A stretch of DNA of 64,000 nt from the NCBI GenBank assembly GCA_964631325.1, contig CAZVWJ010000002.1, forward strand, positions 5,848 through 69,847. Reading direction: 5' to 3'. Shown one piece after another: positions 1 to 64,000 of this stretch. Origin of the DNA: an uncultured bacterium (GTDB taxonomy: Bacteria; T1Sed10-126). Within the stretch, counting starts at the first letter, position 1. Each line of letters starts with the position of its first letter. The position numbers and the translations under genes were made by a program. A model generated the notes under the pieces. That model made no database searches and had not been told where the DNA came from. It worked only from the letters and a program-made list of their open reading frames with translations.

Positions 1-887
1 GTTTCCAGATCTATGTCATCCTGACTTAACAGCCGCAAAACAACGCTTTCTCCAAAAACAGTCGGTAGAGTACTAACCCGAAAGTCAAGGGTCCGCCCCG
101 CAAGCTGAAGCCGGATGCGGCCGTCCTGAGGTAACCGGCGCTCGGCAATATCAAGGTCAGCCATGACTTTTATCCTGGAAATTACAGCATCCTGTAATTC
201 TTTTGGGGGGGGATTAAGTTCCTGGAGGACCCCGTCCAGCCGGATCCTGACGACAAATTTATGTTCAAACGGTTCAAGATGAATATCGCTTGCCCGGTTT
301 TTAATCGCTTCCAGCAGAATCATATTAACCAGTTTGATTACCGGCGTCTCATTGACCTGTTCTTCCAGGTCTTCCCCCATATCCGCACTCTGATCAGAAA
401 CCAGGTCCACGTCATCTTCGGTCATTTCATCAATTACCCCGGAGATTTCGTCAGCGGAACCGTAAATATCCTCGAGGGAAGACTCAATGTCTTCTTCGGC
501 CGCAATCACCGCCTCCACTTCTTTCCCCACCATCATTTTAATTTCATCCATGGAAGCAATATCCAGGGGATCTGCAACCGCAATAACAACTTGGTCCTCA
601 AGTTCTTCAATTGGAATTAGCTGTCGGGACCGGGCCACGTCTTCGGGAATAACTTCTTTTAAATCTTCAGTCAGATTATAATCGGAAAGACGAACATAAG
701 GGATGTTAAGCTGAGTAGAGAGAGCAGCAGCTAACTCAATTCCCTCGATATAACCGAGGTCTTTTAATGCTTCCCCCACCTTCTGACCGGTTTCTTCCTG
801 GTGCTCGAGAGCTTCCTCAAGTTGCTCTTCCGTAATAATATCAGCAGAAACTAAAATATCGCCCAGCTTTTGCTTTTGAATTGCCAC
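1..887 (-). CDS. Type II secretion / type IV pilus assembly ATPase (GspE/PilB family), N-terminal part; gene continues past window start
   Basis: Reverse-strand translation gives a T2SS-E N-terminal domain (VAIQKQKLGDILVSADIITEEQLEEALEHQ...) followed by the N2 domain motif ETPVIKLVNMILLEAIKNRASDIHLEPFEHKFVVRIRLDGVL. Probable GTG start at 887 with AGGAGG 10 nt upstream. The supplied plus-strand ORFs here are low-complexity antisense artefacts. Confidence 0.75.
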   Translation of the reverse strand, partial: MAIQKQKLGDILVSADIITEEQLEEALEHQEETGQKVGEALKDLGYIEGIELAAALSTQLNIPYVRLSDYNLTEDLKEVIPEDVARSRQLIPIEELEDQVVIAVADPLDIASMDEIKMMVGKEVEAVIAAEEDIESSLEDIYGSADEISGVIDEMTEDDVDLVSDQSADMGEDLEEQVNETPVIKLVNMILLEAIKNRASDIHLEPFEHKFVVRIRLDGVLQELNPPPKELQDAVISRIKVMADLDIAERRLPQDGRIRLQLAGRTLDFRVSTLPTVFGESVVLRLLSQDDIDLE

Positions 888-994
888 CAGGGAAAAACCT
901 CCTGGACCAACAATTACTATCGGAGTGGGGGTAGTTTTAATGAACTGAATTCATTGGGGATTATACTTTATCTACAGAACCAACCAGCATATTA

Positions 995-1024
995 ATTGTA
1001 GGCGATATCACCGGTAAATGTCAA
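995..1024 (-). promoter_or_regulatory. Candidate sigma-70 promoter for the pilB/gspE-like gene (TTGACA-N18-TACAAT on minus strand)
   Basis: Reverse complement of 995-1024 reads TTGACAtttaccggtgatatcgccTACAAT, about 100 nt upstream of the proposed GTG start. Confidence 0.35.
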
Positions 1025-1134
1025 TAAATACGAAAAATATATTTTTTCGCGAAAAAATTTAGTGAGTTCACTGCAAAAAACTTATTATGTCATTTCAACG
1101 AAAACCGGGAGCCAGAGGATGGCCTTAAAACAAT

Positions 1135-1195
1135 TGATTTAACGCGTACTCGTTACAGGCCTTCCCCCATCAAAGAGGAAGAGTTTCTATAGCGA
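1135..1195. repeat. Degenerate partial copy of the intergenic structured repeat family (gcgtactcgtta ... cttcccccatcaaagaggaag)
   Basis: Shares GCGTACTCGTTA and the C5-ATCA-purine hairpin tail with the copies at 8660-8830, 11210-11360 and 16535-16715, but lacks the GCTTGCCCTGCGCATGGACAGGG core. Confidence 0.35.
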
Positions 1196-1200
1196 GCTCA

Positions 1201-1244
1201 TTAATACTCTAATACTTGAAAAATTTTTCAAGTATTAGAGTATT
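1201..1244. repeat. Perfect 44-bp AT-rich palindrome (two 22-nt arms: TAATACTCTAATACTTGAAAAA / TTTTTCAAGTATTAGAGTATTA)
   Basis: Read directly in the sequence. Both arms are exact reverse complements with no spacer. It lies in the 600-bp AT-rich spacer between the GT4 genes and the pilB/gspE-like gene. Confidence 0.7.
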
Positions 1245-1513
1245 AGCCAAAATTATGCACGAAAATCTAAAATTTTGTACATACGATACAGCACTAAAGA
1301 CTGTATGAGCAAATAAATCAAATTGTAATATTGGACCGGAAAATTACAGTTGTTTTAAATATATATATTCGCTCTTGAGTGCTGGGTTAACCCAGACTAC
1401 AATCGAATATATTTATTGTGAAGCTTCACCGTTAAAGTGTCGTTAAGAACCCTTGGCCAGCGACAAACACCAAATATGGTGCCTCGATTGAAGGCTGTCG
1501 TGAAGTATCCGGA

Positions 1514-2659
1514 TTAGTAATTACAATTTTGCAAAACCCGGGCCAGTTTCTTACCTATTTTAGTCCAGCAATATTCATCTGCAACAACCGACCAGTTTTT
1601 CTCCCGTAGTTCAGCGAGAGAATCTCCGGCATCCAGAATTTCTTGAATACTCCGGTCCAATTTATCGATAGAATCCACAGCTTTAACGTCAACCCCGGTC
1701 AGACCGGAAACTGCTTTTACAGTTCCCACTACAGGGACAGCCCGTGCGGCGGCTTCAAGAATTTTCAACCGGGTGCCGGAACCTACTTTAAGGGGAACAA
1801 CCAGAAGATCAATATTAGCAAAAAATTCAGCACTACTGGGAACACGTCCAGGACAGTGAACTCCAGGTTTATCAGACCAACTCGCGGGCGGAGAATCGCC
1901 GGCTAAATAAAGCTGAAGAAAATCGTATTTTTGCTTTAAATCCGGCCAGACCAGACGTAAAAATTTATCCATCCCGGTGCGGTTGGGGCGCCATTTATAA
2001 CTACCGATAAAACCCAGGGTAGTCAGTTTATCCCCCACCTTATTCAACCTTTTTTCACCATCGTTCAGCCAATTATTCGGAACTCCATTGGGTATCACTG
2101 AAGTTTTTTTCCGCAGTTTATCCGGAAGCTTGTTGAGCTGAACTTCAGCCGGAATGCCAGTACCCCGGCTATGGGAAATAGCTTCCAGTTCGTATTTTTT
2201 AATTCGCCGGGCTTCCCAACCAAGCATAGTAGCAATTAGTCCGGGGCGAGACCGTGAATATTCTGACCAGAGGACGTATTCCAGGTTATGCTCATCCAGC
2301 CAGTAAGGACGCTTAAAAGCAGGAAAAAGATTGGCTGTCATGTGGAGGTGGTCCACGTAAAACAGGCTTGACTCAGAGCAGCCGGATAATAGATTAGGAC
2401 GGCGATAACGGCCATAACTCAACGGAAGTCCCTGAAGGCGGTTGACCAGTGTTCGCAAATAATTAAGCCAGCGGGAAGATTCGACGATTTTTACAGAATC
2501 AAAAAATTGCTCGCATTCATCCCCGTGAGAAGCGAGAAAAATTCCTTCCAGATCAAATCCCTGCCGTTTTAAATTTTTCATTAAATAATATGAGCGAAGC
2601 TCTGCTCCGGATTCACCGGGAACTGGTTTGTAGGGTCCCACCCAGGTAATTTTCATCAC
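1514..2659 (-). CDS. Glycosyltransferase family 1 (GT4-like)
   Basis: 381-aa ORF. The C-terminal half has the GT-B retaining motif region (GFIGSYKWRPNRTG... VVPLKVGSGTRLKILEAAARAVPVVGT). Its ATGA start overlaps the stop of the upstream GT gene. Confidence 0.8.
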   Translation of the reverse strand: MMKITWVGPYKPVPGESGAELRSYYLMKNLKRQGFDLEGIFLASHGDECEQFFDSVKIVESSRWLNYLRTLVNRLQGLPLSYGRYRRPNLLSGCSESSLFYVDHLHMTANLFPAFKRPYWLDEHNLEYVLWSEYSRSRPGLIATMLGWEARRIKKYELEAISHSRGTGIPAEVQLNKLPDKLRKKTSVIPNGVPNNWLNDGEKRLNKVGDKLTTLGFIGSYKWRPNRTGMDKFLRLVWPDLKQKYDFLQLYLAGDSPPASWSDKPGVHCPGRVPSSAEFFANIDLLVVPLKVGSGTRLKILEAAARAVPVVGTVKAVSGLTGVDVKAVDSIDKLDRSIQEILDAGDSLAELREKNWSVVADEYCWTKIGKKLARVLQNCNY

Positions 2660-3768
2660 ATACCACCCGTGGCGATTGAATTCAAATATTTTTTAGCCGA
2701 GCGGCTCCAGGTAAATTTTCGGGCGCGGCGCAATCCCCGGGTGATTTTAATTCTCCTTTCTCGTTCATTGTTCAGAGCGCGTTCAAAGATACCGGGCCAC
2801 TTCTCAGGTTTATATAGCGGAAGATAAAAGGCCGCACTGCCGGCTACTTCGTGAAAAACAGGAATATCGGAAGCGAGGACCGGAGTTTTCCGGGAAAACG
2901 CCTCAAGCAGGGGCATTCCAAATCCTTCTTCCCGAGAGGGGAAGACCAGCAGCCGGGCCAGCCGGTAAAGCTGTAGCAACGTCTGATCATTAACATCGGG
3001 ATACCAGTAGAGTCCTCGCCGGGGCTGATTAAAAAAATCCGGATCGACATCTCCCCAGCCATATTTACCGGCGAGGACAAAATTGTACCGATTGTTTATT
3101 TGCGGATTATCAAGATACCACTTAATTAACTTTACCACATTTTTTCGGGGGGAAATAGTTCCAACGAAGAGGAAATAAGGAGCAAGAGACTCAATGTTGG
3201 AATCAGTTCCTGTTGATTTTGGCGACCTGAAAAGTTGACGCATCCCCGGATAAAGCGGCGGACCTAATTTACCGGAGAGACCGGGAAATTTTTTAATTAA
3301 TTCATCGCGGGTATAATAACTACAGGTAAAAATACGATCCGCCTGGTGGAAAGCGCGACGGTAAAGGCCCCACCAGTAAATTTTTTGTTTAAAAGAAAGG
3401 CCGGAATAATCTCTTAAAAAACATAAATCATAGACCAGCAAGTCCACGGGAACCGGGGCAAAAGCAGGCCCCAGGTAAGCGGGAACCAGCAAACGTTTAC
3501 AATCGTCAGGAAGCTGGTAGGGAAGAGAAAACTGTTCCGTTAATACCCGGGAACCGAAAGGTTCAGCCAGAGCCAGACAGCGATTATTTTGACAGAGTTC
3601 CGGGGGCAAATTATTTTTATTTCCAGAATAAAGAAGAGTTAAGTACACATCCGAAGAACGGGAAAGAGCACAAACAAAATTAACGATATAATACTGGTAA
3701 CCCGCCCATTTTTCAGCTAAACAGGTAAGATCGACAGCAAGTTCAGAACCTCGCTTAATCGAAATCAA
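2656..3768 (-). CDS. Glycosyltransferase family 1 (GT4-like)
   Basis: 370-aa ORF with FLFVGTISPRKNV...VFPSREEGFGMPLLEAFSRKTPVLASDIPVFHEV, the EX7E-type GT4 signature. Confidence 0.8.
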   Translation of the reverse strand: MISIKRGSELAVDLTCLAEKWAGYQYYIVNFVCALSRSSDVYLTLLYSGNKNNLPPELCQNNRCLALAEPFGSRVLTEQFSLPYQLPDDCKRLLVPAYLGPAFAPVPVDLLVYDLCFLRDYSGLSFKQKIYWWGLYRRAFHQADRIFTCSYYTRDELIKKFPGLSGKLGPPLYPGMRQLFRSPKSTGTDSNIESLAPYFLFVGTISPRKNVVKLIKWYLDNPQINNRYNFVLAGKYGWGDVDPDFFNQPRRGLYWYPDVNDQTLLQLYRLARLLVFPSREEGFGMPLLEAFSRKTPVLASDIPVFHEVAGSAAFYLPLYKPEKWPGIFERALNNERERRIKITRGLRRARKFTWSRSAKKYLNSIATGGM

Positions 3769-3825
3769 CCCCGGATTGTAATTGGTTAATATATGTAAAT
3801 CACAAATGATTTTGAGTCAAGGTAC

Positions 3826-3866
3826 AAAAAAAACGCCGGCCCCGGTTTTCCGGAGCCGGCTTTTGG
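3826..3866 (-). terminator. Rho-independent (bidirectional) terminator downstream of the hydantoinase gene
   Basis: AAAAAAAA-cGCCGGCCCCGG-tttt-CCGGAGCCGGC-TTTTgg: a GC-rich 11-bp stem (one mismatch) flanked by an A-run and a T-run, about 85 nt past the stop at 3949. Confidence 0.55.
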
Positions 3867-3948
3867 TGGGGAAGGGCTTTTATTTATCAATTACTATTGT
3901 AGCGAGGCCAAAATAAGATGTCAAGAATTTTTTGAACTCAAGCTTCAA

Positions 3949-5355
3949 TCAATAGGCCGGGCGACCATTAGGTTTGCGGGGAATAAGCTCCCCGTGCCCT
4001 TCAATATCCTCTTGCACCTTCCCTTCAGCCACCAGAGATTTCCCGCGGCAGAACGTATATTCCGGAAAACCAAAAAGTTCCCAACCGGTGTAGGGGGACC
4101 AATCACAGTCAGTTACCAGTTTTTCCGGCTCAATTTTTATACTTTTATCCGGATCAACGACAATTAAATCCGCGTCCGAACCAACATTCAGAGAACCCTT
4201 ACGGGGATAGAGCCCATGAATTCGGGCCGGATTAGTGCTTACCTTTCGAACGACCTTATTGAGATTCCAGTTTCGCTTCCGGTAGCCGTAGGTATACAAC
4301 AGGGGGAACAGAGTCTCAGTCCCGGGTAATCCGCGGGGTATTTCCCTGAAATCTCCGTCCCAGAGATTTTTTTGTTTCCGGTTAAAGGTACAATTATCAG
4401 TAGCTACCACGTCAATGTTATTTTCTTCAAGATGTCGCCAGAGAGCCTCATTGTCCCGGGAAGTTTTTACCTGGGGGGAAGAAGCATACAGATGGCCCCC
4501 CCTCTCTTTTAACTTTTCCTCGGTTAAAGTCAAAAACTGTGGACAGGTTTCCACAAACACGTTCACTCCCCTTTCACGGGCCCGGGCCAGGGCAGTCGCT
4601 CCCTGCCGGGTAGTCAGATGCACCACATACAGGCGACCATCCACGTAGTCACAGATTTCAGCCGCCCGACGAACTGCACTGGCTTCCACAATATTGGGGC
4701 GGGCCCGGGCCAGGTCATAAGCTCCCTCATTAGCCCCATCCCGGGCTACTTTGTCGGTGAAATGACCGAGTAACTCGTCATTTTCACAATGAACACTTAT
4801 GGTTGCTCCAATTTCAGCCGCTTTTTTCATCCCTTCGAGAAGGGCCGGTTCCCCGGCCTGCCATCCTTCCTCAGAATAGATCATAAACATCTTAATTGTT
4901 GGAAAACCGGCTTCAACCAGTTCCTCCAGCTCTTCAAGGAGTTCAGGACGCCAGTGATAAACCGTGGCATGGAGACTGTAATCAATTGGGGAAAGGCCTT
5001 TGATCTGATTATTAATTTTTTGATTGATTCCGGCCAGTAAACTGCCCCCCTCCTCCTGTTCACCAAAATCGATAACCGTGGTTACACCACCGTGAGCGGC
5101 TGCTTTAGCCCCGGTCCGATAATCATCGCGAGAAGTGGTACCAAGGAGGGGGAGTTCCAGATTATAATGAACGTGGGCGTCAATTACAGCCGGCAAAACC
5201 TGTTTTCCCCGGGCATCAATTTCCCGGATAGCGGGGGAATCAAGATTTTTCTCTATAGCAACAATCTCTCCACCTTCAATTCCAATGTCCGCCGTGTAGA
5301 CCTCGTATCCGGTATAAACCTCTCCTCCACGAATTATTTTCTCAAAGGTCATCAA
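3949..5355 (-). CDS. Cyclic amidohydrolase, dihydropyrimidinase / D-hydantoinase family
   Basis: 468 aa. HxH metal motif (VIDAHVHY), carboxylated-lysine motif (TIKMFMIYS), SVHCENDE and the C-terminal beta-sandwich typical of DHPase/hydantoinase. Confidence 0.8.
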   Translation of the reverse strand: MMTFEKIIRGGEVYTGYEVYTADIGIEGGEIVAIEKNLDSPAIREIDARGKQVLPAVIDAHVHYNLELPLLGTTSRDDYRTGAKAAAHGGVTTVIDFGEQEEGGSLLAGINQKINNQIKGLSPIDYSLHATVYHWRPELLEELEELVEAGFPTIKMFMIYSEEGWQAGEPALLEGMKKAAEIGATISVHCENDELLGHFTDKVARDGANEGAYDLARARPNIVEASAVRRAAEICDYVDGRLYVVHLTTRQGATALARARERGVNVFVETCPQFLTLTEEKLKERGGHLYASSPQVKTSRDNEALWRHLEENNIDVVATDNCTFNRKQKNLWDGDFREIPRGLPGTETLFPLLYTYGYRKRNWNLNKVVRKVSTNPARIHGLYPRKGSLNVGSDADLIVVDPDKSIKIEPEKLVTDCDWSPYTGWELFGFPEYTFCRGKSLVAEGKVQEDIEGHGELIPRKPNGRPAY

Positions 5356-5362
5356 AGATCAC

Positions 5363-6724
5363 TCATTCTTCAATTTGATATTTATCGCGCTTGCTGCGGA
5401 GAGTTTTTCTTGTTATTCCAAGAGCTTCAGCAGATTTTGTAATATTACCGTCATATTCTCGAAGCGTTTTTTTAATCAACTTTTTTTCGGCTTTATCCAG
5501 GGACATCCCTGCATAAATGCTTTCACCTTTTCCACCATTTGACTCCCTCGTTTCCCTAAACAAATCAAAATCCCGGGGCTGTAATTCTTTATTTTCAGTT
5601 ACCACGGCCGCGCTTTCAAGAGCATTACGCAGTTCCCGAACGTTGCCGGGCCATTCATGAGCCATTAATAAATCGAGGGCAGAATTACTAACTCCTTCTA
5701 TCTCTTTTTCTACTTTCTTACTAATTTCCTTGAGAAAATAATCACAAAAAACAGGAATATCTTCTTTTCGTTTCCGCAGAGGTGGTATATTAATTTCAAA
5801 TACGTTAATCCGATAATACAGGTCCTCGCGAAATTTATCCTCTTCCACCAGGGATTTTATATCAGAGCTGGTTGCTGAAATCAATCGAAAATCCAGTTGA
5901 CGCGCCTTTTCTCCGCCTACGGGGATGACCTGTTGGTCCTGAAGAACCCGCAGAACTTTAGCCTGCATTTCAAAGGGCATAGCCCCAATTTCATCGAGAA
6001 ACAAAGTCCCCCCGTCCGCCAGTTCTATTTTCCCTTTTTTGTCCTCTTCGGCGCCAGTAAAAGCCCCTTTTTTATGGCCAAAAAGTTCGCTTTCCAATAA
6101 TTCAGAAGGAATGGCGGCGCAATTAACAGCAACAAAAGGTTGTTCACGCCGGGGTCCTTTGTAGTGGATTGTATTAGCAACGACTTCTTTTCCGGTTCCA
6201 CTTTCTCCCTGGATTAAAACCTGAGTTTTTGTATCTTCTACTTTTTTAATTCTGTCCTTCACCCGCTGCATAGCTTCACTTTCCCCGAGCAGGGGAGTAT
6301 GTCTAAAATTACCGCTCAAAAATGAATGTAGTTGTTGAACCTCCTCTTTCAATTCCCTGTTTTCCAGATTCTTCTCAATATGGACTTTAATTTCCTCGAG
6401 ATCAAAAGGTTTAACAATATAATCGTCAGCCCCCAGCTTAATTGCTTTTACAGCCGAGGAAACTTCCTGGTTAGCAGTAATCATAATAACAACAATTTCC
6501 GGAAATTGTTCCTGAACTTCCCGAAGTATTTCCATCCCTCCCTTACCTGGCAAACGGAGGTCAAGCAAGAGCACTTCGGGGGGCTTATCTTCAAGCGCTT
6601 CCATCCCTTCTTCCCCGTCCTGAAAAGTGACTACTTCATAGCTATCCCGAAGTGCTTCAGAAAGCAGTTGACAAATGCTGGGGTCGTCATCAATAACATA
6701 AACGGTAATTTCGTCACTCAACAA
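5363..6724 (-). CDS. Sigma-54-dependent response regulator (NtrC/AtoC family: REC + AAA+ + HTH)
   Basis: Receiver domain (VYVIDDDPSICQLL...LLDLRLPG), Walker A (GESGTGKEVVA), GAFTGA sigma-54 contact motif and C-terminal Fis-type HTH. Confidence 0.85.
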   Translation of the reverse strand: MLSDEITVYVIDDDPSICQLLSEALRDSYEVVTFQDGEEGMEALEDKPPEVLLLDLRLPGKGGMEILREVQEQFPEIVVIMITANQEVSSAVKAIKLGADDYIVKPFDLEEIKVHIEKNLENRELKEEVQQLHSFLSGNFRHTPLLGESEAMQRVKDRIKKVEDTKTQVLIQGESGTGKEVVANTIHYKGPRREQPFVAVNCAAIPSELLESELFGHKKGAFTGAEEDKKGKIELADGGTLFLDEIGAMPFEMQAKVLRVLQDQQVIPVGGEKARQLDFRLISATSSDIKSLVEEDKFREDLYYRINVFEINIPPLRKRKEDIPVFCDYFLKEISKKVEKEIEGVSNSALDLLMAHEWPGNVRELRNALESAAVVTENKELQPRDFDLFRETRESNGGKGESIYAGMSLDKAEKKLIKKTLREYDGNITKSAEALGITRKTLRSKRDKYQIEE

Positions 6725-6747
6725 TTTTCACCTAAAAACAGTGGAGG

Positions 6748-8616
6748 TCAGGTAACAACTTCTTCTTCTGACGGAAATGTTAAGCTTACTTCTGTTCCTG
6801 TCCCGGGAGCAGATTCAACTTCTATTTCCCCGGCATGTTCTTCTACTATTCTATGGGTTATAGCCATCCCAAGTCCAGAACCTTCTTCTTTAGTGGTGAA
6901 AAAAGGATTGAATAGCTTAGAACGGACTTCTTCCGGCATCCCGTCGCCGTCGTCGATAACTTTTATCTGCACAAAGCCATCTCCGATTTGTTCTGCATTA
7001 ATTTCTATATTACCACCCTTTTCAACGGCATCAATGGCATTCAGGAGAAGATTCAAAAAAACTTGCTTAAGTTTGGCTTCATCCCCGTAAATGACTAATT
7101 CTTCGGAATAATTCTGAGCCAGGGTGATTTCTTTTTTCTCCAGTTTCTTATCAATCAGCACTACCAGATCATCAATGATCGGCTGAAGTTTTACTACTTC
7201 TCGTGCTTCAACCTGGGGCCGGCCAAAGGAGAGTAAATTTTCTACCAGGGAATTAAGCCGTTCCGATTCTTTCTGAACCACTCCCGCCATTCGCTCTAAA
7301 AATTCTTCATCGTCAATTTTCCGGGGAACCATCTGGGCAAAACCATTAATGGAAGTAAGGGGGGTTTTAATTTCGTGAGCGAGACTTGAGGCCAGCTCCC
7401 CCAGGGCCGTCAACCGCTCAGTCCGGTTAATCTGCCGGTTAAGTAACCGCTGCTCCGTCACGTCGGTAAGAACCATTAAAGCTCCGGCGACCTCCCCCTC
7501 AACATTTCGGACCGAAGATCGAATCACAGAAATAACGGTGGGATGTGCACCTTTACTTTGATCCAATTCAACATCCGTAGGACCGGTCAAATCGCTATGT
7601 CTTGATTCCCGGACTATTTCTTCTAGCTGATCTGAGTTTAAATTATCCCGAATATGATCGTGGAATTCTGAAAGTTCAAGAGAATCTGATTGCAGAGAAA
7701 GTAATTCCCGGGCAACGGGATTCAACACTACTTCATCCGAATCAAGGCGAACATTTACAACTCCTACCGGTAGTTCTAACAACAATTCTTCTACGTATTC
7801 GGTCAAATTCGCAAAGTCCTGAGCAATAGAGTAGACACCGGCAAGGTTATCACAAAAGTTGGAAAGTTTATTTAACTGTTCCTGCGTGTAATAATCTTTT
7901 GCCTCGGAAGAGATATTAACAGTCCCAAAAACCTGTTCTTCCAGTCGAAAGGGAACGGAAATAAAGCTTCTAAACCCCCGGGCGGCCCGCTCACCCTCCC
8001 CCTCCTTGGGAAGGTCATTAATCAACACTCCCTTTCCCTCATTTAAAACCGACTGGATCAGGGGATCCTCCCCAATTTCAAGAGTAATTTTCTCCATATC
8101 GGAAGGAACAGCAGCCCGCAAGCGGAGTTCTTGCTCGTTTTCCTGCCAGAAAAGGCGGCAAGCATCGCAGTCAAAAATGTCATAAATAATTCCAACAAAG
8201 GACTGGAGAATACTATCCAGCCCGCGGGAGGTCTGAAGTTCTTCGGGGTTTAAACTAATTGACTCCTCAAGCTCGTACATTTCGTGGCGGGGAAAACTCA
8301 AGCCAAAACGTTTGCCGGAAGACTGCAACAAATCGACGTAACGATCCAGGAACCAGGAGAGAAATCCCCGGTAGGCTTCCGAAGTTTTCCCGGCTTTCCG
8401 GGCCGGTACAAACAGCCTCAATTCAATTTCCTCTTTGGACTGCGTAAAGGTCTGAAACTCCCCCTCCGGGGATATTTCCGATTCTTCTCCCGCACCCAGA
8501 TACAGATTCCAATCCGCCAGATCACTTTTTACCCTTGATAGAAACTCGTCGGGAGAATCTAAGTCACGCCATTCCGGAAGTTTTTTCCACATCTTAACTA
8601 TCTCAGGCGTTGGCAT
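6748..8616 (-). CDS. Sensor histidine kinase with PAS/GAF sensory region
   Basis: H-box (LAHEIKTPLTSINGFAQMV) and HATPase_c G-boxes (DDGDGMPEE, GSGLGMAITHRIVEEHAG). Start trimmed to the ATG at 8616 (MPTPEIVKMWKK) because it has a GGGAGGA RBS 6 nt upstream. The longer ORF start at 8697 runs into the intergenic repeat. Confidence 0.8.
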   Translation of the reverse strand: MPTPEIVKMWKKLPEWRDLDSPDEFLSRVKSDLADWNLYLGAGEESEISPEGEFQTFTQSKEEIELRLFVPARKAGKTSEAYRGFLSWFLDRYVDLLQSSGKRFGLSFPRHEMYELEESISLNPEELQTSRGLDSILQSFVGIIYDIFDCDACRLFWQENEQELRLRAAVPSDMEKITLEIGEDPLIQSVLNEGKGVLINDLPKEGEGERAARGFRSFISVPFRLEEQVFGTVNISSEAKDYYTQEQLNKLSNFCDNLAGVYSIAQDFANLTEYVEELLLELPVGVVNVRLDSDEVVLNPVARELLSLQSDSLELSEFHDHIRDNLNSDQLEEIVRESRHSDLTGPTDVELDQSKGAHPTVISVIRSSVRNVEGEVAGALMVLTDVTEQRLLNRQINRTERLTALGELASSLAHEIKTPLTSINGFAQMVPRKIDDEEFLERMAGVVQKESERLNSLVENLLSFGRPQVEAREVVKLQPIIDDLVVLIDKKLEKKEITLAQNYSEELVIYGDEAKLKQVFLNLLLNAIDAVEKGGNIEINAEQIGDGFVQIKVIDDGDGMPEEVRSKLFNPFFTTKEEGSGLGMAITHRIVEEHAGEIEVESAPGTGTEVSLTFPSEEEVVT

Positions 8617-8659
8617 TACAAATCCTCCCAAAAACGTCTCCTCTTTCCTGGCGGGCGAG

Positions 8660-8830
8660 GTCCTGACCTGTGCATAGACAGAGCTTGCTCTGCGCATGGA
8701 CAGGGGTTGTGGCGCGTACTCGTTATTAGAGTGAGGGGGATAAAACAGAAAGGACGTCGTAATTAACTTTATGACGTCATTTCACCCCCACCTTAATCCT
8801 CCCCCATCAAGGGGGAGGAGATTTTAGACC
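8660..8830. repeat. Intergenic structured repeat, copy B (core GCTTGCTCTGCGCATGGACAGGG ... GGCGCGTACTCGTTATTAGAGTGA ... CACCCCCA ... CTCCCCCATCAAGGGGGAG hairpin)
   Basis: Shares a conserved 5' core, middle box and 3' G5/C5 hairpin with the copies at 11210-11360 and 16535-16715. It sits between the ahcY stop and the histidine kinase start. Confidence 0.6.
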
Positions 8831-8849
8831 CTTTTTGGATGGAGTCTAA

Positions 8850-10115
8850 TTAAGTTCCCATCTGCCAGGACTCGAGGTATTCCTTCTGTTTATCCGTTAA
8901 TTCATCTATCTGAACGTCGCGAGCAGCAAGCTTCAGTTCAGCAATCCGCTCGTCGATTTCACGCGGGACAGTGTGAACGTCATGAGCCAGGTTTTCGCCC
9001 TCTGTGGCCAAATATTCCGCGGAAAGTGCCTGATTGGCAAAGGACATGTCCATAACCTCTGCCGGATGGCCTTCTGCTGCGGCCAGGTTAACCAGGCGGC
9101 CTTCAGCAAGGACGTAGACCGAACTTCCATCCTGAAGTTCAAATCTTTCCAGACTCTCTTTGATTTGAGTCCGTTCCACAGCCATCTCATCGAGATCCTC
9201 AAGATCAAGTTCCACGTTAAAATGGCCGGCATTAGCAACAATAGCTCCGTCTTTCATCTGTTTAAAGTGTTCTCCGCGGATTACAGAAATATCACCGGTA
9301 GAAGTTACGAATACATCACCAGTTTTTGCGGCTTCAGACATTGGCTTAACGTCATAACCGCTCATATGAGCTTCCAGGGCCCGCAGGGGATCAACTTCAC
9401 AGATAGTTACATTAGCCCCCATACCGTCGGCCCGCATGGCAATTCCCTGACTGCACCAACCAAAACCGGCTACAACTACGTTTTTGCCCGCCAACAAGAT
9501 ATTAGTCGCCCGCAGAATTCCGTCAATTGTGCTCTGACCGGTTCCATAGCGGTTATCAAACATATGCTTGGTTTTGGCATCGTTAACAGCGATTACCGGA
9601 AACTCCAGCACATCATTCTTCGCCATAGAACGGAGGCGAATGACGCCGGTGGTGGTTTCCTCAGTACTGCCAACCAACTGTTTAGCCAGCTCCGGTTCTT
9701 CCTGCAGAATAGTACTAACAAGATCAGCCCCGTCATCCATTGTTATCTGCGGTTCGTGATCAATTGCAGAATGGATGTGGGAATAGTAGGTCTCCTTATC
9801 TTCACCGTGGATAGCATAAACGGGGATATCGTGATTTTCCACCAGGGCGGCGGCAACATCGTCTTTAGTTGAAAGCGGGTTAGAAGCACAGAGAACAACG
9901 TCGGCCCCTCCAGCTTTCAGAGTAGTTGCCAGGTTAGCAGTTTCCGTAGTCACGTGGAGACAGCAGGACAAATTAAGCCCTTCCAGGGGTTTTTCTTTCT
10001 CAAATCTATTTTTCACCTGGGATAAAACCTGCATACTACGACCGGCCCAGTTTATATTTTTCTCACCCTCACCGGCTAAGGAAGGATCAGCAATATCACA
10101 GTGCACACTACTCAT
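8850..10115 (-). CDS. ahcY: Adenosylhomocysteinase (S-adenosyl-L-homocysteine hydrolase)
   Basis: 421 aa with [38 protein letters not shown] and the NAD-binding [34 protein letters not shown], both diagnostic for SAHH. Confidence 0.9.
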
Positions 10116-10221
10116 AACATTTCACTCCAATGAAAAAATATTTAGCTAACAAACTACCTTAATTATAACCATAAATTATACAAAAAATGTTGTTAAACTA
10201 CAGAATTCAGATTAAAACCTC

Positions 10222-10325
10222 AAAACGTCATTCCGGGCAAGGGAGGGAAACGACCGCGATCCGGAAATCAAAAAAATCAAAAAATGGATTGCCGGGTCAA
10301 GCCCGGCAATGACGTTCGTTTTGTT
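10222..10325. mobile_element. MITE/REP-like palindromic element, copy 1 (GTCATTCCGGG ... ATTGCCGGGTCAAGCCCGGCAAT ... GACG)
   Basis: Imperfect terminal inverted repeats plus an internal 23-nt perfect palindrome. Its reverse complement matches the element at 51430-51573. Confidence 0.5.
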
Positions 10326-10417
10326 CTGGATTACCGGGTTAGGCTCTGGGACGTTATACGTTCCCGGCAATGTCAAAAATATTTTACAGATTTAACTGCT
10401 GATTTACTGGTGAAAGG

Positions 10418-11161
10418 CTAAAGTTCGTTTTGTTGAAGGTATTGATCTGCTTTCTGAAGAGAATCCTTATCACCAATATCAAACCATAGACCTTCAAAAC
10501 GGTGGGCATAAACGCAGTCATTTTCAACCAACCAGGTAACATACCAACCCGGTTCATCGGGGTTACCACCCGATTTAATATAAGCCTCGAGCAAATCAAG
10601 TTTCTTTTTCGGGAACAAATACATACCCATAGCCACCAAGCTTGAGGGCGGCTCCTCGGGTTTTTCAAGAAAATCAGTTACCTCGTCTTGTTCATCAGTT
10701 GCCACAATACCGTATTTAGAAAGCTTACTCTCATCTTCAAAATCTAAAACACCGATCACGTTCTCACCGGTTTTTTTGAAAGTTTTCACCATGTCATTCA
10801 AGCTAAAATCAAATAAATTATCACCTGCTAATACAAGCAAATCATCATCAATTTCAGCTTCCTCCACAACAAATTTAATATCCCCGATTGCCCCCCGTCT
10901 TTTACCATCCTGTGTTGTTCCGTCGTTCAGAACGGTGACCGGCAGATCAGCCCCGGCGGAATCAGCCCAATTGCAAAACTTCTGGTAAAACTTATCGTTA
11001 CTCACCAGGACGATCTCCTCGACTTCAGGGACCTCTTTAATTTTTTCCACGATCAGATCCAGTATTGGTGTTCCGCCCACTTCCAACAAGGGCTTAGGAC
11101 GATCCCTGGTGAGAGGATAAAGCCTCGTCCCATACCCCGCAGCAAGCACAAGTGCTTTCAT
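10418..11161 (-). CDS. Sugar-1-phosphate nucleotidyltransferase (NTP_transferase family)
   Basis: MKALVLAAGYGTRLYPLTRDRPKPLLEVGGTPILD is the canonical G-x-G-T-R-L nucleotidyltransferase N-terminus. 247 aa. Confidence 0.75.
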   Translation of the reverse strand: MKALVLAAGYGTRLYPLTRDRPKPLLEVGGTPILDLIVEKIKEVPEVEEIVLVSNDKFYQKFCNWADSAGADLPVTVLNDGTTQDGKRRGAIGDIKFVVEEAEIDDDLLVLAGDNLFDFSLNDMVKTFKKTGENVIGVLDFEDESKLSKYGIVATDEQDEVTDFLEKPEEPPSSLVAMGMYLFPKKKLDLLEAYIKSGGNPDEPGWYVTWLVENDCVYAHRFEGLWFDIGDKDSLQKADQYLQQNEL

Positions 11162-11209
11162 CGTTTAAACCTCCTGTTTAAAACCTTGAATTCAACGTAA
11201 CTACTCACA

Positions 11210-11360
11210 TATCCTCTCTCCCCTGGTGGGGGAGAGCTTGCCCTGCGCATGGACAGGGCCAGAGAGAGGGGACTATCAACTTCTTAGTCGAAATTGTTGC
11301 GTCAAAAACCTCTTTTCACCCCCATTTTTTTCTCCATTAAGGGGGAAAAGATTAGTGAGT
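11210..11360. repeat. Intergenic structured repeat, copy C
   Basis: CTCTCCCCTGGTGGGGGAGAG hairpin, then GCTTGCCCTGCGCATGGACAGGG core, then CACCCCCA and a G5 tail. Sits between the GT4 gene start and the nucleotidyltransferase stop. Confidence 0.6.
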
Positions 11361-11406
11361 AGTTACAATTTTTAGATAAATAGAAAATCATAATCTCCAC
11401 GTGCTG

Positions 11407-12681
11407 TCAATTTTCTTCAGCGCCGGGAACCAGTTCCCGGATCAGCGGTATTATTTCTCGTTCAAAGATAGCCGGCCAGGTAAAATTCTTACGAACCCGA
11501 CGTTGCAGCAAAGTTGCTGCCTGTGATTCTATCTCTTCCCTGATATCATAGGCGATTATCGAAGGATGCTCATCCGGATCAAAATAATGGGGAGCTTCAC
11601 CGCCTACTTCCGGGAGAGGAGCAATGTCACTGCAGCAGATCAGAGTTCGACTTAAACCGGCCTCCAGCAGGGGCAAGCCAAATCCCTCCTGCCGGCTGGT
11701 TAATAACAGGATATCACTCAACCGGTAGAACTGGCGCATCCGGTTATAGCTTATCTTAAGGGGTTCACCGGTTTCAGGATCCTCAAGCTCATAACAGAAA
11801 ATTACTTCTTCCTCTAAATCTAACTTATTCCGCAACTGTTTTAACTCTTCAAAATACTCCATTGTTTCCGGGTTATGGGGATCCGGTGGCCCGGTGATAA
11901 TAAAGTGAAGGGAGTAACCCAACTTTTTTAAATGGTAAATAATTTCCAGGGCCAGTTCAAAATTTTTTCGGCGAACCACGCGAGCGGGATAAATGGCCAA
12001 GATGTCATCATAATACATTTTGTGATTGCGGTAAATACTTTTTATTGTTGAATCCAGCTCGTGGAATTCATCAAATTCTATTCCGTCGTGAACTACTTCC
12101 ACAGTAGCTTCCTGGTCAAAAACCCGGTTGAGTTGATCAGCTCTAAGGCCGGAAATAGTTATGTATTTTTCGACTTCAGCGGGTTTACCAAGGAGGTCCC
12201 AGGGATATTTATCGGGGGTCTCGTATTTATCATCAAGCCAGGCAATATCATGAGTCCAGGGAACAAATTTAAGCTCAGATTCTTCAGCCAGTTCAACCAG
12301 AGCAGCGGTAAGGGGCAAATTAAAGGGCATGGAAAAAATATTGTGGACAAGGATAAGATCCATGCCGGCCAGTGAATCCAATAAATCTTTTTTGTGGTTT
12401 GCCTTCTTTTTTTCAAAAGAAACGGTCTCATCGGATTTTAATTCCTCGCGGATGGACTCTTTACCAGGGTAATCAGAGCCAAGTTCTGTTTCCTTGTAAA
12501 CAGGAATAGACTCGTGGAATTGTTCGCCTTCCCCTACAAAAACGCTCACTTCAGCACCATACTTGTAAAGCCACCGGGCGTGAGCTTCCAGAATAAATTC
12601 TGTCCCTCCAATTACCGGCGGACAACTGTAATGCATCAAGGCAATCCGATAATTATCAAGGGAAAGATCAGTCATGGCCAA
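11407..12681 (-). CDS. Glycosyltransferase family 4 (possibly a glycosyl-glucosylglycerate synthase, cf. MggA)
   Basis: 424 aa with the C-terminal GT4 EX7E region (LTSRQEGFGLPLLEAGLSRTLICCSDIAPLPEV). Operonic with GpgS-like and histidine-phosphatase genes. Confidence 0.65.
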   Translation of the reverse strand: MAMTDLSLDNYRIALMHYSCPPVIGGTEFILEAHARWLYKYGAEVSVFVGEGEQFHESIPVYKETELGSDYPGKESIREELKSDETVSFEKKKANHKKDLLDSLAGMDLILVHNIFSMPFNLPLTAALVELAEESELKFVPWTHDIAWLDDKYETPDKYPWDLLGKPAEVEKYITISGLRADQLNRVFDQEATVEVVHDGIEFDEFHELDSTIKSIYRNHKMYYDDILAIYPARVVRRKNFELALEIIYHLKKLGYSLHFIITGPPDPHNPETMEYFEELKQLRNKLDLEEEVIFCYELEDPETGEPLKISYNRMRQFYRLSDILLLTSRQEGFGLPLLEAGLSRTLICCSDIAPLPEVGGEAPHYFDPDEHPSIIAYDIREEIESQAATLLQRRVRKNFTWPAIFEREIIPLIRELVPGAEEN

Positions 12682-12690
12682 AGCCTCTTT

Positions 12691-13302
12691 TTATGAAGAG
12701 ATTTGAACTTCCAGCACCGCTGCATTATCGGGCAGAGATTCAAGAACTTCATCAAATTCCCAGCGGCCGGCCAGGTGAGCGATCAAGCTATTAACCACCT
12801 TATGGGCCACCAGAATAATTCGATTTTCATGTTGGTTCAAAATAAAATCAAGGGCCTTCTTAATTCGGTCTTTCACCAGCCATAAAGACTCACCGGCCGG
12901 AGGACTATGAGAAATCGGGTCCTGTTTCCAGGCTCGATATTCTTCCGGAACCAGGTTATTCTCAAGACGGCTTCCGGAAAGACCATTCCAGAAGCCCTGG
13001 TCAAGTTCGTGCAAATTATTTAAAATCCAGAAGTTATCGATAGTAAGTTCCCGCTGCAAAATCGCCGCAGTCTGGCGGGCACGTCGAAGAGGGCTAACGG
13101 CCAGATCAAACGGCTTATCCGGAGGAAAATGGGTTGCCATTTCCTGACTCTGGCGGAGCCCCGTCTGATTCAGACCAATATCAACACACCCCTGGATCAA
13201 ATCCCGCTCATTCCAGAAGGTTTCCCCGTGACGGACCAGATATAACTCCATCGAAAACTTAACTTCCCCGGTCCCGTTTTTCTCGATACTGAGATAGCTC
13301 AA
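12691..13302 (-). CDS. Histidine phosphatase superfamily protein (phosphoglycerate-mutase-like; candidate glucosyl-3-phosphoglycerate phosphatase)
   Basis: LYLVRHGETFWN catalytic RHG motif. 203 aa. Lies between the GpgS-like and GT4 genes, as mycobacterial GpgP does. Confidence 0.65.
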   Translation of the reverse strand: MSYLSIEKNGTGEVKFSMELYLVRHGETFWNERDLIQGCVDIGLNQTGLRQSQEMATHFPPDKPFDLAVSPLRRARQTAAILQRELTIDNFWILNNLHELDQGFWNGLSGSRLENNLVPEEYRAWKQDPISHSPPAGESLWLVKDRIKKALDFILNQHENRIILVAHKVVNSLIAHLAGRWEFDEVLESLPDNAAVLEVQISS

Positions 13303-14251
13303 TCATAGGTGGCCTTTCTATTTCCTGGATCTGGGTTCCTTCCAGGTCATATTCTTCTCCTTCGGTATAAATCTGGTTGTAAACCCGATGTAATTCTTCC
13401 TGCAGTTTCAATTTATCAGCCGCATCCACCCGGTTAAAAAAGGTCTGGAGAATCCCAAACGCCATTTTCCCGAGCGATTGTAAGTCCTGGTTTTTGTGAA
13501 CCCGACGATCAAGATCAACCTGAGCTATTTTATCAATTCCAAATTTTTCACTAATATCAATCAGCAGTCCCGTCTCAACTCCATAGCCAATAAAAAACGG
13601 AAGTTGTTCGAGCAGCTCCCGCCGGCCGGCGTATTCACCGGAAAGGGGCTGCATCATTCCGGCCAGTTCAGGGAAGAAAAGGTTAAACAGAGGGCGCACG
13701 AGAATCTCCGTCACACGCCCCCCACCTCCAGTTCGTACTTCTTCTCCAAATTGCAATGGACGCTCATAAAAAGCTTTTACGTAACTCAGTTCATCCCTTT
13801 CCAACAGTGGGCCAACCAGACCGTAGACAAATTTCGGAGCAATATTTTTAATATCCGCATCAATATAAACAATTATATCCCCTTCCAACAAATACAGACT
13901 CTTCCATAAGTTTTCTCCCTTTCCCTGGTGGATACCCTCCTCCTGTAAATGCTCACTTGCTTTAAACACGTTGGCTCCATACTTTTTCGCTATCGCCCGG
14001 GTTCTATCCTGGGAACCACTGTCCACCACTGCTATTTCATCAATTAAATCGTGCTTTATCTTTAATTCCGTCTGGATTAAGATAATTTCCTTGCCAATAG
14101 TATCAGCTTCGTTAAGGGTTGGTAAACTAACAGTAATAGACAGGTTCTTTTCCTCTTTTAACTCAATTAACCGGTCAATATCCTGATAGCGAGAATGATG
14201 GTAAGTATTTTTATCCAGCCATTGATCAACTTTCAAATTGCTCACCTCCAA
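13259..14251 (-). CDS. GT-A fold glycosyltransferase resembling glucosyl-3-phosphoglycerate synthase (GpgS, GT81)
   Basis: 330 aa with ITVSLPTLNEADTIGKEI ... IAVVDSGSQDRTRAIA ... YIDADI (DxD), which resembles the GpgS/MpgS family more than generic GT2. Confidence 0.55.
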   Translation of the reverse strand: MEVSNLKVDQWLDKNTYHHSRYQDIDRLIELKEEKNLSITVSLPTLNEADTIGKEIILIQTELKIKHDLIDEIAVVDSGSQDRTRAIAKKYGANVFKASEHLQEEGIHQGKGENLWKSLYLLEGDIIVYIDADIKNIAPKFVYGLVGPLLERDELSYVKAFYERPLQFGEEVRTGGGGRVTEILVRPLFNLFFPELAGMMQPLSGEYAGRRELLEQLPFFIGYGVETGLLIDISEKFGIDKIAQVDLDRRVHKNQDLQSLGKMAFGILQTFFNRVDAADKLKLQEELHRVYNQIYTEGEEYDLEGTQIQEIERPPMIELSQYREKRDRGS

Positions 14252-14420
14252 CGAAGGATAAACTCCGGCACAATAAAAACAAATTTTAGCAGAAGCCTCT
14301 ATTGTATTGTCCGGGAAAATACCGTAATATGCAAGGAAAACAGGATGGATACAGTTTTTTTAGTTCTACTCAATAGCATGTATATTGGTCAATTTGAACT
14401 ACTAACCAAGTGCAAATATT

Positions 14421-15344
14421 TCACCGACCACGAGGATGATAATCCCGGTGAGAATTTCTTACTTCATCTCGTAAATGAACGTAAATATCTGCCGTAGTGC
14501 CGACATCACTGTGACCGAGCATCTTCTGTAAACTTCGCAAATCCGCCCCTCCCGCCAGCATATGAGTTGCAAACGAGTGACGCAGTGTATGAGGAGTGAC
14601 TTCGGTCAGGTTGGCCTGTTGAGCGTATTTTTTAACAATTTGCCAGATCTGCTGGCGAGTTATCTGTGTTCCTTTCCGGGTTAGAAAGAAATACTCGGAG
14701 CCGCCCGACGTCGTCCAGGTATTTCTTATCTCTCGTCCATATCTCTTTAACCACTTAAGAGCTTCACGACCAATTGGGACAATCCTCTGTTTATCTCCCT
14801 TCCCAATCACACTTAGTTCTCCACGCTCCCAATCAACACCGTTTGCTTCCAGTTCCACTGCTTCCGAAACCCGCAGACCAGCTCCGTACATTGCTTCCAG
14901 CAAAGCTCGATCACGAAGACCTGCTGACGAATCACAATCCGGCTCGTCCAATAATGACCGAACTTCTTGCTCACTTAAATAATTAGGGAAATTTTCTCCT
15001 TTTCCGGGCCGATCCATCTTTTCGACTGGATTTCCTGACATACAGTCAGTCGACGTTAAAAATGAAAAAAATTTGTGCAGGGTCGAAAGACGGCGAGAAA
15101 CTGTGCGAGGAGCGTATTCCCCCCGACGACAGTATTCAAGGAAATCTGTAATGACAAACATGTCTACTTCTTCCGGCTGTAACTCCTGTTCGCGAATAAA
15201 TCCAAAAAAATTTTTCAAGTCAGAGCAATATGAACTAACAGTATTTTCCGCCAGCCCTTCATCGACAATTAATCGTTCACGAAATTTTTGTAATAATTCC
15301 TCCCACCTGTCCTCCATCCGTAAAGAGTTATCTAGTTCAGCCAT
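14421..15344 (-). CDS. Tyrosine site-specific recombinase XerC/XerD family
   Basis: N-terminal SAM-like domain and catalytic RHR-Y box (LRVSEAVELE ... HTLRHSFATHMLAGGADLRSLQKMLGHSDVGTTADIYVHL). Confidence 0.85.
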   Translation of the reverse strand: MAELDNSLRMEDRWEELLQKFRERLIVDEGLAENTVSSYCSDLKNFFGFIREQELQPEEVDMFVITDFLEYCRRGEYAPRTVSRRLSTLHKFFSFLTSTDCMSGNPVEKMDRPGKGENFPNYLSEQEVRSLLDEPDCDSSAGLRDRALLEAMYGAGLRVSEAVELEANGVDWERGELSVIGKGDKQRIVPIGREALKWLKRYGREIRNTWTTSGGSEYFFLTRKGTQITRQQIWQIVKKYAQQANLTEVTPHTLRHSFATHMLAGGADLRSLQKMLGHSDVGTTADIYVHLRDEVRNSHRDYHPRGR

Positions 15345-16485
15345 AAATTGCTCTATCCAAAGCAGTCAGATACCCTAAAAAATAAACTAACAAAGCACCA
15401 AAAATTCCAAGGCAGACGATCATCGCCGAATGCAAACCAAAATATCCGCCCACTGGTAACGTCCGATACGGCCACAGGCCCCGAAGACAACCAACCATCA
15501 AGCCAACCAGGGCTGCCATGGTATAACTTTCATAATGATGAAGCATATAATTTAAGAATCGGGAAAACAGAAGTAATCCGCCCACCATGCCCAAACCGAA
15601 GAGAACCAGGTAAAAAGTCTCCCAACCGGGGATTACGCCGGCTATAAGCCGTGATTCGAACAGGTGGACAAGCCTGAGTATAAAGGTGTAACAACCGAGA
15701 ATCAGCAATAGATACGAACCGCTAATTCCCGGTAATATCATAGCGCATATAGCAATTGAGCCAGCAAGCAGAACATACCAGGCCGGAGGCCGGGGAATAT
15801 AAACTGTTGTTCCGGGCGGAAGTTTACTATTATCACCAGTCAGCGAATTGTTAATTTGAGCAGCAATCTCAGAATTTTTTGGAGAAGCAAGCACATTTTT
15901 TGACGGTGCAGCGGAATAATTCTGAAACAACAACGTTTCCAGGGATTTTCCTTGCGATTGCACCTTAACCCAGTTCCGGGCCTGGATGATCGTCCGATGG
16001 GGAGCGGTCACCCAGAAACCAAATAATATAAAAAATAAAATTACTCCGATTAGAAGCAGACGGCGATAAGAAGCTGCAAACTCAACCCGCTGAAGCGGAA
16101 TCCAGACACTGCCCACAATCAGCCCAAAGAAAAACCCCCGAACCATCGCCGGATATTCTTGCATCAGGGCGGGAATAACAGCGCTACCCACACTGATTGC
16201 CGAAAATATCCCCGCTCCAAGCACCAGAAAGAAAAAAACTTTAAGCTGTTTTGCTTTCCCGACCAGCCGCGATAAAAACGGACTACTCCAATCGAACAAA
16301 GTCTTAAAAAAACGTTTCAACCATTGCAGGTCAAGCGAACTAAGGGCCTCAATTAATTCTCGATAAATTCCCAGAACCAAGGCCATAGTTCCCCCGCTTA
16401 CCCCGGGAATAACATCGGCTGCCCCCATGCAAATCCCCTTTAAATAAAGCAAGAACCAGTCGAACAAATTTCTATCTTTGGCCAT
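15337..16485 (-). CDS. DUF368 family membrane protein (polyprenyl-phosphate translocase PopT-like)
   Basis: Two repeats of the DUF368 motif (ADVIPGVSGGTMALVLGIY and MILPGISGSYLLLILGCY) in a polytopic membrane protein. Start set at the ATG at 16485 (MAKDRNLF) because the longer ORF extends into the intergenic repeat. Confidence 0.7.
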   Translation of the reverse strand: MAKDRNLFDWFLLYLKGICMGAADVIPGVSGGTMALVLGIYRELIEALSSLDLQWLKRFFKTLFDWSSPFLSRLVGKAKQLKVFFFLVLGAGIFSAISVGSAVIPALMQEYPAMVRGFFFGLIVGSVWIPLQRVEFAASYRRLLLIGVILFFILFGFWVTAPHRTIIQARNWVKVQSQGKSLETLLFQNYSAAPSKNVLASPKNSEIAAQINNSLTGDNSKLPPGTTVYIPRPPAWYVLLAGSIAICAMILPGISGSYLLLILGCYTFILRLVHLFESRLIAGVIPGWETFYLVLFGLGMVGGLLLFSRFLNYMLHHYESYTMAALVGLMVGCLRGLWPYRTLPVGGYFGLHSAMIVCLGIFGALLVYFLGYLTALDRAIYG

Positions 16486-16534
16486 AGATTGTCTCCTTAA
16501 TTTTTTGGTAAGATTCAAAACTTCAAAATATATC

Positions 16535-16715
16535 TCCTCTCCCCCGGTGGGAGAGGGCTTGCCCTGCACATGGACAGGGCTTATGGCGCATACGCGTTAT
16601 TAAGGTGAACGGGGGAATCCTACCTGAAGCAGGAGGAAAAGGCTCTGAAAACCTTTTTTTACCCCCATCTGTGTCTTCCCCCATCAGGGGGAAGAGTTTG
16701 TAGAGGGAACTCACC
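16535..16715. repeat. Intergenic structured repeat, copy D
   Basis: CTCTCCCCCGGTGGGAGAGGG hairpin, then GCTTGCCCTGCACATGGACAGGG, GGCGCATACGCGTTATTAAGGTGA, ACCCCCA and the CTTCCCCCATCAGGGGGAAG hairpin. Lies between the pcm stop and the DUF368 start. Confidence 0.6.
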
Positions 16716-16757
16716 CCATCGAGAGGGAAAAATTATTTTGAAGTTCTGGGTAAAATT

Positions 16758-17429
16758 TTAACTATCCCAACCATGTTTACCAACCAGAGGAACGAAAACG
16801 CAGGAAATGGAACTGCGAGTTTGAAATTCACCGGGGGCGGTCTTAGTTACTACTTTCAATTGCTGGGATTGACGGCCACCCACGGGAATTACCAGCCGGC
16901 CACCGGAAACGAGCTGGCGCTTGAGAGGAGGCGGCACGGCAGGGGACGCAGCAGTAACCAGAATTCGTTCATAAGGAGCCGCATCCGACCAGCCTTCAGT
17001 ACCATCGCCTACATGAATGTCTACATTTTTCCCCAGGTTCACATTATCTAAATTAGCCCGAGCTGTTTTGGCAAGGGAGGATTTTTTTTCTATGGTGTGA
17101 ACATGGGCTTCCATTTGTGCCAAGATAGCACTCTGATATCCTGAACCGGTGCCAATTTCAAGCACTTTCATTCCTTTTTCCGGTTCCAGCAACTGGGTCA
17201 TCAAAGCCACAATATACGGTTGTGAAATTGTCTGACCTCCCCCGATCGGAAGCGCCCTGTCGGCATAAGCCACCCTCCAATTTTCCGCCGGAACAAATTG
17301 TTCCCGGGGGACTTTTCTGAACGCAGCAAGTATTTGAGAATCATGAATATCCCGGCGAGCCAAATCTTCCCGGACCATTTTCTTACGTTTTTCGACAAAA
17401 TCTCGGTCCGCGGGCTGAAAGGAGGTCAC
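16758..17429 (-). CDS. pcm: Protein-L-isoaspartate O-methyltransferase
   Basis: ALPIGGGQTISQPYIVALMTQLLEP...VLEIGTGSGYQSAILAQM SAM-binding motifs. 223 aa. Confidence 0.85.
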   Translation of the reverse strand: MTSFQPADRDFVEKRKKMVREDLARRDIHDSQILAAFRKVPREQFVPAENWRVAYADRALPIGGGQTISQPYIVALMTQLLEPEKGMKVLEIGTGSGYQSAILAQMEAHVHTIEKKSSLAKTARANLDNVNLGKNVDIHVGDGTEGWSDAAPYERILVTAASPAVPPPLKRQLVSGGRLVIPVGGRQSQQLKVVTKTAPGEFQTRSSISCVFVPLVGKHGWDS

Positions 17430-19459
17430 GGAAGAAGATAGCCACCCGAAAAACGGTAAATTACGTCAAGGTAATGAAACGAATATTCAAATTTACGCCA
17501 GGCTCCACTTTCGAGAGCATTAAGGGGACTACGGTAAACGGTGGTATAGTGGTGCTGAAGAGTTCTGTTGTAATTCTGCCAGACCTGACCGGTGGAGAGA
17601 TTACTAAAGTTCATATAGAGGGTATTACCGTGAGATAAAAGAGGAGAGGAGGATGACATTTTACTGATTGAGGGATTAATTATTGTGAGAGGAAGACCGT
17701 TGTTTCTTAACCGCCTGGCCAACCGGTTAAACTGAGAGCCTTCGTTATCTATTCGAGTAGAGACAACAATAATCCCAGTCGGTCCTCGACGCCGAAAAGC
17801 TCCGTTAACAGTTCGATGTAAATAATTTCTCAATTGGACCGGGTCAAACTTTTTTCCTTTTTTATAAGGATGCATAGAATTAAGCCGGTTCCTTAGCTTA
17901 ATCTTTGAACCGGTCATTGGAGCTACCACGAAATTATTCTCTGAATAAACTTTCCAGATGGTTCCCTCAGTATCATCCGGGGCCCGGGTAATTAACTTTT
18001 CAATAAATGGCCGTATCTCATCCCACCGTTCCCGAGATTTAAAACAGTTGTCCACAAGAATAATCCAACCCGGCGTGTAATAGGAGCGGGTTTTACGAAG
18101 GTAACTTGGCAAAGCCTCAAATCCCTCCACTTTAATTCCCAGGTTATTATCGCTTAAATGCTGAAACCGACTGCTTCTCAGGGGATCTCTGAGCAAAAGG
18201 TTCATCCGAATAACCGGATAATCTTCGAACTGAGTTCTCCGAGATTGAACTAAAATATCGGGGGCGGCCGTCTTTTGGGGCCGATAAATCAAGATGTTGC
18301 TGTCTTTGAATCGAGAAATAATCAATCTATCCCCGCTGAACAGACAATCAGAAATATCCTCACCGGGAATAATTTCTCCCCGATCCCTAAGGTAAAGTGG
18401 TTTTTCCCCGGGAGTATATTTCATGAAACCATTTTCACCCCCGGCAAAAAGCTCTCCCTGTCTCCACCAGAGTTTCCGAATCCCCAGCCCCGGATCAACC
18501 TCAATCTCTCGCAACCGTTTACCGGCAGTATTTACTATAATAATCCTATTGTTATTAAGATCCAATAGCCAGAATTTTCCTGCAGGACTCAACGCCAAGT
18601 CATCAATTCGAACCAGCGGTGGAGGTTTCCAGACCCGGCCCAGCGTATCCCCACGGCTGGTCAACTGATAAATCTCATCGGACCCGTCATTAAAAACATA
18701 AACCTGTTGGTTTTGAGTGAACAATTCGTAGGGAGCATTTACACCGGCCCTGGCAAATGGAACTACCGCTCCCGTATCAGTAATCAGCCGAATTCGATCG
18801 CCACCGAATTCGGCTACCAAAAGTCCCTTCCCGGAAAGATAAGAGAGAGCAGCCGGTTTTTCAAAATTATACCACTGGTTTAGCAACTTCCCCTCTTCAC
18901 TATAATAAAGGACTTTATTCATTCGAAAAGAAGCGGTGTAAAACCCCCCCCCGGGATTATTCGTCAGGGCAATCGGGTTCACGTTTCTATTTTTGCCCAG
19001 GACCTTCCCCTTAATTCCACTAACAAAATTCCAGTTCTTCAGATCAGAAATTTGCGGGGGATTATAACTTAATTGATGCAAGTTCAAGACCCGTGAAAAC
19101 CACTTTTGTTTAGCTCCGGTAAGCATTTTTCCGGGGCGCCAGGTTTTTACAGCAGAGTCATTATAGCCAAGGGCGTAATAAACTTTTCCCAGCCAAAAAC
19201 GAGCCCTCATATAGGAGGTATCGGACTGTAAAGCCGCTTCGAACCGCCGGCGTGCAGTCTCCAGATCTCCGTCCCGATGATAGGCATTATAACCGAATTG
19301 GAATTGGGTAGAGGTATCGCCCCCCCGGAGAGGGGGAGTGTCAGGGGCTTCAGGGGAAGTATCCGCCGTTTGAGCCCACAGCGGGGTAGAAACAGCGAAG
19401 GTAGCTATAACAACAACTATGACAACAAGAAATGAAAGCTTTAAACTTTTTGAGCCCAT
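17426..19459 (-). CDS. Secreted hypothetical protein (signal peptide, TPR-like N-terminal region, beta-propeller-like middle, possible vWA-like C-terminus)
   Basis: 677 aa. N-terminal hydrophobic leader ending at the AQ cleavage site. No catalytic motif recognised. Confidence 0.45.
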   Translation of the reverse strand: MGSKSLKLSFLVVIVVVIATFAVSTPLWAQTADTSPEAPDTPPLRGGDTSTQFQFGYNAYHRDGDLETARRRFEAALQSDTSYMRARFWLGKVYYALGYNDSAVKTWRPGKMLTGAKQKWFSRVLNLHQLSYNPPQISDLKNWNFVSGIKGKVLGKNRNVNPIALTNNPGGGFYTASFRMNKVLYYSEEGKLLNQWYNFEKPAALSYLSGKGLLVAEFGGDRIRLITDTGAVVPFARAGVNAPYELFTQNQQVYVFNDGSDEIYQLTSRGDTLGRVWKPPPLVRIDDLALSPAGKFWLLDLNNNRIIIVNTAGKRLREIEVDPGLGIRKLWWRQGELFAGGENGFMKYTPGEKPLYLRDRGEIIPGEDISDCLFSGDRLIISRFKDSNILIYRPQKTAAPDILVQSRRTQFEDYPVIRMNLLLRDPLRSSRFQHLSDNNLGIKVEGFEALPSYLRKTRSYYTPGWIILVDNCFKSRERWDEIRPFIEKLITRAPDDTEGTIWKVYSENNFVVAPMTGSKIKLRNRLNSMHPYKKGKKFDPVQLRNYLHRTVNGAFRRRGPTGIIVVSTRIDNEGSQFNRLARRLRNNGLPLTIINPSISKMSSSSPLLSHGNTLYMNFSNLSTGQVWQNYNRTLQHHYTTVYRSPLNALESGAWRKFEYSFHYLDVIYRFSGGYLLP

Positions 19460-20202
19460 TTGGAATCAGGGTATCTTTCCTTGAGAAATTTATAGAATTT
19501 TTGGGCGCGGTCCGAATCATTCAAATACTGTTTACAAATATTGCCGGCTCCATACAAAACCTCCGGAGCTCGCCGGGATTCGGGAAATTTATCAATGAAC
19601 TTCCGGGCTATTTTAAGGGCCAGGTTAAATTCATCCACTCGCTGATAAAGTACATACAACCGGTAGTTTGCTTCCGCCCGGATCGACTGGCGGCTGGTTT
19701 GATTAACTATTTGCTGGAGCCCCACCACTACCCGATCAAACTTGCCGTCATTTAGCAATTCTCGAAGGCGGGTAAAATCAGGATCATCCGGGTTAACCTG
19801 CAGGTCCGAGCCAGATTGTGAGGTGCGGAGGGAAGCATTCCCAGAAGTGAGACGGTCCTTATTAAAATAAATCCAGGCAGCAGTCCCCCCCATACCCACA
19901 AGTAGACCTACCAGGGTTAATATTAAAAAAATTTGCCAGGAAAGGGGGGAAGAAGAACTATTGGAAGAGGAGCCAACTTCTTTAACCGTTTTCTTTTCTT
20001 CTGATGAGAAAGTCTCGGAAAAGGAATCATTCCGAGGCGGCAGATGTTCCCGACAGCGTCCGTGGTCTTTACTAATTGGCCATTTCTGACAGGGCCCACC
20101 CGAACCAGTGGGAACCCCACAAATTTCTCGGTCTAACTTTGACTCTATGGCTTCGATTTTCTCAATATATTCTTCGGGCCAATCGTCCCTGATTTTAGCC
20201 AA
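19441..20202 (-). CDS. Membrane-anchored TPR-like protein with N-terminal Cys cluster
   Basis: 253 aa. Cytoplasmic CGVPTGSGGPCQKW...HGRCREH Cys/His cluster, a single TM helix (IFLILTLVGLLVGMGG) and a periplasmic TPR/YbgF-like C-terminus. Confidence 0.45.
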   Translation of the reverse strand: MAKIRDDWPEEYIEKIEAIESKLDREICGVPTGSGGPCQKWPISKDHGRCREHLPPRNDSFSETFSSEEKKTVKEVGSSSNSSSSPLSWQIFLILTLVGLLVGMGGTAAWIYFNKDRLTSGNASLRTSQSGSDLQVNPDDPDFTRLRELLNDGKFDRVVVGLQQIVNQTSRQSIRAEANYRLYVLYQRVDEFNLALKIARKFIDKFPESRRAPEVLYGAGNICKQYLNDSDRAQKFYKFLKERYPDSKWAQKV

Positions 20203-20207
20203 AAAAA

Positions 20208-21950
20208 TCAGCCCTTTACTGTATTGGGGAGATCATCACCCATTAAATCACCAAAAGTAAATTCTCCGGAACCGCTCTCATTTTCCTCCATGTATTCCTG
20301 CATCTGTTTTTTTTCTTGCATCCGCCGATATTCTTTAATGCTGAGATCAATTTTTCGTTCATCCTCGTCAATATCAATTACCTTAACTTTAACGGTCTCC
20401 CCTTCATTCACTTCTTCGTGGGGATTCACCCTTTTCCCCTCAGCCATTTCACTCACGTGAACCAACCCCTCCAGGTCCTCGTTAATTTTAACAAAGGCCC
20501 CGAACTGCAGAATATTTGTAACCTCCCCTTCCACGACTGAGCCGACTGGATACTCCCGAGCTTTTTTCACCCATGGATTAGGTAACATCTGTTTTATCCC
20601 CAGTTCCACTCGCTGATTTTCAGAATCAAGCGTAAGAACCTTACACTTGATTTTCTGGCCAATTTCAAACTGTTCAAGTAAATCAAATTCCTCGTCTTCC
20701 CAGCGAATATTTGATTTTTTAATCCGACCTTTTACATTCTGAAGGAGCTGAACGTTGATAGTATCACGGGAAATATCCACTACCGGAGCAGCTAAAACAG
20801 TCCCTACCGGAAAACGTTTTTGAAGAATCTCCCAGGGGTTACTCATTGTTTGCTTGTGGCTGAGGACTACATGGCGTCGTTCAGAATCTATCGACAGAAT
20901 TTTAATTTCAAGTTTATCCCCGGCAGAATATTGTTCATTCGGATGATCCCAGGTTGTTGTCCAGGCAAGCTCATCTTCTTCTACTTTACCTTCCACGTCC
21001 CGTTCCAGACGAACGAAGACCCCATCACTCCAGACGTCAACTATTTCACCGGTGGTTACCTGGCCTTCGGAATACTTTTCCTCAATATTCTGCCATGGAT
21101 CGGGATATTTTTGTTTAAGGCCCAGAGAGACCTTGCCCTCTTCCGGGTCCATATCCAGCACTTTTACTTTGATACTTTCCCCGGTTTCTATATAGTCATT
21201 AACATCTCGAACGGCCCCCCAGGCAACATCGCTTTTGTGCAACAGCCCGTCGACGGGCCCAAGGTCAACGAAAGCACCAAAATTAACGATATTTTTAACC
21301 TTTCCTTCCACCCATTCTCCTTTTTCCAGAGTCTGAAAGAACTCCTCCTGTTCTTCCCGACGTTTTTCCTCCAGGTGCTTACGCCGAGAAACAACTACAT
21401 TTTCATCCTCACGACTGAATTCAAGGACTTTCATTTTAAAAGACCGATCAAGATATTTATCAAAATTTTTCTTCTTGGTGGTACTAAGATGAGAAAAAGG
21501 CATAAAAGCAGTCAGGTGATCGAAAAGTTTAACCAGAAATCCCCCTTTAATTTTCTTAAATATTTTGCCTTCCAGAAGTTCATCATTTTCAAAAGCCTCT
21601 TTTATTTTTCCCCAGGTTCGGTCCGCTATTGCTTCGCGCTCACTCAACAGCGGGCAACCCGCCTCATGTTCTTGTTCAATAATTTTTATCCATTTTTCGT
21701 CACCGGCAGAAATCCCCCCCTGCTGTAATTTATCGAATGGAAGAATTCCATCAGCCGGACCTCCAAAATCAACCAGAGCATGATCATCTTCTACCTGCAA
21801 TACTTCACCTCGATATATCTTTCCTTTCTTAATTTCAGCAATACTTACTTCCTCGGAATCATTCTCCTCTTCTTCCTCCGCTTCCGAGGGAGTTTCATAA
21901 TCAAAATCTTCTTCCTCGGGATCTAACATAGTTGGCTTAGGGTCAACCAT
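20208..21950 (-). CDS. rpsA: 30S ribosomal protein S1
   Basis: 580 aa with repeated S1 domains (GEVTNILQFGAFVKINEDLEGLVHVSEMA etc.). cmk-rpsA synteny is conserved. Confidence 0.9.
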   Translation of the reverse strand: MVDPKPTMLDPEEEDFDYETPSEAEEEEENDSEEVSIAEIKKGKIYRGEVLQVEDDHALVDFGGPADGILPFDKLQQGGISAGDEKWIKIIEQEHEAGCPLLSEREAIADRTWGKIKEAFENDELLEGKIFKKIKGGFLVKLFDHLTAFMPFSHLSTTKKKNFDKYLDRSFKMKVLEFSREDENVVVSRRKHLEEKRREEQEEFFQTLEKGEWVEGKVKNIVNFGAFVDLGPVDGLLHKSDVAWGAVRDVNDYIETGESIKVKVLDMDPEEGKVSLGLKQKYPDPWQNIEEKYSEGQVTTGEIVDVWSDGVFVRLERDVEGKVEEDELAWTTTWDHPNEQYSAGDKLEIKILSIDSERRHVVLSHKQTMSNPWEILQKRFPVGTVLAAPVVDISRDTINVQLLQNVKGRIKKSNIRWEDEEFDLLEQFEIGQKIKCKVLTLDSENQRVELGIKQMLPNPWVKKAREYPVGSVVEGEVTNILQFGAFVKINEDLEGLVHVSEMAEGKRVNPHEEVNEGETVKVKVIDIDEDERKIDLSIKEYRRMQEKKQMQEYMEENESGSGEFTFGDLMGDDLPNTVKG

Positions 21951-21993
21951 CCTGTTTGAAACCTCCTGAATAAATTATAACTCGATCGAACAT

Positions 21994-22638
21994 TTAATCT
22001 TTTAGTCTTAATACTGACTCACGAATATCATTAGCAACCTGCCGGTAATCCTCCCGGGTGGGATCTTCAGAATAAAATTCCTCATACTCTTTGTATTTTC
22101 CAAAAGTAACCGAGGTTTTAAACGGTCGGGGCCACCAGCTTTCCGGCGGCCAGGCAGAAAAAGCCCCATCAATATAGCCCGGAACAACTCCGACCTGAGA
22201 ATCCAGAACAATCTTACCAACCCCCGCTCGAAATCGCTGTAGACTACCATCTCTACTGCGTGTGCCTTCAGGAAAAAGAAAAAGAAGGTTCCCTTTTTCA
22301 ACCACTTCCGCCGCTCTTCTCATCGCCCTTCGATTAAAACCACCGCGCTTAACGGGAAAAGAATTATAAGCACGGATGAGAGAACCAAATAGAGGAATGT
22401 CATGCAGGGATTGCTTGGCCATATAGAAGACGGGGCGGGGCAAATCCACACCGATAAGAGGAGGGTCCAGAACACTCGTATGATTTGTAGCTATCACAGC
22501 TCCCTTATTTTTGGGTAAATTCTGAATTCCCCGGGTTTCATGCCGAAAATAAAGGCGAAATAAAAATCCAACTATAACCTGCGACAATCGATAATACCAT
22601 GTTCGCCGGGCAGAAACCGGAATTGAAATCTCAGTCAT
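21994..22638 (-). CDS. plsC: 1-acyl-sn-glycerol-3-phosphate acyltransferase
   Basis: NHTSVLD (HX4D) and FPEGTRS acyltransferase motifs. 214 aa. Confidence 0.8.
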   Translation of the reverse strand: MTEISIPVSARRTWYYRLSQVIVGFLFRLYFRHETRGIQNLPKNKGAVIATNHTSVLDPPLIGVDLPRPVFYMAKQSLHDIPLFGSLIRAYNSFPVKRGGFNRRAMRRAAEVVEKGNLLFLFPEGTRSRDGSLQRFRAGVGKIVLDSQVGVVPGYIDGAFSAWPPESWWPRPFKTSVTFGKYKEYEEFYSEDPTREDYRQVANDIRESVLRLKD

Positions 22639-22641
22639 AAC

Positions 22642-23310
22642 CTATTGGTTAATCACACTCAACATTTTTTCTATAACTTCATTAATAGAATAATCAGAAG
22701 TATCAATTATACAGGCATCTTCAGCGGGTTTTAACGGCCCGGAAGATCGTCCGCGATCAGTAGCGTCCCTGTCTTTTATTTCCTCCACTACAGACTCAAA
22801 ACTCACATTTTCGCTACTTTCTTGCAATTCATTATAACGACGGCGAGCTCGAATTTCAAGTGTGGCATCCAGATAAAATTTATATCTAGCTTCAGGAAAA
22901 ACCACCGTCCCGATATCCCGCCCATCCATAATCACTTCACCTACTTCCCCGAGTTCTCGCTGCTTTTCCACCAGCTCTTCCCGCACAGCCGGAAAGGCGG
23001 CCACCCGGCTAACTTTTTTATTAACCTTATTCTGACGGATATCCCGGCTGACGTCTTCCCCGTCCATGTAAACCTTTAACTGCTCATTTTTAAAGCTCAT
23101 GCTCATCCTTGTCGCCTGCAAGATTCTAACCAGGTTTTCTTCATTTTCAACATCTATCCCGTTATTCAGGGCCTTTAAACAAAGACAACGATACATAGCC
23201 CCGGTATCAATATAACCCCAGTCCATACGTCGAGCCAGTCCTTTGGCAACCGTACTTTTGCCACTCCCCGCCGGTCCGTCAATTGCAATAACTTCTTTTT
23301 TCTTATTCAT
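22642..23310 (-). CDS. cmk: Cytidylate kinase
   Basis: IAIDGPAGSGKSTVAKGLARRMDWGYIDTGAMYR P-loop region diagnostic for Cmk. Confidence 0.9.
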   Translation of the reverse strand: MNKKKEVIAIDGPAGSGKSTVAKGLARRMDWGYIDTGAMYRCLCLKALNNGIDVENEENLVRILQATRMSMSFKNEQLKVYMDGEDVSRDIRQNKVNKKVSRVAAFPAVREELVEKQRELGEVGEVIMDGRDIGTVVFPEARYKFYLDATLEIRARRRYNELQESSENVSFESVVEEIKDRDATDRGRSSGPLKPAEDACIIDTSDYSINEVIEKMLSVINQ

Positions 23311-24398
23311 ATGATACTGATTCCTTCCGCGTTTTCCCGCAAAAGTTTCTGTGCTTCCTTTAATTCGTCCCGGTTTCTAAAAGCAAGCCGGATGGTTCCC
23401 TTCTCGCCTTCCCGTACCCGAACCACTTCGATATCACAGATATTGATTGAGGCTTCACCCAGGATACCGGTAATCTCAGCCAGAATTCCCGGACTATCCG
23501 GAGCCTGAATTCTCAGCTCATACAGTGTTCCTAACAATCCCTTGGCCTTCTCCGGAATTTGATTTCTCAGTTCTCGGGCTTCGGCCAGCCATTCTGTCAG
23601 TGTCGACCACTGTTTCTCTTTTAACAACTTTTCTAATTTGTCAAAAATCAACTTAAACTCTTCAATACTCGTCAAAATTTCTTCTCGATTAGTACTAACA
23701 ATATCCCGCCAGAGATCCGGTTCACTGCCCGCAATCCTGGTTGTATCCCGAAACCCCCCCGCTGCCAGGGGAAGAACGTGTTCACGATAACGAGGAACCT
23801 CTTCAACGGCATGAATCAGGCCAGCCGCAGCAAGATGAGGCAAATGGCTAATATGGGCTGCTACTTTATCGTGTTTTGCAGGACCCATCTCAATAATATG
23901 CGCTCCTAAATTCTGCCAGAGAGTCCGGACCCTGTCGAGGGATTTATTTCCGGGTTCAACCGGTGTCAACACACAGAGAGCATTTTCAAATAACAACGGA
24001 TCAGCCGCTACCAGCCCATTTTTTTCTGAACCGGCCATAGGATGGGCCCCGATAAAATCTATATCCTCCGGCAATAATTCCACAGCTTTTTTGCAGATCC
24101 AATTTTTTGTAGAACCAACATCGGTTACATAATCAAATCCAGGCCGATTAGAAACAATTTTTTTAAGTACCGAAACCATTTTCGGGACCGGAACGGCAAG
24201 CAAAACCCCATCAACCGAGGCAGGCAAATCAGTGGGGGGGAATATATCCCTGACAATTCCCGCTTCACCGGCCCGGCTTCGGGTATCGGGATCCTGGTCC
24301 CAACCAGAAACAGCTATTTCTGAATCAGCCAGACCGTGGGCAACAGAACCACCGATCAAACCCAGACCGGCAATATAAAGGTGATGATCAAAACTCAC
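23307..24398 (-). CDS. tyrA: Prephenate/arogenate dehydrogenase with C-terminal ACT domain
   Basis: N-terminal Rossmann fold (LYIAGLGLIGGSVAHGL), the PDH core and a C-terminal ACT domain. Sits in an aromatic amino-acid gene cluster. Confidence 0.8.
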   Translation of the reverse strand: MSFDHHLYIAGLGLIGGSVAHGLADSEIAVSGWDQDPDTRSRAGEAGIVRDIFPPTDLPASVDGVLLAVPVPKMVSVLKKIVSNRPGFDYVTDVGSTKNWICKKAVELLPEDIDFIGAHPMAGSEKNGLVAADPLLFENALCVLTPVEPGNKSLDRVRTLWQNLGAHIIEMGPAKHDKVAAHISHLPHLAAAGLIHAVEEVPRYREHVLPLAAGGFRDTTRIAGSEPDLWRDIVSTNREEILTSIEEFKLIFDKLEKLLKEKQWSTLTEWLAEARELRNQIPEKAKGLLGTLYELRIQAPDSPGILAEITGILGEASINICDIEVVRVREGEKGTIRLAFRNRDELKEAQKLLRENAEGISII

Positions 24399-25545
24399 AA
24401 ATTTTATCCAGTGCCTCTAAAAATAATTCATTTTCCTCCGGTTTTCCCACAGTCACCCGGACGTATTCTTCAAGCCCGTAACCGGCCATCGAACGAACAA
24501 TTACTCCTTCGGGTAAAAGACTTTTAAATAGCTGATTACCAGTATAATCGCCCGGAGCTTTCATGAGGAAGAAGTTTGCTACCGGAGGAACAAATTCTAC
24601 GTTTCTCGCCTCCAGCTCAGTAAGAAGATTTTCTCTTTCCCGCTCAATCTTTTTCCGGGAAGAGACGAGAAATTCTTCTTGTTCCAGGGCTTTAACTGCC
24701 ACTGCCTGACCGGGCCGGGTAACATTAAAGGGTGGGCGGACCTTGTGGAGTTCCTCAGCCAGTTCCGGGGACATCAAGCCGTAGCCCACCCGCAAACCGG
24801 GGATGGCATATGCCTTAGAAAAAGTCCGAAGAACTACAACGCCGGCTCCACCGGTATCCTGATTCTTAAGTAACTCCACACCAGAGGGATAATCCGAAAG
24901 ATCCATCAATTCAAAATAGGCTTCATCCAGCAACAAAAGACAATGTTCGGGCAGAGCCCTGTAAAATTCGTTCAGACTCTCCCGATCCACATATCTGGAT
25001 GTCGGGTTATTAGGGTTGGGCAAACAGACCCACCGGGTGTGCGAAGTAACCTCAGCCAACATTTCTTCCAGGTTAAATTCAAAATCAGCGGTTAGCGGGA
25101 CTGTTACCGGAGTTGCTCCCATCATCATTGCGTCAAGCTGATAGATAGCAAAAGAGGGGTCTCCCATGAGGACTTCATGTTCCTCGCCCAGGGTGGCCTT
25201 AGCCAAACAGTCGAGAACTTCGTCGCTCCCCCCCCCCAGGACAATCCCCTCGGCCGGCCAGTCATACTTCTCCGAGAGGGCCCGACTGAGGTAAAAAGAG
25301 CCCCCGTCCGGATACCGATTCAGCCGTTCAAATTCTGCCTCATAGACTGAACGTAATTCCTCCGGCGGGGAATACGGATTTTCATTGGAAGCAAGTTTGA
25401 TTGGCGGCTCGGCCAAATTATATTGTACCTGAATTTCAGGAATTGGTTTCCCTGGTTCATAGGCCTGCATTCCCGAAAGTTCTTTTCGCACCCTATAAGG
25501 ATTACTCTCTTTCACTGAATGGTTCCTCCCGTGGATAAGATCCAA
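24388..25545 (-). CDS. hisC: Histidinol-phosphate / aromatic aminotransferase (class II PLP aminotransferase)
   Basis: ENPYSPP...TFSKAYAIPGLRVGYG PLP-lysine motif. Context between pheA and tyrA suggests an aromatic role. Confidence 0.75.
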   Translation of the reverse strand: MDLIHGRNHSVKESNPYRVRKELSGMQAYEPGKPIPEIQVQYNLAEPPIKLASNENPYSPPEELRSVYEAEFERLNRYPDGGSFYLSRALSEKYDWPAEGIVLGGGSDEVLDCLAKATLGEEHEVLMGDPSFAIYQLDAMMMGATPVTVPLTADFEFNLEEMLAEVTSHTRWVCLPNPNNPTSRYVDRESLNEFYRALPEHCLLLLDEAYFELMDLSDYPSGVELLKNQDTGGAGVVVLRTFSKAYAIPGLRVGYGLMSPELAEELHKVRPPFNVTRPGQAVAVKALEQEEFLVSSRKKIERERENLLTELEARNVEFVPPVANFFLMKAPGDYTGNQLFKSLLPEGVIVRSMAGYGLEEYVRVTVGKPEENELFLEALDKICEF

Positions 25546-26590
25546 GTATTTTAAAGAATGGCGACTGAGATTTTAATATATCCAGCAGAACCTGAATATT
25601 TTCTTCTTCCTGATGGCCGAGAAAATCAACAAAAAATATGTAATCCCAGGTTTTGCTTTTGGAGGGCCGCGATTCAATTTTAGTCATATTTATTTCCAAA
25701 CGGCCAAATGGCTCCAACATTTCATAAAGGGCCCCGGCTCTATCCTGAAGGGAAAAAGCTATAGTGGTCTTATCATCTCCGGTTGGAGCAGCAATTTTTC
25801 GGCCCAGTACCAGAAAGCGGGTATAATTATCAACCTGGTCCTCAATTCGAGCGGCCACCTGATTCAGACCATAAATTTCGCCGGCCACTGAACTGGCTAC
25901 TGCTCCACTTTCCGGCTGTTGAGTAGCCAGATCCGCCGCCCGGGCGGTACTACTCACCTCTTCAATTTTAACCTCCGGCAGGTTACGATCAATCCATTGA
26001 CGAGCTTGAGAAAAAGCCTGTTGATGGGAATAAAGTACTTCAATCCGATCCGTATTTTCCTGCTGAGTCAACAGACAGAGATCAATTGCCAGGTAACATT
26101 CACTGCTAATAGAAAGATTTGATTCAAGGAACCGGTCAAGAGTATGGCGAACCGCCCCTTCCTGGCTGTTTTCAATAGGAACTACTCCAAAATCGACTTC
26201 CTCCCGTTCAACGGCATCAAACACCTGGCTGACAGCCTCGTAGGGAATAAACTTGCTGGCCCGACCAAACCGATCCAGAGCAGCCGAATGAGTAAAAGTG
26301 GCTTCCGGTCCCAGGTAGGCAACATTCAGAGACTTTTCCAGATTTAAACAGGTAGAGATAATCTCATTATAAATGTGCCGCAAAGACTCGTCGGGAAAAT
26401 CTCCGGTATTTATTTCTTCCAGCCGGTCCAACAGCTCTTTTTCACGTTCAGGAACGTAAAGCCGCATATCCTGGTTTTTTTTATGTTCCCCTACTTTGTG
26501 AGCTACTCGGGCCCGTTTGTTTAGCAGGGAAACTATCTCTGAGTCAATGCTGTCTATTTCTTTTCTAAATTGTTCAAGATCCTCGCCCAT
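25502..26590 (-). CDS. pheA: Bifunctional chorismate mutase / prephenate dehydratase
   Basis: N-terminal CM_2 helix (LEQFRKEIDSIDSEIVSLLNKRARVAHKVGEHK), PDT domain (TRF...ESRP) and C-terminal ACT. Confidence 0.85.
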   Translation of the reverse strand: MGEDLEQFRKEIDSIDSEIVSLLNKRARVAHKVGEHKKNQDMRLYVPEREKELLDRLEEINTGDFPDESLRHIYNEIISTCLNLEKSLNVAYLGPEATFTHSAALDRFGRASKFIPYEAVSQVFDAVEREEVDFGVVPIENSQEGAVRHTLDRFLESNLSISSECYLAIDLCLLTQQENTDRIEVLYSHQQAFSQARQWIDRNLPEVKIEEVSSTARAADLATQQPESGAVASSVAGEIYGLNQVAARIEDQVDNYTRFLVLGRKIAAPTGDDKTTIAFSLQDRAGALYEMLEPFGRLEINMTKIESRPSKSKTWDYIFFVDFLGHQEEENIQVLLDILKSQSPFFKILGSYPREEPFSERE

Positions 26591-26591
26591 T

Positions 26592-27143
26592 TTATCTCTC
26601 CTCGGGCAACAATGTTTCTACTTCGTCCTCATCCGGTAGATCCGATAGACTGTTTAAACCAAAATAATCCAAAAATTTTGTAGTTGTCCCATAAACCATT
26701 GGACGTCCAATTTCCTCCCGCCGCCCTTTGATTTTGATAAAATCTTTTTCCAGGAGAGTGTTTAATACTGCCTGTGAATTAACTCCTCTTACAGATTCTA
26801 CTTCCGCCCGGGTCACCGGCTGGTAATAGGCCACAATTACCAGTGTTTCCAGGGCCGAATCCGAAAGTCGGGACAGAGTCTGGCGGCCGAAAAGTTTTTC
26901 CAACAGCGAATAATGCTTCTCACGGGTAGTCATTTTAAATCCACCGGAAACCTCGAGAAGCTTCATTCCTCTGTTTTCTGAGTCGTATTCTTCTTTTAAT
27001 TTAACCATAATCCGGCGAATTTTACTACCGTCAACAGGAATAATGTCAGAAAGCCGCGCAGCCCGCATAGGTTGATCGGAAACAAAAAGAGCTGCCTCAA
27101 CCACTGCCTTTACATCGTATTCGAACTCCTCTTCAGACATCAA
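26592..27143 (-). CDS. scpB: Segregation and condensation protein B
   Basis: VVEAALFVSDQP...LETLVIVAYYQPVTRAEVESVRGV winged-helix repeats. 183 aa. Confidence 0.85.
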   Translation of the reverse strand: MMSEEEFEYDVKAVVEAALFVSDQPMRAARLSDIIPVDGSKIRRIMVKLKEEYDSENRGMKLLEVSGGFKMTTREKHYSLLEKLFGRQTLSRLSDSALETLVIVAYYQPVTRAEVESVRGVNSQAVLNTLLEKDFIKIKGRREEIGRPMVYGTTTKFLDYFGLNSLSDLPDEDEVETLLPEER

Positions 27144-27166
27144 TCCGCCTGTCCTCTCTGACTAAT

Positions 27167-27880
27167 TCAGGTGTTGTTAATCACATAAATTTTATCATTT
27201 TCTACTTGTTTAACTATTCTTAAATCACCACTTTTAACCAGTTGAAGCAAAGAAACAAAAGTAACCACTATTTCTTCCCGGGTGGGAGACTGGCTAAGTA
27301 GCTCTTCGAACGGTTTTGGAGTTTCAGGAGTAATAAGCGAAATAATTTTCTCCATTTGTTCCTCCGTATCAAATTCGTCTGAAAATTGAAAATCAGGCAA
27401 CTCAGCCCCTTTTTGCCTGGTAACAATAACATCCTGAAAAGCTTTAATTAATTCAAAAAGAGTAACCTCTTTATAAACTGTCTCTCCTTTCCGGACAAAT
27501 TCAGGTAGATCAGGGGAGGTATCATAGAGCTTGGACCTTTGTTTGGCCCGGTTTCTCAGCTCTTCTCCAACCTGAACGAAAAATTCCTTCCCTTTTTCCT
27601 CGGCAGAATTGCTTTCTTCACCAAGTTCTTCTTCCTCAAGCTCTTTCCGGGGAAGTAATTCCCGAGTTTTTATCCGCATTAATTCGGAAAATATCAACAG
27701 AACCGTGGAAGTTTCTCCGACTTCCCAATTGTTTCTGTTTTCCAGATAATTCACAAAATCGCTAATTAACTCAGCCAGATTAACCTGGCTGAGTGCCACA
27801 TCACTACTGCGGGCAACGTCAAGTAAACCTTCCAGAGGTCCCTGATAATCCTGTTCATATACCTGGTAATCAAGTTCCAT
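27167..27880 (-). CDS. scpA: Segregation and condensation protein A
   Basis: YQGPLEGLLDV kleisin N-terminal motif, 237 aa, immediately upstream of scpB. Confidence 0.8.
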   Translation of the reverse strand: MELDYQVYEQDYQGPLEGLLDVARSSDVALSQVNLAELISDFVNYLENRNNWEVGETSTVLLIFSELMRIKTRELLPRKELEEEELGEESNSAEEKGKEFFVQVGEELRNRAKQRSKLYDTSPDLPEFVRKGETVYKEVTLFELIKAFQDVIVTRQKGAELPDFQFSDEFDTEEQMEKIISLITPETPKPFEELLSQSPTREEIVVTFVSLLQLVKSGDLRIVKQVENDKIYVINNT

Positions 27881-30491
27881 TTTCAGTTCTCCCGACCTCT
27901 ATTTCTTTCTCAAAATACTCACGGAGTTTATCCTTACTCTCAATGTCCGCGTCCAATTGATAAGCGTAAATTTCTTCAATTATGTTCCCCATTTCAGGAC
28001 CGGGTTCCACGCCCCATTCTTTCAAATCAACTCCGGATACCAGGGGGGAGGCAGAACGAATACTTTGCCGGTAATGTTTGATTTTTCTACGGACTGATTC
28101 CTCTGTAGCAATTTGCAAGGCCAGTAAAACTTCTACACTGTCAATAAAATCGAGTAAATTATTTAGCTCTGAGTCTAAATTTACAGCAGCTATTTCAGAA
28201 GCCAATTCCACTCCCCGTTTAAATTGATTAATTATATCTTCTCGCCGTTGACTAAACATTAATCTTTTTGCAAAATAAGCAGACTTTTCCTGTGATAACG
28301 GGTAAGTCAACAAGCAATAATAAATGGCAACTTTATCTTCAACCGTTTTATTTTTTAATAATCGGGGAACTTCGCCAAACCATTTTCCCATGGAATCAAC
28401 TGGTTTTAATTCTTTTACAAGGGACTGAAGTACCCCGAAGTCAAACAATTTTTTTACCACCTTCCAGGGGTTTGGTTCGGCAAAAACTTGACCCAGCTCA
28501 TCCTGGAGCCGATCACCACTTACCGCTCCAAACGGATTTCCCTTCAGGGCCTGCTCCAGTTGGAATTTAGTGTTGGACTCCAGTTCAAAATCAAACCTGG
28601 TAGCAAAACGAATTGCCCTGAAAATCCGAGTGGGATCATCGAGAAAACTCATCCTGTCGTGAACCCTGATCTCCCCTTTTTCCAGGTCCTGACGGCCACT
28701 GTAAAGATCAAGCAAATCGCCAAAATTGCCGGGTGAGAGATCAATTGCCATGCTGTTTATAGTAAAATCACGGCGGCGTAAATCCTGATAGATTGACGCC
28801 TGCTCCACGTTTACCCTGGGAAGAGCTGCGGGATGGGAATAAAACTCCGAACGTGCCGTTGCCACATCTATGACCAGTCCTTCCGCCAGTTTAAAACTGG
28901 CGGTCCTGAATTTTTCGTGTTCAGTTAATTTTGCCCCCTCTCTGTCCGCAATCTCCCGAGCAAACTCAAGCGCATCCTCCCTTACAACAAAATCAAAATC
29001 CCGGGTGGATTCTTCCGTTAAAATATCTCTCACACTCCCTCCTACCAGGTAAAGCCTGTCCCCGAGTTCTTCACATATATTTCCCCATTTTCTTAACCGG
29101 TTAAGCTGTTTTTTACTCAACACCTGCCGGAGTAGAGGCTTAACATTATCAGTCTCTATGTCTCGAGAATAAGCCGGAGCAATTTCCTTTACCTGGCCGG
29201 GCCTGTATCGCTCGTGCAAAACCCTGATTAAATCGGTGCGGGTAACTATGCCGACCAGTTTAGAATCATCGGTTACGGGTAAGCGCCCAATCTGATTCTC
29301 CATCATACAATTTTGAATCTGCTGAAGTCCGGTGTCCAACGAGATTGTCACCACGTCGGGAATCATAAATCCTTTAACCGGAGCATGAGTTAAATCGTGT
29401 TCAACTGCTTTATCCACGTCGGAACGTGTGATTATTCCCTTGAGGTTATCCTCAGCGTCAGTGATAGGAAGACCATGATGACCAAGCTCCAACATTATTT
29501 TCTGGGCTTTTTTCACTGATAAATCGGACCGAATAGAGTGGACAGGGGTGCTCATTATCTGGCGGGCGGTTAATTCAGGTTTCAACTGTGAGCACAGCAG
29601 TTCCACGAGTGATTCCCGGGCTTCGGAGATAGTAACACCGGAAAGAGTAGCAGAAGCGGCCCGCTGATGGCCACCACCCCCAAATTGCCGGGCCAGAACC
29701 CCCGCATCCACGTGGCGGTAGCGATTTCGTATCACCACCTGAACTTTTTTATTCATCCGGACCAATAAACAGAGTAAGTTCGTATTTTCTGTATCCCGGA
29801 GCTTATGAGCCAGCAAAGCAACTTCCGGAATGTATTTATCCCTTTCTGCAGTTGCTATCGTAACCGGCACGTTGTTAAGAGTCAAATTTTCACTGCGTTT
29901 TAACAGTTCGTTGAATAAATCAAGCTGCTGATCGGTAAGTTGACGATGGCAAAAATTCTGGACTAAATCCAGGTCAGCACCACTTTTTAATAAAAATTTG
30001 CCGATATCGTAATCCAGAGGCGCAGTGGTCCCAAATTGCAGCCCCCCGGTTTCCTGATGTAAACCAAGCATAAATAAAGTTGCTTCAAAAGGAGTGACAT
30101 TCAACGAAGCCCCACGGAGACGATCTACCAGGAGGGTAATCAGGGCACCGGCTTCCCCGAACAACCGTTCGTCAGTCTCAATATCCCCCTGGGAAAGCGG
30201 ATGATGATCATAGAGGATAATTTCATCCGCTCGTTCAACAGCCTCCCGGTAAGGACCAAGTCGTCCAGTCTTATTAGTATCCACCACAATTACTTTTCCC
30301 AGCGACGGTTGACGGTATTCAGAGTAGCGAAAAAAAGAAAAATGATCCCGATAAAGGTTTAAGAACTCTAACACTCCCCCCTCAGCCGTGGGCTGAAGAT
30401 ATATCTTTGCTTCAGGATGAAGTTTTTTAGCAGCGACCATTGAAGCGAGACAATCAAAATCAAGATTTTGATGACCCAGGATTATATTCAT
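27870..30491 (-). CDS. Multidomain DHH-DHHA1 phosphoesterase / tandem CBS / tRNA nucleotidyltransferase (CCA-adding or poly(A) polymerase family) fusion protein
   Basis: 873 aa. DHH (HQNLDFDCLASMVAA...VVDTN), DHHA1 (GGGHQRAAS), two CBS motifs and a PolyA_pol head domain (LYLVGGSVRDILTEESTRDFDFVV...RRDFTINSMA) followed by the RNA-binding body. Confidence 0.75.
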   Translation of the reverse strand: MNIILGHQNLDFDCLASMVAAKKLHPEAKIYLQPTAEGGVLEFLNLYRDHFSFFRYSEYRQPSLGKVIVVDTNKTGRLGPYREAVERADEIILYDHHPLSQGDIETDERLFGEAGALITLLVDRLRGASLNVTPFEATLFMLGLHQETGGLQFGTTAPLDYDIGKFLLKSGADLDLVQNFCHRQLTDQQLDLFNELLKRSENLTLNNVPVTIATAERDKYIPEVALLAHKLRDTENTNLLCLLVRMNKKVQVVIRNRYRHVDAGVLARQFGGGGHQRAASATLSGVTISEARESLVELLCSQLKPELTARQIMSTPVHSIRSDLSVKKAQKIMLELGHHGLPITDAEDNLKGIITRSDVDKAVEHDLTHAPVKGFMIPDVVTISLDTGLQQIQNCMMENQIGRLPVTDDSKLVGIVTRTDLIRVLHERYRPGQVKEIAPAYSRDIETDNVKPLLRQVLSKKQLNRLRKWGNICEELGDRLYLVGGSVRDILTEESTRDFDFVVREDALEFAREIADREGAKLTEHEKFRTASFKLAEGLVIDVATARSEFYSHPAALPRVNVEQASIYQDLRRRDFTINSMAIDLSPGNFGDLLDLYSGRQDLEKGEIRVHDRMSFLDDPTRIFRAIRFATRFDFELESNTKFQLEQALKGNPFGAVSGDRLQDELGQVFAEPNPWKVVKKLFDFGVLQSLVKELKPVDSMGKWFGEVPRLLKNKTVEDKVAIYYCLLTYPLSQEKSAYFAKRLMFSQRREDIINQFKRGVELASEIAAVNLDSELNNLLDFIDSVEVLLALQIATEESVRRKIKHYRQSIRSASPLVSGVDLKEWGVEPGPEMGNIIEEIYAYQLDADIESKDKLREYFEKEIEVGRTENGT

Positions 30492-30496
30492 CGTTA

Positions 30497-31414
30497 TTAC
30501 TGATTTTCCTCGGAAAGTAACTCAAAACGGCCGTCAACCCGGTCTATTTTCTCTCGCGGAACGGGTTTTCGGGTCTCTATGACACGTTTGAACCCGCGGA
30601 GGGCATCAACCAGAGCCTGAATAAAATATATAATCTTTTTGCGTTTTTGAAGTGCTTTCCATAATTGCTTAAAGAAAAACGAAAAACTCTTCTTAAAGGC
30701 AGTCCAGAGAGCAAAATTACGCCAAAAATACCAGAAAGTATTTCGGGTTTTGAAATAAAATTTCCGGCCTAATTCTTTTTTGCGGCCCGAACCCTCGTGA
30801 ATGATTGAAATCAACGGGAAATATCTGATTTCCACTCCACTGGCCAATATCCGGGTGGCAAAATCACGTTCCTCCATGTAGGCAAAATAGGGTTCCCAAA
30901 ATCCTCCGGTCCGTTCAAACATTTCAGGACGAATAGCCGCTGCACACGCGGGAAAAGTCGGACTTAAATATCCTTCGCGTTCATTACCTATCTTCTGCCA
31001 GTGAAACCAATCTTCCTGTTCGCCCTCCTCGTCAATCAAACGAAATCCCGCCGCCCCTAAATCTGAATTATCCCGGAAGTTTTCGACAATTCGACTCAGT
31101 GTATTTGACCGGGGCAACCTGGTATCATCAGCCAGGATGATAAGTAATTCTCCTTCCGCCTTTTCAGCCCCTACATTACGCCCACCTCCACCCCTGTTCT
31201 CGGACAATCCCACGTATTTGACTTCTGAAAAATCTTCCCTGAGCATTGTGGCAGTTCCATCTATGCTATCATTGTCAACCACAACTATTTCTACCCCGGG
31301 AAAGTCCTGTACTAAAATAGAGTGAAGACACCGGCGCAACTTTTCCTGCCGGTTAAGAGTTAAAACCAAAATGGAAACAAGTTGAATCTCCTGCTCACCG
31401 ACGCCGGTAGGCAT
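30497..31414 (-). CDS. Glycosyltransferase family 2
   Basis: VSILVLTLNRQEKLRRCLHSILVQDFPGVEIVVVDNDSIDGT GT-A N-terminus with DxD. 305 aa. Confidence 0.8.
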   Translation of the reverse strand: MPTGVGEQEIQLVSILVLTLNRQEKLRRCLHSILVQDFPGVEIVVVDNDSIDGTATMLREDFSEVKYVGLSENRGGGGRNVGAEKAEGELLIILADDTRLPRSNTLSRIVENFRDNSDLGAAGFRLIDEEGEQEDWFHWQKIGNEREGYLSPTFPACAAAIRPEMFERTGGFWEPYFAYMEERDFATRILASGVEIRYFPLISIIHEGSGRKKELGRKFYFKTRNTFWYFWRNFALWTAFKKSFSFFFKQLWKALQKRKKIIYFIQALVDALRGFKRVIETRKPVPREKIDRVDGRFELLSEENQ

Positions 31415-33308
31415 AATCTACACCAGCTCTCCTGTAAAAAAGATAGTGAAATCTTCGGCGAATTTTCGGTCCGAAAAATATAAATCTGGAAAATTGCTCT
31501 CGGATTTTTCTTTTATTTTTTTCCTGGTCGAGCAGAGCATAACAAAGATACTTGCGGGCTATCAACATCCGCCGGGCTTTTCCGGTAAGAATCGGGTAAT
31601 TTTCAAGTAATTCTATCTGTTTTAAAGCCTCTCGATATCTCTTTCTTTTCAAGGACCTATCAACAAACGGTATATACCAGCGGACTGATCTCGGATGAAC
31701 TCTTAACTTCTGAAAATTAACTTTAGTTTGCAAAAAATCCGGCGAACGCAGTAAAGAATCTAAAAAATTGCCCCCCATCCGGCTATTTTGCCGCTCATCC
31801 AGGGGCAATTTTTGTAGATTTCTGGGATCACGCCGACGAGCTCTTCCATAGTAGACCCGAGCCCCCCGGGTATTACCGGATTTTTCCAGATAATAGCCAC
31901 ACAAAAAAGGATAAAATGCATCGTATTCATTTACCACTGCTGCCTTTCTAAGCAGTTTTAAACCCTTTTTTCTGTTCCCGATTTTCCAGTGGGCCATTCC
32001 CCTGTGCGCCGGAACAAAACCACTTTGCTTAAAAAAACTGCCCACCTTCCACTTTTTTTGGGCCCTTTGCCACTTTTCGTTCCGGGCCAGTTTGAGGCCA
32101 GCCTTATAATGAAGATCCAGACGGAGGGCAGCGAGACTGCCCCCGACGAGGCCAAGCGAAATCAGGACAATTAATCCACGGCCAAGGTTCTGACTGGAAA
32201 TTAACTTTACTTTCTTCCTGAACCCCCGAAGCGCCAGTGGAAGGAAAAGAACGGTTATTAATAAAATACCGGGGAGCCAGAACATTGTATCAACCATTTC
32301 ATGGACAAATAAATAGACAAGAACCGGTAAATACCTGAATGTCGCATAAGAACGGTATAAGAACCAGAAACCGATACCAACTGCCAAGAAACCAACCGTT
32401 CCAAACGATACAAAAATCCAGAGAAATAAATTGTGGGGATGTCGTTGCCACCGTTCATCCCCCGTGATTTGAGGATAAACTAACGCAAAATTCCAGGCCC
32501 CAATTCCTGTAACCGGGGCCTTTCTAAGTGCTTGAAAAGTTTCGCCAACTAACTTTATTCGCTGAAGGTTTGTAACATACGAAATATTCCCAACAAGAAC
32601 TACAAGTAACAGCAAAATCACCAACAATAAAAACAGACGCCGCCAGAAATTAGCCAGAAAAAAATAACGATGGTGAAATATAAACGCCAGAGACAGGCCC
32701 AATATAGCTCCCCGAGAACCGGTAAAACAGGCTAACAACATAAGGGTGATCCCCAGTCCTCTGAATACTGCCGGTCGACTGGTAAAATAAAAAAACAGGC
32801 CCGCCAGAGCCAGAAAACGGGAAAATACGTTGGGATTAAGAAAATTTCCGGCAGGAAAATGAAAAAATCCTGCCCAGGAAAAATAATTTACCTGCTGAAA
32901 ATATTGATAAATTATAGTAGGTAAAATAAAAATAAGACCGGCTAGAAAAAACAGGCTTAAATACTGACGCAAATCAGAACGGTTAAGCTGATTAACAATC
33001 AAAAACAAGACCCCTGAAGCAGTCAAATAAAGCGTGGCTTCAAAGCTATTCCAAAAATATCCGCTCGAAGTAGCTGAAACAAAAGAAAGACAGGAAAACA
33101 ATCCCAATAAAACTGCGAACTCAGCGTTAACTCGGTCAGCAAGCAGAGCAAACAACAAGCCAAAAATTCCAATCCCAAGCGAAAAGTAAAGATAAAATGA
33201 GGGTGACAACAGCAAAGGGGACTGAAGAAAAAGCACCAATAACCAGACTAACAGAAGAATCGCAACTATCCGGTCCCGCCGATTCATAAGACTATCCACT
33301 ATCTGCAT
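31395..33308 (-). CDS. O-antigen ligase/polymerase-like (Wzy_C) polytopic membrane protein with C-terminal TPR-like domain
   Basis: 637 aa, at least 10 TM helices, Wzy_C-type loop (FTGSRGAILGLSLAFIFHH), and a C-terminal soluble repeat region. Confidence 0.65.
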   Translation of the reverse strand: MQIVDSLMNRRDRIVAILLLVWLLVLFLQSPLLLSPSFYLYFSLGIGIFGLLFALLADRVNAEFAVLLGLFSCLSFVSATSSGYFWNSFEATLYLTASGVLFLIVNQLNRSDLRQYLSLFFLAGLIFILPTIIYQYFQQVNYFSWAGFFHFPAGNFLNPNVFSRFLALAGLFFYFTSRPAVFRGLGITLMLLACFTGSRGAILGLSLAFIFHHRYFFLANFWRRLFLLLVILLLLVVLVGNISYVTNLQRIKLVGETFQALRKAPVTGIGAWNFALVYPQITGDERWQRHPHNLFLWIFVSFGTVGFLAVGIGFWFLYRSYATFRYLPVLVYLFVHEMVDTMFWLPGILLITVLFLPLALRGFRKKVKLISSQNLGRGLIVLISLGLVGGSLAALRLDLHYKAGLKLARNEKWQRAQKKWKVGSFFKQSGFVPAHRGMAHWKIGNRKKGLKLLRKAAVVNEYDAFYPFLCGYYLEKSGNTRGARVYYGRARRRDPRNLQKLPLDERQNSRMGGNFLDSLLRSPDFLQTKVNFQKLRVHPRSVRWYIPFVDRSLKRKRYREALKQIELLENYPILTGKARRMLIARKYLCYALLDQEKNKRKIREQFSRFIFFGPKIRRRFHYLFYRRAGVDYAYRRR

Positions 33309-33769
33309 AGTAACTCTCCACTGAACAATATTACTACCAATTGAAGGACAAATATTTTAACAGTAACCGGAGGGGGAACCAACAATCCCCGGGATAATAA
33401 CACAATTTCCGGACATAACATTTCTATGACTCGCTCCGAAAAAATTCCTTTTCAATGGTATAAAGTCCGGAGAGAAGATAAGAGTACACCGTTTCTCGTC
33501 GGACCGGAGCAATCCCGGGGCTAAAGGCCTGATTTAATCCACAACCGAAAAAAACCGCTTGATATCATGAAGTAATTTTTACCCGGTTAAAATTTTTCTG
33601 CGTAATAATTACCCATTACTACCTATTTAATCTTCTTTTTTCTCAACTTTTGGTCTTATATTACTCCATTTGCTCCTTTTTGGATTTTTTCGCGACGGGA
33701 ATAAAACTTGCTCTATAATGTGGTGAGTATTTACAATCATCTTACATTACAGGAAAGGGCTTTTTAATT

Positions 33770-34000
33770 ATGGGATCCAAGGTTGAAGGAGTTCAAAAAA
33801 GAGTCCCACGGTTGGAACCGGGAGCTGTTCTCGCCAAACCGGTTTACAGTCCCAAAGGGTCACGGCTCTTTGATGAAAAAAAGGAGCTAACGGAGAGCGA
33901 TATTTCCCGGCTTAAAAAATGGGATATTCGCTATGTCTATATCTGCCCCGAAAAAGAACCGGAAACTTCTGACCAGACTGCCCACCCCCAGGCTTCATAA
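33770..34000 (+). CDS. Small hypothetical protein (76 aa), solitary plus-strand gene
   Basis: ORF with a GGAAAGGG RBS-like sequence about 10 nt upstream and a TATAAT box at 33715-33720. No recognisable domain. Confidence 0.3.
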   Translation: MGSKVEGVQKRVPRLEPGAVLAKPVYSPKGSRLFDEKKELTESDISRLKKWDIRYVYICPEKEPETSDQTAHPQAS

Positions 34001-34010
34001 ACTATTCCGC

Positions 34011-35354
34011 TTATCCTAAATTAGTAATGAGTTCAGTCTGTTTTTGAGCCTGATCTATCAATTTGGTGGCTTTCCGAGATAATTCTTCCGCAGACAATTC
34101 TCGTTCTGCTATTCCCTGTTCCATCGCCTTTTTTCCAACTGCTACAGCCGTATTTATAAACACTTCCTTTTCATCCATGGTCGGAATTAATTTATCTTCT
34201 TCAAGCCCTGCTGATTCCGCAGTTTCCGCAATTGACTGGCCGGCAGCAATCGCCATCTCATCAGTAATCGTTGAGGCACCAACGTCCAGGGCACCCCGGA
34301 AAATGCCCGGGAACCCGAGAGAATTATTAATTTGATTTGGAAAATCAGACCGCCCGGTTCCCACGATTCGGGCTCCGGCTTCTTTTGCCTCCCAGGGCCA
34401 AATTTCCGGCAGAGGATTAGCGACTGCAAAAACTACCGGATCTTCATTCATTTCCGTTATCCACTTCCCTTTTATGGTTCCCGGAACCGGGCGCGAAGCG
34501 GCAACCAGCACATCAGTTCCCCTGATTGCTTCCTCCAGCTTCCCCGTTCGATTAGCCCGATTAGTTTTCCGGGCCAGCTCCCACTTGTAGGGGTTAACTG
34601 CTCGATTTTCCCGCAAATCATTCCGTTCCCGGTGCAAAATTCCGGTACTGTCCGCCACGTAAAATTTACCGGGGTCGGCCCCGGCCACTTCCAGGATACG
34701 ACAGAGGGCAATATTAGCTGCACCTGCTCCAACAATACTGAACTTTACCTCGGAAAGTTCTTTTTCGACTATTTTAAGACTGTTTATTATCCCGGCCAGC
34801 TCCACCGCGGCAGTCCCCTGCTGGTCGTCATGCCAGACTGGAATATCAAGTTCTGAACGGAGCTGTTCAAGGATGTGAAAACACTTTGGAGTCGCAATAT
34901 CTTCCAGGTTAATACCCCCAAAAGCCGGGGCCAGCCGTTTAACAGTAGTAATAATTTCCTCCGGATCTGTGGTATCCACGGGGAGAGGAAATGCGCTGAC
35001 TCCACCGAGATGCTTGAACAACATAGCCTTCCCCTCCATCACTGGCAGACTTGCCTCCGGCCCAATATCTCCCAACCCGAGTACCCGACTGCCATCCGTA
35101 ACAATCGCCACGTTGTTCCACTTGTTGGTATATTCAAAAACTCGCCGGGGCTGGTCCGCTATTTCCCGGCAGGGAGCCGCTACGCCCGGAGTATACCAGA
35201 CACTAAAATCATCCAGCTCCCGGATGGGAGCCTTAACACTGCCCTCGTATTTCCCCCGAAACTTCTGGTGCCACTCGCAGGCCTTTTGCTCCGGCTCACG
35301 GGCTTTTTCCAGGTATTCTTCTTCACCTGGTTTATTCTCCTCTTCCATCGTCAA
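34011..35354 (-). CDS. NAD(P)-dependent malic enzyme (short form)
   Basis: 447 aa. YTPGVAAPC, the NAD-binding GAGAANIALCRIL and malic-enzyme N- and C-domains. Confidence 0.85.
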   Translation of the reverse strand: MTMEEENKPGEEEYLEKAREPEQKACEWHQKFRGKYEGSVKAPIRELDDFSVWYTPGVAAPCREIADQPRRVFEYTNKWNNVAIVTDGSRVLGLGDIGPEASLPVMEGKAMLFKHLGGVSAFPLPVDTTDPEEIITTVKRLAPAFGGINLEDIATPKCFHILEQLRSELDIPVWHDDQQGTAAVELAGIINSLKIVEKELSEVKFSIVGAGAANIALCRILEVAGADPGKFYVADSTGILHRERNDLRENRAVNPYKWELARKTNRANRTGKLEEAIRGTDVLVAASRPVPGTIKGKWITEMNEDPVVFAVANPLPEIWPWEAKEAGARIVGTGRSDFPNQINNSLGFPGIFRGALDVGASTITDEMAIAAGQSIAETAESAGLEEDKLIPTMDEKEVFINTAVAVGKKAMEQGIAERELSAEELSRKATKLIDQAQKQTELITNLG

Positions 35355-35961
35355 AATCCTCTCTATACTGGTTTAATTTGTGCCTGCTTTGTTCATATAT
35401 TTGAGCGTGAAGATTCCGGCCGTGAGAATCCATTGTTACCGTCAGGGGTCCAAACTCCTCCACTTCCAGGAGCCAGACAGCCTCGGCCATCCCCAGCTCT
35501 TCCAGCCAGATACAGTCCCTTACTTTTTCGATTTTACCGGCCGCCAGCGCAGCACAGCCCCCTGTGTACTGGGTGTAGACGGCCCCCACTTTTTCAAGCG
35601 CCTGCAGGGTAGCCCTTCCCATTCCTCCCTTGCCAATAATCACCCGGGGCTGAAACAACTGCAAAAATTCAGGTTCTACCGACTCCAGCCGTTGACTCGT
35701 TGTCGGCCCGGCCGCTAAAATCTTCCATCTTTCTTCCTGTTTTTTGGCCAGGGGACCGCAGTGAAAAAGCCCCTGTCCTTCTGGGGAAAACGGTAAGCCC
35801 CGGTGGTTTTTTGCCAGTTCAATCATTTTTTGATGAGCCGCATCCCGGGCCGTAAAAAGGTGCCCATTTAACCATATTCTATCCCCGCAGTTTAACCCCC
35901 GAACTTTCTCTTCGGTTAGCGGAGTATTCAGTATTTTTTTCTCCATTACTCCACCCGGCAC
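35332..35961 (-). CDS. Fe-S hydro-lyase beta subunit (class I fumarate hydratase / tartrate dehydratase beta)
   Basis: 209 aa, swivelling beta/beta/alpha domain, paired with the alpha subunit upstream. Confidence 0.75.
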   Translation of the reverse strand: MPGGVMEKKILNTPLTEEKVRGLNCGDRIWLNGHLFTARDAAHQKMIELAKNHRGLPFSPEGQGLFHCGPLAKKQEERWKILAAGPTTSQRLESVEPEFLQLFQPRVIIGKGGMGRATLQALEKVGAVYTQYTGGCAALAAGKIEKVRDCIWLEELGMAEAVWLLEVEEFGPLTVTMDSHGRNLHAQIYEQSRHKLNQYREDFDDGRGE

Positions 35962-36797
35962 TCTCCATTCCTGTCAATGATCACGGAAGCCCGACGGTGC
36001 GCCCAGCACTGGACTACCAAGCCTACCGGCAGGGAAGCCGGATGACGAACCGCATACTCAACATGCACACCAAGCGCAGTAGGCCGTCCCCCTACTCCCA
36101 TCGGGCCGCCACCAATTTCATTAACCTGTTCCAGGAGCTCCTCTTCTAACTCAGCCACCTCGGGGTTTGAATGCCGGTTACCCAATGGTCTCAACAAAGC
36201 TTCCTTGCCCAATTTCAGAGCGAAATCAGCCCCTCCGCCAATTCCAATCCCCAGGATCACCGGTGGACAGGGCTTCCCCCCCGCTTCAACTACCCGTTCA
36301 AGCACAAAATCCTTTACTCCGTCCAGCCCGGCCGCCGGGGGAAGCATTTTCAGACTGCACATGTTTTCAGCACCGCCCCCTTTTGGTAAAAGCCTGATCC
36401 GGCATTTTCCCCCGGGCACAATATCCCAGTGAATAAAGGGTGAATTTTCTCCCCTGTTATCACCCGGGTTAATTTCAGAAAATGGATCAACAGTATTAGG
36501 CCGCAGTGGTATCTCTTCTGTTGCTTGACCGAGAGCTGAACTAATTGCCGGTTTAATTTGATCCAGGTAAGGAAAATCTGCCCCCGCTTCCACAAAAAAC
36601 GTCTGCATACCGGTATCCTGGCAGAGTGGAATGTTGTTAGCAGACGCAACTTCAACGTTGGTGAGAATAGATTCTAGTTGAGTTTGAGCCGGTCCTTCAG
36701 CTTCCCCGGCTGCTTTTTCCAGCGCTTGAATTACTGAGCCGGGTAATCTTGTTACCGCTTTCTGCATTGCTTTGACTAAAGCTGCTTCTAATTTCAT
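35946..36797 (-). CDS. Fe-S hydro-lyase alpha subunit (class I fumarate hydratase alpha)
   Basis: LCQDTGMQTFFVEAG motif of the Fe-S type fumarase/tartrate dehydratase alpha chain. 283 aa. Confidence 0.8.
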   Translation of the reverse strand: MKLEAALVKAMQKAVTRLPGSVIQALEKAAGEAEGPAQTQLESILTNVEVASANNIPLCQDTGMQTFFVEAGADFPYLDQIKPAISSALGQATEEIPLRPNTVDPFSEINPGDNRGENSPFIHWDIVPGGKCRIRLLPKGGGAENMCSLKMLPPAAGLDGVKDFVLERVVEAGGKPCPPVILGIGIGGGADFALKLGKEALLRPLGNRHSNPEVAELEEELLEQVNEIGGGPMGVGGRPTALGVHVEYAVRHPASLPVGLVVQCWAHRRASVIIDRNGECRVE

Positions 36798-36835
36798 TTT
36801 TACAATCCATCCCTGTCAAAAAATATAAGACCTTA

Positions 36836-37804
36836 TCAAATCCTTTTTTCCTCCACCCCCTCCAGCCAGTGACTGAAATCCCGGTCCAGCAATTCTTCTA
36901 ATGTATTCACTTCAGAGCGCGTAATCTCAAGGAGCTCTTTTTGTAGTTCAAAAGACATGGGAGGACGAGAAAAATAATTAACCATTGCGGGCTCTAATTT
37001 GCGCCAGGCCTCCATACAGGACCTCACCGGCAATACTTCCCGCAACTGCTGTTTTGTCTCCCCGGGAACCCACTGCACCAGCTCCTGCAAAAGGTCACTC
37101 TTTAAACGGCAGTTAGAATTATAACGTTTAAACCGGGTAGAAGGAAACTCGTGTAAGCCTAAAAAGTTTAAAACTCGACGATAAACTGCTGAGACATCTT
37201 CTTTCATCTCTTCCAGAGGAATTATTAAGACGTTCTCCCGACCAAATTCTCGAAAATAACGCTTAATCTGCCGGGCATAACGATATACCTGAGAATATAA
37301 CAAACCGTCGGGGAAATAAGTCCCGGGAGGTAGCCTGTCCCCTTTTGCCCGCTGAGCCTCTAATTCCAGGGCTTGCTTAAAACTTTCAACGTTCTCATTG
37401 CCCGTGTATAAATACTGGCTGTGGAGTGCATACATGGCCTCCGGGATTTTTCGGAGCATAATAATAATTTTAGCTGTCGGCGAAAATTGCTTGATTTCCC
37501 GGGCAGCAGAGTGCGAATATAAATACCAGGTTGAAGCTTCTCCAACCTTTTTATGCCCCGCTGAACCGGCAAAAAAACCGAGATACTCTTTCCGGTTCCG
37601 AGTTTTTAAACGGTGGTTCTCCAAATCCGAACCAAAATACAGGGGCTCTTTTGGAACGGACATATATATATCCGGATGGTTCTGAAGGTAATAATACATG
37701 GAGGTCGTTCCACACTTGGGAGCGCCCACAATAAAAAAGTTAGGCCGTTTTATTTTTTCATTAGGCCCGGTAAAAATATCCGTCATCCGCTCGGTAACCT
37801 GCAT
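36836..37804 (-). CDS. PAPS-dependent sulfotransferase family protein
   Basis: 5'-PSB motif (FFIVGAPKCGTTSMYY) and 3'-PB region (RK...). 322 aa. Confidence 0.7.
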   Translation of the reverse strand: MQVTERMTDIFTGPNEKIKRPNFFIVGAPKCGTTSMYYYLQNHPDIYMSVPKEPLYFGSDLENHRLKTRNRKEYLGFFAGSAGHKKVGEASTWYLYSHSAAREIKQFSPTAKIIIMLRKIPEAMYALHSQYLYTGNENVESFKQALELEAQRAKGDRLPPGTYFPDGLLYSQVYRYARQIKRYFREFGRENVLIIPLEEMKEDVSAVYRRVLNFLGLHEFPSTRFKRYNSNCRLKSDLLQELVQWVPGETKQQLREVLPVRSCMEAWRKLEPAMVNYFSRPPMSFELQKELLEITRSEVNTLEELLDRDFSHWLEGVEEKRI

Positions 37805-38183
37805 TGATTAATCCCCTCTTATCATAAAGAATTACCCGGCGTAATCAGCCACATCCTTCTTTACAGTATACAAAAACAATAAATCGGCTATAATCATTCC
37901 CGGGAGGTCAGATTCACCGGGCTATCTACTATCTTTGTTTTACCTAAAATTCCTCACTTCATATTTGAATTCCTTAGAAGATGTGAGAAAAATCACCTAT
38001 ACTTTTGACTAATAAGATGGTATAAATATATAGGAATATCCCGTAAAGGAAACACTTAATATTGGCTGTGTAGAGCCCCTTAATGAAACCGGAGTTTGAG
38101 ACAGTCCTTAGAAGCAGTGTTAAAAAAATCAGATATCATTTTAACTGAGAGGAACGGAAATTTGTTTATATTTCCGGGTCAAA

Positions 38184-41100
38184 ATGGCTTCTAACTCGCT
38201 TAAACCCCAAAAAATTATTTTATTGCTCGGGGTCGTTTTCTGCTTTTCTGTTTTCCTTTCCCCGGCAATTTCAGCGGATAAAAGCTCACTTCGAAAAAAA
38301 CTATCCCTACCAGAGTTCAGGCTTGAAGCAGAAGAAGTATCGGGCCGTGTAAAGATAAAGACAGACACAGGCTGGGAGAAGTTAAAGGCGGGCCGAAAAA
38401 TCCAGGAGGGAGCCCGTATATCGACGGAGTCAGGTGGGACAGCGGCGCTTGCCGTCCCGGGTGTAAGCTACCTGCAGATGGATACGGCGACTAATTTAGA
38501 GGTGAACAAATTAAAGCAAGTAGCCAGAGAGCAGGGACTTTTGATCAGCGGGGAGAAAGTTCTGGAAAACAAGGTGAAGCTCAAGCTAAAACAGGGCGGG
38601 GTTCAAAATAGTCTTCGCAAACACAAAAAGGTCACCACTGAATTTGACCTGGAAACGCCCAACGCCGTGGCCGGAGTGCGCGGAACTTCCTACCGCTGTG
38701 AAGTGGATGAAACCGGCCGCACAACCTGTGGTGTCCTGGAAGGAGAGGTTAGATTTGCCAGCCTGCGGCAACCACAAAATACCCGCACCCTCAGAGAAAA
38801 CGAAAAATCCAGTCTGGCGGCTGAAGACACCGAGCCGGAAGAGCCCGAACAAATGTCCGAAAAAGAGACGGAAGAGCTGCAGAAATTCACGGACAAGGCT
38901 GAAAAGAAACTGCGGCTGAAACCTTTTGCTGATGAGCTCCAGCTAAACGACAGGGAATTTACCAGGACAGGAAAAGGGATATTTAAATTAACCTACGAAT
39001 ACAGGAAGCAACACGAATTAATTTTAAGCGGGATTGCGGGAGCCCGCGAGGAGAATGCTGAATTGGAGCTGGTTGAAGTTAACCTGGCCGGTTCGGATCT
39101 GCCGGTAGAAGGGACACAGAAATGGCAGGCCGCATTTACTATTGAGGCTCCAACTGAAGGCAAAAAGAAGACAATAAGCGGCCAGGTGCGAGCTCAAGAT
39201 AGCCTCGGCCAGCGGTCCCGTGCTTATCCGGTGCAAATTATTCTCGTGCATCCGGAGAAACAGGGGGCTTTACCGGCAAATCTATTGCCGGGTAAAGTGC
39301 CGATTAACGTGGAGACAATCGGCGGACGACCGGTAAGCCAGCTATCTTTTCCTTACCCTGTGTCCAGTAAAATATTCGACAACTATAGCTGGCAAAAAAC
39401 TTCTGATACCGAGGTACAGGCCTCCCGGCAGGGAATAAAGATCAGCGGAGCCGTAAATACGGATTCAACCGTGGCCGGAGTGGCCTACCGGTTAAGTCCG
39501 GCCCAGGAATGGCGGCTGGCAGCCGGAAAAAGTGAGTGGTCCTTTATTATCGGTAAAGAAGAACTCACCGCAACTCCTGAACTCAACCCGGAGGTCGTAG
39601 CCTGGACGGAGTCCGGACGGATAGGGACTGAAGTCAGCGCCGGACAATTAAATTACCGGCAAATAGAGACTGTATATCCGGGCGGTTACTCTCAGGGAAA
39701 AATAGAGCTTGAACTGGAGACTATAAACGAAGCCCCGGTGACCAGTTTTCCCGTCACGGTAAAAACCTCACAGTTGCGCACAAATCAGCTTGTTTTCCGG
39801 GGCCGGGCCCAGGCTGACTCTGAAATCCAGGGGGTCGCCTATCGCACGGAGGGAGGCCAGTGGCAGCAGGCTGAAGGAGCCTCTGACTGGCTGATCAAGC
39901 TCCCTCTTCCGACTTCTTCACAATCTTTAGAACTGGAAATAATTGCCTGGACAGCCGGGAAAAAAATCAGTGCGCCCCGCCGGTTCGGGCCGGTTGAATA
40001 TCAGTTTGAAGAGACAGTTCTCCCGGTTAATTTTACCCGGGGAGAAGTACCGGTAAATTTCGAAACCCTGGCCGGTAAACAGGTATCTGACCTTGAATTT
40101 CCATTTAACTTAAACAGCACTCAGTTGGACGGAGATGAAATCCAACTCACCGGCAGTGTCACCGCGGACTCGCCAATCAAGGGAGTGGCAGTCCGGGTTA
40201 ACGGAGGCAACTGGCAGCAGATAGCCGAAGGGAGCAAGCAGTGGGCTTTTACGCTTCCGGGCACAGAAAGCGGTGAGTTCACCGTAGAAGTCCGGGCCTG
40301 GACGTCCGGCCAGGTGCTTGGTGAAATACATTCCCTGGGACCGGTCAATTTTCAGGTGGTAGAGACAATCCCCCCCTCCACTTACGAATCCGGAAAAGTT
40401 AAAATTGAGTTTACCAGGGTGGCCGGATTAGATTATTCAAACGTTGAATTTCCCCTGCACACTTTCCAGGAGGACCTGGACGCCGGACAGTTGATTATTG
40501 AAGGAACTGCGGAGGGGGAAGCCACAATCGAGGGAGTGGCTTACAGCACTGACGGCGGAGCAAACTGGGAGCTGGCCGAAGGCGACGCGAACTGGAGCTT
40601 CAGTCTACCCGTGGAGGGATCAGCCGAATTTGATCAGCTCCGGGTGATTGCTTGGACCACCGCCGGAATTATTGGCGAAGCCGAAACTCTTGAAACTATC
40701 GACCACACCCAGGTCAGCTATTCGACTCACCTGCGCGATCTCTTTCAGCAGGAATGGGAAGCTTTCACCAGTGAAAACACCGAAGAAATGCTGGAATCTT
40801 ACGGCAGTAATTTTTCTTACCAGGACGCTCGGACAGGTGTGCAGAAAGAGCGGGCCGAGTTCAAAAATTTCCTGGAAACATTTTACAGCGACGTGCGCAA
40901 TCTTGCTGTCTCCTACAACGTCAACCAGGTGTTCTCCAGTCAGAACGGCGGAGAAATTACTTTTAATTTAGAATGGCGGGGCACAGCCGATGATCCCAAC
41001 CGGCCTTTTGTGATTTTCGGCGACGGCTGTGTTCACAACTACACCCGTAAAAACGACGGTTCCTTCCAGTTGACCACGTTTAAAAATTTCCCCCTGATAC

Positions 41101-41546
41101 TTTACCTGTTTCATAAGGAGGACGTGGAAATTCCGGACTTAGGTGGAATCGGAATTAGAAATCTTGCCGTCTTCAGCCGGACCGAGGACGCCGATATACT
41201 TGCTTACTGCAGGCCGGATATGCTTCAGGCAAACTACGCCACCCTGGAGCTGGGCGGCGATGTGAAAGACGGTGGACTGAAAAAATTGAGTTCTTCGGGT
41301 TTCTCCGGTGTCTCCAGTCTTCCCACCCTGGGCAGTGGTTACACCAGCGGGAGCAGTACAGTTATTCATCCGGGCGAACTATACGCAATTAATCTGCGCC
41401 ACCAGGGAGGCGGAGCTTCCTCGGCCCTGGCAAAAATCATCGAAATTACCGCCAGTCACGTTGAGGTTCAGATTATCTCCGCCCAGTCCCCACCCGGAAT
41501 AGAAGAAAAAATACAGCTCGACTACCGGGGGGTGGATCCCTTTTGA
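38184..41546 (+). CDS. Large secreted FecR-domain protein with five repeated beta-sandwich modules of about 150 aa and an NTF2-like C-terminal domain
   Basis: 1120 aa. Signal peptide (ILLLGVVFCFSVFLSPAISA), FecR-like segment (ISTESGGTAALAVPGVSYLQMD) and recurring GVAYR..GG.W..AEG...W.F.LP units. Its stop overlaps the start of the downstream beta-barrel gene. Confidence 0.7.
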   Translation: MASNSLKPQKIILLLGVVFCFSVFLSPAISADKSSLRKKLSLPEFRLEAEEVSGRVKIKTDTGWEKLKAGRKIQEGARISTESGGTAALAVPGVSYLQMDTATNLEVNKLKQVAREQGLLISGEKVLENKVKLKLKQGGVQNSLRKHKKVTTEFDLETPNAVAGVRGTSYRCEVDETGRTTCGVLEGEVRFASLRQPQNTRTLRENEKSSLAAEDTEPEEPEQMSEKETEELQKFTDKAEKKLRLKPFADELQLNDREFTRTGKGIFKLTYEYRKQHELILSGIAGAREENAELELVEVNLAGSDLPVEGTQKWQAAFTIEAPTEGKKKTISGQVRAQDSLGQRSRAYPVQIILVHPEKQGALPANLLPGKVPINVETIGGRPVSQLSFPYPVSSKIFDNYSWQKTSDTEVQASRQGIKISGAVNTDSTVAGVAYRLSPAQEWRLAAGKSEWSFIIGKEELTATPELNPEVVAWTESGRIGTEVSAGQLNYRQIETVYPGGYSQGKIELELETINEAPVTSFPVTVKTSQLRTNQLVFRGRAQADSEIQGVAYRTEGGQWQQAEGASDWLIKLPLPTSSQSLELEIIAWTAGKKISAPRRFGPVEYQFEETVLPVNFTRGEVPVNFETLAGKQVSDLEFPFNLNSTQLDGDEIQLTGSVTADSPIKGVAVRVNGGNWQQIAEGSKQWAFTLPGTESGEFTVEVRAWTSGQVLGEIHSLGPVNFQVVETIPPSTYESGKVKIEFTRVAGLDYSNVEFPLHTFQEDLDAGQLIIEGTAEGEATIEGVAYSTDGGANWELAEGDANWSFSLPVEGSAEFDQLRVIAWTTAGIIGEAETLETIDHTQVSYSTHLRDLFQQEWEAFTSENTEEMLESYGSNFSYQDARTGVQKERAEFKNFLETFYSDVRNLAVSYNVNQVFSSQNGGEITFNLEWRGTADDPNRPFVIFGDGCVHNYTRKNDGSFQLTTFKNFPLILYLFHKEDVEIPDLGGIGIRNLAVFSRTEDADILAYCRPDMLQANYATLELGGDVKDGGLKKLSSSGFSGVSSLPTLGSGYTSGSSTVIHPGELYAINLRHQGGGASSALAKIIEITASHVEVQIISAQSPPGIEEKIQLDYRGVDPF

Positions 41547-42109
41547 AATTAAACTTTAAACTGCTGGCCGGTCTGTTTGTTTTAATAGCGCTGGTGGGAA
41601 CTTTTCCGCCTGGCGCCAGGGCCGGGCTGGCCATATACTCCCCAAATTTTTCCTCTGACAGCAATCCCGGCGAATCAAACGGGGAACAGCAATCTACTCC
41701 TGAAGAAATTAGTTCTGTCCGCAAAAAACGATGGTTTATCGGTCTCACCTATCCCGGAATTACAGCGGGGTATCAGGGCAATAGTTTCGCCCTGGAACTA
41801 CGGGGCTACAGAAGCGGAAACACTACAATTTACGGCCCCCGTTTTACCAATTACGTCTACTCATTCCGGGGGGGCAATCTTTACTGGGGAATCGATCTTT
41901 ATTCAGTCAGTGAATTCGAAGGAGATTTAACCCGGGGGGACGGTTACATGGCCGGAGGTATTATCGGTCTACAAAAATACATCGGTTCCCGGTTCTCTTT
42001 CACTCTTGACTCGGGGCCCTACTACATCAAGCTGGAAGACGATCTCTCCGGGCTTGATAACAGCGGTGTTGAGTTTGTAATTAACACCGGCTTAAACATT
42101 CATTTTTAA
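41543..42109 (+). CDS. Small outer-membrane beta-barrel protein (OmpW/OmpA-like 8-strand class)
   Basis: 188 aa, signal peptide, alternating hydrophobic beta-strand pattern and a C-terminal ...LNIHF ending in Phe. Confidence 0.6.
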   Translation: MKLNFKLLAGLFVLIALVGTFPPGARAGLAIYSPNFSSDSNPGESNGEQQSTPEEISSVRKKRWFIGLTYPGITAGYQGNSFALELRGYRSGNTTIYGPRFTNYVYSFRGGNLYWGIDLYSVSEFEGDLTRGDGYMAGGIIGLQKYIGSRFSFTLDSGPYYIKLEDDLSGLDNSGVEFVINTGLNIHF

Positions 42110-42139
42110 GGCGAGGAAGTCAGGTTAGGTGAATGGCAC

Positions 42140-45100
42140 ATGACTGCTAAAAAACAAAATATCTGGTTCTGTCTGACCGCAGTATTTCTGCTGTTCTGGC
42201 TCGTTTTACCGGCCCGGTCTACAGATACTTTACCGGAAAAATATGTCTCTGCCGGCACCGATCAATTGAAAGAAAAACAGAAATACCAGCTTGCCGGTAT
42301 TTCTTTTGGCCCGGTGGAGGCGGTTGAAGAACAGGTCGAGGAGCTGGACAACAAAGCTAATGATTACTGGATAGCCCACTGGCAGGATAACAACTGTACC
42401 GGTGACGCCAGTGATCCAGAATGTGCCGGGGTCGTAAACTTCCCCCAGAAAGTGCTCGATTACTGGAAAAACCATCCACACGATAGACCGGATAGCTGGG
42501 CCGTATCAGTAAACTCCCCTTCAGCCAGCACCACTTCCAGTTCCCCGGACACGGTCGCTGAAACACACTCTAGCCCACTCTGGCGGGCTAAAACCAGTGG
42601 CGTTCTTACTTCCGCTCCGGCCGTTGATGAAGAAGGAACCGTTTACTTTGGCAGTTATGACAAAAAAGTTTATGCCCTGTATCCGGACGGGTCAGAAAAA
42701 TGGACTTTCACTACCGGTGGAGCTATCCACGCCGCCCCGGCTCTGGGAGCCGGCGACACGTTGTATGTGGCCAGTGAAGACAAATATCTCTATGCCCTGG
42801 ATACGGAAGCCGGGAACGTGTTGTGGAAATACAAAACCGCGGGGCGCCTGCACTCTTCGCCGGCCATCAGTTCCAATGGCATAATTTATGTCGGCTGTAC
42901 GGACAACAAACTGTATGCAATCCGTCCCGACAGCGACGGAGACGATGAGGGAGAGCTGGCCTGGACTTATACAACCGGTGGTCGGATAACCTCTTCCCCC
43001 ACTCTAAGCGCCGACTCTACAGTTTACGTCGGCTCCTGGGACAAAAATCTGTATGCGGTCCGTCCCGACAATAGCAATGACGGAGAAGGTGAATTAAATT
43101 GGAAAGTTTCCACCGGCGGCGAAATTAAATCATCCCCGGCTCTCGGAGCAGACGGAACTATTTATTTTGGCAGTCATGATAAACATCTTTATGCCCTCAA
43201 TTCTGACGGGACTGAACAATGGAGTTCCAACCTCGAAGGGGCAGTCTGGTCCTCACCGGTTATCGGAAGTGATTCCACTGTTTACGTCGGTTCCTGGAAC
43301 GGCAAGCTATATGCTCTCAACCACAAAGACGGCTCAACTGAGTGGACGTTTACCACCGGCGAAAGAATTGTTGCCTCTCCGCTGGTCGGAAGCAAACGGA
43401 TTTATGTCGGTTCTCACGACAATACTCTCTACGCACTTAATCCGGACACGCCCGGTGGGCCGGGAAGCTGGAAGTTCTCAACCGGGGAAGCAATTTTTGC
43501 CGGCACCAACCTCCGGGACACTTCCCTGTATGTGGTTTCAGGTGATAATTACCTTTACGCCCTTGAAGCCGACACTTCCGGCCTCGCCCAATCCAGTTGG
43601 CCAAAATTCGGCGGCAACCACAAAAATACCGGCCAGACGCCCGAACAACTACCGGAAGAATACAGCGGTCCGACCTGGTATGTGAACGACGATACCACAG
43701 CCGGCGACGTCTATACTTCAGCCCCGGGTTCAAATGAAAATCCCGGCAGTCCGGACGCCCCCTTCCTTACTATTTCCCGGGCTCTGGAAGCTGCCACCAC
43801 CGGCGATACTATAATGATCGATGCCGGCACCTACGGGGAAACGGTAGCCATTGACACCAACTCCCTGGCCCTGGTCGGTGCTGACTCCAGTCCGGCCGGG
43901 ACTGTCATAGATGCCGGCGACAGTTCCGCCGCCAGTAAATTGATTGTTCTTCGTTCGGATACCGTCACCAACCTTCAAATCAAAAATTTAAGGGTGGCCA
44001 ACGGATACTGGGGATTAATCCTTTACAACACAGATAACTCACTCGTAGAAAACGTTATGGCCACTTCTAACAAATCAGTGGGAATCGGTTTAGTAAACGG
44101 CTCTGAGTTTAACACCCTCAGCGAGGTCAGCACTTCCAATAACGATTCTGGTGGGCTGACGATAGATTCTGCAAACAACTTAGTTAAAAACAGTAATTTT
44201 TCAAAAAATGGGGATGACGGTTTAAGTATTGCCCTGTCGGCTACCGCCAACATAGTTTATAACAACCTGGTGAGCAATAACGATCAAGCCGGAATTAACG
44301 TCGAGGGAAGCGATAATGAAATTCGGCAAAACCAAATTATTAATAATAATCTCAGCACTACCAGTAATGATGGAGGGCTGGAATTAGGTGACGCAGAGAA
44401 CGGAGAAATCGCCGAAAACAACCTTGTGGTGCGGAATTTAATCAAGGACAACTATAATGGCATCGAGTTGAGAGGAACTAACCAAAATTTAATCCACAGC
44501 AACGAACTGGTAAATAATGCATATCATCTTTATCTTGAAGACACCGCCACTACCTTTAATGATACCTTTACCAAGAACAACCTGACCTCAGCCGGAGATT
44601 CACTGGTAATGGCTGTAGGCTTTTCAGGAACAGAGGCCAAACTGCTCAGAAACTGGTGGGGGATGACAGATGAAATCGCTATTCAGTCAAAAATCCAGGG
44701 ACCTCTGGCGGATGCAGTTGTATTTCAACCTTACCGATTAAACAAAGTGGACACAGGAACCGGAGCCGATACACTTGCTCCGGCAACACCGGTGGCTGAC
44801 ACCGTTGCTGGCAGCCACAGTGGAATAGCCCTGAGCTGGAACCAGGTTAACACTGACGAAAACAACAACCCGCTGACAGATTTTGCCGAATACAGGATCT
44901 ATAAAACTACTTCCGGGACTGAAACCGACTGGAAAAATAATGCACTCATGGTCAGCTCTATCAGCAGTGTTTCCGACACTGATTACGTAGATACTTCCGT
45001 CACCCCCGGCGAAACTTATTACTATCGAATTACTGCTGTAGACAGCGCACCGGCAGAAAACGAATCATTTTTTAGCAGTACCTTAATAGCCCAGGCCAAA

Positions 45101-48100
45101 CCCTGGTCCGGTCCCACCTGGTATGTAAACGATAACTATACGGGGGACGAAATTTACACCTCCACCGCCGGTTCAGACACTAACACCGGCGGCCCCTCGG
45201 ATCCCTTCCGAACCATTTCAGAAGCAATGAGTCATGTCGCCGCCGAAGATACTATCCTGGTCGACGCCGGCACTTACGGTGAAACTGTCGCCTTTATAAC
45301 TGACGGCCTCACTCTGGCCGGAGCCGGGTCAACCGCTACTAGCTTCGATTTCGGGGACAGCTCGACTGTCACTGCAGCCGTTGGTATTTATTCTGACACC
45401 CACAGCGGTCTGTTAATAAAAAATCTGAGCATTCGCAATTATATGATCGGTCTGTCTTTCAGCGGTGTTAGCGCTTCCCGGGTAGAAAACGTAACTGTTG
45501 AAAATTGTGGTGAAAGTGGGATGTACCTCTGGAATTCCGGCGGGGTTGTATTTAACCAGGTTGTTTCCAGGAATAATATTTTTGACGGACTTACCGTAGA
45601 TGGTTCAAAAAATATCAATGTTATTTCCAGTCGATTTACGGGCAACGACTCCAACGGACTTGTGTTTATTCAGTCGGACACAGCACTTGTTAAAGAAAAT
45701 CATCTCACCGAAAATAGCCAGGCCGGCCTTTTATTGGACAATACCTCAACTTCCCTGGCCAGCAATAACCTGATCACTGGCAATAACTCCGGTATGGAGT
45801 TAATTGGCGGATTCTTCAACGAAGTAATTCAGAACGATATCCGCAACAATACTAACTACCAGGTTTACAACACTACTTTTGACAACCTGTTTCGGAAAAA
45901 CAACCTCGTAGCCTCAACAACTAATCCGGACAGCGTAGTCAAGGATACTTCCTCGGGAATTGATTTTATCTACAACTGGTGGGGAACAACCGCCCACACA
46001 GCAATTGATACAAAGCTAACTGGTTTCGGGAGCTATGAACCCTACCGGCTTGGCCAAGTCGACACAGCCCCCGGAGCTGACACTATGGCATTCGCCTCAC
46101 CCATTGTAGACACAGCAGTGGTACTCGGTTCCGATACCGTAGAAGTTCGCTGGCAACAGATAACTACAAATGAAGAGGGCAGCGCGATGAGCGCTGATTT
46201 CAACAGTTATGTTATTTATCGTTCCACCTCCGATACCGTCACCGACTGGAAGCTGTATGAAATAGCCAGCCTTGCCGGTTCAATGAGCGACACTGATTAT
46301 ATTGATACCGATGTAACTCCCGGCCAAACTTACTACTATCGAATTACCGCCCTGGATGATCATACCCTGGACGGCGGCGACGGCACGGCTAAATTTGACA
46401 ATGAATCCTATTTCAGCAGTACAATCGCCGCCACCCCAACCCATTCCGGCCCCACCTGGTATGTGAACGATAACGATACCGCCGGAGACGTCTACACTTC
46501 AGCAGTTGGTTCCGAGACCCACACCGGCGGCCCCTCGGATCCCTTTCGAACCATTTCAGAAGCAATGAACCACGTCTCCGCCGGAGATACTATCCTGGTC
46601 GACGCCGGCACCTACGGCGAGACGGTGGCTATCGACACCAACTCCCTGGCCCTGGTCGGGGCTGATTCTCAAAGCACGATAATTGATTCACCCGGAGCTA
46701 ATGTCAATCTATACGCTTCAAACGCAGATAATATCTCCATTCGAAAATTGGGAGTCCAGAATAGTTCAGTTGGAATTGAACTTGATTCGATAACAAACTC
46801 CCTGGTTGAAAACGTTCACGTGGACACTGCAACAAATAATTCCTTGTATCTCTATCTTTCTGATTCTAATACAATTCGCTCTTCCTATTTTGGGCAGAGC
46901 GATAATGACCAGGTTATGCTCTATACTTCCAGCAATAACTTGATAGAACACAACATGGCTGAGAACGGTTGGGGACGAAGCTATTACCTGCAGGCTTCCT
47001 CTAATGACAATAAAATAATTAACAATCTGGCCCGGGCCGGACAATCCGGAATCGTTGTGCGCGGTTCCGATAATGTTCTGGTAGCGGATAATACAATCAG
47101 GGATATGTCGGGTTTCGGTATTAGCGCCCAGTTCTATCCGGTTAATTTAAGGGTCTTGAGAAATACCCTCTATAACGTGGGCAGTGTCAACCTGGAGTTA
47201 GAAGCTGACGGTTGTTACGTCGCTCAGAACACGGTGGACTCTCCCGGTAGCTGGGCTGTACAAACAAACGGTGGAGGAACAATTACAAAAAACAATATAT
47301 ACACAGGAACAATACTACCGGACAGCGGTGCTCTTAACTCAGGAGACTCTGTCGTTGACCTAACTCGCAACTGGTGGAATACCACTGACGAAAATCTGGT
47401 AGCCCGAAAAATTTACAATTCCGGCGCCGGAACCACAATATACAGCCCTTATCGGCTCGGCTTAGTAGATACCGGCGTCGGTGCCGACACTGTTGCTCCC
47501 GCCACTCCCGTTGCCGACACCGCCTTTGTGGTCGGCAGTGACACAATTGAAGTCCGCTGGCAGGAGGTCACCGCAGACGAAGACGGCAGCAGCCTCGATT
47601 TTAACCGTTACAATGTCCACCGTTCTAAATACGACACGGAAACCGATTGGTTAAGCAACACTTCTTCCAAAGGGTCGATAATGAGCGCCGGGGATACCAG
47701 TATTACAGACGATAACAATCTCATTCCCGGCCAGACCTACTATTACCGGGTCCTGGCCAAGGACGCTTCCTCGCCGGCAAACTCCTCTTTCTTCAGCGAT
47801 TCAATGAGTGTAACGCTACCTGCCTGGAACGGTCCTACCTGGTACGTAAATGATAACGACACCACCGGCGATGTTCATACCTCCGCCGTCGGTTCTGACT
47901 CCAACACCGGTGGACCAGACGATCCCTTCCGGACAATTTCCTATGCTCTTTCCCAGGTTTCAGCCGGGGACACCGTGCTCGTGGATGCCGGCACCTACGG
48001 AGCAACCGGCGAAACTATTACTCTAAGTGTTAACGATCTTGCCCTTGTCGGTGCTGACTCTGCAACCACGATACTTGATTTTGGAGATACTTCACCAGGA

Positions 48101-49201
48101 GCGGGGGCCGGTTTGTATGCATTAAACAGGCAGAATTTACAGATCCGCGATCTGGCAGTTAAAAATTCTTATCGCAATATCTACTGGGATGGAGTTACTT
48201 ATTCCAATATCGACAACGTCCGGGTTACAAATAGCGGTTACGTTGGTGTAACCCTGCTGGGCTCCGATACTAACGTAATTAAAAACAGTGACCTTTCAAA
48301 CAATTACGGCTACGGGATTTCATTCAATTCTGCCAACGATAATCAACTTAGAAATTCCAGCTTAACTTCAAATTATAATGATATTGAAATTAATTCCAGT
48401 TCTGACAATACAATAAGCGAAAATCACCTGACCGGGTCAGGGGCTGATGCTATCATTCTCTCTGTAGCCAGCCAAAACAAAATTTCAAATAATGTCATTG
48501 AAAATAGCCAGGGTGATGGAATTTATATTGCTAATTCTCAATTCAATACAATCGTCCAGAATGAAATCAAGAATAACAACGATTACCAAATTTATCAGAC
48601 CGGGACCACCGGAGAGATAAATCTCGCCACCAAAAATAACATCGCTGCTTCGGCCACCAACCCCGACTCGCTGGCTTACAACGACGTTACTTCTGATACA
48701 ACCAATTTTACTTACAATTACTGGAACAGCACCGACTCCGCCGTCATCAGCAGTGGGTTAGCCGGCGCAGGAAATACTCTCCAGGTCCCCTATCTATTGC
48801 GTAAAGTAGATACCGGCGTCGGCGCCGACACTAATCCGCCCGCAATACCGGCTAATGTCGTTGCTGACACCGTAGCCGGAGGAACAATCACCATAAGCTG
48901 GGACGAGGTTACTACTAACCAGGACGGCAGCACCATTGGTGACTTTGAAAAATACACGGTTTACCGGCTCAGAGCAGATACAGTTACCGACATAAAGAAT
49001 AACTACAATGATGTAAGTTATACCTCCGGCGGTGCCACTGATACTTCCGTTACCAACTCCCCCGGTGGACTTGCTTCGGGGGATACTTACTATTATGTCA
49101 TCACTGCTATTGACAATCCTCTCACGGACGGTGGAGATGGGACCTCCGACTTTATAAACGAGTCCTATTTCAGCACTATGATTAGTGTAGTCGCCCCGTA
49201 A
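42140..49201 (+). CDS. Giant (2353 aa) secreted surface protein: PQQ-type beta-propeller followed by four tandem [right-handed parallel beta-helix + fibronectin-III] modules
   Basis: Signal peptide, then 8 or more PQQ-like blades (YALxxDGSEKWTF.TGG.I.SSPA). Four modules follow, each opening GPTWYVNDNDT.GDVYTSA.GS...GGP.DPFRTIS.A......GDTILVDAGTYGETVA and containing NxxxxN beta-helix rungs and an FN3 segment (Y.IYR......W......DTDY.DT.V.PG.TYYYRI.A.D). Confidence 0.8.
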   Translation: MTAKKQNIWFCLTAVFLLFWLVLPARSTDTLPEKYVSAGTDQLKEKQKYQLAGISFGPVEAVEEQVEELDNKANDYWIAHWQDNNCTGDASDPECAGVVNFPQKVLDYWKNHPHDRPDSWAVSVNSPSASTTSSSPDTVAETHSSPLWRAKTSGVLTSAPAVDEEGTVYFGSYDKKVYALYPDGSEKWTFTTGGAIHAAPALGAGDTLYVASEDKYLYALDTEAGNVLWKYKTAGRLHSSPAISSNGIIYVGCTDNKLYAIRPDSDGDDEGELAWTYTTGGRITSSPTLSADSTVYVGSWDKNLYAVRPDNSNDGEGELNWKVSTGGEIKSSPALGADGTIYFGSHDKHLYALNSDGTEQWSSNLEGAVWSSPVIGSDSTVYVGSWNGKLYALNHKDGSTEWTFTTGERIVASPLVGSKRIYVGSHDNTLYALNPDTPGGPGSWKFSTGEAIFAGTNLRDTSLYVVSGDNYLYALEADTSGLAQSSWPKFGGNHKNTGQTPEQLPEEYSGPTWYVNDDTTAGDVYTSAPGSNENPGSPDAPFLTISRALEAATTGDTIMIDAGTYGETVAIDTNSLALVGADSSPAGTVIDAGDSSAASKLIVLRSDTVTNLQIKNLRVANGYWGLILYNTDNSLVENVMATSNKSVGIGLVNGSEFNTLSEVSTSNNDSGGLTIDSANNLVKNSNFSKNGDDGLSIALSATANIVYNNLVSNNDQAGINVEGSDNEIRQNQIINNNLSTTSNDGGLELGDAENGEIAENNLVVRNLIKDNYNGIELRGTNQNLIHSNELVNNAYHLYLEDTATTFNDTFTKNNLTSAGDSLVMAVGFSGTEAKLLRNWWGMTDEIAIQSKIQGPLADAVVFQPYRLNKVDTGTGADTLAPATPVADTVAGSHSGIALSWNQVNTDENNNPLTDFAEYRIYKTTSGTETDWKNNALMVSSISSVSDTDYVDTSVTPGETYYYRITAVDSAPAENESFFSSTLIAQAKPWSGPTWYVNDNYTGDEIYTSTAGSDTNTGGPSDPFRTISEAMSHVAAEDTILVDAGTYGETVAFITDGLTLAGAGSTATSFDFGDSSTVTAAVGIYSDTHSGLLIKNLSIRNYMIGLSFSGVSASRVENVTVENCGESGMYLWNSGGVVFNQVVSRNNIFDGLTVDGSKNINVISSRFTGNDSNGLVFIQSDTALVKENHLTENSQAGLLLDNTSTSLASNNLITGNNSGMELIGGFFNEVIQNDIRNNTNYQVYNTTFDNLFRKNNLVASTTNPDSVVKDTSSGIDFIYNWWGTTAHTAIDTKLTGFGSYEPYRLGQVDTAPGADTMAFASPIVDTAVVLGSDTVEVRWQQITTNEEGSAMSADFNSYVIYRSTSDTVTDWKLYEIASLAGSMSDTDYIDTDVTPGQTYYYRITALDDHTLDGGDGTAKFDNESYFSSTIAATPTHSGPTWYVNDNDTAGDVYTSAVGSETHTGGPSDPFRTISEAMNHVSAGDTILVDAGTYGETVAIDTNSLALVGADSQSTIIDSPGANVNLYASNADNISIRKLGVQNSSVGIELDSITNSLVENVHVDTATNNSLYLYLSDSNTIRSSYFGQSDNDQVMLYTSSNNLIEHNMAENGWGRSYYLQASSNDNKIINNLARAGQSGIVVRGSDNVLVADNTIRDMSGFGISAQFYPVNLRVLRNTLYNVGSVNLELEADGCYVAQNTVDSPGSWAVQTNGGGTITKNNIYTGTILPDSGALNSGDSVVDLTRNWWNTTDENLVARKIYNSGAGTTIYSPYRLGLVDTGVGADTVAPATPVADTAFVVGSDTIEVRWQEVTADEDGSSLDFNRYNVHRSKYDTETDWLSNTSSKGSIMSAGDTSITDDNNLIPGQTYYYRVLAKDASSPANSSFFSDSMSVTLPAWNGPTWYVNDNDTTGDVHTSAVGSDSNTGGPDDPFRTISYALSQVSAGDTVLVDAGTYGATGETITLSVNDLALVGADSATTILDFGDTSPGAGAGLYALNRQNLQIRDLAVKNSYRNIYWDGVTYSNIDNVRVTNSGYVGVTLLGSDTNVIKNSDLSNNYGYGISFNSANDNQLRNSSLTSNYNDIEINSSSDNTISENHLTGSGADAIILSVASQNKISNNVIENSQGDGIYIANSQFNTIVQNEIKNNNDYQIYQTGTTGEINLATKNNIAASATNPDSLAYNDVTSDTTNFTYNYWNSTDSAVISSGLAGAGNTLQVPYLLRKVDTGVGADTNPPAIPANVVADTVAGGTITISWDEVTTNQDGSTIGDFEKYTVYRLRADTVTDIKNNYNDVSYTSGGATDTSVTNSPGGLASGDTYYYVITAIDNPLTDGGDGTSDFINESYFSTMISVVAP
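43669..49198 (+). repeat. Four tandem intragenic repeats of about 1.35 kb (module starts near 43669, 45111, 46449 and 47832)
   Basis: Nucleotide-level identity between modules, for example 46449-46680 against 43669-43900 and a near-identical 45-nt run at 45182 and 46520. This indicates recent internal duplication. Confidence 0.7.
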
Positions 49202-49268
49202 ACTAAAAAAATCTTCAAAAACAATCAAACTCTAATTTCTATAAATGTGTGCAGATGTTAGATGTTTG

Positions 49269-49457
49269 TTTAACCTAAATTGAGCGATTCTATGGTGAAG
49301 AGAAGAACATATTGCTCTCCGATGGATTTTTGTATTCTTTAGGGTTCAGGATGAACCCGTATTAAAGAATACATACCTCAGAGCAGTCCGGATGGCTGCG
49401 AGAATGAATCCGGAGAGTTATGTGTTCTTCGATAATAATCGCTCAATTTAGGTTTAA
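49269..49457. repeat. Nested-palindrome structured element of about 190 nt (candidate complex terminator, ncRNA or MITE) with perfect 20-bp terminal inverted repeats
   Basis: TTAACCTAAATTGAGCGATT at 49269-49289 pairs with AATCGCTCAATTTAGGTTTAA at 49437-49457. Inner complementary pairs include gaagaacatattgctctccg / cggagagttatgtgttcttc, gtattctttag..ttaaagaatac, ggttcaggatgaacc and tccggat..atccgga. A T-rich run follows. Confidence 0.6.
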
Positions 49458-49488
49458 TTATATTTTTCTTTTGTCAGGATAAATATTT

Positions 49489-50310
49489 ATGAACATTTTC
49501 AGTGACTTGCGTAAATTTCTCTTTATTGTATTGACTTTTCTTGCCTTTACAGCCCTTCCCGCCAGAGCACAATCTCCGGGCCATTTTACTCTCGGCTACG
49601 GAATCTCCAACTTTGAATACACAGAACCCAAGATGACGGAATCCGGCACACTCCAGCACCTGCAGGCAAAATACGAAAAATTTAAAGAACATCATTATAT
49701 TGGTATGGATGGCAACCTCTGGGCCGGTAACCTGAAATACGATGGAGAAACACTCGAAGAAAATCCTCGTCCTGTTACCACGGAAACTGATGATTTTATC
49801 CTTACAACGAATTTACGGGTGGGCACACCACAGCCTCGGAAAAGCGGAGTTCTTATTCCTTACCTGGGATTAGGATACAGGTACTGGAACAATGTAATCA
49901 CTGAAAGCAATATAACCGCTCGCACTGAACGAACCACCCAGTATTTCTACTCACCACTTGGTTTTCTACTGGCAAGCAATTCTGCGAGATTCGGCAAAAC
50001 AATTCTTAAAATGGAATATCTTTACTTCTGGGCGGGAAAAGTAACCACTCAATTTGGTAACGCACCAGAGTTAAATAATGACCAAAACCAGGGAAAAGGC
50101 GGAAGGATTGCGCTAACATTTTTACTCGGAGGTCAACAGAAAATTAGTCACAGCCTGAGTATATTTTTCAACTACTGGGACATTGAGCCTTCGGAATCCG
50201 ATTCTATCCTGGTGGATATCGATAACGACTCCACAAAGGAAAACGTGGCTTTTTATGAACCGGCCAACAGCACGGCAATTATCGGAGCTCAGTTAAATAT
50301 TACGTTTTAG
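49489..50310 (+). CDS. Outer-membrane beta-barrel protein (porin-like, 273 aa)
   Basis: Signal peptide (FIVLTFLAFTALPARAQ), amphipathic beta-strand periodicity and a C-terminal ...QLNITF ending in Phe. Confidence 0.6.
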   Translation: MNIFSDLRKFLFIVLTFLAFTALPARAQSPGHFTLGYGISNFEYTEPKMTESGTLQHLQAKYEKFKEHHYIGMDGNLWAGNLKYDGETLEENPRPVTTETDDFILTTNLRVGTPQPRKSGVLIPYLGLGYRYWNNVITESNITARTERTTQYFYSPLGFLLASNSARFGKTILKMEYLYFWAGKVTTQFGNAPELNNDQNQGKGGRIALTFLLGGQQKISHSLSIFFNYWDIEPSESDSILVDIDNDSTKENVAFYEPANSTAIIGAQLNITF

Positions 50311-51284
50311 ATATCCGCCGGATCAGCCGGTTCAACCTGGGAAGGCTTAATATTACTTAAAACCCGCTGAAGTCCCCGGACGTGTGCCCCCAATTGCCGG
50401 CGGGCCTTGAGGTTTGAGTGGGGATCATCACTGGCTTGGCTGTGCCGGACTTTAAGCCGGTCATATTCACTTCTGATTTTACTTAAGCGATCCCGGGGAA
50501 TTCCTTCCTTAATTATACTCTTGAGATGAGTATACAATTTCTTTGCCGCGCCGGCAGCAGCTTTTAAATCCGAGTAATCAACCGCATAGTCATAATCATG
50601 GTATTCGCTTTCATGCGGGGATTTAAACTTAATCTCGACCAGGCCCGCAGTTAGTATTTCCCGGGCCGTAGCCTGTAGTTCCTCGGCCATTTTTGGCGGT
50701 CGGACCTGCAAATCCTTACTCCTGGGAGTGGCCAGCAGGTTTTCTAATTTTTCTCCTGACATTTTCATCCCTTTGGAAAGACCGGCCACATCCGGGTTCA
50801 AAGTTTTGCATATATTTCTATGGCCCCGCCACTTTTCTTCTTCCAGAAAATGTAAAAGAAGCAGAGCTGCATCATAAAGTAAGTTTTGAGTGCTTTTCAG
50901 ACAGGCTAAATCTTCCGTTGTGACTCGTACCCGCCGGGACAAAACCTCAAGGATCTTCCGACGGAATTTGTGACTTTTTTTCAGCAGGTTATCGAACTGT
51001 TTTTCTCCAAGTCGCAAGCAAACTGTATCTATTCTGGCTTTGACCGCGGCTGACCGGTCAGATTCCTCTCCCAGCAGGGCCATTTCTCCGACCAGTTCTC
51101 CCGGCCCAAGGGAAGTTATAAAACTAACTTCATCATCTTCCTTGAGCACTTCCACAAGTCCCTCCTGGATAATATAAAAACTGTCCCCGTGGTCCCCTTC
51201 TTTAAATAAATATTCGTCGGGTTCATAGTTTTGCCGATACTCTTCAAAACCTTCAAGAAGTGAATTTTTCACTTGTCTCACCAA
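50307..51284 (-). CDS. Cyclic-nucleotide-binding domain protein with uncharacterised C-terminal domain
   Basis: N-terminal cNMP-binding fold (YLFKEGDHGDSFYIIQEGLVEV...GPGELVGEMALL...RSAAVKA). C-terminal roughly 200 aa have no recognised motif. Confidence 0.65.
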   Translation of the reverse strand: MVRQVKNSLLEGFEEYRQNYEPDEYLFKEGDHGDSFYIIQEGLVEVLKEDDEVSFITSLGPGELVGEMALLGEESDRSAAVKARIDTVCLRLGEKQFDNLLKKSHKFRRKILEVLSRRVRVTTEDLACLKSTQNLLYDAALLLLHFLEEEKWRGHRNICKTLNPDVAGLSKGMKMSGEKLENLLATPRSKDLQVRPPKMAEELQATAREILTAGLVEIKFKSPHESEYHDYDYAVDYSDLKAAAGAAKKLYTHLKSIIKEGIPRDRLSKIRSEYDRLKVRHSQASDDPHSNLKARRQLGAHVRGLQRVLSNIKPSQVEPADPADI

Positions 51285-51429
51285 CCTGAAAATCTAAATA
51301 TAAAATTACTCAGTCCCACTCATATATCGTCACGGTAAATGTTCTAACCTGATTACCCTCAAGTCAGCCTATATCGATAAAACAGTATATTTATATCATT
51401 TTATTCTGAATAAGTATAGGTGATTTTTA

Positions 51430-51573
51430 TCACATCAAAAACTTTCTAACGCACTGTCATTGCCGGGCTTGACCCGGCAATCCATAATTCAAAGATCGAA
51501 AGATCGATGGATTCCGGGTTTCCGGCGCTTCGCGCCTTCACCCGGAATGACGTTTTAGTGTCATTAGAAAGTT
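51430..51573. mobile_element. MITE/REP-like palindromic element, copy 2 (inverted relative to copy 1)
   Basis: AACTTTCTAAcgcacTGTCATTGCCGGGCTTGACCCGGCAATCC ... CCCGGAATGACGTTTTAGTGTCATTAGAAAGTT. The 29-nt and 16-nt termini are identical to the reverse complement of 10222-10325. It has extended inverted repeats. Confidence 0.5.
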
Positions 51574-51624
51574 CTGTATCACATCCAGGAAAAGTAAAAG
51601 GGAAAAGAAGAAAACAAAAGGAAG

Positions 51625-52686
51625 CTACCGTTCAAACCGATAGTTATTAACAGCCCAGCTAAATTCCCGGACTATCACCCAGACACTGGCGGCAACCGGA
51701 ATTCCGAGGATCATCCCAACTATACCGGCAAGCTGTCCCCCCCCAATAACCACGAGGATAACAATAAGTGGGTGGAGATTCATACTCTGGGAAAAAGAAT
51801 AGGGTTTAACAAAGATGTTATCAATCACCTGGACAACAACCATTACTCCTCCAACTGTAAGAATCGCCATTACATTTTCAGTTTCCATCAACTTGACAAT
51901 AATCGCGGGTATTGCTCCGGCCGCCGGGCCAATATAGGGGACTACGTTCGCTATTCCAACAAAAATTCCAATGGTGGTAGCATAAGGTACAGAAAATATT
52001 TTCAAACCAATTACACTTAACAGAGCTATAATAGCCGCTTCTATAGCCAGCCCGCGCATATACTGCCCAATCTTACGGTCAACTTTAAAATAAATGTTAT
52101 AGACCATTTCAAAAAACATATTGGGAACAGCACCAAGAAAAAACTTTTCCATTTCCCTTTGATCCCGAACAAGGAAAAAAGCTATGAACGGAATCACCAC
52201 CATATACTGAAGGACCAGGTATAAATTAATTAAGAATCCGGTAAGCTGACTAAGAATCCACTGGTAAGCCCGATCGAGGGGCGTCTGCAGAGTCCCCCGG
52301 GGCAAAAATCCAAAGGCACCTTCCAGGTCAGCAAGAAAATCATAAATCAGCTTTCTCAGGTTCTGTTCACTGAGTATTTCTTTCAGACTGACCGCCTGGC
52401 GCCAGAACAAAGGACTATAAAACACAATTAAAACGGTAATGACTAAAATGAGCAGTAAAAAAATAATTGTCGTAGACCAACTGCGAGAAAAACCCTGCAT
52501 TTCCAAATATTCCACGGCCGGCCTGATCAGGTAGGAAAAAAGGAAAGCTAGAAACGTCATTATTACGAGATGATACAACTGAGGAATAAGGTAAAAAGCC
52601 ACCCCGATGACAAAGAGTGGAAAAAGATAATATATAGTGTTAATTACACTCCGGGGAGTTATATACTTATTCTCCGTCTTTGCCAT
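51625..52686 (-). CDS. AI-2E family transporter (PerM/YhhT/TqsA-like)
   Basis: 353 aa, 8 TM helices, conserved GIANVVPYIGPAAGAIPAIIV segment of the AI-2E family. Confidence 0.8.
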   Translation of the reverse strand: MAKTENKYITPRSVINTIYYLFPLFVIGVAFYLIPQLYHLVIMTFLAFLFSYLIRPAVEYLEMQGFSRSWSTTIIFLLLILVITVLIVFYSPLFWRQAVSLKEILSEQNLRKLIYDFLADLEGAFGFLPRGTLQTPLDRAYQWILSQLTGFLINLYLVLQYMVVIPFIAFFLVRDQREMEKFFLGAVPNMFFEMVYNIYFKVDRKIGQYMRGLAIEAAIIALLSVIGLKIFSVPYATTIGIFVGIANVVPYIGPAAGAIPAIIVKLMETENVMAILTVGGVMVVVQVIDNIFVKPYSFSQSMNLHPLIVILVVIGGGQLAGIVGMILGIPVAASVWVIVREFSWAVNNYRFER

Positions 52687-53224
52687 CTTGTTCCCTTATT
52701 TCCCGCAGTTGCTGACGTAATTCAAGATTTTTCTCATTTGTTTCGTGAAGCCAATTTCCAACCCGCCGGGAAAGGTTAAACATCACATTTAGTGCACAGC
52801 GGGGATGTCGTTCAGAAAATTTTAAGAATTCCTGCCGGAATAATACCTGAATGGTGGCCGGAGTTTGAGCCCGAGCGGTCCCCGTACGCTTGTGCTCAAA
52901 ACAGAGGGCTAACTCCCCCAGGGAACTATTAGCAGTAAGAGTATTCAACTTTCCTTCATCCGCTGTCCGTTCGGCCTTGCTTACTTTTACTTCTCCCTCC
53001 TGGATTAAAAACAGTGCACTGGCCGGATCGCCTTCAGAAAATATAACTTCGTTTTTATTATACTGTCGTTCGTGAAGGAGCGTGGAAATCAACCGGCAAT
53101 CAGAAATCTTAAGCCCCTCAAAAATTTCAAGCTTCGAGAGAAGTCGCATCATTTCATCATCAGTTTCCCGGGAAAAGGAAAAATTTTCGTTCCACCAATC
53201 TTCCATCTGTTGCCAGACTGACAT
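52667..53224 (-). CDS. Stand-alone cyclic-nucleotide-binding domain protein
   Basis: 185 aa. VIFSEGDPASALFLIQEGEVKV...LGELALCF...RTGTARA cNMP-binding signature and a C-terminal coiled coil. Its stop overlaps the transporter start by 20 nt. Confidence 0.7.
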   Translation of the reverse strand: MSVWQQMEDWWNENFSFSRETDDEMMRLLSKLEIFEGLKISDCRLISTLLHERQYNKNEVIFSEGDPASALFLIQEGEVKVSKAERTADEGKLNTLTANSSLGELALCFEHKRTGTARAQTPATIQVLFRQEFLKFSERHPRCALNVMFNLSRRVGNWLHETNEKNLELRQQLREIREQDGKDGE

Positions 53225-53403
53225 TTTATACCCCCTTTTTGAAGAAAAAAATAAAAGTTTAACGCTCTCTAATAAACTTTAATTATTTAAATTTTATCAT
53301 CAGCACGAAAAATTATTTACTAATTTTTTAATGCCAGGCCAGATTTTTTAAGATTTTCTGTTAAGATTTAATCAATAAATAAATTTTCAAAATCAGGATT
53401 TCC

Positions 53404-54345
53404 GTGATGGTTAATTATTTCACTTCCCCCTCCCGGCTGTTTAGCGTTTTGTATGAATACTCTTATTTAACCCTGGAAATGTTGCCTCTACTTCTTTTTG
53501 GGGCAGCGGTTGGGGCCTGGTTACAGGTCATTGTTTCACCAAAATGGCTGCGCAAATTTTTCGGCGGAAAGGGATTTTTCCCCTTAATTGCCGCAACAGG
53601 GGCCGGGGCACTTTTGCCCGGCTGTGGCTGCATGACCGTTCCTCTGGGTAAAGGATTAAAGGACAAAGAAGAAATTCGCATTAGCACAGTAGCAGTCTTG
53701 CTTCTTGTCTCCCCTCTGCTCTCTCCCCAGACCATCCTGATCACCTGGGGGATGCTCGGCTGGAAATACTTGCTCGCTCGAATAATTGCTACTATAAGTG
53801 GGGGCCTTCTCCTGGGAACCACACTTGAATCAATTGGAACAGAATCAAATTCCGATTTATCAGAAAATGTCAGCCCAAACAACAATTGCAGACAAAATCA
53901 GCAAATTAACTGTCCGGCTACAAAAGAATCCGATGGGACAGGTTATAAATTCTGGATTAAGCTGAAAGACATCTTCAGCCTGGTCCTCCCTTATTTTTTA
54001 ATTGGGATGGGCCTGGCCGCCGCCATTGCGCTATTTTTACCTCCGGAGAGTATTCCAACCATGCTCGGGGGGGAATCTTCCGGGCTTGCCTATCTACTCT
54101 CCGCACTTGTTGGTATTCCCCTCTACGTCTGCGAGGGCCAGGAGGTTCCTTTTACCTATACTCTAATCAACCACGGACTGGGAGCCGGACCTTCCTTCAC
54201 TTTTCTTCTCGGTTCCATTGGTACCTGCATCCCTACCCTCAGCATGCTCCCCCGGGTGATTGGTCTGCGCTCGACAGTGATTTATACTATCTTCTGGCTT
54301 TGTTTCACACTCACCGCTGGCTTTCTCTTCGGTCTCTTTATTTGA
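53404..54345 (+). CDS. Predicted permease, DUF318/YraQ family
   Basis: 313 aa membrane protein with ALLPGCGCMTVPLGKGL, the Cys-containing loop typical of DUF318 permeases, and a duplicated half. Confidence 0.6.
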   Translation: MMVNYFTSPSRLFSVLYEYSYLTLEMLPLLLFGAAVGAWLQVIVSPKWLRKFFGGKGFFPLIAATGAGALLPGCGCMTVPLGKGLKDKEEIRISTVAVLLLVSPLLSPQTILITWGMLGWKYLLARIIATISGGLLLGTTLESIGTESNSDLSENVSPNNNCRQNQQINCPATKESDGTGYKFWIKLKDIFSLVLPYFLIGMGLAAAIALFLPPESIPTMLGGESSGLAYLLSALVGIPLYVCEGQEVPFTYTLINHGLGAGPSFTFLLGSIGTCIPTLSMLPRVIGLRSTVIYTIFWLCFTLTAGFLFGLFI

Positions 54346-55869
54346 CTACTCACTGAATACCTGGGCCTGAAAAGTGTAAATTTTTGTCGCCGGATTTTTC
54401 CAGCACTTTATCTCCAAACCCGCCTTGCTGTGACAGAGGTGGGCGAGAAATTCCCGCTTGTTCCAGCCGGTCTCCTCGGCTACCTGGGGAAGGTAAACTC
54501 CCCGGTTGCCGCCCCGGATCACCATCACTCCATCCCGGCCCGGTTTAACCCGGGCCGCAGAATCCACTTGCTTCATCGGAGTTAACACGGAAATTTCAAT
54601 TTTCAGCTCGGATAGTTCTTCCGCAGTAACGGGATTACTGCGGAACCTCGGGTCCCGGGTTGCCTTGATCGCCATCTCCCGAACCGCTTTCCAGAGCGGG
54701 CGGCGGGCTCGCATCTCACCTATACAGCCCCTCAGTTGACCGTTATCTTTTCGGCGCAAAGTGACAAAAACTCCACGTTTTTCATTTAATTTTTCCTTCT
54801 GAATGGTCACCTCCGGCCGCTGGTTATGAGCCAGCCAGGCCCGAAGAGTTGAACGGGCCAGCGCCAGCATCCGCTTCTGCTCAGTTTGATTTAACCACCC
54901 CCGTCCGGCAACGGCAGATCCCCGTTTTTTCGGCTTTCCGTTTTTATCTACCAGGGCAACGGCGCCGTAGCCCACGACCTTTTTCCGTTTGCCGACAATA
55001 TCACCGGAGTTGGCATAACGGAGCGGAACTGCCTCCACAGAACCAAGCAACCGGGCAAGTCGGACCGCAGTGAGCACCCCCCGCAGACCACAGAAAATAC
55101 CCCCCCGCCCCTGGCGAAGTGTCTTTTCGGCCCACCGGTCCAGTTTCTTCACGGACAATTTCTCAAGCGTCCGGAGCGTCTTTTGATCAATTTTCTTAGC
55201 CTGCTCATAAGGTAGATAATGGGACATATCGGTAGAAATTAGGAGAAGCACATCCTCCGAACGAATGATTTCAGTCAGCACAGTAGCTAGTTTTTGCGAT
55301 AATTTTGTCCCCTGCCCGGAAACTACGGGAACAATCTTAAATTGGTCCAGCGTCTGCTGGAGAAAAGGCAACTGCACTTCCAGGCTATGCTCCCGGCTGT
55401 GAGCGGTCTTAACAAATTCAATGGCAGTGTCCGCCCGGAGAAGGCGCCGGGCCATTTCTGAATCCACCTGGACACTGCCCAGCGGCGTTTCCCACCGTCC
55501 CCGCGGCCAGACTGAGATGCCAGAAAATCGTTTCCGGTGCGAGGGGCCAAGTAAAATTACAGTTTTATAACTGCGATCTTTCAGTTGCCGATAAGCCCAG
55601 CCGCTTACCGGCCCCGAATACCGGTAACCGGCATGGGGAACGATTAACCCGATCAACCGGCCCTTCAACTGCTGATTCCTGGCCCGACCAAGATAACCGG
55701 TAATTTTTCGTTTTAATTGGTCTGGAGCCGCCGGATAAAACTTGCCCGCAAACACTGCCGGCCGGGTATATTTATCATTCTCCGGTGCGGCGCCACGGCA
55801 ACCGGCAGTTACCAGGAGAAAACTACAGCTCAGCACTAACAGCCAGAGTTCACTTTTTTGAAGCCGCAT
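54346..55869 (-). CDS. AmmeMemoRadiSam system fusion protein: Memo-like (protein B) + AMMECR1 domain, with N-terminal signal/lipoprotein-like leader
   Basis: Leader MRLQKSELWLLVLSCSFLLVTAGC. Memo motif GLIVPHAGYRYSGPVSGWAY...DMSHY. AMMECR1 core GVFVTLRRKDNGQLRGCIGEM. Confidence 0.8.
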   Translation of the reverse strand: MRLQKSELWLLVLSCSFLLVTAGCRGAAPENDKYTRPAVFAGKFYPAAPDQLKRKITGYLGRARNQQLKGRLIGLIVPHAGYRYSGPVSGWAYRQLKDRSYKTVILLGPSHRKRFSGISVWPRGRWETPLGSVQVDSEMARRLLRADTAIEFVKTAHSREHSLEVQLPFLQQTLDQFKIVPVVSGQGTKLSQKLATVLTEIIRSEDVLLLISTDMSHYLPYEQAKKIDQKTLRTLEKLSVKKLDRWAEKTLRQGRGGIFCGLRGVLTAVRLARLLGSVEAVPLRYANSGDIVGKRKKVVGYGAVALVDKNGKPKKRGSAVAGRGWLNQTEQKRMLALARSTLRAWLAHNQRPEVTIQKEKLNEKRGVFVTLRRKDNGQLRGCIGEMRARRPLWKAVREMAIKATRDPRFRSNPVTAEELSELKIEISVLTPMKQVDSAARVKPGRDGVMVIRGGNRGVYLPQVAEETGWNKREFLAHLCHSKAGLEIKCWKNPATKIYTFQAQVFSE

Positions 55870-56878
55870 TTTTCTGCAGGTCCTCCTGCCAGATTCCCGG
55901 AATTTTTTTACCGCTAAATTTACTTTTGCCGTCTTTAAGATTATTTTCCAGGAGAGTATAACCCCGGCGGCGAATCAAAAGTTTCCCCGTATAAGGAGAA
56001 TACGTGCTCTCTGCCTTATGCCCCGGCACATTGCCGACATAAACATAATTGAGGCCAACCTCGCGGGCGATCTCTCGGGCTCGCTCCAGAGACTTGATCG
56101 GAGTCGGTGGATGTTGCTTCAACTTATACTGCGGATAGAAACGGGCAAAATGAAGCGGGACATTGGGACCAAGATTCTTCTTAATCCACTCACACATCCG
56201 ACGGATAGTCTTCGGACTGTCATTTTCCGTCGGAATAATTAAATTAGTCAGCTCCAGCCACGCCCCTTCCTCCTTGATAATTTTTATCGCTTTCAAGATC
56301 GGACCCCTTCGCCCGGCGCTCATTTTGCGATAAAAACCTTTATTGAATCCTTTTAGGTCAACGTTAAACGCATCTACGTATTTCGTCAAACGACGCAAAG
56401 GTTTTGGATTGATAAATCCGCAGGAGTGAACCACATTAAGAATCCCGGCCTTTTTTGCCAGTTTTGCGGTCTCCAGCATATATTCGTAGAAGATTGTCGG
56501 CTCCGTGTAAGTATAAGCGATTGCCGGACAATCTTTTTTCTGGGCCAGCTTAACAATCTGCCGGGGAGAAAGGCGGTAAGCCCGTTTTTTGGCCGGATCG
56601 GCCTGGGAAATCTGCCAGTTCTGACAGAACTTACAGCGTAGGTTACAGCCAGCAGTCGCAATCGACAGCGCTCTTTCGCCGGGAAGAACGTGAAAAAACG
56701 GTTTCTTCTCAATCGGATCAACGTGGACGGCAACCGGCCGGCCATAAGTTAACGTATACAACGTACCTCCGATATTTTTCCGGGCCCCGCACAAACCCGT
56801 CTCTCCTTCTTTCAGGAGGCAGCGATGAGGACAGAGATTGTCCCGCACCCGGTTATTCGACAATTTCTCGTAAAACAT
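55850..56878 (-). CDS. AmmeMemoRadiSam system radical SAM enzyme
   Basis: N-terminal Cys pair (CPHRCLLKEGETGLC), the CNLRCKFC (CX3CX2C) radical-SAM cluster motif and a PflA-like architecture. Its stop overlaps the Memo-AMMECR1 start. Confidence 0.85.
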   Translation of the reverse strand: MFYEKLSNNRVRDNLCPHRCLLKEGETGLCGARKNIGGTLYTLTYGRPVAVHVDPIEKKPFFHVLPGERALSIATAGCNLRCKFCQNWQISQADPAKKRAYRLSPRQIVKLAQKKDCPAIAYTYTEPTIFYEYMLETAKLAKKAGILNVVHSCGFINPKPLRRLTKYVDAFNVDLKGFNKGFYRKMSAGRRGPILKAIKIIKEEGAWLELTNLIIPTENDSPKTIRRMCEWIKKNLGPNVPLHFARFYPQYKLKQHPPTPIKSLERAREIAREVGLNYVYVGNVPGHKAESTYSPYTGKLLIRRRGYTLLENNLKDGKSKFSGKKIPGIWQEDLQKNAASKK

Positions 56879-57003
56879 TGCCTCGCGGCGGGGGGTTATT
56901 TTCGGCGGAGCACTGCGGGAATACTGATACAGAGGATAGATTATAAAACCGGCCAGGAGAAAAATAATTACCGTGGAAATGATGATTTTAGTCCGGTCGA
57001 TAG

Positions 57004-59364
57004 TTAAAACCTCCAGACGGTAAACACGAGAATTAAACTGCCCGCTTTTATTATAGCAAGCAAAGTAAAAGTTTGCGCAAGACCCAGTAATGGCAACAAA
57101 ATTACCGGGACTAAAATTCCGGCAAACCAGCCGCCGAGTAAATCGGCACCATAAAGCAAACCTGACGTTGAGCCAACCGTCCCTCCCCCGGTTAAAATAA
57201 GCTGGTTGGCGAGGGGGAACTGGGCACCAACCAAGAATCCGCCGAGCAAAAAAAGCAAATAAAGCCAGGGACGTGGTTCGGCAAGATAAAAGGTGGAAGC
57301 ATAATTGTTTAAAAAATTAATTACCCGGGGAAAAAACAGGACAAAAAAAACAAGAGCAAGTTCCAGCAACAGATAATAACCAAAATTTTCCTGTTCACCG
57401 GGCAAAAACCCGGTTACTGTTAAGGCCCCGGCTGCCAGACCGGCCATAGAAGCGGTGAGCAATAGCCCGAGTTCGTAATAAAGTGAACCGTAAAATACCT
57501 GGAAAGCAAAGGAAAGTACGAGGGTGACCATCATGCAGATAAACCCTGAACTCAACAGCGAAAAGGAAAACACAGGACGGCGACTCCAGCCGGGCAGAAA
57601 GATTATGAAGGCCAGCAATATCAGAAATATCAACAGAAAAGTCAGGCACCCCCAGATAAAATGCTGAAAAGTAAACAAACTCAGCCGGCGGAATAGTTCA
57701 CCCAACCGTGCCCCAAACAGGCGGTCCAGGTGCTGAAAAAATTTGAACACTGCAATTGGCTTAAAATCCCGGTTCATCTGTCCATTCTTTGTTTCCAACA
57801 AGGAAGCACCGGGGGCAACAGAAGTTAACCGGTCGGCTAAGTAGCGGGAAGTTAGCACACTGGTCTGCAGTTGCCGCTTTTTCAAGCGGCGCTGAAGCTG
57901 AGAAATTGTAAGCTGTTGCAACCACTCAGCCGGCGAAGCAAGGACTAAATTTTCACTGCCGGGAATAACCCGGACTTCGGCAAAAACGGACTGTAGACTG
58001 TTGATCACCGTTCGATTCAGGGCAAGTAATTCCGGGGAGAGACGGGAAAGGGAAGCCGGCAAACGGAAAGCAAAAATACCCCGGGGAGTAAGCCGGCGCC
58101 GGACACTACGAAAGAAGCGCCAGGTAAAAAAACGGTTACTCTCCAGGTTGGCCGGAGCGGCAAGCCCGACTAAAATAACCTCGTATTTTCGTTTGGTTGA
58201 TTGAATGTACTGCCGGCTGTCCCTGGTTATTACATTAACCCGGTCGGCCCCCAGCTCTTTTTCCGGTAGTTCCCCGGGTAACTTTCGATAGGCCGTCAGC
58301 ACCAGCGGATCCAGCTCCAGGTAATCAATTCTCTTAACCGGCTGTTTGAGCAACTCATTTATCAAACCACCGGGGCCACAACCCAGCAGGGCAACCCGTT
58401 CCGGTCGGGGATGAAAAAGGAGAGGAAGATGCCCGAATTCTTCCGCTCGTACCTGGTCGGGGCCGGGTAAGCTGGTCACTGGCAAGCCGTTAAACAGAAG
58501 GGTATACTGGTCAGCCCGGCTGGTAATCATGATATTTTTATAGGGAGAATTTTTGTAATAAACAAGCTCATACCCCCGCCAGCGCCGGGCCAGGGAAAAA
58601 TCCTGCAGCCAGGCTCCCCCACCGAACAATAGAAACACCAACAGCAAAAGAGTGACCACCGTTAAACCGGTAGTCAGCCAGTTTGGAAACTGCAGATAAG
58701 TAGTCTGGACGAGAAGCAATGAAAAATCAAAAAGGGCGAGGAAAATGAGAATTTGAAATGGTCCGAAATAGGGCAGGAAAAGATAAGTTACAGCAAAACC
58801 ACCGGCAATGGCACCAACTGTTTCCCAGACATAAACCCGGCCGATACTACCTGATTTTGAATCCCGAAAATAAAAGTTAAAAACCCGGCAGGCACAACTA
58901 AAAAGACCGCCGTGAAAAAGTCTAACCAGTAATAGAATTAAAAATGAAGCGGTGAAGCTCCAGATGAAACCGACATTCTGGGCCGGAGGGACCCCGACCA
59001 GCGGCTTGGCCACCCGGGTCAGGTAAAGAACCCCGGGAAGCCCGAGAAAGAAAAGAGCATGGAGAAAAAAATAAAGGACAAATTTTGCTTTCCACTGCTC
59101 AACCAACCAGCCAAAAAGAACCGAACCGGCGGCGCCGACGAGCACCCAGTTGGCAAGGATAAATCCAACAATCAGTTCAATACTGCAGATACTGACCAGA
59201 AATTCCCGGGCCAGCAAAACTTGGACAACAATCCCACTCAAGCCGGCCCAGAAAACTGTAAAAAGAAAAAACAGGCGATTAAGCCTGTCTCTCTGCTCGG
59301 ACTTAATAAAGCAAACCAGGCTGTTTATCCTCATAGCGGGGCATGATCTCTCCGGGACCGGCAT
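57004..59364 (-). CDS. Polytopic membrane protein with embedded spermidine-synthase-like (PABS) domain (fused MFS-like/polyamine aminopropyltransferase family)
   Basis: 786 aa. N- and C-terminal TM bundles flank a PABS domain (RVALLGCGPGGLINELLKQPVKRIDYLELDP...VILVGL). The start is ambiguous (59364 or the internal Met at 59334). Confidence 0.7.
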   Translation of the reverse strand: MPVPERSCPAMRINSLVCFIKSEQRDRLNRLFFLFTVFWAGLSGIVVQVLLAREFLVSICSIELIVGFILANWVLVGAAGSVLFGWLVEQWKAKFVLYFFLHALFFLGLPGVLYLTRVAKPLVGVPPAQNVGFIWSFTASFLILLLVRLFHGGLFSCACRVFNFYFRDSKSGSIGRVYVWETVGAIAGGFAVTYLFLPYFGPFQILIFLALFDFSLLLVQTTYLQFPNWLTTGLTVVTLLLLVFLLFGGGAWLQDFSLARRWRGYELVYYKNSPYKNIMITSRADQYTLLFNGLPVTSLPGPDQVRAEEFGHLPLLFHPRPERVALLGCGPGGLINELLKQPVKRIDYLELDPLVLTAYRKLPGELPEKELGADRVNVITRDSRQYIQSTKRKYEVILVGLAAPANLESNRFFTWRFFRSVRRRLTPRGIFAFRLPASLSRLSPELLALNRTVINSLQSVFAEVRVIPGSENLVLASPAEWLQQLTISQLQRRLKKRQLQTSVLTSRYLADRLTSVAPGASLLETKNGQMNRDFKPIAVFKFFQHLDRLFGARLGELFRRLSLFTFQHFIWGCLTFLLIFLILLAFIIFLPGWSRRPVFSFSLLSSGFICMMVTLVLSFAFQVFYGSLYYELGLLLTASMAGLAAGALTVTGFLPGEQENFGYYLLLELALVFFVLFFPRVINFLNNYASTFYLAEPRPWLYLLFLLGGFLVGAQFPLANQLILTGGGTVGSTSGLLYGADLLGGWFAGILVPVILLPLLGLAQTFTLLAIIKAGSLILVFTVWRF

Positions 59365-60769
59365 TAATGTAAGTGGGGTCAGTGATTACAAAAAAACGTT
59401 TTTCTACCTGAAAATAAAAACCCGGTGGTGTCGAGGGAAACTCAACCGCAGCCGCCACATGCCCGGGAAAATCGAGACCAATCACCCGGCGATTCAGAAT
59501 TTCCCGGACCAGCCAGGTGAACATCAGTGCCCGGTCCTCGCAGTCAGAATAGGGATAATGCAGAGTTTCCACCGGAACCAGGTAGTTTTCCGAACCAAAT
59601 TGTTGAGGGTCTGTTTTATATTTAAACGCGTTCTGAACAAAATTCAGTAAAAACCTCACTGAAGTTTTGAAATTCATCCCGCGCACTTCACTCTTCAACT
59701 GCTCGACTAACCTGGTTTCAGCTCCTCCGGCTGGCAAATCTCGGAAGTAATTGCCGAGCGCCAGTTGAGGAACGGTCTTAAAATACTCAACTGCCTGCCT
59801 GTTCACCGGCACCTCAAACACGTATTTTTTACCCTGGAATTCAAAGCTAAACTGCCGGGTATCAATCCCCGCGGCTGAGACCGCAGGCTGTTTTAAACTA
59901 AATTGAAACTCCTTTTCAACCCCCCCGTAGCTATTCTGATAAGTCCGGAGAGAACCGAGTTCAGCCCGAGACTCACGGAACCGGGCAACGTAAAACCGGT
60001 GACCGTCCAGGTCAAAAAAGGGTAGCTGATAAATTCGGTCCCGGGCGGCATAAAGCAACTGTATTCGGTCTTCAGAATAGCCGACACGAACCCGGAAACC
60101 CCGTTTTAACAGAATTCCCCAGGTAACCAGCCGGGCCACGTTCTGCTTACTGTAATATTTTTCCGTCAGCCGGTTCACCAGCAGCAGCTCGCCCCAGTCA
60201 TCCAGGCCAAGCGCTGTCCGGGCCCGGGTAAGCTGATTATCCAACGACTCAAAAGGAAGCGGCGCAAAGTCCTTCCAGAAATCAGCAATCCCCTCCCGGT
60301 CAACTTCAGCCAGCGTTAATCTTGACCACCCGGACTTAAAAACAAAGGGAATTTTTTGCCCGAAGAAATTAAGCGTAACTTTTGTTTCATTCCGTTTGAT
60401 TTTATTTTTTTCCGGGGCCGTAATAACCTGCGGCTTTTTACGCTCCCTGGTTTTCTCCAATTTTTCGGAAGGCAAACTAATTTCTTCAGTTTTTATCTCC
60501 CGCGGCGCCGTGGAAGCTTTGCCCGTGGATTCCGGAATCACTTCCGGTTCCGGCACAGTATCCTCAACTTCCCCTTTCAGCAGGTTCATCTTTTTCCAAC
60601 GTTGTTTTAAAAACTTGTGAAACTTGCGGTTTCGCTCCTTTTCGAACGCCTGAATTTTTTGCCGGCGCTGGCGTTTCCAGTTCTCGAAATCAGTCTGTGC
60701 CTTCACACCCTTTACTACAAATCCACAAAAAAACAGCAACAAAATTACAAAAACAAATTTCCTGCCCAT
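59303..60769 (-). CDS. Secreted/membrane-anchored transglutaminase-like cysteine protease superfamily protein
   Basis: Start chosen at the ATG at 60769 (MGRKFVFVILLLFFC) with a GGAGGGAG RBS. Lys-rich linker. C-terminal Cys/His/Asp core (PYSDCEDRALMF...FPGHVAAAVEF...VITDPT). Confidence 0.65.
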   Translation of the reverse strand: MGRKFVFVILLLFFCGFVVKGVKAQTDFENWKRQRRQKIQAFEKERNRKFHKFLKQRWKKMNLLKGEVEDTVPEPEVIPESTGKASTAPREIKTEEISLPSEKLEKTRERKKPQVITAPEKNKIKRNETKVTLNFFGQKIPFVFKSGWSRLTLAEVDREGIADFWKDFAPLPFESLDNQLTRARTALGLDDWGELLLVNRLTEKYYSKQNVARLVTWGILLKRGFRVRVGYSEDRIQLLYAARDRIYQLPFFDLDGHRFYVARFRESRAELGSLRTYQNSYGGVEKEFQFSLKQPAVSAAGIDTRQFSFEFQGKKYVFEVPVNRQAVEYFKTVPQLALGNYFRDLPAGGAETRLVEQLKSEVRGMNFKTSVRFLLNFVQNAFKYKTDPQQFGSENYLVPVETLHYPYSDCEDRALMFTWLVREILNRRVIGLDFPGHVAAAVEFPSTPPGFYFQVEKRFFVITDPTYINAGPGEIMPRYEDKQPGLLY

Positions 60770-60864
60770 AATTACTCCCTCCGGAAGACAATTTAATTGC
60801 ACCATACAGTTTTATTTTAACTTGAACTCCACACGTTATATAATAAATAAAGGAGCTAATAAAT

Positions 60865-61764
60865 ATGGATTTTAATTTGACCGCTCAACAGACTCTCGAT
60901 CTTGTCCATCAGATTCTTACCTATCCCCTGTTTAAACTACAATCCAATCCGATTACTCTCCTGACTTTTATTATTTTAGCCCTGATTTTACTAATTTCCT
61001 ACCTTCTTTCACGCTATTTGCAGAAATTATACGAACAGCGTATTGCCAGGCGCTTTTCCCGGGGAACTGACTTTACTATCAAGCGCCTGGTTCACTACTC
61101 GGTTCTCATTCTCGGTTTTTTAATTGCCGTGGAAACAGCCGGAATTGACCTTTCCAGTCTGGCCATCATCGCCGGTTTTCTCAGTGTTGGAATTGGTTTT
61201 GGTCTGCAGAACATTACTTCCAATTTTATCAGCGGCCTGATATTGCTGTTCGAGCGCCCGATCGAGGTAGGAGATACGGTAACGGTGGGAGAACAACTGG
61301 GCACGGTGAACGCAATTAATTTACGGGCAACAGAAGTAAACACCTGGGAGAACGTGGATATAATCATTCCTAATTCAGCTTTTGTTGAACAGAACGTAAT
61401 TAACTGGTCACACGGAGAAGACAATATCCGCATTTCTTGTCCGATCGGAGTCGCTTACGGTAGTGACACTGAAAAGGTGGAAAAGCTCCTCCTGCAGGCG
61501 GCCGAGGAACAGGAAGACGTACTCGCTGATCCCGAACCGAGCGTCTTATTCAGAGAATTTGGAGATTCTTCGCTGAACTTTGAGCTACGAGCCTGGATCG
61601 CTGTGCCCCGCCTGCGACCAAAAGTAAAAAGCGAAATTAATTTCCGCATCGATGAGTTGTTCCGGGAACATGAGATCGAAATCCCCTTTCCTCAGCAGGA
61701 CGTTCACGTGCGCGACCCGGTACCAGTCGATGTTAGCCACGCTCAAAATCCTCCTCAGGAATAA
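60865..61764 (+). CDS. Small-conductance mechanosensitive channel (MscS family)
   Basis: Three TM helices, then AIIAGFLSVGIGFGLQNITSNFISGLILLFERPIEVGDTVTVG, the MscS pore-helix/beta-domain signature. Confidence 0.85.
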   Translation: MDFNLTAQQTLDLVHQILTYPLFKLQSNPITLLTFIILALILLISYLLSRYLQKLYEQRIARRFSRGTDFTIKRLVHYSVLILGFLIAVETAGIDLSSLAIIAGFLSVGIGFGLQNITSNFISGLILLFERPIEVGDTVTVGEQLGTVNAINLRATEVNTWENVDIIIPNSAFVEQNVINWSHGEDNIRISCPIGVAYGSDTEKVEKLLLQAAEEQEDVLADPEPSVLFREFGDSSLNFELRAWIAVPRLRPKVKSEINFRIDELFREHEIEIPFPQQDVHVRDPVPVDVSHAQNPPQE

Positions 61765-61784
61765 CTTTCTCCCCCCGTGGACTG

Positions 61785-62042
61785 ATGGAACAGAATGTTC
61801 ACGTATATATAATCCAGAGTAAAACAACTGAAGAATATTACTGTGACCTGACTATTGACGTTAACCACCGGCTTAAACAACATAACAGCCCGGGAGGTAT
61901 AAACTTGCCCACCGACGACAGAACCGGCCCCTGGAAGTTAATCTGGAACCGCCCCTGTAACAGCCGTGGAGCGGCAATACACCTGAAACGGATGATTGAA
62001 AATAAGGGAGTTGAAAATTTCCTTGAGAAAAGTGAAAAATAA
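61785..62042 (+). CDS. GIY-YIG nuclease superfamily small protein (UPF0213/YhbQ-like)
   Basis: HVYIIQSKTTEEYYCDLTIDVNHRLKQHN fits the GIY-YIG pattern (VYI...YY.G.T.D...RL.QHN). 85 aa. Confidence 0.55.
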   Translation: MEQNVHVYIIQSKTTEEYYCDLTIDVNHRLKQHNSPGGINLPTDDRTGPWKLIWNRPCNSRGAAIHLKRMIENKGVENFLEKSEK

Positions 62043-62112
62043 ATAAATTGTCCAAAAATTAGGCATTTCAAAGCTGAAATGTAAAACCTGCGAGGCTGGC
62101 ACCAAGGTTGGT

Positions 62113-63231
62113 TTACCGTTCGATGACGATGCGGTCGGGGGTTACTTTTTTCACAGTTCCCATGATAGAAGCGTGCTGGTAATTACTGAAGCCGGAGGAA
62201 GCCGGGCGACCAATCACTTCTCCGACGCTGACCCGTTTTCCTTCCTCTACAACGGGCACACTTTTGTTAACGGTCCCTTCAAGAGCCGGGTTGGAAATCA
62301 TCGGGATAGAAACCACATCCGGCTTAAATTCTTGCAAATAATCGGGAAATGAATCAGTTTTCCACTCCTGTGCCTCCAGGCTATTTATCCTTTGCGGCTC
62401 ATTTGGGTCCCGGTATTTTTCAACAAAGTCACGATCCGCAACCATAATCCCGTTTGTCCGCTTGGTAACTCCAAATTTCTGCGGATGAACATCTATTTCA
62501 CAGCACCAACCGGGGCCCCCGTCAAGTAAAACAAGATTCTCAGCCGGTAGAGTCCCCAGGTCCATTGCGTCAAACAGCTCAAATATCGGTGTGCCCACGG
62601 GAACTCCAAAATAACTTTGAGGTATCCGGGGACCGTAAACCACAAGCTGTTTCTGAGTTACGGGCCGGTCATTTAGAAGGGCCTGAAAAATGTTATAAAC
62701 AGTCTCCGCGTTTTGCACTAACCAGCCGTGCTCAGTGGGTAGATCATCACCGACTTGCTGGCCGGCTATCTGCCAGAGCAACACAGGTTCCTGACTAATT
62801 TCGTAACGGGGGCCGGTTAACGCGAGCACCAGGCCGTCTTCCTCCGTCACCGGTATCGGGAGATCATTAGCTTGATAAATTTTTGGTTCCAGTGTTTCTT
62901 CCAGTTTACCAAGCCATTCCCCGCGATATTTTTCCTTGGTCCCGATTGTAATCAGCCGAAAATATTTTTCCAGCAGATACTCAAAACCCTCTTTGTAAAA
63001 ATCAAGACTATTATTAACCAACCACCGATCGCCGTAGAAAACAGGTTCCCCCTCCTGCAGATTAACCAGCAAACAGTCGATAGAGTCCAACTTTTCCCAC
63101 TTAACATAAGTGGGAAAACCCGCTCCCCCTGCCCCGGTCACACCGTGTTGCTGTAATTTATTAACTATTTCTTCCGGCGTATAGTCAGGAAATTCAGGCT
63201 TTTCTCTCAATTTATAATTATCCTCCTTCAA
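62113..63231 (-). CDS. RnfC/NuoF-like protein (51K-type NAD(H)/flavin-binding fold + SLBB + C-terminal barrel-sandwich domain), no Fe-S motifs
   Basis: GVTGAGGAGFPTYVKW...LLVNLQEGEPVFYGDRWL matches the GxGGAGFPT/ECEP motifs of RnfC/NuoF/NqrA/PrdC. An SLBB-like segment (LVVYGPRIPQSYFGVPVGTPI) follows. It lacks the C-terminal ferredoxin cysteines. Confidence 0.55.
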   Translation of the reverse strand: MKEDNYKLREKPEFPDYTPEEIVNKLQQHGVTGAGGAGFPTYVKWEKLDSIDCLLVNLQEGEPVFYGDRWLVNNSLDFYKEGFEYLLEKYFRLITIGTKEKYRGEWLGKLEETLEPKIYQANDLPIPVTEEDGLVLALTGPRYEISQEPVLLWQIAGQQVGDDLPTEHGWLVQNAETVYNIFQALLNDRPVTQKQLVVYGPRIPQSYFGVPVGTPIFELFDAMDLGTLPAENLVLLDGGPGWCCEIDVHPQKFGVTKRTNGIMVADRDFVEKYRDPNEPQRINSLEAQEWKTDSFPDYLQEFKPDVVSIPMISNPALEGTVNKSVPVVEEGKRVSVGEVIGRPASSGFSNYQHASIMGTVKKVTPDRIVIER

Positions 63232-63760
63232 TACTGGAGTCTACTATCCATTCGGGTGGAACTTCAGGAGTGAGTACAACTTTCTCCGAGACCTGGTAAA
63301 ACTCACTTCCGGTTTCAGTCGGGGGAACAATCGTGAGAATTACAGGACATTTATCGTGCCTTTTTCCTACCCGTCTGGCTTCCTCCCGGGTGGTAGATAA
63401 ATGAACGTATTGCCTATTTTGAGGTTTCAAACCTTCTGTTTTAATCTGTTTCCAGGCCCCGCGAGATGTACCGTGATAAAGTTGTCCGGGATCAGAAACA
63501 GGTTGACGGTCGAGTTTTATCTCAATTGAATGTCCGTATTTAGCCCGAACCCGGCCAGCTTGAAGTTCAAATCTCTGTTGACCACTTTTTAATAACTTCT
63601 GACGCAAGTCATCGACTGTTATCTGGGACCAGCCTCGTTCACGAAGAGGTAAAATTAACTCCTCCAGGTCAACAAATCCAAATTTGTCTATTTCAAGGTT
63701 AGCTTCTCCCGGCGCGTGTCTGAGAAAATATGCCAGTGTTTTGGAAAACTTCTTTTCCAT
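63218..63760 (-). CDS. kptA: RNA 2'-phosphotransferase (Tpt1/KptA)
   Basis: LAYFLRHAPGEANLEID..GFVDLEEL and the LYHGTSRGAWKQIKTEGLKPQNRQYVHLS catalytic region. 180 aa. Its stop overlaps the RnfC-like start by 14 nt. Confidence 0.8.
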   Translation of the reverse strand: MEKKFSKTLAYFLRHAPGEANLEIDKFGFVDLEELILPLRERGWSQITVDDLRQKLLKSGQQRFELQAGRVRAKYGHSIEIKLDRQPVSDPGQLYHGTSRGAWKQIKTEGLKPQNRQYVHLSTTREEARRVGKRHDKCPVILTIVPPTETGSEFYQVSEKVVLTPEVPPEWIVDSSIEGG

Positions 63761-63775
63761 CCGGTGAGCGGAAAA

Positions 63776-64000
63776 TTACATCCAGCTTTCCAATTTTTCC
63801 TGGTTGGTTATAATTAAATTGTGCCCCTCAGTTTTTATACCATCGGATTCCTTGAATTTTTTAATATAGCGGGTGACCGTTTCCCGATTAGTTCCCACGA
63901 GTTCAGCCAGTCGTTTATGGGTCAATTTTATATCAATTTTTCTTCCTTCCGCCGTACTCGAACCAAATTTCTCAGAGAGACGCAAAAGACAGGCAGCCAA
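63776..64000 (-). CDS. Crp/Fnr-family transcriptional regulator, C-terminal HTH part (partial; continues past window end)
   Basis: C-terminal winged HTH (LTHKRLAELVGTNRETVTRYIKKFKESDGI). Confidence 0.7.
   Translation of the reverse strand: MAACLLRLSEKFGSSTAEGRKIDIKLTHKRLAELVGTNRETVTRYIKKFKESDGIKTEGHNLIITNQEKLESWM

Follow-up and report, generated by a model that had tools for sequence, protein, structure and literature searches.

Modular, hairpin-rich intergenic repeats in conserved operons of an uncultured bacterium, probably a lineage-specific non-autonomous element

Intergenic repeats with a modular, mosaic make-up include the BIMEs of enterobacteria. REP/REPIN and IS200/IS605-derived palindromic elements are mobilised by HUH Y1 transposases, and IS1397 and ISKpn1 insert into REP loops, i.e. 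into the centre of a palindrome. BOX elements of Streptococcus pneumoniae are modular mosaic repeats as well (PMC3049150). Bacterial MITEs, such as Correia/CREE in Neisseria, QMITE in Coxiella and Chunjie in Geobacter, have been reviewed (PMC10969869, PMC3184786, PMC2229807); they are described as small and intergenic, with stable stem-loops, size variants and truncated copies, and one of them, QMITE2, carries a palindrome in which IS1111 inserts (PMC10969869).

A window of 64,000 nucleotides (64 kb) of DNA from an uncultured bacterium was analysed, in which an initial annotation had pointed to intergenic elements with a repeated core. Direct reading of the window gave three exact plus-strand matches to the 23-nt core GCTTGCYCTGCRCATGGACAGGG, at 8683-8705, 11236-11258 and 16557-16579 (versus zero expected by chance), and 100 dinucleotide shuffles yielded no match to it with up to three mismatches permitted. 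In nhmmer searches of the 64-kb window, a profile of the 5' module recovered three copies only (E 1e-14 to 1e-26) and a profile of the 3' module four copies only (E 1e-10 to 1e-15), including one at 1142-1204. The proposed repeat family is thus real and far beyond chance, and comprises three full copies and one fragment (3' part) within the window. Full copies are 144-193 bp long, or 170-233 bp including the outer arms, and have no coding capacity; the ORFs across them are all spurious.

Each full copy contains a series of hairpins: (i) H1, with arms CTCTCCCC/GGGGAGAG; (ii) H2, GCCCTG-CRCATGGA-CAGGGC; (iii) the box hairpin; (iv) a variable middle closed by G5/C5; (v) H5, CTTCCCCC-ATCA-GGGGGAAG; and (vi) an outer closing stem built from copy-specific flanks. 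This is more than the three consecutive hairpins described initially. The box is an optional module that is present in copies 1 and 3 only and partial in the fragment. There the previously proposed middle box was found again, with the difference that it reads ...TTATTARRGTGA instead of TTATTA[G/A]GGTGA.

The copies were delimited on the plus strand by direct reading, nhmmer and fold. Copy 3 in the pcm/DUF368 spacer (16530..16714) is the most complete one, with H1 at 16535-16557, core/H2 at 16557-16580, the box at 16581-16607, the G5...C5 middle at 16611-16666, and H5 at 16674-16695 followed by a tail in common with the fragment. Copy 1 in the ahcY/histidine-kinase spacer (8634..8826) begins with a degenerate H1 and a tandem second version of the core, likewise degenerate (22 nt; 8656-8682), followed by core/H2 (8683-8706), the box (8707-8733), the G5...C5-closed middle (8735-8789), H5 (8797-8819) and the tail GAGATTTTAGAC. 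Copy 2 in the glycosyltransferase/NTP-transferase spacer (11209..11354) consists of H1 (11216-11236), core/H2 (11236-11259), a non-homologous middle that follows directly as the box is absent, CACCCCCA, and a weakened H5 (11328-11349). In the fragment, copy 4 (1140..1204, plus strand), a part of the box, ACGCGTACTCGTTA, runs straight into a decayed H5 with its tail, while the 5' half and the middle are lacking; a perfect, uninterrupted palindrome of 44 nt (1202-1245) adjoins it. The three loci and the fragment agree with those annotated initially, except that copy 1 starts at about 8634 and not at 8660. The upstream hairpin noted in two copies corresponds to the intact H1 of copies 2 and 3, and the 3' part CACCCCCA reads TACCCCCA in copy 3 and is missing from the fragment. 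The family thus has a mosaic make-up, with a tandem core duplication in copy 1, no box in copy 2 and no 5' half in copy 4. Between copies, the ends are 80-96% identical whereas the variable middles are ~50% identical, which is the random level.

According to Pfam, the genes next to copies 1, 2 and 3 encode AdoHcyase and a GAF-HisKA kinase, Glycos_transf_1 and NTP_transferase, and PCMT and a VCA0040-like (DUF368) protein, respectively; those next to the fragment encode a GT and an MshEN/PilB-like protein. Neighbouring genes are co-directional at all copies and unrelated in function, and all four copies have the same orientation to the genes (chance 1/8 with the direction left free, 1/16 for a particular direction). 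The reported location in short spacers between co-directional genes was therefore borne out, except that the spacer of the fragment, at ~640 nt, is not short. The ORF called across copy 3 (16523-16714) is an artefact of the repeat, and so are, as suspected, the N-terminal extensions of the kinase and DUF368 ORFs, whose homologues begin at the equivalents of 8614 and 16485.

Location between co-directional genes in a single orientation is what a cis-acting RNA module of polycistronic mRNAs would show, transcribed from the minus strand and acting in stability, RNase III/E processing or translational uncoupling. Such a module is also compatible with the folding of the full copies, which is far better than that of shuffles (z -4.9 to -7.1, with minus-strand values of -6.4 and -7.1), with the hairpin that every variable middle still forms, and with the kinase Shine-Dalgarno sequence contained in the closing stem of copy 1. 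In addition, a few differences between copies are double and leave the stem intact, namely a C-G to T-A exchange in H5 and a shift of register in H1, and selection on structure could account for them. On the other hand, stems are decayed in H1 of copy 1, in the duplicated H2 and in H5 of copy 4, modules were gained or lost between copies, and the genes on either side are functionally unrelated. By their G.U pairs, copies 1 and 2 and the box hairpin point to the plus strand, and copy 4 to the minus strand. Loops and stems do not differ in conservation, which recent common descent alone would give. None of the hairpins makes a U-tract terminator, in keeping with the earlier view that they are not classical terminators; among the copies only H1 of copy 3 has a terminator-like score, on the minus strand and with a weak tail. 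The total of terminator-like sites in positions 1-20000 is not above that of shuffles, and canonical terminators with long T-runs are located elsewhere in the window (3860..3835 with eight T; 10310..10288). Given also that no orthologous spacer of four relatives keeps the element (see below), we regard a cis-acting RNA module as rather unlikely.

Orthologous spacers were compared in four syntenic relatives (L026, L027, L029-31 and L032) whose AhcY is 81-89% identical; the relatives of this uncultured group come from soda-lake sediment metagenomes. The element was absent from all 11 spacers covered, also by nhmmer, four of which are only 0-85 nt long while seven carry unrelated sequence. Between ahcY and the kinase gene, L029 and L032 have spacers of 57 and 84 nt, respectively, and L026 and L027 have 271 and 348 nt of unrelated sequence. 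The GT/NTP-transferase spacer is 61 nt long in L032; that of L026 holds an unrelated sequence of 128 nt, and those of L027 and L029 are occupied by another repeat family. The pcm and DUF368 genes, 272 nt apart here, overlap in L027 and are separated by 15 nt in L032. The element is present here and missing at the same sites in relatives; at 81-89% AhcY identity, these are too distant to date the absence or to offer a clean empty site.

A search of 596 Gb of GTDB species genomes, JGI metagenomes and IMG/VR did not recover the core as an element. The number of core matches was near the ~17 chance matches estimated for GTDB, and nearly all were in apparent protein-coding sequence, many of them in one conserved ...TLALRMDRH... 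frame. A single match (L005) was in apparently non-coding sequence, and none was accompanied by H1, the box or the 3' module. None of 72,556 plasmids and 50,697 phages gave a blastn match at E<=1. The Rfam scan proposed at the outset returned no match at gathering score for the whole window (Rfam 15) and only noise (E 0.9-9) over the elements at E<=10. Conservation outside the window, whose absence had been named initially as counting against the proposal, was not found as far as the collections allow. ARAGORN detected no tRNA and, together with the blastn result against plasmids and phages, rules against a tRNA-derived repeat or a known IS end. Nor are the elements ordinary REPs, as had been pointed out, since they are longer than the 20-40 nt of REPs.

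These results also bear on the idea that the copies are independently transcribed small-RNA genes, read from the plus strand in antisense to the operons, in which H5 and a U-stretch would form the terminator and the AUGGA loop of H2 a possible CsrA-type site. The box hairpin and several stems do pair better on the plus strand via G.U, a short U-stretch (UUUU, UUUGU or UUUCU) comes after H5 in copies 1, 3 and 4, and the H2 loop contains A-N-GGA. However, these U-tracts are far weaker than genuine terminators such as that at 3860..3835, no copy has a promoter-like site upstream on the plus strand in the scan, copy 4 is devoid of the whole 5' half, and there is neither conservation in relatives nor an Rfam match, all of which makes small-RNA genes highly improbable. 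Three candidates had been named initially. The novel repeated extragenic element is retained, while the repeated cis-regulatory RNA and the small-RNA gene family are unsupported because of the absence in relatives, the lack of an Rfam match, the lack of a consistent promoter or terminator at the copies (scan) and the lack of a consistent G.U strand signal.

A new feature is that every full copy is enclosed by its own inverted repeat of flanking sequence (7, 12 and 15 nt). The initial annotation had mentioned neither these repeats nor the core duplication inside copy 1 nor the middles, which lack homology yet form hairpins. In copy 1, the left arm CCTCCCAAAAA (8624..8634) overlaps the kinase ribosome-binding site and pairs with TTTTTGGATGG (8832..8842); this left arm is also found in a relative's empty spacer. 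The arms of copy 2, GTAACTACTCAC (11197..11208) and GTGAGTAGTTAC (11355..11366), form a perfect 12-nt repeat, and those of copy 3, CAAAACTTCAAAATA (16516..16530) and TATTTTGAAGTTCTG (16734..16748), match at 14 of 15 nt. Both arms of copy 3 are exactly abutted by a 9-bp direct repeat (GGTAAGATT, 16507-16515; GGTAAAATT, 16749-16757) which looks like a target-site duplication. Without copy 3 and one of the 9-nt direct repeats, the spacer would be a plausible 30 nt long and would still contain the ribosome-binding site. At the flanks of copies 1, 2 and 4 no direct repeats above shuffle level were detected. A terminal inverted repeat common to the family was not found: the outer repeats differ wholly between copies, and H1 and H5, the conserved ends, are hairpins that each pair with themselves and only resemble one another. 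The flanking palindromes are not a repeat family and were not seen in the spacers of relatives.

The copy-specific arms might indicate a new kind of mobile, non-autonomous cluster of hairpins that inserts in connection with palindromes, by targeting or by template switching, and which is perhaps mobilised by an enzyme of the HUH/Y1 type that might recognise H1 and H5; we consider this unlikely. The element would either target the centre of pre-existing inverted repeats, or its hairpin ends would provoke template switching such that the flank is copied inverted. By both routes each insertion would acquire a copy-specific closing stem, and if insertion is indeed coupled to palindromes, large structured intercistronic RNAs would form de novo in operons.

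Conserved ends with variable, hairpin-forming centres between co-directional genes are also reminiscent of attC sites, and a tyrosine recombinase gene (Phage_integrase family) at 14421-15344 within the same cluster could be the partner of such DNA-level recombination or protein-binding sites. Yet the recombinase has an XerC/D-like architecture and is syntenic in relatives without the element, the flanks are housekeeping genes in conserved order and not cassettes, and the conserved parts self-fold, with no R''/L'' pairing with L'/R'. By inspection, GTTRRRY core sites are absent at the ends. The syntenic housekeeping flanks, the XerC/D-like recombinase and the missing core sites rule against membership in the integron attC sites, and a role as recombination or protein-binding sites is very unlikely.

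We conclude that the element is probably a lineage-specific, non-coding, modular and non-autonomous intergenic DNA repeat of the MITE/BOX/ERIC/Correia/BIME kind. A small mobile repeat is favoured over a conserved regulatory RNA because the copies are missing from the same spots in the nearest relatives. The repeat would have spread in this one lineage by insertion or duplication into spacers of conserved operons. We infer that a trans-acting enzyme from another part of the genome mobilises it, or once did, probably by recognising H1 and H5, the similar pair of subterminal hairpins. As the copies lie in runs of co-directional genes, they are probably part of polycistronic transcripts, where their role would be only incidental (as barriers to decay, as sites for RNases or in insulating genes from translational coupling, as for pcm and DUF368). 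Points against a mobile repeat are that only 3.5 copies are seen, that there is no shared terminal inverted repeat, that only one copy has a repeat resembling a target duplication, that no transposase domain is present in the 64-kb window, that all copies have one orientation, that some changes preserve stems, and that no clean empty site was seen.

For annotation, masking of these repeats in this lineage is advised, given that they create a false ORF and false N-terminal extensions. They add one more case of small repeats entering tightly packed operons and separating formerly overlapping genes. If the differing flanking inverted repeats occur genome-wide, they could inform target choice or remodelling by such elements, and also the origin of long RNA/DNA hairpins, for which template-switch models exist (PMC8794818).

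Compared with insertion sequences that use palindrome centres, the flanks here are not a repeat family and the element has no transposase; nevertheless, each full copy is located at the centre of its own inverted repeat, as if inserted in a loop, and an uninterrupted palindrome lies next to the fragment. With REP/REPIN and the IS200/IS605-derived palindromic elements the element shares two similar subterminal hairpins in the same orientation near its ends, the lack of classical terminal inverted repeats, the usual lack of a target duplication, and one orientation of all copies. It differs in being much longer than a REP, and neither a RAYT or TnpA gene nor a conserved target tetranucleotide was seen; H1 and H5 are REP-sized hairpins without a GTAG-type motif, embedded in a longer conserved unit. 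BOX elements and BIMEs are, like the present family, made of few modules which may be duplicated or missing, and are hairpin-rich, intergenic, co-transcribed and without an enzyme of their own. Sequence similarity to them is lacking, the middle is wholly non-homologous here, and the family is apparently restricted to one uncultured lineage. Unlike MITEs, the element has no shared terminal inverted repeat, as its outer repeats are copy-specific and its conserved parts are internal hairpins; it is rich in G/C runs and not in AT, and its parent IS is not known. Like MITEs, it is small, non-coding, multi-copy and intergenic, often inside transcription units, with very stable predicted folds, size variants, truncated copies, presence or absence between related genomes and, in one copy, a 9-bp flanking direct repeat, and its properties fit the published MITE description (PMC10969869).

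The 23-nt core of the element, GCTTGCYCTGCRCATGGACAGGG, occurred in exact form at three positions on the plus strand of the window (8683, 11236 and 16557), and no match to it was present in 100 dinucleotide-preserving shuffles, even when up to three mismatches were allowed. Profiles of a 5' module (hairpin H1, core and box) and a 3' module (C-box, hairpin H5 and tail) were run with nhmmer --max. They recovered three full copies, located at 8634-8826 (copy 1), 11209-11354 (copy 2) and 16530-16714 (copy 3), and a fragment at 1142-1204 (copy 4) with E values of 1e-10 to 1e-26, and no further locus in the 64-kb window. The sequences quoted in the initial annotation were found in the window by direct reading, and the gene context assigned there to the copies was confirmed by Pfam. 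The bounds of copy 1 required a correction, as the element was correctly identified but starts near 8634, and the middle box ascribed to the family is present in copies 1 and 3 and elsewhere only as a piece in the fragment. The ORF called at 16523-16714 is indeed an artefact, as are the N-terminal extensions of the ORFs for the kinase and DUF368: homologues begin at the equivalents of 8614 and 16485, and each of these starts has a good ribosome-binding site. An assembly artefact is unlikely, given the differences between the copies and their location in intact operons.

Read on the plus strand, a full copy consists of the following modules: (i) H1, CTCTCCCC-loop-GGGGAGAG; (ii) H2, GCCCTG-CRCATGGA-CAGGGC, joined to H1 via GCTT; (iii) the optional box, which is able to form a G.U-rich hairpin; (iv) a middle segment closed by G5...C5, with the C5 lying within the 'CACCCCCA' box; (v) H5, CTTCCCCC-ATCA-GGGGGAAG, with a tail of about 12 nt (GAGWTTNTAGAG). 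The interiors of the middle segments are non-homologous (about 50% identity between copies), and each forms its own hairpin or hairpins. In copy 1, H1 is degenerate and the core is accompanied by a degenerate 22-nt tandem duplicate (8656-8682).

Each full spacer folded far more stably than shuffled controls on both strands (z -4.9 to -7.1). H5 of copies 1 and 3 differs by one clean double change, C-G to T-A, and copy 2 has further ones, and H1 of copy 3 is a perfect, register-shifted form of H1 of copy 2. Broken stems were found in H1 of copy 1, in the duplicated H2 and in H5 of copy 4. G.U pairs spoke for the plus strand in copies 1 and 2, and in copy 4 for the minus strand, statistics being meaningless with three sequences; a consistent RNA strand deduced from G.U versus A.C asymmetry was discarded because the copies contradict each other. 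The structural signal is thus ambiguous. The hairpins would likewise be expected to persist if an HUH/Y1 transposase (IS200/IS605, RAYT) used H1 and H5 for recognition, and equally so if template switching homogenised hairpins according to a published model (PMC8794818). A function as terminator or attenuator was rejected, as the U-tracts are not comparable with those of the real terminators of the window. That the copies are plus-strand sRNA genes is scarcely credible, given that no promoter was detected and that only weak U-stretches follow H5.

A search with AhcY led to relatives at 89% and about 81% identity, and four syntenic relatives were fetched: L026 (Logan assembly), L027 (GCA_964566495.1), L029-31 (GCA_003554945.1 and JGI samples) and L032 (GCA_003557545.1). 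One record name among L029-31, SL_8KL_010_SED, points to soda-lake sediment. Closer relatives were sought with a chimeric query of pcm, DUF368 and NTP-transferase, which yielded distant long proteins only. Gene order is kept in all four relatives, yet every orthologous spacer is without the element. The pcm/DUF368 spacer of copy 3 measures 272 nt in the window and 15 nt in L032, and the two genes overlap in L027. The ahcY/kinase spacer of copy 1 (235 nt) measures 57 nt in L029 and 84 nt in L032, and is filled with unrelated sequence in L026 (271 nt, with its own terminator-like hairpin) and L027 (348 nt). The spacer of copy 2, between the glycosyltransferase (GT) and NTP-transferase genes, comprises 245 nt as compared to 61 nt in L032 and 128 nt of unrelated sequence in L026, and contains another repeat family in L027 and L029. 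The 5' module was not detected by nhmmer in about 85 kb of sequence from the relatives. A weak C-run/G-run hairpin resembling the 3' module lies in the NTP-transferase/ahcY spacer of relatives (L027 9842-9874; L029 around 4040-4100) in opposite orientation to the genes; at E 0.004-0.04, the resemblance does not suffice for homology to be called.

These comparisons bear on the proposal of a repeated cis-regulatory RNA made in the initial annotation, which was not borne out: relatives lack the element, and the copies show decay and loss of modules. An intercistronic RNA module under selection would be in line with the single orientation, the strong folds and a few compensatory changes, but it is an unlikely explanation in view of the missing conservation, the unrelated neighbours and the decay. 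The element does not carry the signature of a conserved riboregulator. Sites acting as DNA, either attC-like or protein-binding, are very improbable, and this reading, including integron attC, was rejected on the basis of synteny and architecture.

In wider collections, the exact core pattern was found at 19 loci in GTDB species genomes, six in JGI metagenomes and six in IMG/VR. Nearly all of them lie in apparent coding sequence (e.g. a ...TLALRMDRH... reading frame, phage genes), none is accompanied by other modules of the element, and the GTDB count is close to the approximately 17 chance matches that we estimate. One hit, an H2-like hairpin, GCCCTGCGCATGGACAGGG, in JBDGPJ010000132.1 ('bacterium isolate DAL-3Gt'; L005, 1395-1490), lies in apparently non-coding sequence and could not be told from a chance 19-mer match; an inverted repeat of 7 nt (AGTTCAA / TTGAACT) flanks it. 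Chimeric six-frame translations of the conserved modules, used to detect spurious ORFs over further copies, gave no score at E<=10 against 5.8 billion proteins, a test that is insensitive for such short matches. The element had no blastn match in plasmids or phages and none in Rfam at gathering level (noise only at E<=10), ARAGORN detected no tRNA in it, and Pfam revealed housekeeping genes and no transposase among 30 window proteins.

Every full copy is surrounded by an inverted repeat of copy-specific flanking sequence that the initial annotation had missed: GTAACTACTCAC / GTGAGTAGTTAC in copy 2 (12/12), CAAAACTTCAAAATA / TATTTTGAAGTTCTG in copy 3 (14/15) and CCTCCCAAAAA / TTTTTGGATGG in copy 1 (perfect core of 7 nt). 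In a list of the 25 longest inverted repeats of the window, the distance between the arms is below 250 nt in only four, namely two closing repeats of copies (I5, I15), a palindrome (I9, 1202-1245) and a foldback at 49269-49457 that is unrelated to the element. The palindrome (TAATACTCTAATACTTGAAAAA / TTTTTCAAGTATTAGAGTATTA) is perfect over 44 nt, has no loop and directly borders the fragment (copy 4) at its 3' end; this palindrome may represent an unoccupied version of those around the full copies. In copy 3, a 9-nt direct repeat (GGTAAGATT / GGTAAAATT) is present immediately outside both arms, and removal of the 233-bp unit together with one direct repeat leaves a 30-nt spacer in which the ribosome-binding site of DUF368 is kept. 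This arrangement looks like a textbook insertion with target-site duplication. No flanking direct repeat was seen at copies 1, 2 and 4.

The copy-specific closing repeats are statistically striking: by our estimate, the chance that the sequences next to the two ends pair as a perfect 12-mer or at 14/15 is of the order of 1e-5 per copy. The idea that the arms form a repeat family of their own (motifs TAAYTACTC and ACTTSAAAA) was not supported on testing. Closing repeats of this type are not predicted for a normal MITE family, in which conserved ends enclose a variable interior. Possible explanations are (i) that the element inserted at the centre of palindromes already in place, a behaviour known from some IS elements with REP-like hairpins as targets, and (ii) that the flank was duplicated in inverted form once the element had inserted, through template switching at its own hairpins. 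The short spacers of the relatives contain no palindromes of the closing-repeat type, which weakly favours inverted duplication, the relatives being too diverged to decide.

Other repeats were observed in the window. The foldback of about 190 nt (49262-49464), located in the spacer that precedes a gene for an outer-membrane beta-barrel protein (49489-50310), is near-perfect, with outer arms of 21 nt (49269-49289 / 49437-49457), an MFE of -83.6 kcal/mol, a z score of -9.65 and no match in Rfam; a further MITE-like element is possible, as is an uncharacterised structured RNA. A second intergenic repeat family, distinct from the element and shared with the relatives, is found at 10222-10313 and, inverted, at 51456-51556. 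It comprises a GTCATTCC...GGAATGAC-type module and a GGATTGCCGGNNCAAGNCCGGCAATGAC hairpin followed by a T-run, and this hairpin receives an intrinsic-terminator score on the minus strand (10310..10288). In the relatives it occupies the GT/NTP-transferase and NTP-transferase/ahcY spacers (L027 8790-8950 and 9760-9805; L029 2990-3150, 3970-4015 and 4100-4130). An AT-rich 51-nt sequence recurs inverted (84%) in two different intergenic regions (37980-38030 and 51386-51436), one copy adjoining a second-family copy. The 2353-aa ORF at 42140-49201 contains four internal DNA repeats, each about 1.3-1.4 kb long (43664-48045; 63-78% identity), and shorter 44-nt periodic repeats (42632-43314), and probably encodes a large repetitive surface protein. 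Compared to L027 and L029, two extra genes (GT4 glycosyltransferase, 1514-2659; 370-aa ORF, 2656-3768) are present between the amidohydrolase and MshEN/PilB-like genes; the region 1514-3768 is a local gene insertion adjoining the element fragment.

From 1 to 37.8 kb nearly all genes are on the minus strand, packed tightly or overlapping, and GC skew on the plus strand is negative in every 4-kb bin of the whole window; both agree with the minus strand as the leading strand. As the copies lie in co-directional minus-strand gene strings, they are most likely transcribed together with their neighbours, and may have incidental effects on the decay or processing of the mRNA or on translational coupling.

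Judged from sequence, the element most likely belongs with the small non-autonomous repeats such as MITE, BOX, BIME and ERIC, the features of which have been reviewed (PMC10969869, PMC3184786, PMC3049150). This assignment follows from the near-identical core in unrelated spacers, the absence at orthologous sites and the restriction to one lineage, and likewise from modular gain and loss (duplication, deletion of the box, a 5'-truncated fragment), replaced middle segments and partly decayed stems. The novel repeated extragenic element considered in the initial annotation is supported, albeit within a known class: the feature is real and previously undescribed, and belongs to the ordinary small structured intergenic repeats, from which the closing inverted repeats set it apart as its one unusual property.

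Follow-up and report, generated by a model that had tools for sequence, protein, structure and literature searches.

Two intergenic sequences of the 64-kb window (the whole stretch of DNA analysed here) are, in our reading and with good confidence, copies of a ~115-140-nt non-coding composite element, in which a head-to-head dimer of CGTC-tagged REP hairpins is enclosed by terminal inverted repeats (TIRs) and has MITE-type mobility. The repeat kind itself is known; the MITE-type package around a CGTC-REP/SRM dimer is described neither in PMC3733652 nor in PMC11893778. The window is otherwise ordinary chromosome with a mean GC of ~45-46%, carrying rpsA, cmk, pheA, scpAB, a fumarase gene and sigma-54 regulators (Pfam scans). 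Among homologues of its proteins that carry a taxon name, those at ~50% identity belong to Candidatus Omnitrophica and Nitrospirae.

Direct reading of both regions confirmed the presence of the two sequences that the preliminary description had reported, and its claims of a repeat in opposite orientations and of a shared palindrome were borne out. The repeat search aligned 10284-10313 with 51456-51485 as 30 nt of 100% complementarity and, at the other end, 10222-10266 with 51512-51556 at 76%, and the palindrome ATTGCCGGG-N5-CCCGGCAAT is found at exactly two places in the 64 kb, against an expectation of 0.03. A whole-element profile HMM found these two as the only full copies in the window (E ~1e-29), and a covariance model (CM R1), built on 46 distinct hairpin units, all from other genomes, returned as canonical units the same two A units only (53 bits, E ~1e-13). 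On the opposite strand unit A scored just 14.6 bits, which indicates that the units are oriented by tag and tail and are not simple palindromes. The element limits, earlier drawn at 10222-10325 and 51430-51573, are corrected to 10213-10327 and 51437-51576.

Each copy consists of two opposed hairpin units, A and B, set head-to-head with their CGTC/TGTC tags outward, the whole layout being TIR, unit A, spacer (T-rich in copy 1), unit B and TIR. Unit A reads C/TGTC-ATTGCCGGG-CTTGA-CCCGGCAAT-CCA, with a 27-nt core identical between copies 1 and 2, and unit B reads CGTC-ATTCCGGG-(22-nt loop)-CCCGGAAT-CCA, intact in copy 2 and bulged with a CAA tail in copy 1. What had been taken for a variable core of ~50 nt is the spacer plus this second hairpin unit with its enlarged loop, not free sequence. 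The designation as a REP/MITE-like palindromic element survives in that the element is dispersed and intergenic, and its supposed anatomy of TIRs plus variable core gives way to one of two oriented CGTC-tagged units.

Copy 2 (51437-51576, plus strand; nhmmer E=3.2e-29) is well preserved. It opens with a left TIR and linker, AAAAACTTTCTAAC-GCAC (51437-51454, plus), matching the consensus (C)AGAACCTTCCAAC-GATTT, followed by unit A (TGTC ATTGCCGGG CTTGA CCCGGCAAT CCA; 51455-51484, plus; CM R1 53.4 bits, E=3.2e-13). Unit B, delimited by reading and folds (51508-51552, minus), runs CGTC ATTCCGGG, a 22-nt loop with an inner GGCGC/GCGCC hairpin, then CCCGGAAT CCA. The right TIR, TTAGAAAGTTCTG (51564-51576, plus), base-pairs with its left counterpart when the copy is folded and is separated from the GACG tag by an 11-nt insert. 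Abutting the element ends on both sides is a 9/9 direct repeat, TATCACATC (51428-51436 and 51577-51585, both plus), that is, a target-site duplication, the left arm of which doubles as half of a CRP-like site belonging to the downstream promoter. As single-stranded DNA the copy folds at -35.5/-37.4 kcal/mol (z -6.4/-7.1) into a closed three-way structure on either strand, and the RNA fold (z -7.2) is a long closed structure with UUUUU after the outer stem. The outer repeat already noted at this copy, AACTTTCTAA/TTAGAAAGTT, stands as a repeat and is identified by the family alignment as the family's terminal inverted repeat. We rejected the idea that this outer palindrome was a pre-existing terminator, because the same ends are found on all family copies.

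Copy 1 (10213-10327, minus) is decayed, with an ssDNA fold of z -2.6/-3.1, and was delimited with the nhmmer family profile (E=1.5e-29) and by alignment to metagenome copies, to which it is 81-83% identical across ~100 nt. Its unit A (CGTC ATTGCCGGG CTTGA CCCGGCAAT CCA; 10285-10314, minus; CM R1 53.8 bits, E=2.4e-13) is followed on the transcribed minus strand by the T-run CCATTTTTTG and was flagged as terminator-like. The degenerate unit B (10226-10271, plus), placed by alignment to the metagenome unit B, has CGTC ATTCCGGG, a 22-nt loop, a bulged CCGGAAAT and the CAA tail. In the family alignment, the outer inverted repeat is TAAAACCTCAAAA on the B side (10213-10225, plus) vs the consensus CAAAACCTTCCAA, and a decayed AGAACAAAACGAA on the A side (10315-10327, minus); in the relative L150, homology to the window restarts directly beyond the B-side end, at 'aatctg'. 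A third unit, missed by the preliminary description, abuts copy 1 at 10327-10375 (minus; read and fold): a degenerate hairpin with the tag TGAC, ATTGCCGGG, a 24-nt loop and CCCGGTAAT CCA. The same order of single unit then dimer recurs in the metagenome contigs L137, L139 and L142 (84-88% over 59 nt). A 54-aa ORF over copy 1 is spurious.

To judge from the hairpins themselves, both window sequences are members of the known CGTC-REP/SRM kind, and the core of each is a head-to-head dimer of units in which an unpaired C/TGTC tag precedes a stem of 8-9 bp with AT at its start, closed by a loop and followed by a CCA tail. An exact-pattern scan for TCATTGCCGGG-N(3-33)-CCCGGCAATCC over species-representative genomes gave at least 120 loci, all with the exact 27-nt core of unit A; among the matches listed, nearly all are alphaproteobacterial with 61-71% GC (among them Bradyrhizobium, Rhodopseudomonas, Pseudolabrys, Inquilinus, Devosia and Labrys), and single ones come from a few MAGs that bear the labels Treponema, Fibrobacterota, Flavobacteriaceae and Chloroflexia. 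At the listed loci unit A normally has an inverted partner after it, with compensatory changes distinguishing the partner's stem. Of 204 units, 123 carry the tag CGTC and 71 TGTC, 158 have CTTGA as their loop and 190 end in a CCA tail. The stems of the 46 distinct units are paired in 99.5% of cells, with double changes in 5 of the 9 pairs, a covariation score reached by none of 500 shuffles. In the window, the tag is TGTC in unit A of copy 2 and CGTC in unit A of copy 1 and in both B units; unit A has a 9-bp stem, and the B and extra units have the right stems and tails, save for the CAA tail of the copy-1 B unit, with loops of 22-24 nt. Over the 64 kb covered, the source genome holds two dimers and one unit; the dispersal is seen in related or similar low-GC lineages, where copies are abundant. 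In L003, L033, L024 and L072 we also observed 20-33-nt loop insertions located just before TGA; loops appear to be sites of insertion or expansion.

Copy 1 lies between the gene for an NTP-transferase (10418-11161) and that for adenosylhomocysteinase, ahcY (8850-10115), both on the minus strand. Copy 2 lies between the genes for an AI-2E transporter (51625-52686, minus) and a cNMP-binding protein, also minus; it had been placed upstream of the transporter, and in fact it is downstream (3') of it and upstream of the cNMP-binding protein gene. For comparison, contigs of relatives with the same gene order were obtained via exact-protein look-ups. The NTP-transferase-ahcY spacer measures 302 nt in the window vs 122 nt, with no unit, in an 83%-identical relative, where similarity to the window restarts right past the element end. 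It measures 38 nt, again with no unit, in one 72%-identical relative, and 288 nt in another, where a lone B-type unit faces the opposite way and a neighbouring spacer contains head-to-head dimers. The AI-2E-cNMP spacer is 352 nt in the window vs 65 nt, with no unit, in a 76%-identical relative; that spacer is too diverged for an empty site to be read from it, and the statement is one of element absence and length difference. Occupancy thus varies between orthologous spacers, as expected for mobile repeats.

Several other observations concern the window. The start of the cNMP-binding gene (50307-51284) called mechanically, TTG 51284, is probably wrong, alignment with L147 and L148 pointing to GTG 51272. 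A 51-nt inverted repeat (37980-38030 vs 51386-51436, 84% complementary) carries in each arm a CRP/FNR-like site (TGTGA-N6-TCAC) and then a promoter-like TTGAC...TATAAAT; the arms point inward to a 13.5-kb segment, one toward a 1120-aa/2353-aa operon and the other toward the cNMP-binding gene. The relative L149, at 61% identity, has sulfotransferase, fumarase and malic enzyme genes directly after its AI-2E gene, which indicates that the 13.5-kb segment is absent there. The 2353-aa ORF (42140-49201) contains an internal repeat of ~1.3-1.4 kb in four copies (63-78% identity), and close to its start there are five repeat units of 44 nt that are beta-propeller-like. Additionally, a second intergenic repeat family of ~150-200 nt occurs at 8634-8826, 11197-11366 and 16516-16748, with a part at 1150-1190; it bears motifs such as CTCTCCCCTGGTGGGGGAGAG and TCCCCCATCAAGGGGGAGGAG, fills spacers beside the same genes and has no Rfam match. 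The metagenome contig L143 carries it too (88% identity across 74 nt), as does the relative L151, in which it adjoins a CGTC unit. Beside its fragment, a perfect 44-nt palindrome (TAATACTCTAATACTTGAAAAA / TTTTTCAAGTATTAGAGTATTA) occupies intergenic positions 1202-1245.

Both copies are situated 3' of an upstream stop codon and before the promoter of the next gene, between same-strand genes, and this invites the thought that they are kept mainly as host regulatory signals, that is, as terminators, 3'-end stabilisers or insulators between same-strand genes, which is compatible with a mobile origin. The terminator-like unit A of copy 1 with its T-run on the transcribed strand, the closed RNA fold of copy 2 ending in UUUUU (z -7.2), and the published location of REPs mostly downstream of ORFs (PMC3733652) all agree with such a role. 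However, the two copies are oppositely oriented relative to transcription, close relatives manage without units in spacers of 38-122 nt, the family consensus spacer contains no T-run, and Ssn, the nuclease discussed below, acts on ssDNA and not on RNA (PMC11893778). We regard regulation as a rather unlikely main reason for their retention. A regulatory side effect is plausible: under the MITE reading, the copies are probably tolerated between same-strand genes, where they may add a terminator-like hairpin and a T-run.

The case for MITE-type insertion comes from the element ends. A metagenome scan for the A-B dimer type gave 24 loci, with close copies carried, often at contig ends, by ~45-50% GC contigs from sample Ga0207421 and by one soda-lake sediment contig. 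In their alignment the conserved element reaches past the tags to ~13-bp inverted ends, (C)AGAACCTTCCAAC ... GTTGGAAGGTTTTG, beyond which the flanks are unrelated; these TIRs are present in L127, L134, L136, L143 and L145 and in both window copies. Target duplications are AACAGGAG (8 nt) at L127, GTTAATAA (8 nt) at L134, TGATTTTAT (9 nt) when the left flank of L130 is joined to the right flank of L135, TA(C/T)GGAGGA (8/9) for L143-left with L132-right, and an 8-9-mer with one indel at L136. In the flank-pairing matrix every copy has a unique partner with an exact repeat of 6-9 nt (8-9 nt allowing one mismatch or indel), whereas all wrong left-right pairings share at most 4 nt. The check for target-site duplications that had been proposed thus came out positive for copy 2 (9/9) and five further metagenome loci and negative for copy 1, where none is recognisable and the best match is 3-5 nt. 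With shared TIRs and 8-9-bp target duplications, the composite behaves as a true MITE. In the low-GC lineage, the dimer sits within ~13-bp TIRs, with insertion duplicating 8-9 bp of target, and such packaging argues for movement of the whole composite as a MITE by a transposase acting in trans and making staggered 8-9-bp cuts. As a separate observation, comparison with L130, L132, L135 and L143 shows that the soda-lake contig L145 has its left and right flanks from two different insertion sites; it is the result either of chimeric assembly across the repeat or of recombination between two element copies.

As for the enzyme, IS200/IS605 elements leave no target duplication and IS630 elements duplicate TA; duplications of 8-9 bp fit neither, and the proposal that one of these families supplies the cognate enzyme is unsupported. 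No transposase was found in the window among 36 of the larger ORFs, scanned with Pfam, no Y1_Tnp domain among the window ORFs scanned, and no full-length IS with the same TIRs in the window or the loci examined. TIR-like 12-mers in L135 and L145, considered as traces of a parent IS, coincide with or adjoin ordinary genes, namely an unannotated ORF and those for an APH-like kinase and a radical-SAM enzyme. A XerC/D-like recombinase (14421-15344) was also rejected as the mobilising enzyme, for it is syntenic in the relative L151 and hence housekeeping.

Another explanation is that these are plain REPIN-like CGTC dimers, inserting with no target duplication and spread by a single-strand hairpin enzyme (Ssn or HUH/RAYT-like), the outer palindrome being merely their preferred insertion target, for instance a terminator stem. 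Indeed, alphaproteobacterial head-to-head dimers come without TIRs or duplications: around 81 of them, flanking repeats did not go beyond the shuffled control and TIRs were absent, and such bare dimers would seem to be spread or maintained in some way other than MITE-type insertion. Furthermore, CGTC-1 dimers of H. neapolitanus lie inside 41-bp palindromes that were read as targets (PMC3733652), the NTS-ssnA-NTS architecture (PMC11893778) resembles a REPtron, and on L136 (~1742-1797) the stem-loop of unit A has another CGTC unit nested in it. A mere target, however, does not agree with one and the same TIR sequence accompanying the dimer at loci with unrelated flanks, with 8-9-nt direct repeats outside the TIRs, or with the absence of empty, dimer-less TIR palindromes (AACCTTCCAAC...GTTGGAAGGTT) from the loci examined, and for the window copies we hold this explanation to be distinctly improbable.

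The remaining alternatives fare worse than the MITE reading by far. Two copies of a structured non-coding RNA gene (sRNA or riboswitch) would suit the strong predicted RNA structure of copy 2, but neither copy matches any Rfam family at gathering or permissive thresholds, the copies are oppositely oriented relative to transcription, and conservation tracks DNA-strand-specific tag and tail features, all of which makes such a gene very hard to credit. A resemblance by chance, or a segmental duplication limited to the region, to which the mere two full copies in the window might point, has next to no probability, given the 0.03 occurrences expected by chance, the flanks that do not align outside the elements, the inverted placement 41 kb apart (flanks and inversion together arguing against a segmental duplication), unit A in at least 120 loci of other genomes, and near-identical composites at no fewer than five distinct metagenome loci of the low-GC lineage, so that the element is, as first proposed, no local duplication.

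The enzyme family known to be tied to CGTC hairpins is the GIY-YIG Ssn nuclease (PMC11893778). Ssn proteins (Chenal 2025) are small GIY-YIG enzymes (cd10448) and site-specific single-strand DNA nucleases; they bind and cut, as single-stranded DNA, NTS/SRM hairpins beginning with CGTCAT, the C after the palindrome being critical for binding and the three bases before it for cleavage, and they are inactive on dsDNA, on RNA and on the reverse strand (PMC11893778). The association of ssn genes with flanking hairpin units is already published there, the mechanism of repeat spread is not given, and PMC3733652 is not cited; by their features, CGTC REPs and SRM/NTS motifs are the same hairpins in two literatures. 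In our loci, ~95-aa GIY-YIG genes (PF01541) are found inside head-to-head pairs of A-type units in L110, L062, L020 and L041, and the unit upstream of the ssn-type gene is exactly the window's unit A in L110 and L062. Among plasmid and chromid records, 7 of 8 sampled ssn homologues are bracketed by the host's own CGTC unit type (Neorhizobium, Shinella, Rhizobium, Novosphingobium, Azospirillum, Sinorhizobium with a CCTC tag, and Neisseria). As a side observation, the Azospirillum lipoferum plasmid AZO_p3 (L160) and an S. meliloti record labelled pSymB (L156) carry ssn-type genes with flanking hairpin dimers between sufB/sufC and between hflX/mazG, resembling selfish insertions into conserved gene pairs.

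No ssn homologue was detected in the 64-kb window, either by a six-frame scan for the GIY-YIG motif or by tblastn with seven Ssn proteins, and no ssn gene in the low-GC loci examined. The window units may nevertheless be read, by homology, as putative strand-specific recognition hairpins of a ~95-aa Ssn nuclease, if the genome has one; the enzyme would bind the folded single strand and cut just 5' of the tag. The published pattern HGTCWYN(0-2)YYVSBRHN(0-5)WNVSBRGN(0-2)RNCYNB has no match in the window. Unit A fails it at one stem position, and related 9/5 units pass; as published it seems too restrictive to admit the stems ATTGCCGGG and ATGCGCGGG, and the unit type most common in rhizobia escapes it.

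The multiplication of CGTC-tagged REPs has posed a question since 2013. Clean TIRs and 8-9-bp duplications indicate that, in at least one lineage, ordinary transposition of the cut-and-staggered-join kind is what moves such dimers. It is conceivable, and we offer it tentatively, that in an uncultured low-GC lineage an Ssn-recognition hairpin dimer was captured between transposon ends and is now spreading as a MITE with 8-9-bp duplications. If true, this would give CGTC/SRM repeats a second way of disseminating, driven by a transposase, and would imply horizontal transfer of the Ssn/SRM system across phyla, a transfer that unit A, being the modal alphaproteobacterial unit, would mark; if the lineage lacks ssn, SRMs would be propagating independently of their nuclease. 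The element is of modest interest, useful mainly as a lead on the spread of CGTC/SRM repeats. In practical terms, both sites should be annotated as repeat elements, not as genes or riboswitches, and copies break short-read assemblies at exactly their positions. Among the Logan contigs of the source organism, L001 corresponds to window 10289-11226 and L146 ends in copy 2 unit B; the breaks fall within unit A, the second repeat family and unit B, as expected of multi-copy repeats.

Compared with known systems, there is a close likeness to the CGTC-tagged REPs. According to PMC3733652, these have an unpaired CGTC, often TGTC (variant CCTC), stems that open with AT and span 8-9 bp, 4-5-nt loops with exceptions allowed for larger ones, and CCA tails; they form mostly head-to-head dimers with tags outside and spacers of 20-100 nt, lie between unidirectional or convergent ORFs and mostly downstream of ORFs, and had no associated transposase found in that 2013 survey. 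Unit A shares the tag, AT-starting stem, loop size and CCA tail of the type with a 9-bp stem and 5-nt loop (CGTC-3/4, PMC3733652) and is identical to units at Bradyrhizobium and Rhodopseudomonas loci, and the window copies are likewise head-to-head heterodimers with spacers of that kind between minus-strand genes; trimers, too, have the shared form of a singleton beside a dimer. Unlike these REPs, however, the window copies belong to a host of ~45% GC that is not alphaproteobacterial, have partner units with 22-24-nt loops, and are surrounded, as a dimer, by 13-bp TIRs and 8-9-bp target duplications, which that paper does not describe. The Ssn motifs of PMC11893778 show the same hairpin architecture (NTS being CGTCATTCCCGCG..GCGGGAATCC and NTSvar a 9/5 unit), with orientation likewise given by the tag at the 5' end and the C that follows the palindrome. 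They differ in that unit A fails the published pattern and that no ssn gene was found in the window; a role in natural transformation is known for Neisseria alone.

With MITEs such as the Correia elements of Neisseria, the RPEs of Rickettsia and the cyanobacterial Nezha, the composite shares a length below 150 nt, a non-coding nature, TIRs, target duplication, multiple copies, intergenic location and strong folding. It departs from usual MITEs in that its interior is not a deleted IS but a dimer whose units belong to a REP family widespread in its own right, with no parent IS known, and Correia elements duplicate TA vs 8-9 bp here. The REPIN/RAYT system of GTAG REPs is alike in its inverted doublets forming long hairpins and in a single-copy enzyme gene flanked by its own repeats, but it differs in the tag (GTAG vs CGTC here), in the enzyme (HUH Y1 transposase vs GIY-YIG) and in that REPINs leave no target duplication.

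Follow-up and report, generated by a model that had tools for sequence, protein, structure and literature searches.

Genes for a FecR-domain repeat protein (ORF1), a small outer-membrane beta-barrel (ORF2) and a giant propeller/beta-helix protein (ORF3) lie together in a 64,000-nt stretch of DNA from an uncultured bacterium (hereafter the window). They raise the question of whether their products form a new export system, as an earlier note on this DNA had suggested, or an envelope complex of another kind. A check of the ORF list returned exactly the coordinates, strands and lengths claimed for these genes and for a fourth, ORF4 (Table 1), and the strand layout shows no other long plus-strand block in the window. 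The products of ORF1, ORF2 and ORF3 all carry Sec-type signal peptides.

Table 1. Genes and features of the block (positions in the window)
Feature	Position	Strand	Size or basis
ORF1	38184-41546	+	1120 aa
FecR domain of ORF1 (PF04773)	38415-38753	+	Pfam, aa 78-190
Five Ig-like repeats of ORF1	38949-40700	+	repeat HMM, aa 256-839
Family-specific C-terminal region of ORF1	40671-41543	+	aa 830-1120; conservation and SnoaL matches
ORF2	41543-42109	+	188 aa
ORF3	42140-49201	+	2353 aa
Conserved N-terminal segment of ORF3	42287-42514	+	aligns in all six gene-3 homologues
PQQ-like beta-propeller of ORF3	42572-43639	+	Pfam, NCBIfam
Four beta-helix (Beta_helix/NosD/DUF1565) + FN3 modules of ORF3	43667-49198	+	Pfam; pairwise identity
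The same modules singly	43667-45109, 45110-46447, 46448-47830, 47831-49198	+	
Imperfect palindrome between ORF3 and ORF4	49269-49457		189 nt
ORF4	49489-50310	+	273 aa

The view that ORF1, ORF2 and ORF3 form a tightly coupled unit was borne out by synteny. The FecR-repeat, mini-barrel and giant genes recur in the same order in six other loci (L002, L004, L005, L007 (=L009), L012 (=L014) and L017), with 32-66% protein identity. Identity to the window was 32-36% for ORF1 (up to 42% in L017, over a short C-terminal fragment), 52-66% for ORF2 and 36-42% for ORF3. Because the gene order is shared by six other loci at such protein identities, its recurrence is not due to chance. Every trio found came from a small set of as yet uncultivated bacteria, and one of the loci belongs to the MAG T1Sed10_126, the type genome of the candidate phylum T1Sed10-126, from soda-lake sediment. 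At the ORF1-ORF2 junction of the window and five loci, a GGAGGTG or GGGGGTG sequence lies within the last codons of ORF1 (6/6), which carry the Shine-Dalgarno sequence of ORF2, and the TTG start of gene 2 overlaps the gene-1 stop by 4 or 8 nt at all six junctions examined. The overlap in the window is indeed 4 nt, but its motif is TTGA (ORF2 starts with TTG at 41543) rather than of the ATGA type claimed. The start of ORF3 lies 30 nt past the ORF2 stop, as reported, and the corresponding gap is 10-30 nt in five loci. A protein encoded by a single 1.3-kb Logan contig (P0007) consists of one ORF1-type repeat fused to an ORF2-type barrel; the repeat matches aa 417-492 of ORF1 (E = 7e-13) and the repeat HMM (E = 1e-13). 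Incomplete arrangements were also found: a barrel and propeller gene pair in L015 and, in L008, an ORF1 homologue that adjoins a propeller gene but has no barrel beside it. The genomes carrying these loci have many PQQ-like propellers, so that the adjacencies in L008 and L015 could be coincidental.

ORF1 begins with a cleavable-looking signal peptide (aa 1-31; K-rich n-region, hydrophobic core, AIS|A), separated by about 45 residues from a FecR domain above the Pfam cutoff (43.8 bits vs. 24; E = 3.6e-11), as the earlier note had described. The N-terminus has no lipobox, and no domain other than the signal peptide was detected ahead of FecR with Pfam or NCBIfam. A charged linker leads to the Ig-like repeats, which have the motif GVAYR...W...AEG..W. 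The count of five repeats was correct, but the repeat HMM (aa 256-351, 363-488, 491-605, 606-722 and 723-839) gives a period near 117 aa instead of about 150 aa; homologues in the trio loci have 3 to 5 copies. The C-terminal region, which comprises a SnoaL/NTF2-like domain (SnoaL_2/SnoaL matches in four of six family members, best E = 1.2e-4) and a conserved beta-rich domain of about 150 aa, ends in Y-R-G-V-D-P-F. These C-terminal 290 aa are kept in six loci, and the predicted structure of the C-terminal domain has a pLDDT of 37. FecR is the periplasmic domain of anti-sigma factors, and a FecR-headed repeat protein had accordingly been presented as an undescribed arrangement; FecR domains outside anti-sigma factors have, however, already been described in Lsa33 and LipL45. 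These Leptospira proteins are the best, albeit weak, NCBIfam matches of ORF1, and are likewise exported non-anti-sigma proteins opening with a FecR domain. ORF1 falls far short of the NCBIfam cutoffs of these two families (26.6 vs. 350 bits and 35.1 vs. 420 bits) and has no lipoprotein character; it further differs from both in its five Ig-like repeats, its NTF2-like domain, a C-terminal domain of its own and the coupling of its gene to that of a barrel. What is new in ORF1 is how its domains are combined; a secreted protein with a FecR domain is not in itself novel. Lsa33 has been reported to bind laminin and is predicted to be surface-exposed (PMC5553009).

ORF2 consists of a signal peptide, a disordered linker of about 35 aa and a barrel (aa 63-188) ending in ...NIHF. 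The identification of its product as an outer-membrane beta-barrel was upheld by AlphaFold2, which yielded a confident closed monomer with 8 strands over aa 63-187 (pLDDT roughly 70-96 there) and a C-terminal Phe. In this model, the 125-aa barrel resembles OmpA, OprF-N, NspA and OmpW, and would have all the features of the class: signal peptide, eight antiparallel transmembrane strands and C-terminal aromatic beta-signal. The OmpA-N/OprF-N/NspA/OmpW/OmpX class (the clan around OMP_b-brl, PF13505) is the closest system for ORF2. No Pfam or NCBIfam match was obtained for ORF2 (including OMP_b-brl, OmpA_membrane, OmpW, Ail_Lom and DUF3575) and no sequence relative was found in the PDB; seven of 50 barrel-family members weakly touched OMP_b-brl, below or near the cutoff. 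The wider family contains 398 representatives (E<=1e-3), and 30 of the 156 matched proteins have an N-terminal extension of more than 100 aa, the recognizable ones being CsgG/TolB_N/LpoB-like, PEGA, HEAT or TPR domains. This domain order, with the tether or extra domains N-terminal and the barrel C-terminal, is the reverse of that of OmpA. Furthermore, the tips of 8-stranded OmpA-class barrels are variable, whereas the predicted extracellular tips of ORF2 equal the strands in conservation and exceed the periplasmic turns (0.86, 0.51 and 0.44 against 0.20-0.23 in the wide family). Because the N-terminal extensions of the family are periplasmic-type domains, an anchor role is suggested for ORF2. 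From the modelled structure, ORF2 is plausibly an anchor or docking site for partners and not a dedicated export channel for the 248-kDa ORF3, a function that would be implausible because the barrel has only 8 strands. Of the dedicated export/anchoring relationship initially proposed, the anchoring part is plausible, but the export channel is not.

The Pfam and NCBIfam matches of ORF3 confirmed a PQQ propeller with four beta-helix/FN3 modules. From the N-terminus, the protein has a signal peptide, a Cys-containing segment (AGIxFGPVxAVExxVxELDxxAxxxW...C...C..FPxKVxxYW..P.D.PD.), the propeller and the modules, which begin at aa 510, 991, 1437 and 1898 and share 38-41% pairwise identity. Its C-terminus is the last FN3 strand, and no C-terminal sorting domain was found with Pfam or NCBIfam. 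Judged from its sequence, PQQ-like is a fold label for the propeller and nothing points to a quinoprotein: alcohol dehydrogenases match weakly and locally (E from 1e-4 to 1e-7), the strong matches being non-enzymatic regular propellers, and assignment as a PQQ-dependent dehydrogenase was rejected. Among solved structures of natural proteins, archaeal cell-surface propellers and those of kinase sensors are the nearest, and BamB is more distant. At the sequence level, the conserved part of the family is the Cys-containing segment plus the propeller, and the tail is lineage-variable: the window and L002 have beta-helix/FN3 there, and L012 has LRR.

The ORF4 product, which has a signal peptide and ends in Phe, falls just below the cutoff for OMP_b-brl (26.4 vs. 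28.7 bits) and below that for Autotransporter (19.9 vs. 26 bits). BLAST revealed no relation to ORF2, consistent with the claim of a second, unrelated C-terminal-Phe barrel gene, its barrel being putative. The structured element noted ahead of it was recovered as an imperfect palindrome with strong predicted folding (z = -8.1) in the intergenic region 49202-49488. The inclusion of ORF4 in the block was not sustained, given this 287-nt spacer and the presence of other genes after gene 3 in L012/L014, the only other locus covering that region. ORF4 is putatively a larger outer-membrane barrel, and a neighbour rather than an established member of the conserved unit; the 189-nt palindrome is likewise no established part of the module.

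Comparison with known systems covered several secretion pathways. The signals of T1SS, T5SS, TPS and T9SS were absent from ORF1 and ORF3 in Pfam and NCBIfam scans, as previously stated, and no sorting signal of another kind was recognized there. Type V secretion resembles the trio in linking a barrel gene to large proteins built of repeats or beta-helices, and in P0007 the passenger precedes the barrel, as in a classical autotransporter; the barrel nevertheless has 8 strands rather than the 12 or 16 of type V systems (autotransporters, two-partner, intimin/invasin), and no linker helix, POTRA or TPS domain was found in the trio. T5SS a/c/e was rejected on this strand number and on the lack of a Pfam Autotransporter domain in ORF1-3. 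Pfam and NCBIfam also excluded two-partner secretion (T5SS b; no POTRA, ShlB or Haemagg_act match in the four proteins), T9SS cargo (no Por_Secre_tail/TIGR04183 match) and a T1SS RTX adhesin (no HemolysinCabind match, with no transporter genes nearby). In BamA-BamB and Pal-TolB, as in the trio, a PQQ/WD-like propeller protein goes together with a protein embedded in or anchored to the outer membrane, and TolB_N/CsgG-like N-terminal domains on some relatives of the ORF2 barrel add to the likeness. BamB is a lipoprotein of about 390 aa with an 8-bladed propeller, whereas ORF3 is six times larger, with a propeller closer to archaeal cell-surface propellers; identity with BamB was rejected (143.1 vs. 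285.2 bits for TIGR03300, no lipobox, 2353 aa), as was NosD (104.7 vs. 300 bits for TIGR04247, no nos genes nearby). Giant beta-helix adhesin-like proteins (DUF1565/NosD-like/CASH; the Leptospira LIC10774 family; archaeal) share with ORF3 repeated right-handed beta-helix modules with the N-terminal motif WYV...G.D...G...PF.TI, FN3 and a propeller. ORF3 differs from them in its conserved docking-like N-terminal segment and in the coupling of its gene to those of a barrel and a FecR/Ig protein; it has no T9SS CTD, PEP-CTERM, LPXTG, autotransporter or lipobox anchor.

The trio matches no described system, and probably forms a complex anchored in the outer membrane, not a new secretion pore. The earlier reading, a self-contained export or display system carrying ORF3 and/or ORF1 across the outer membrane, draws on the conserved tight operon for an outer-membrane protein and two large Sec-signal-only proteins, on Pfam and NCBIfam scans that turned up neither a known secretion signal nor a partner, and on sequenced flanks without secretion genes. 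It is nonetheless improbable: the barrel, as modelled, would have no lumen for a polypeptide and gives no hint of an oligomeric pore, POTRA, a TPS domain and a 12- or 16-stranded barrel are all absent, and the wider barrel family resembles anchors for periplasmic modules. FecR/FecI/FecA signalling shares with the trio PF04773 and association with an outer-membrane beta-barrel, and ORF1 might be supposed to receive a signal from the outer-membrane protein and pass it on inward, given its bona fide FecR domain and a weak NCBIfam match to a Leptospira anti-sigma family (E = 0.0024). We consider this very unlikely, as ORF1 has a signal peptide in place of the cytoplasmic anti-sigma domain and transmembrane helix, the barrel lacks a plug or signalling domain, and an ECF sigma gene and a TonB-dependent transducer were found in no locus, the neighbours encoding sulfotransferase, fumarase, cNMP-binding, rubrerythrin, cold-shock and porin-like proteins. 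The idea that the three genes are mere neighbours with unrelated functions would fit the L008 homologue of ORF1, which lacks an adjacent barrel, but is scarcely credible because of the synteny: order, overlapping start and embedded Shine-Dalgarno sequence are kept at 32-36% ORF1 identity in the loci examined, and P0007 joins two of the three components.

A possible, if doubtful, alternative is a wholly periplasmic complex hung from the inner face of the outer membrane, with ORF3 never surface-exposed; its role, tentatively, would be in envelope integrity or periplasmic glycan processing, like Pal-TolB or BamA-BamB. FecR, the BamB-like propeller and the NosD-like beta-helix all have periplasmic precedents, the domains fused N-terminally to barrels of the family are of periplasmic type, and Pfam and NCBIfam revealed no outer-membrane translocation signal. 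Since the N- and C-terminus of an 8-stranded barrel both lie on the periplasmic side, the same compartment would be expected for the Ig repeat of P0007, in line with this alternative. By contrast, the swaps of the gene-3 tail and the variation in ORF1 repeats (3 to 5) are more typical of environment-facing proteins, the propeller is nearer to archaeal cell-surface proteins and kinase sensor domains than to BamB, and the conserved barrel tips are on the predicted outer side.

The reading we favour, with middling confidence, is that the trio forms a conserved envelope complex whose parts are co-expressed stoichiometrically, the barrel being its predicted anchor. The ORF2 barrel would be a membrane anchor or docking hub with no pore role, and ORF1 a stalk in the periplasm that varies in length, with the family-specific C-terminal domain at the barrel. 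ORF3 would dock through its conserved N-terminal segment and propeller. We infer the compartments of ORF1 and ORF3 purely by analogy with precedents. The earlier description of an uncharacterised cell-surface assembly holds for the lack of a matching described system, but the surface exposure is only putative, as the fusion partners in the wider barrel family and the FecR, BamB-like and NosD-like domains all point to periplasmic precedents; the chances that ORF3 lies on the cell surface are about evenly balanced. An 8-stranded anchor by itself gives no explanation for the export of ORF3, if surface-exposed. The ORF3 tail would form a lineage-variable array (beta-helix/FN3 or LRR) binding carbohydrate or other ligands, and may serve adhesion or substrate capture; if ORF3 is located at the surface, it would need a separate way across the outer membrane, for instance a type II system.

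ORF1 to ORF4 make up the sole long plus-strand block of the window, the remainder of which is transcribed on the minus strand, and their positions proved to be exactly those reported in an earlier note on this DNA, made from the sequence alone. ORF1 (the FecR/Ig-repeat protein) begins with a signal-peptide-like segment, followed by a FecR domain (aa 78-190; Pfam, E 3.6e-11, above the cutoff) and by five repeats (aa 256-351, 363-488, 491-605, 606-722 and 723-839; HMM built from the repeats). The earlier note had the number of repeats right but not their length: the period is close to 117 aa, against the ~150 aa per unit that it gave. The final 290 aa are not repetitive. ORF2 (the small barrel) starts with TTG, and the overlap with the ORF1 stop codon reads TTGA. 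As no in-frame Met precedes residue 136, the signal peptide is included only if translation begins at a near-cognate codon. ORF3 (the giant protein, also referred to here as gene 3) encodes a signal peptide, directly followed by a conserved segment of about 75 aa with two Cys, a PQQ-like propeller, and four Beta_helix/NosD/DUF1565 plus fn3 modules, which begin at aa 510, 991, 1437 and 1898. The pairwise identity of these modules, 38-41%, indicates that the duplications are old. ORF4, the next gene, encodes a putative barrel protein that has a signal peptide, ends in Phe and matches OMP_b-brl slightly under the threshold; no relationship to ORF2 was detected, and an exact look-up retrieved only a 2-kb copy of the window.

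Features of the window and of loci (L numbers) carrying relatives of ORF1, ORF2 and ORF3 (the trio)
Feature	Source	Position	Strand	Remarks
Sulfotransferase gene	window	36836-37804	-	
ORF1	window	38184-41546	+	1120 aa
ORF1-ORF2 junction	window	41519-41546		
ORF2	window	41543-42109	+	188 aa
ORF3	window	42140-49201	+	2353 aa
Imperfect palindrome	window	49269-49457		189 nt, between ORF3 and ORF4; 21-nt terminal arms, 95% complementary
ORF4	window	49489-50310	+	
L002, trio locus	GCA_964440635.1			
L004, trio locus	GCA_046546195.1			
L005, trio locus	Logan SRR34348094			
L007 (= L009), trio locus	GCA_964555265.1			
L012 (= L014), trio locus	PWHN01000101.1			MAG T1Sed10_126
L017, trio locus	Logan SRR21412995			
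L012, protein just upstream of trio	PWHN01000101.1	1401-3077		558 aa
L006, fusion protein P0007	Logan SRR18572992	281-1144		1.3-kb contig; no propeller gene visible downstream
L008, ORF1 homologue and propeller	Logan SRR34348088	2283-5755		
L015, barrel and propeller pair	Ga0123519_10022190	2434-4217		AT-rich genome; barrel N-terminus lipobox-like
L016, FecR/Ig-OMP pairing	Ga0136447_1018852	1-2648		

A word-indexed search of 5.8 billion clusters retrieved eight ORF2-like proteins, and the order FecR/Ig protein, small barrel, propeller protein was found in every contig of sufficient length. The synteny in related genomes for which the earlier note had called was therefore confirmed, with the same order in six other loci. 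The identity of the encoded proteins to those of the window ranged from 32 to 36% for ORF1, 52 to 66% for ORF2 and 36 to 42% for ORF3 (up to 42% for the ORF1 of L017, over a short C-terminal fragment), identifying these loci as distant relatives rather than copies. Judged from these comparisons, the arrangement exceeds chance. We compared the ORF1-ORF2 junction in the window and five loci (L002, L004, L005, L007 and L012). In all six cases, the last ORF1 codons (Y/F-R-G/E-V-x-P-F) contained GGAGGTG or GGGGGTG, and the ORF1 stop shared an overlap of 4 or 8 nt with a TTG in the barrel frame. Between the barrel stop and the start of gene 3 lie 30 nt in the window, 127 nt in L012 and 10-11 nt in the other four loci. 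These features argue strongly for translational coupling. At the same six junctions, the Shine-Dalgarno sequence of ORF2 encodes the ORF1 tail residues R-G/E-V, and part of the conservation of this tail at the protein level may therefore reflect a nucleotide-level constraint.

ORF2 was modeled with AlphaFold2 from an alignment of nine sequences. The model comprises eight strands (aa 63-187, pLDDT >90 over most of the span), bearing out the beta-barrel of 188 aa proposed previously, and leaves aa 21-57 disordered. Hydrophobic and polar residues alternate along the final strand, which terminates in Phe; together with the strand number, this points to an anchor-type barrel of the OmpA/OmpX class, too narrow for the passage of a polypeptide. 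ORF2 had no match in Pfam or NCBIfam and no relative among the PDB sequences, which the barrel profiles matched at chance level only. A profile search of 1.84 billion representatives identified a wider family of 398 proteins at E<=1e-3 (164 at E<=1e-10), mostly 150-200 aa long; only seven of 50 members touched the Pfam family OMP_b-brl. An N-terminal extension of more than 100 aa precedes the C-terminal barrel in 30 of the 156 matched family proteins and, where recognizable, consists of CsgG/TolB_N/LpoB-like, PEGA, HEAT or TPR domains, all of which are periplasmic-type modules. To our knowledge, the N-terminus is periplasmic in all even-stranded OMPs, which would place the ORF2 hairpin tips at aa 70-71, 120-136 and 162-175 outside the cell. 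The mean conservation of these predicted extracellular tips was 1.00, 0.82 and 0.76, respectively, for the close family (periplasmic turns, 0.52-0.67) and 0.86, 0.51 and 0.44 for the wide family (periplasmic turns, 0.20-0.23), a pattern opposite to that usually observed in OMPs.

The C-terminal region of ORF1 is conserved across six loci (mean column identity 58%). Its first ~120 aa matched SnoaL_2/SnoaL (NTF2-like) in four of the six members, with a best E of 1.2e-4; the last ~150 aa had no match, and a single-sequence structure model of the region reached a pLDDT of only 37, too low for use. A homology search with full-length ORF1, which was swamped by FecR words, returned three matches, and searches of PDB sequences with ORF1 and its C-terminal profile yielded chance-level matches only. 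The nearest solved natural relatives of the ORF3 propeller are an archaeal PQQ-like propeller (3hxj), fragments of archaeal “cell surface proteins” and kinase sensor domains, BamB being more distant (E ~1e-13). Matches to quinoprotein dehydrogenases were weak, and a reading of ORF3 as such an enzyme was rejected on this basis.

Further loci contain fused or partial versions of the trio. P0007 (287 aa) starts with a probable signal peptide, which is followed by a single repeat of the ORF1 type (matching ORF1 aa 417-492; BLAST E 7e-13, repeat HMM E 1e-13), a Pro-rich linker and an ORF2-type barrel; to judge from these matches, it is a natural fusion of two of the three components. HMMs for the ORF1 C-terminus and the ORF3 N-terminus revealed no further fusions among 159 retrieved proteins. 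In L015, the gene for a distant barrel (31% identical) runs 4 nt into that for a 422-aa protein with a signal peptide and an SBBP/PQQ_2 propeller; this locus has no FecR gene, suggesting that barrel and propeller may be the older unit. L008 encodes a complete, shorter ORF1 homologue (776 aa) with two repeats and the same C-terminal domain, with no barrel gene behind it; the convergent neighbor encodes a signal peptide and a PQQ propeller (365 aa, 32% identical to the ORF3 propeller), and another PQQ protein is encoded at a distance of 6 kb. L016 encodes a FecR protein with three Ig repeats (644 aa) lacking the NTF2/C-terminal domain, and its gene starts at, or within, the end of a larger gene, the OMP-like product of which ends in VGLTF. 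Each of these three pairings is a single case that could be coincidental, but jointly they point in the same direction. Within the trio loci, the ORF1 proteins carry three to five repeats. The gene 3 product of L012 (only 729 aa) retains both N-terminal segment and propeller but continues with LRR repeats and lacks the beta-helix, indicating that the segment and propeller form the conserved core of gene 3 and that the tail is exchangeable. The protein encoded just upstream of the trio in L012 resembles SlpA_C (S-layer/outer-membrane tether barrel) and Porin_4, which hints at an unusual outer-membrane organization in the candidate phylum.

The trio is a real, conserved and uncharacterized envelope module built from known types of fold. 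Membership tests were negative for anti-sigma FecR proteins, LipL45/Lsa33, T5SS (including autotransporters), TPS, T9SS cargo, T1SS adhesins, BamB, NosD and quinoproteins. In its working, the trio most resembles the OmpA-class anchors, in which a barrel holds partner proteins; Pal-TolB and BamA-BamB, each combining an outer-membrane component with a propeller, and the Leptospira FecR-domain envelope proteins are looser parallels. LipL45/Lsa33 provide a precedent for FecR at the head of a secreted protein (PMC5553009), and the earlier statement that such a placement is undescribed was too strong. We found no description of a FecR/barrel/beta-helix system in the literature and, as far as our searches show, neither the full architecture nor the trio has been described.

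Each of the trio products has a Sec-type signal peptide. We give about an even chance to a scheme in which the ORF2 barrel would serve as the anchor or hub, ORF1 would form a periplasmic stalk with its family-specific C-terminus meeting the barrel, and ORF3 would dock through its conserved N-terminal segment and propeller, bearing exchangeable binding modules. The observations of the earlier note stand, as does its interpretation to the extent of a conserved, uncharacterized envelope module, but the dedicated export role it envisaged is very unlikely, because a barrel of only eight strands is too narrow for a polypeptide. Signaling of the FecR type is less probable still, because the anti-sigma domain, transmembrane helix, sigma factor and transducer are all missing. 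Within the anchor scheme, ORF3 may lie on the cell surface or in the periplasm. Exchange of the tail modules between lineages, the resemblance of the propeller to cell-surface proteins and the conserved outer face of the barrel argue for the surface; the periplasmic precedent for each domain, the periplasmic type of the fusion partners in the barrel family and the failure of searches to find an outer-membrane translocation signal argue for the periplasm. It is conceivable, if rather unlikely, that a minimal eight-stranded barrel with an unusually conserved outer face and a FecR/Ig/NTF2 periplasmic stalk recruit and hold giant, module-swapping surface binding proteins lacking known secretion or sorting signals, which would constitute a previously unrecognized cell-surface apparatus and a new principle of anchoring and, possibly, BAM-assisted surface display.

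Housekeeping genes on the opposite strand flank the trio: those for a sulfotransferase, fumarase and malic enzyme lie to one side, and those for cNMP-binding proteins and an AI-2E transporter lie beyond the other end. The sulfotransferase gene diverges from ORF1 over a 379-nt AT-rich spacer and is not conserved beside the trio in other loci. Other products encoded in the window are ribosomal protein S1, AhcY, enzymes of aromatic amino-acid biosynthesis, glycosyltransferases and a Wzy_C/O-antigen-ligase-like protein. Neither in the window nor in the other loci did we find a gene for a sigma factor, a TonB-dependent receptor or a secretion system near the trio. The region downstream of gene 3 was comparable in one other locus only, L012, where gene 3 is followed by a gene for an OmpA_C-like coiled-coil protein and by an ORF of 148 aa; given these different genes, ORF4 was rejected as a fourth member of the module. 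The 287-nt spacer between ORF3 and ORF4 contains a palindrome that, on both strands, folds far more stably than shuffled sequences (plus strand -96 kcal/mol, z -8.1; minus strand -85 kcal/mol, z -8.6), the plus strand being more stable by about 11 kcal/mol. It matched no Rfam family, is single-copy in the window and all fetched loci, and could be a MITE, a terminator or stabilizer, or a UTR element. A scan for promoters and terminators performed no better than on shuffled sequences.

The window has a GC content of about 46%. Even its housekeeping proteins (AhcY, ribosomal protein S1 and fumarase) remain singletons when a collection of 15 billion proteins is clustered at 90% identity, indicating that there is no close sequenced relative. 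T1Sed10_126 is the type genome of the GTDB candidate phylum T1Sed10-126 (“Ca. Busufiota”), the genomes of which are 2.15-2.2 Mb in size, with a GC content of 46-48%, and come from hypersaline soda-lake sediment (PMC11382960). We tentatively infer that the window stems from this candidate phylum or a neighboring one. Transcripts of mla and lol genes reported for a T1Sed10-126 MAG in a study of brine-shrimp decomposition (PMC13162412) are compatible with a diderm envelope. If the trio forms a complex, T1Sed10-126 and its relatives, a candidate phylum that is hardly known at all, would possess an envelope structure specific to their lineage. The complex would also assign a role to very small outer-membrane barrels that form an uncurated family (~400 cluster representatives), and would add a second non-signaling context for FecR to that of Leptospira LipL45 and Lsa33. 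A periplasmic ORF3 would be a beta-helix scaffold of unusual size for that compartment, and the export and anchoring of a surface-exposed ORF3 would call for an explanation beyond the catalogued secretion systems.
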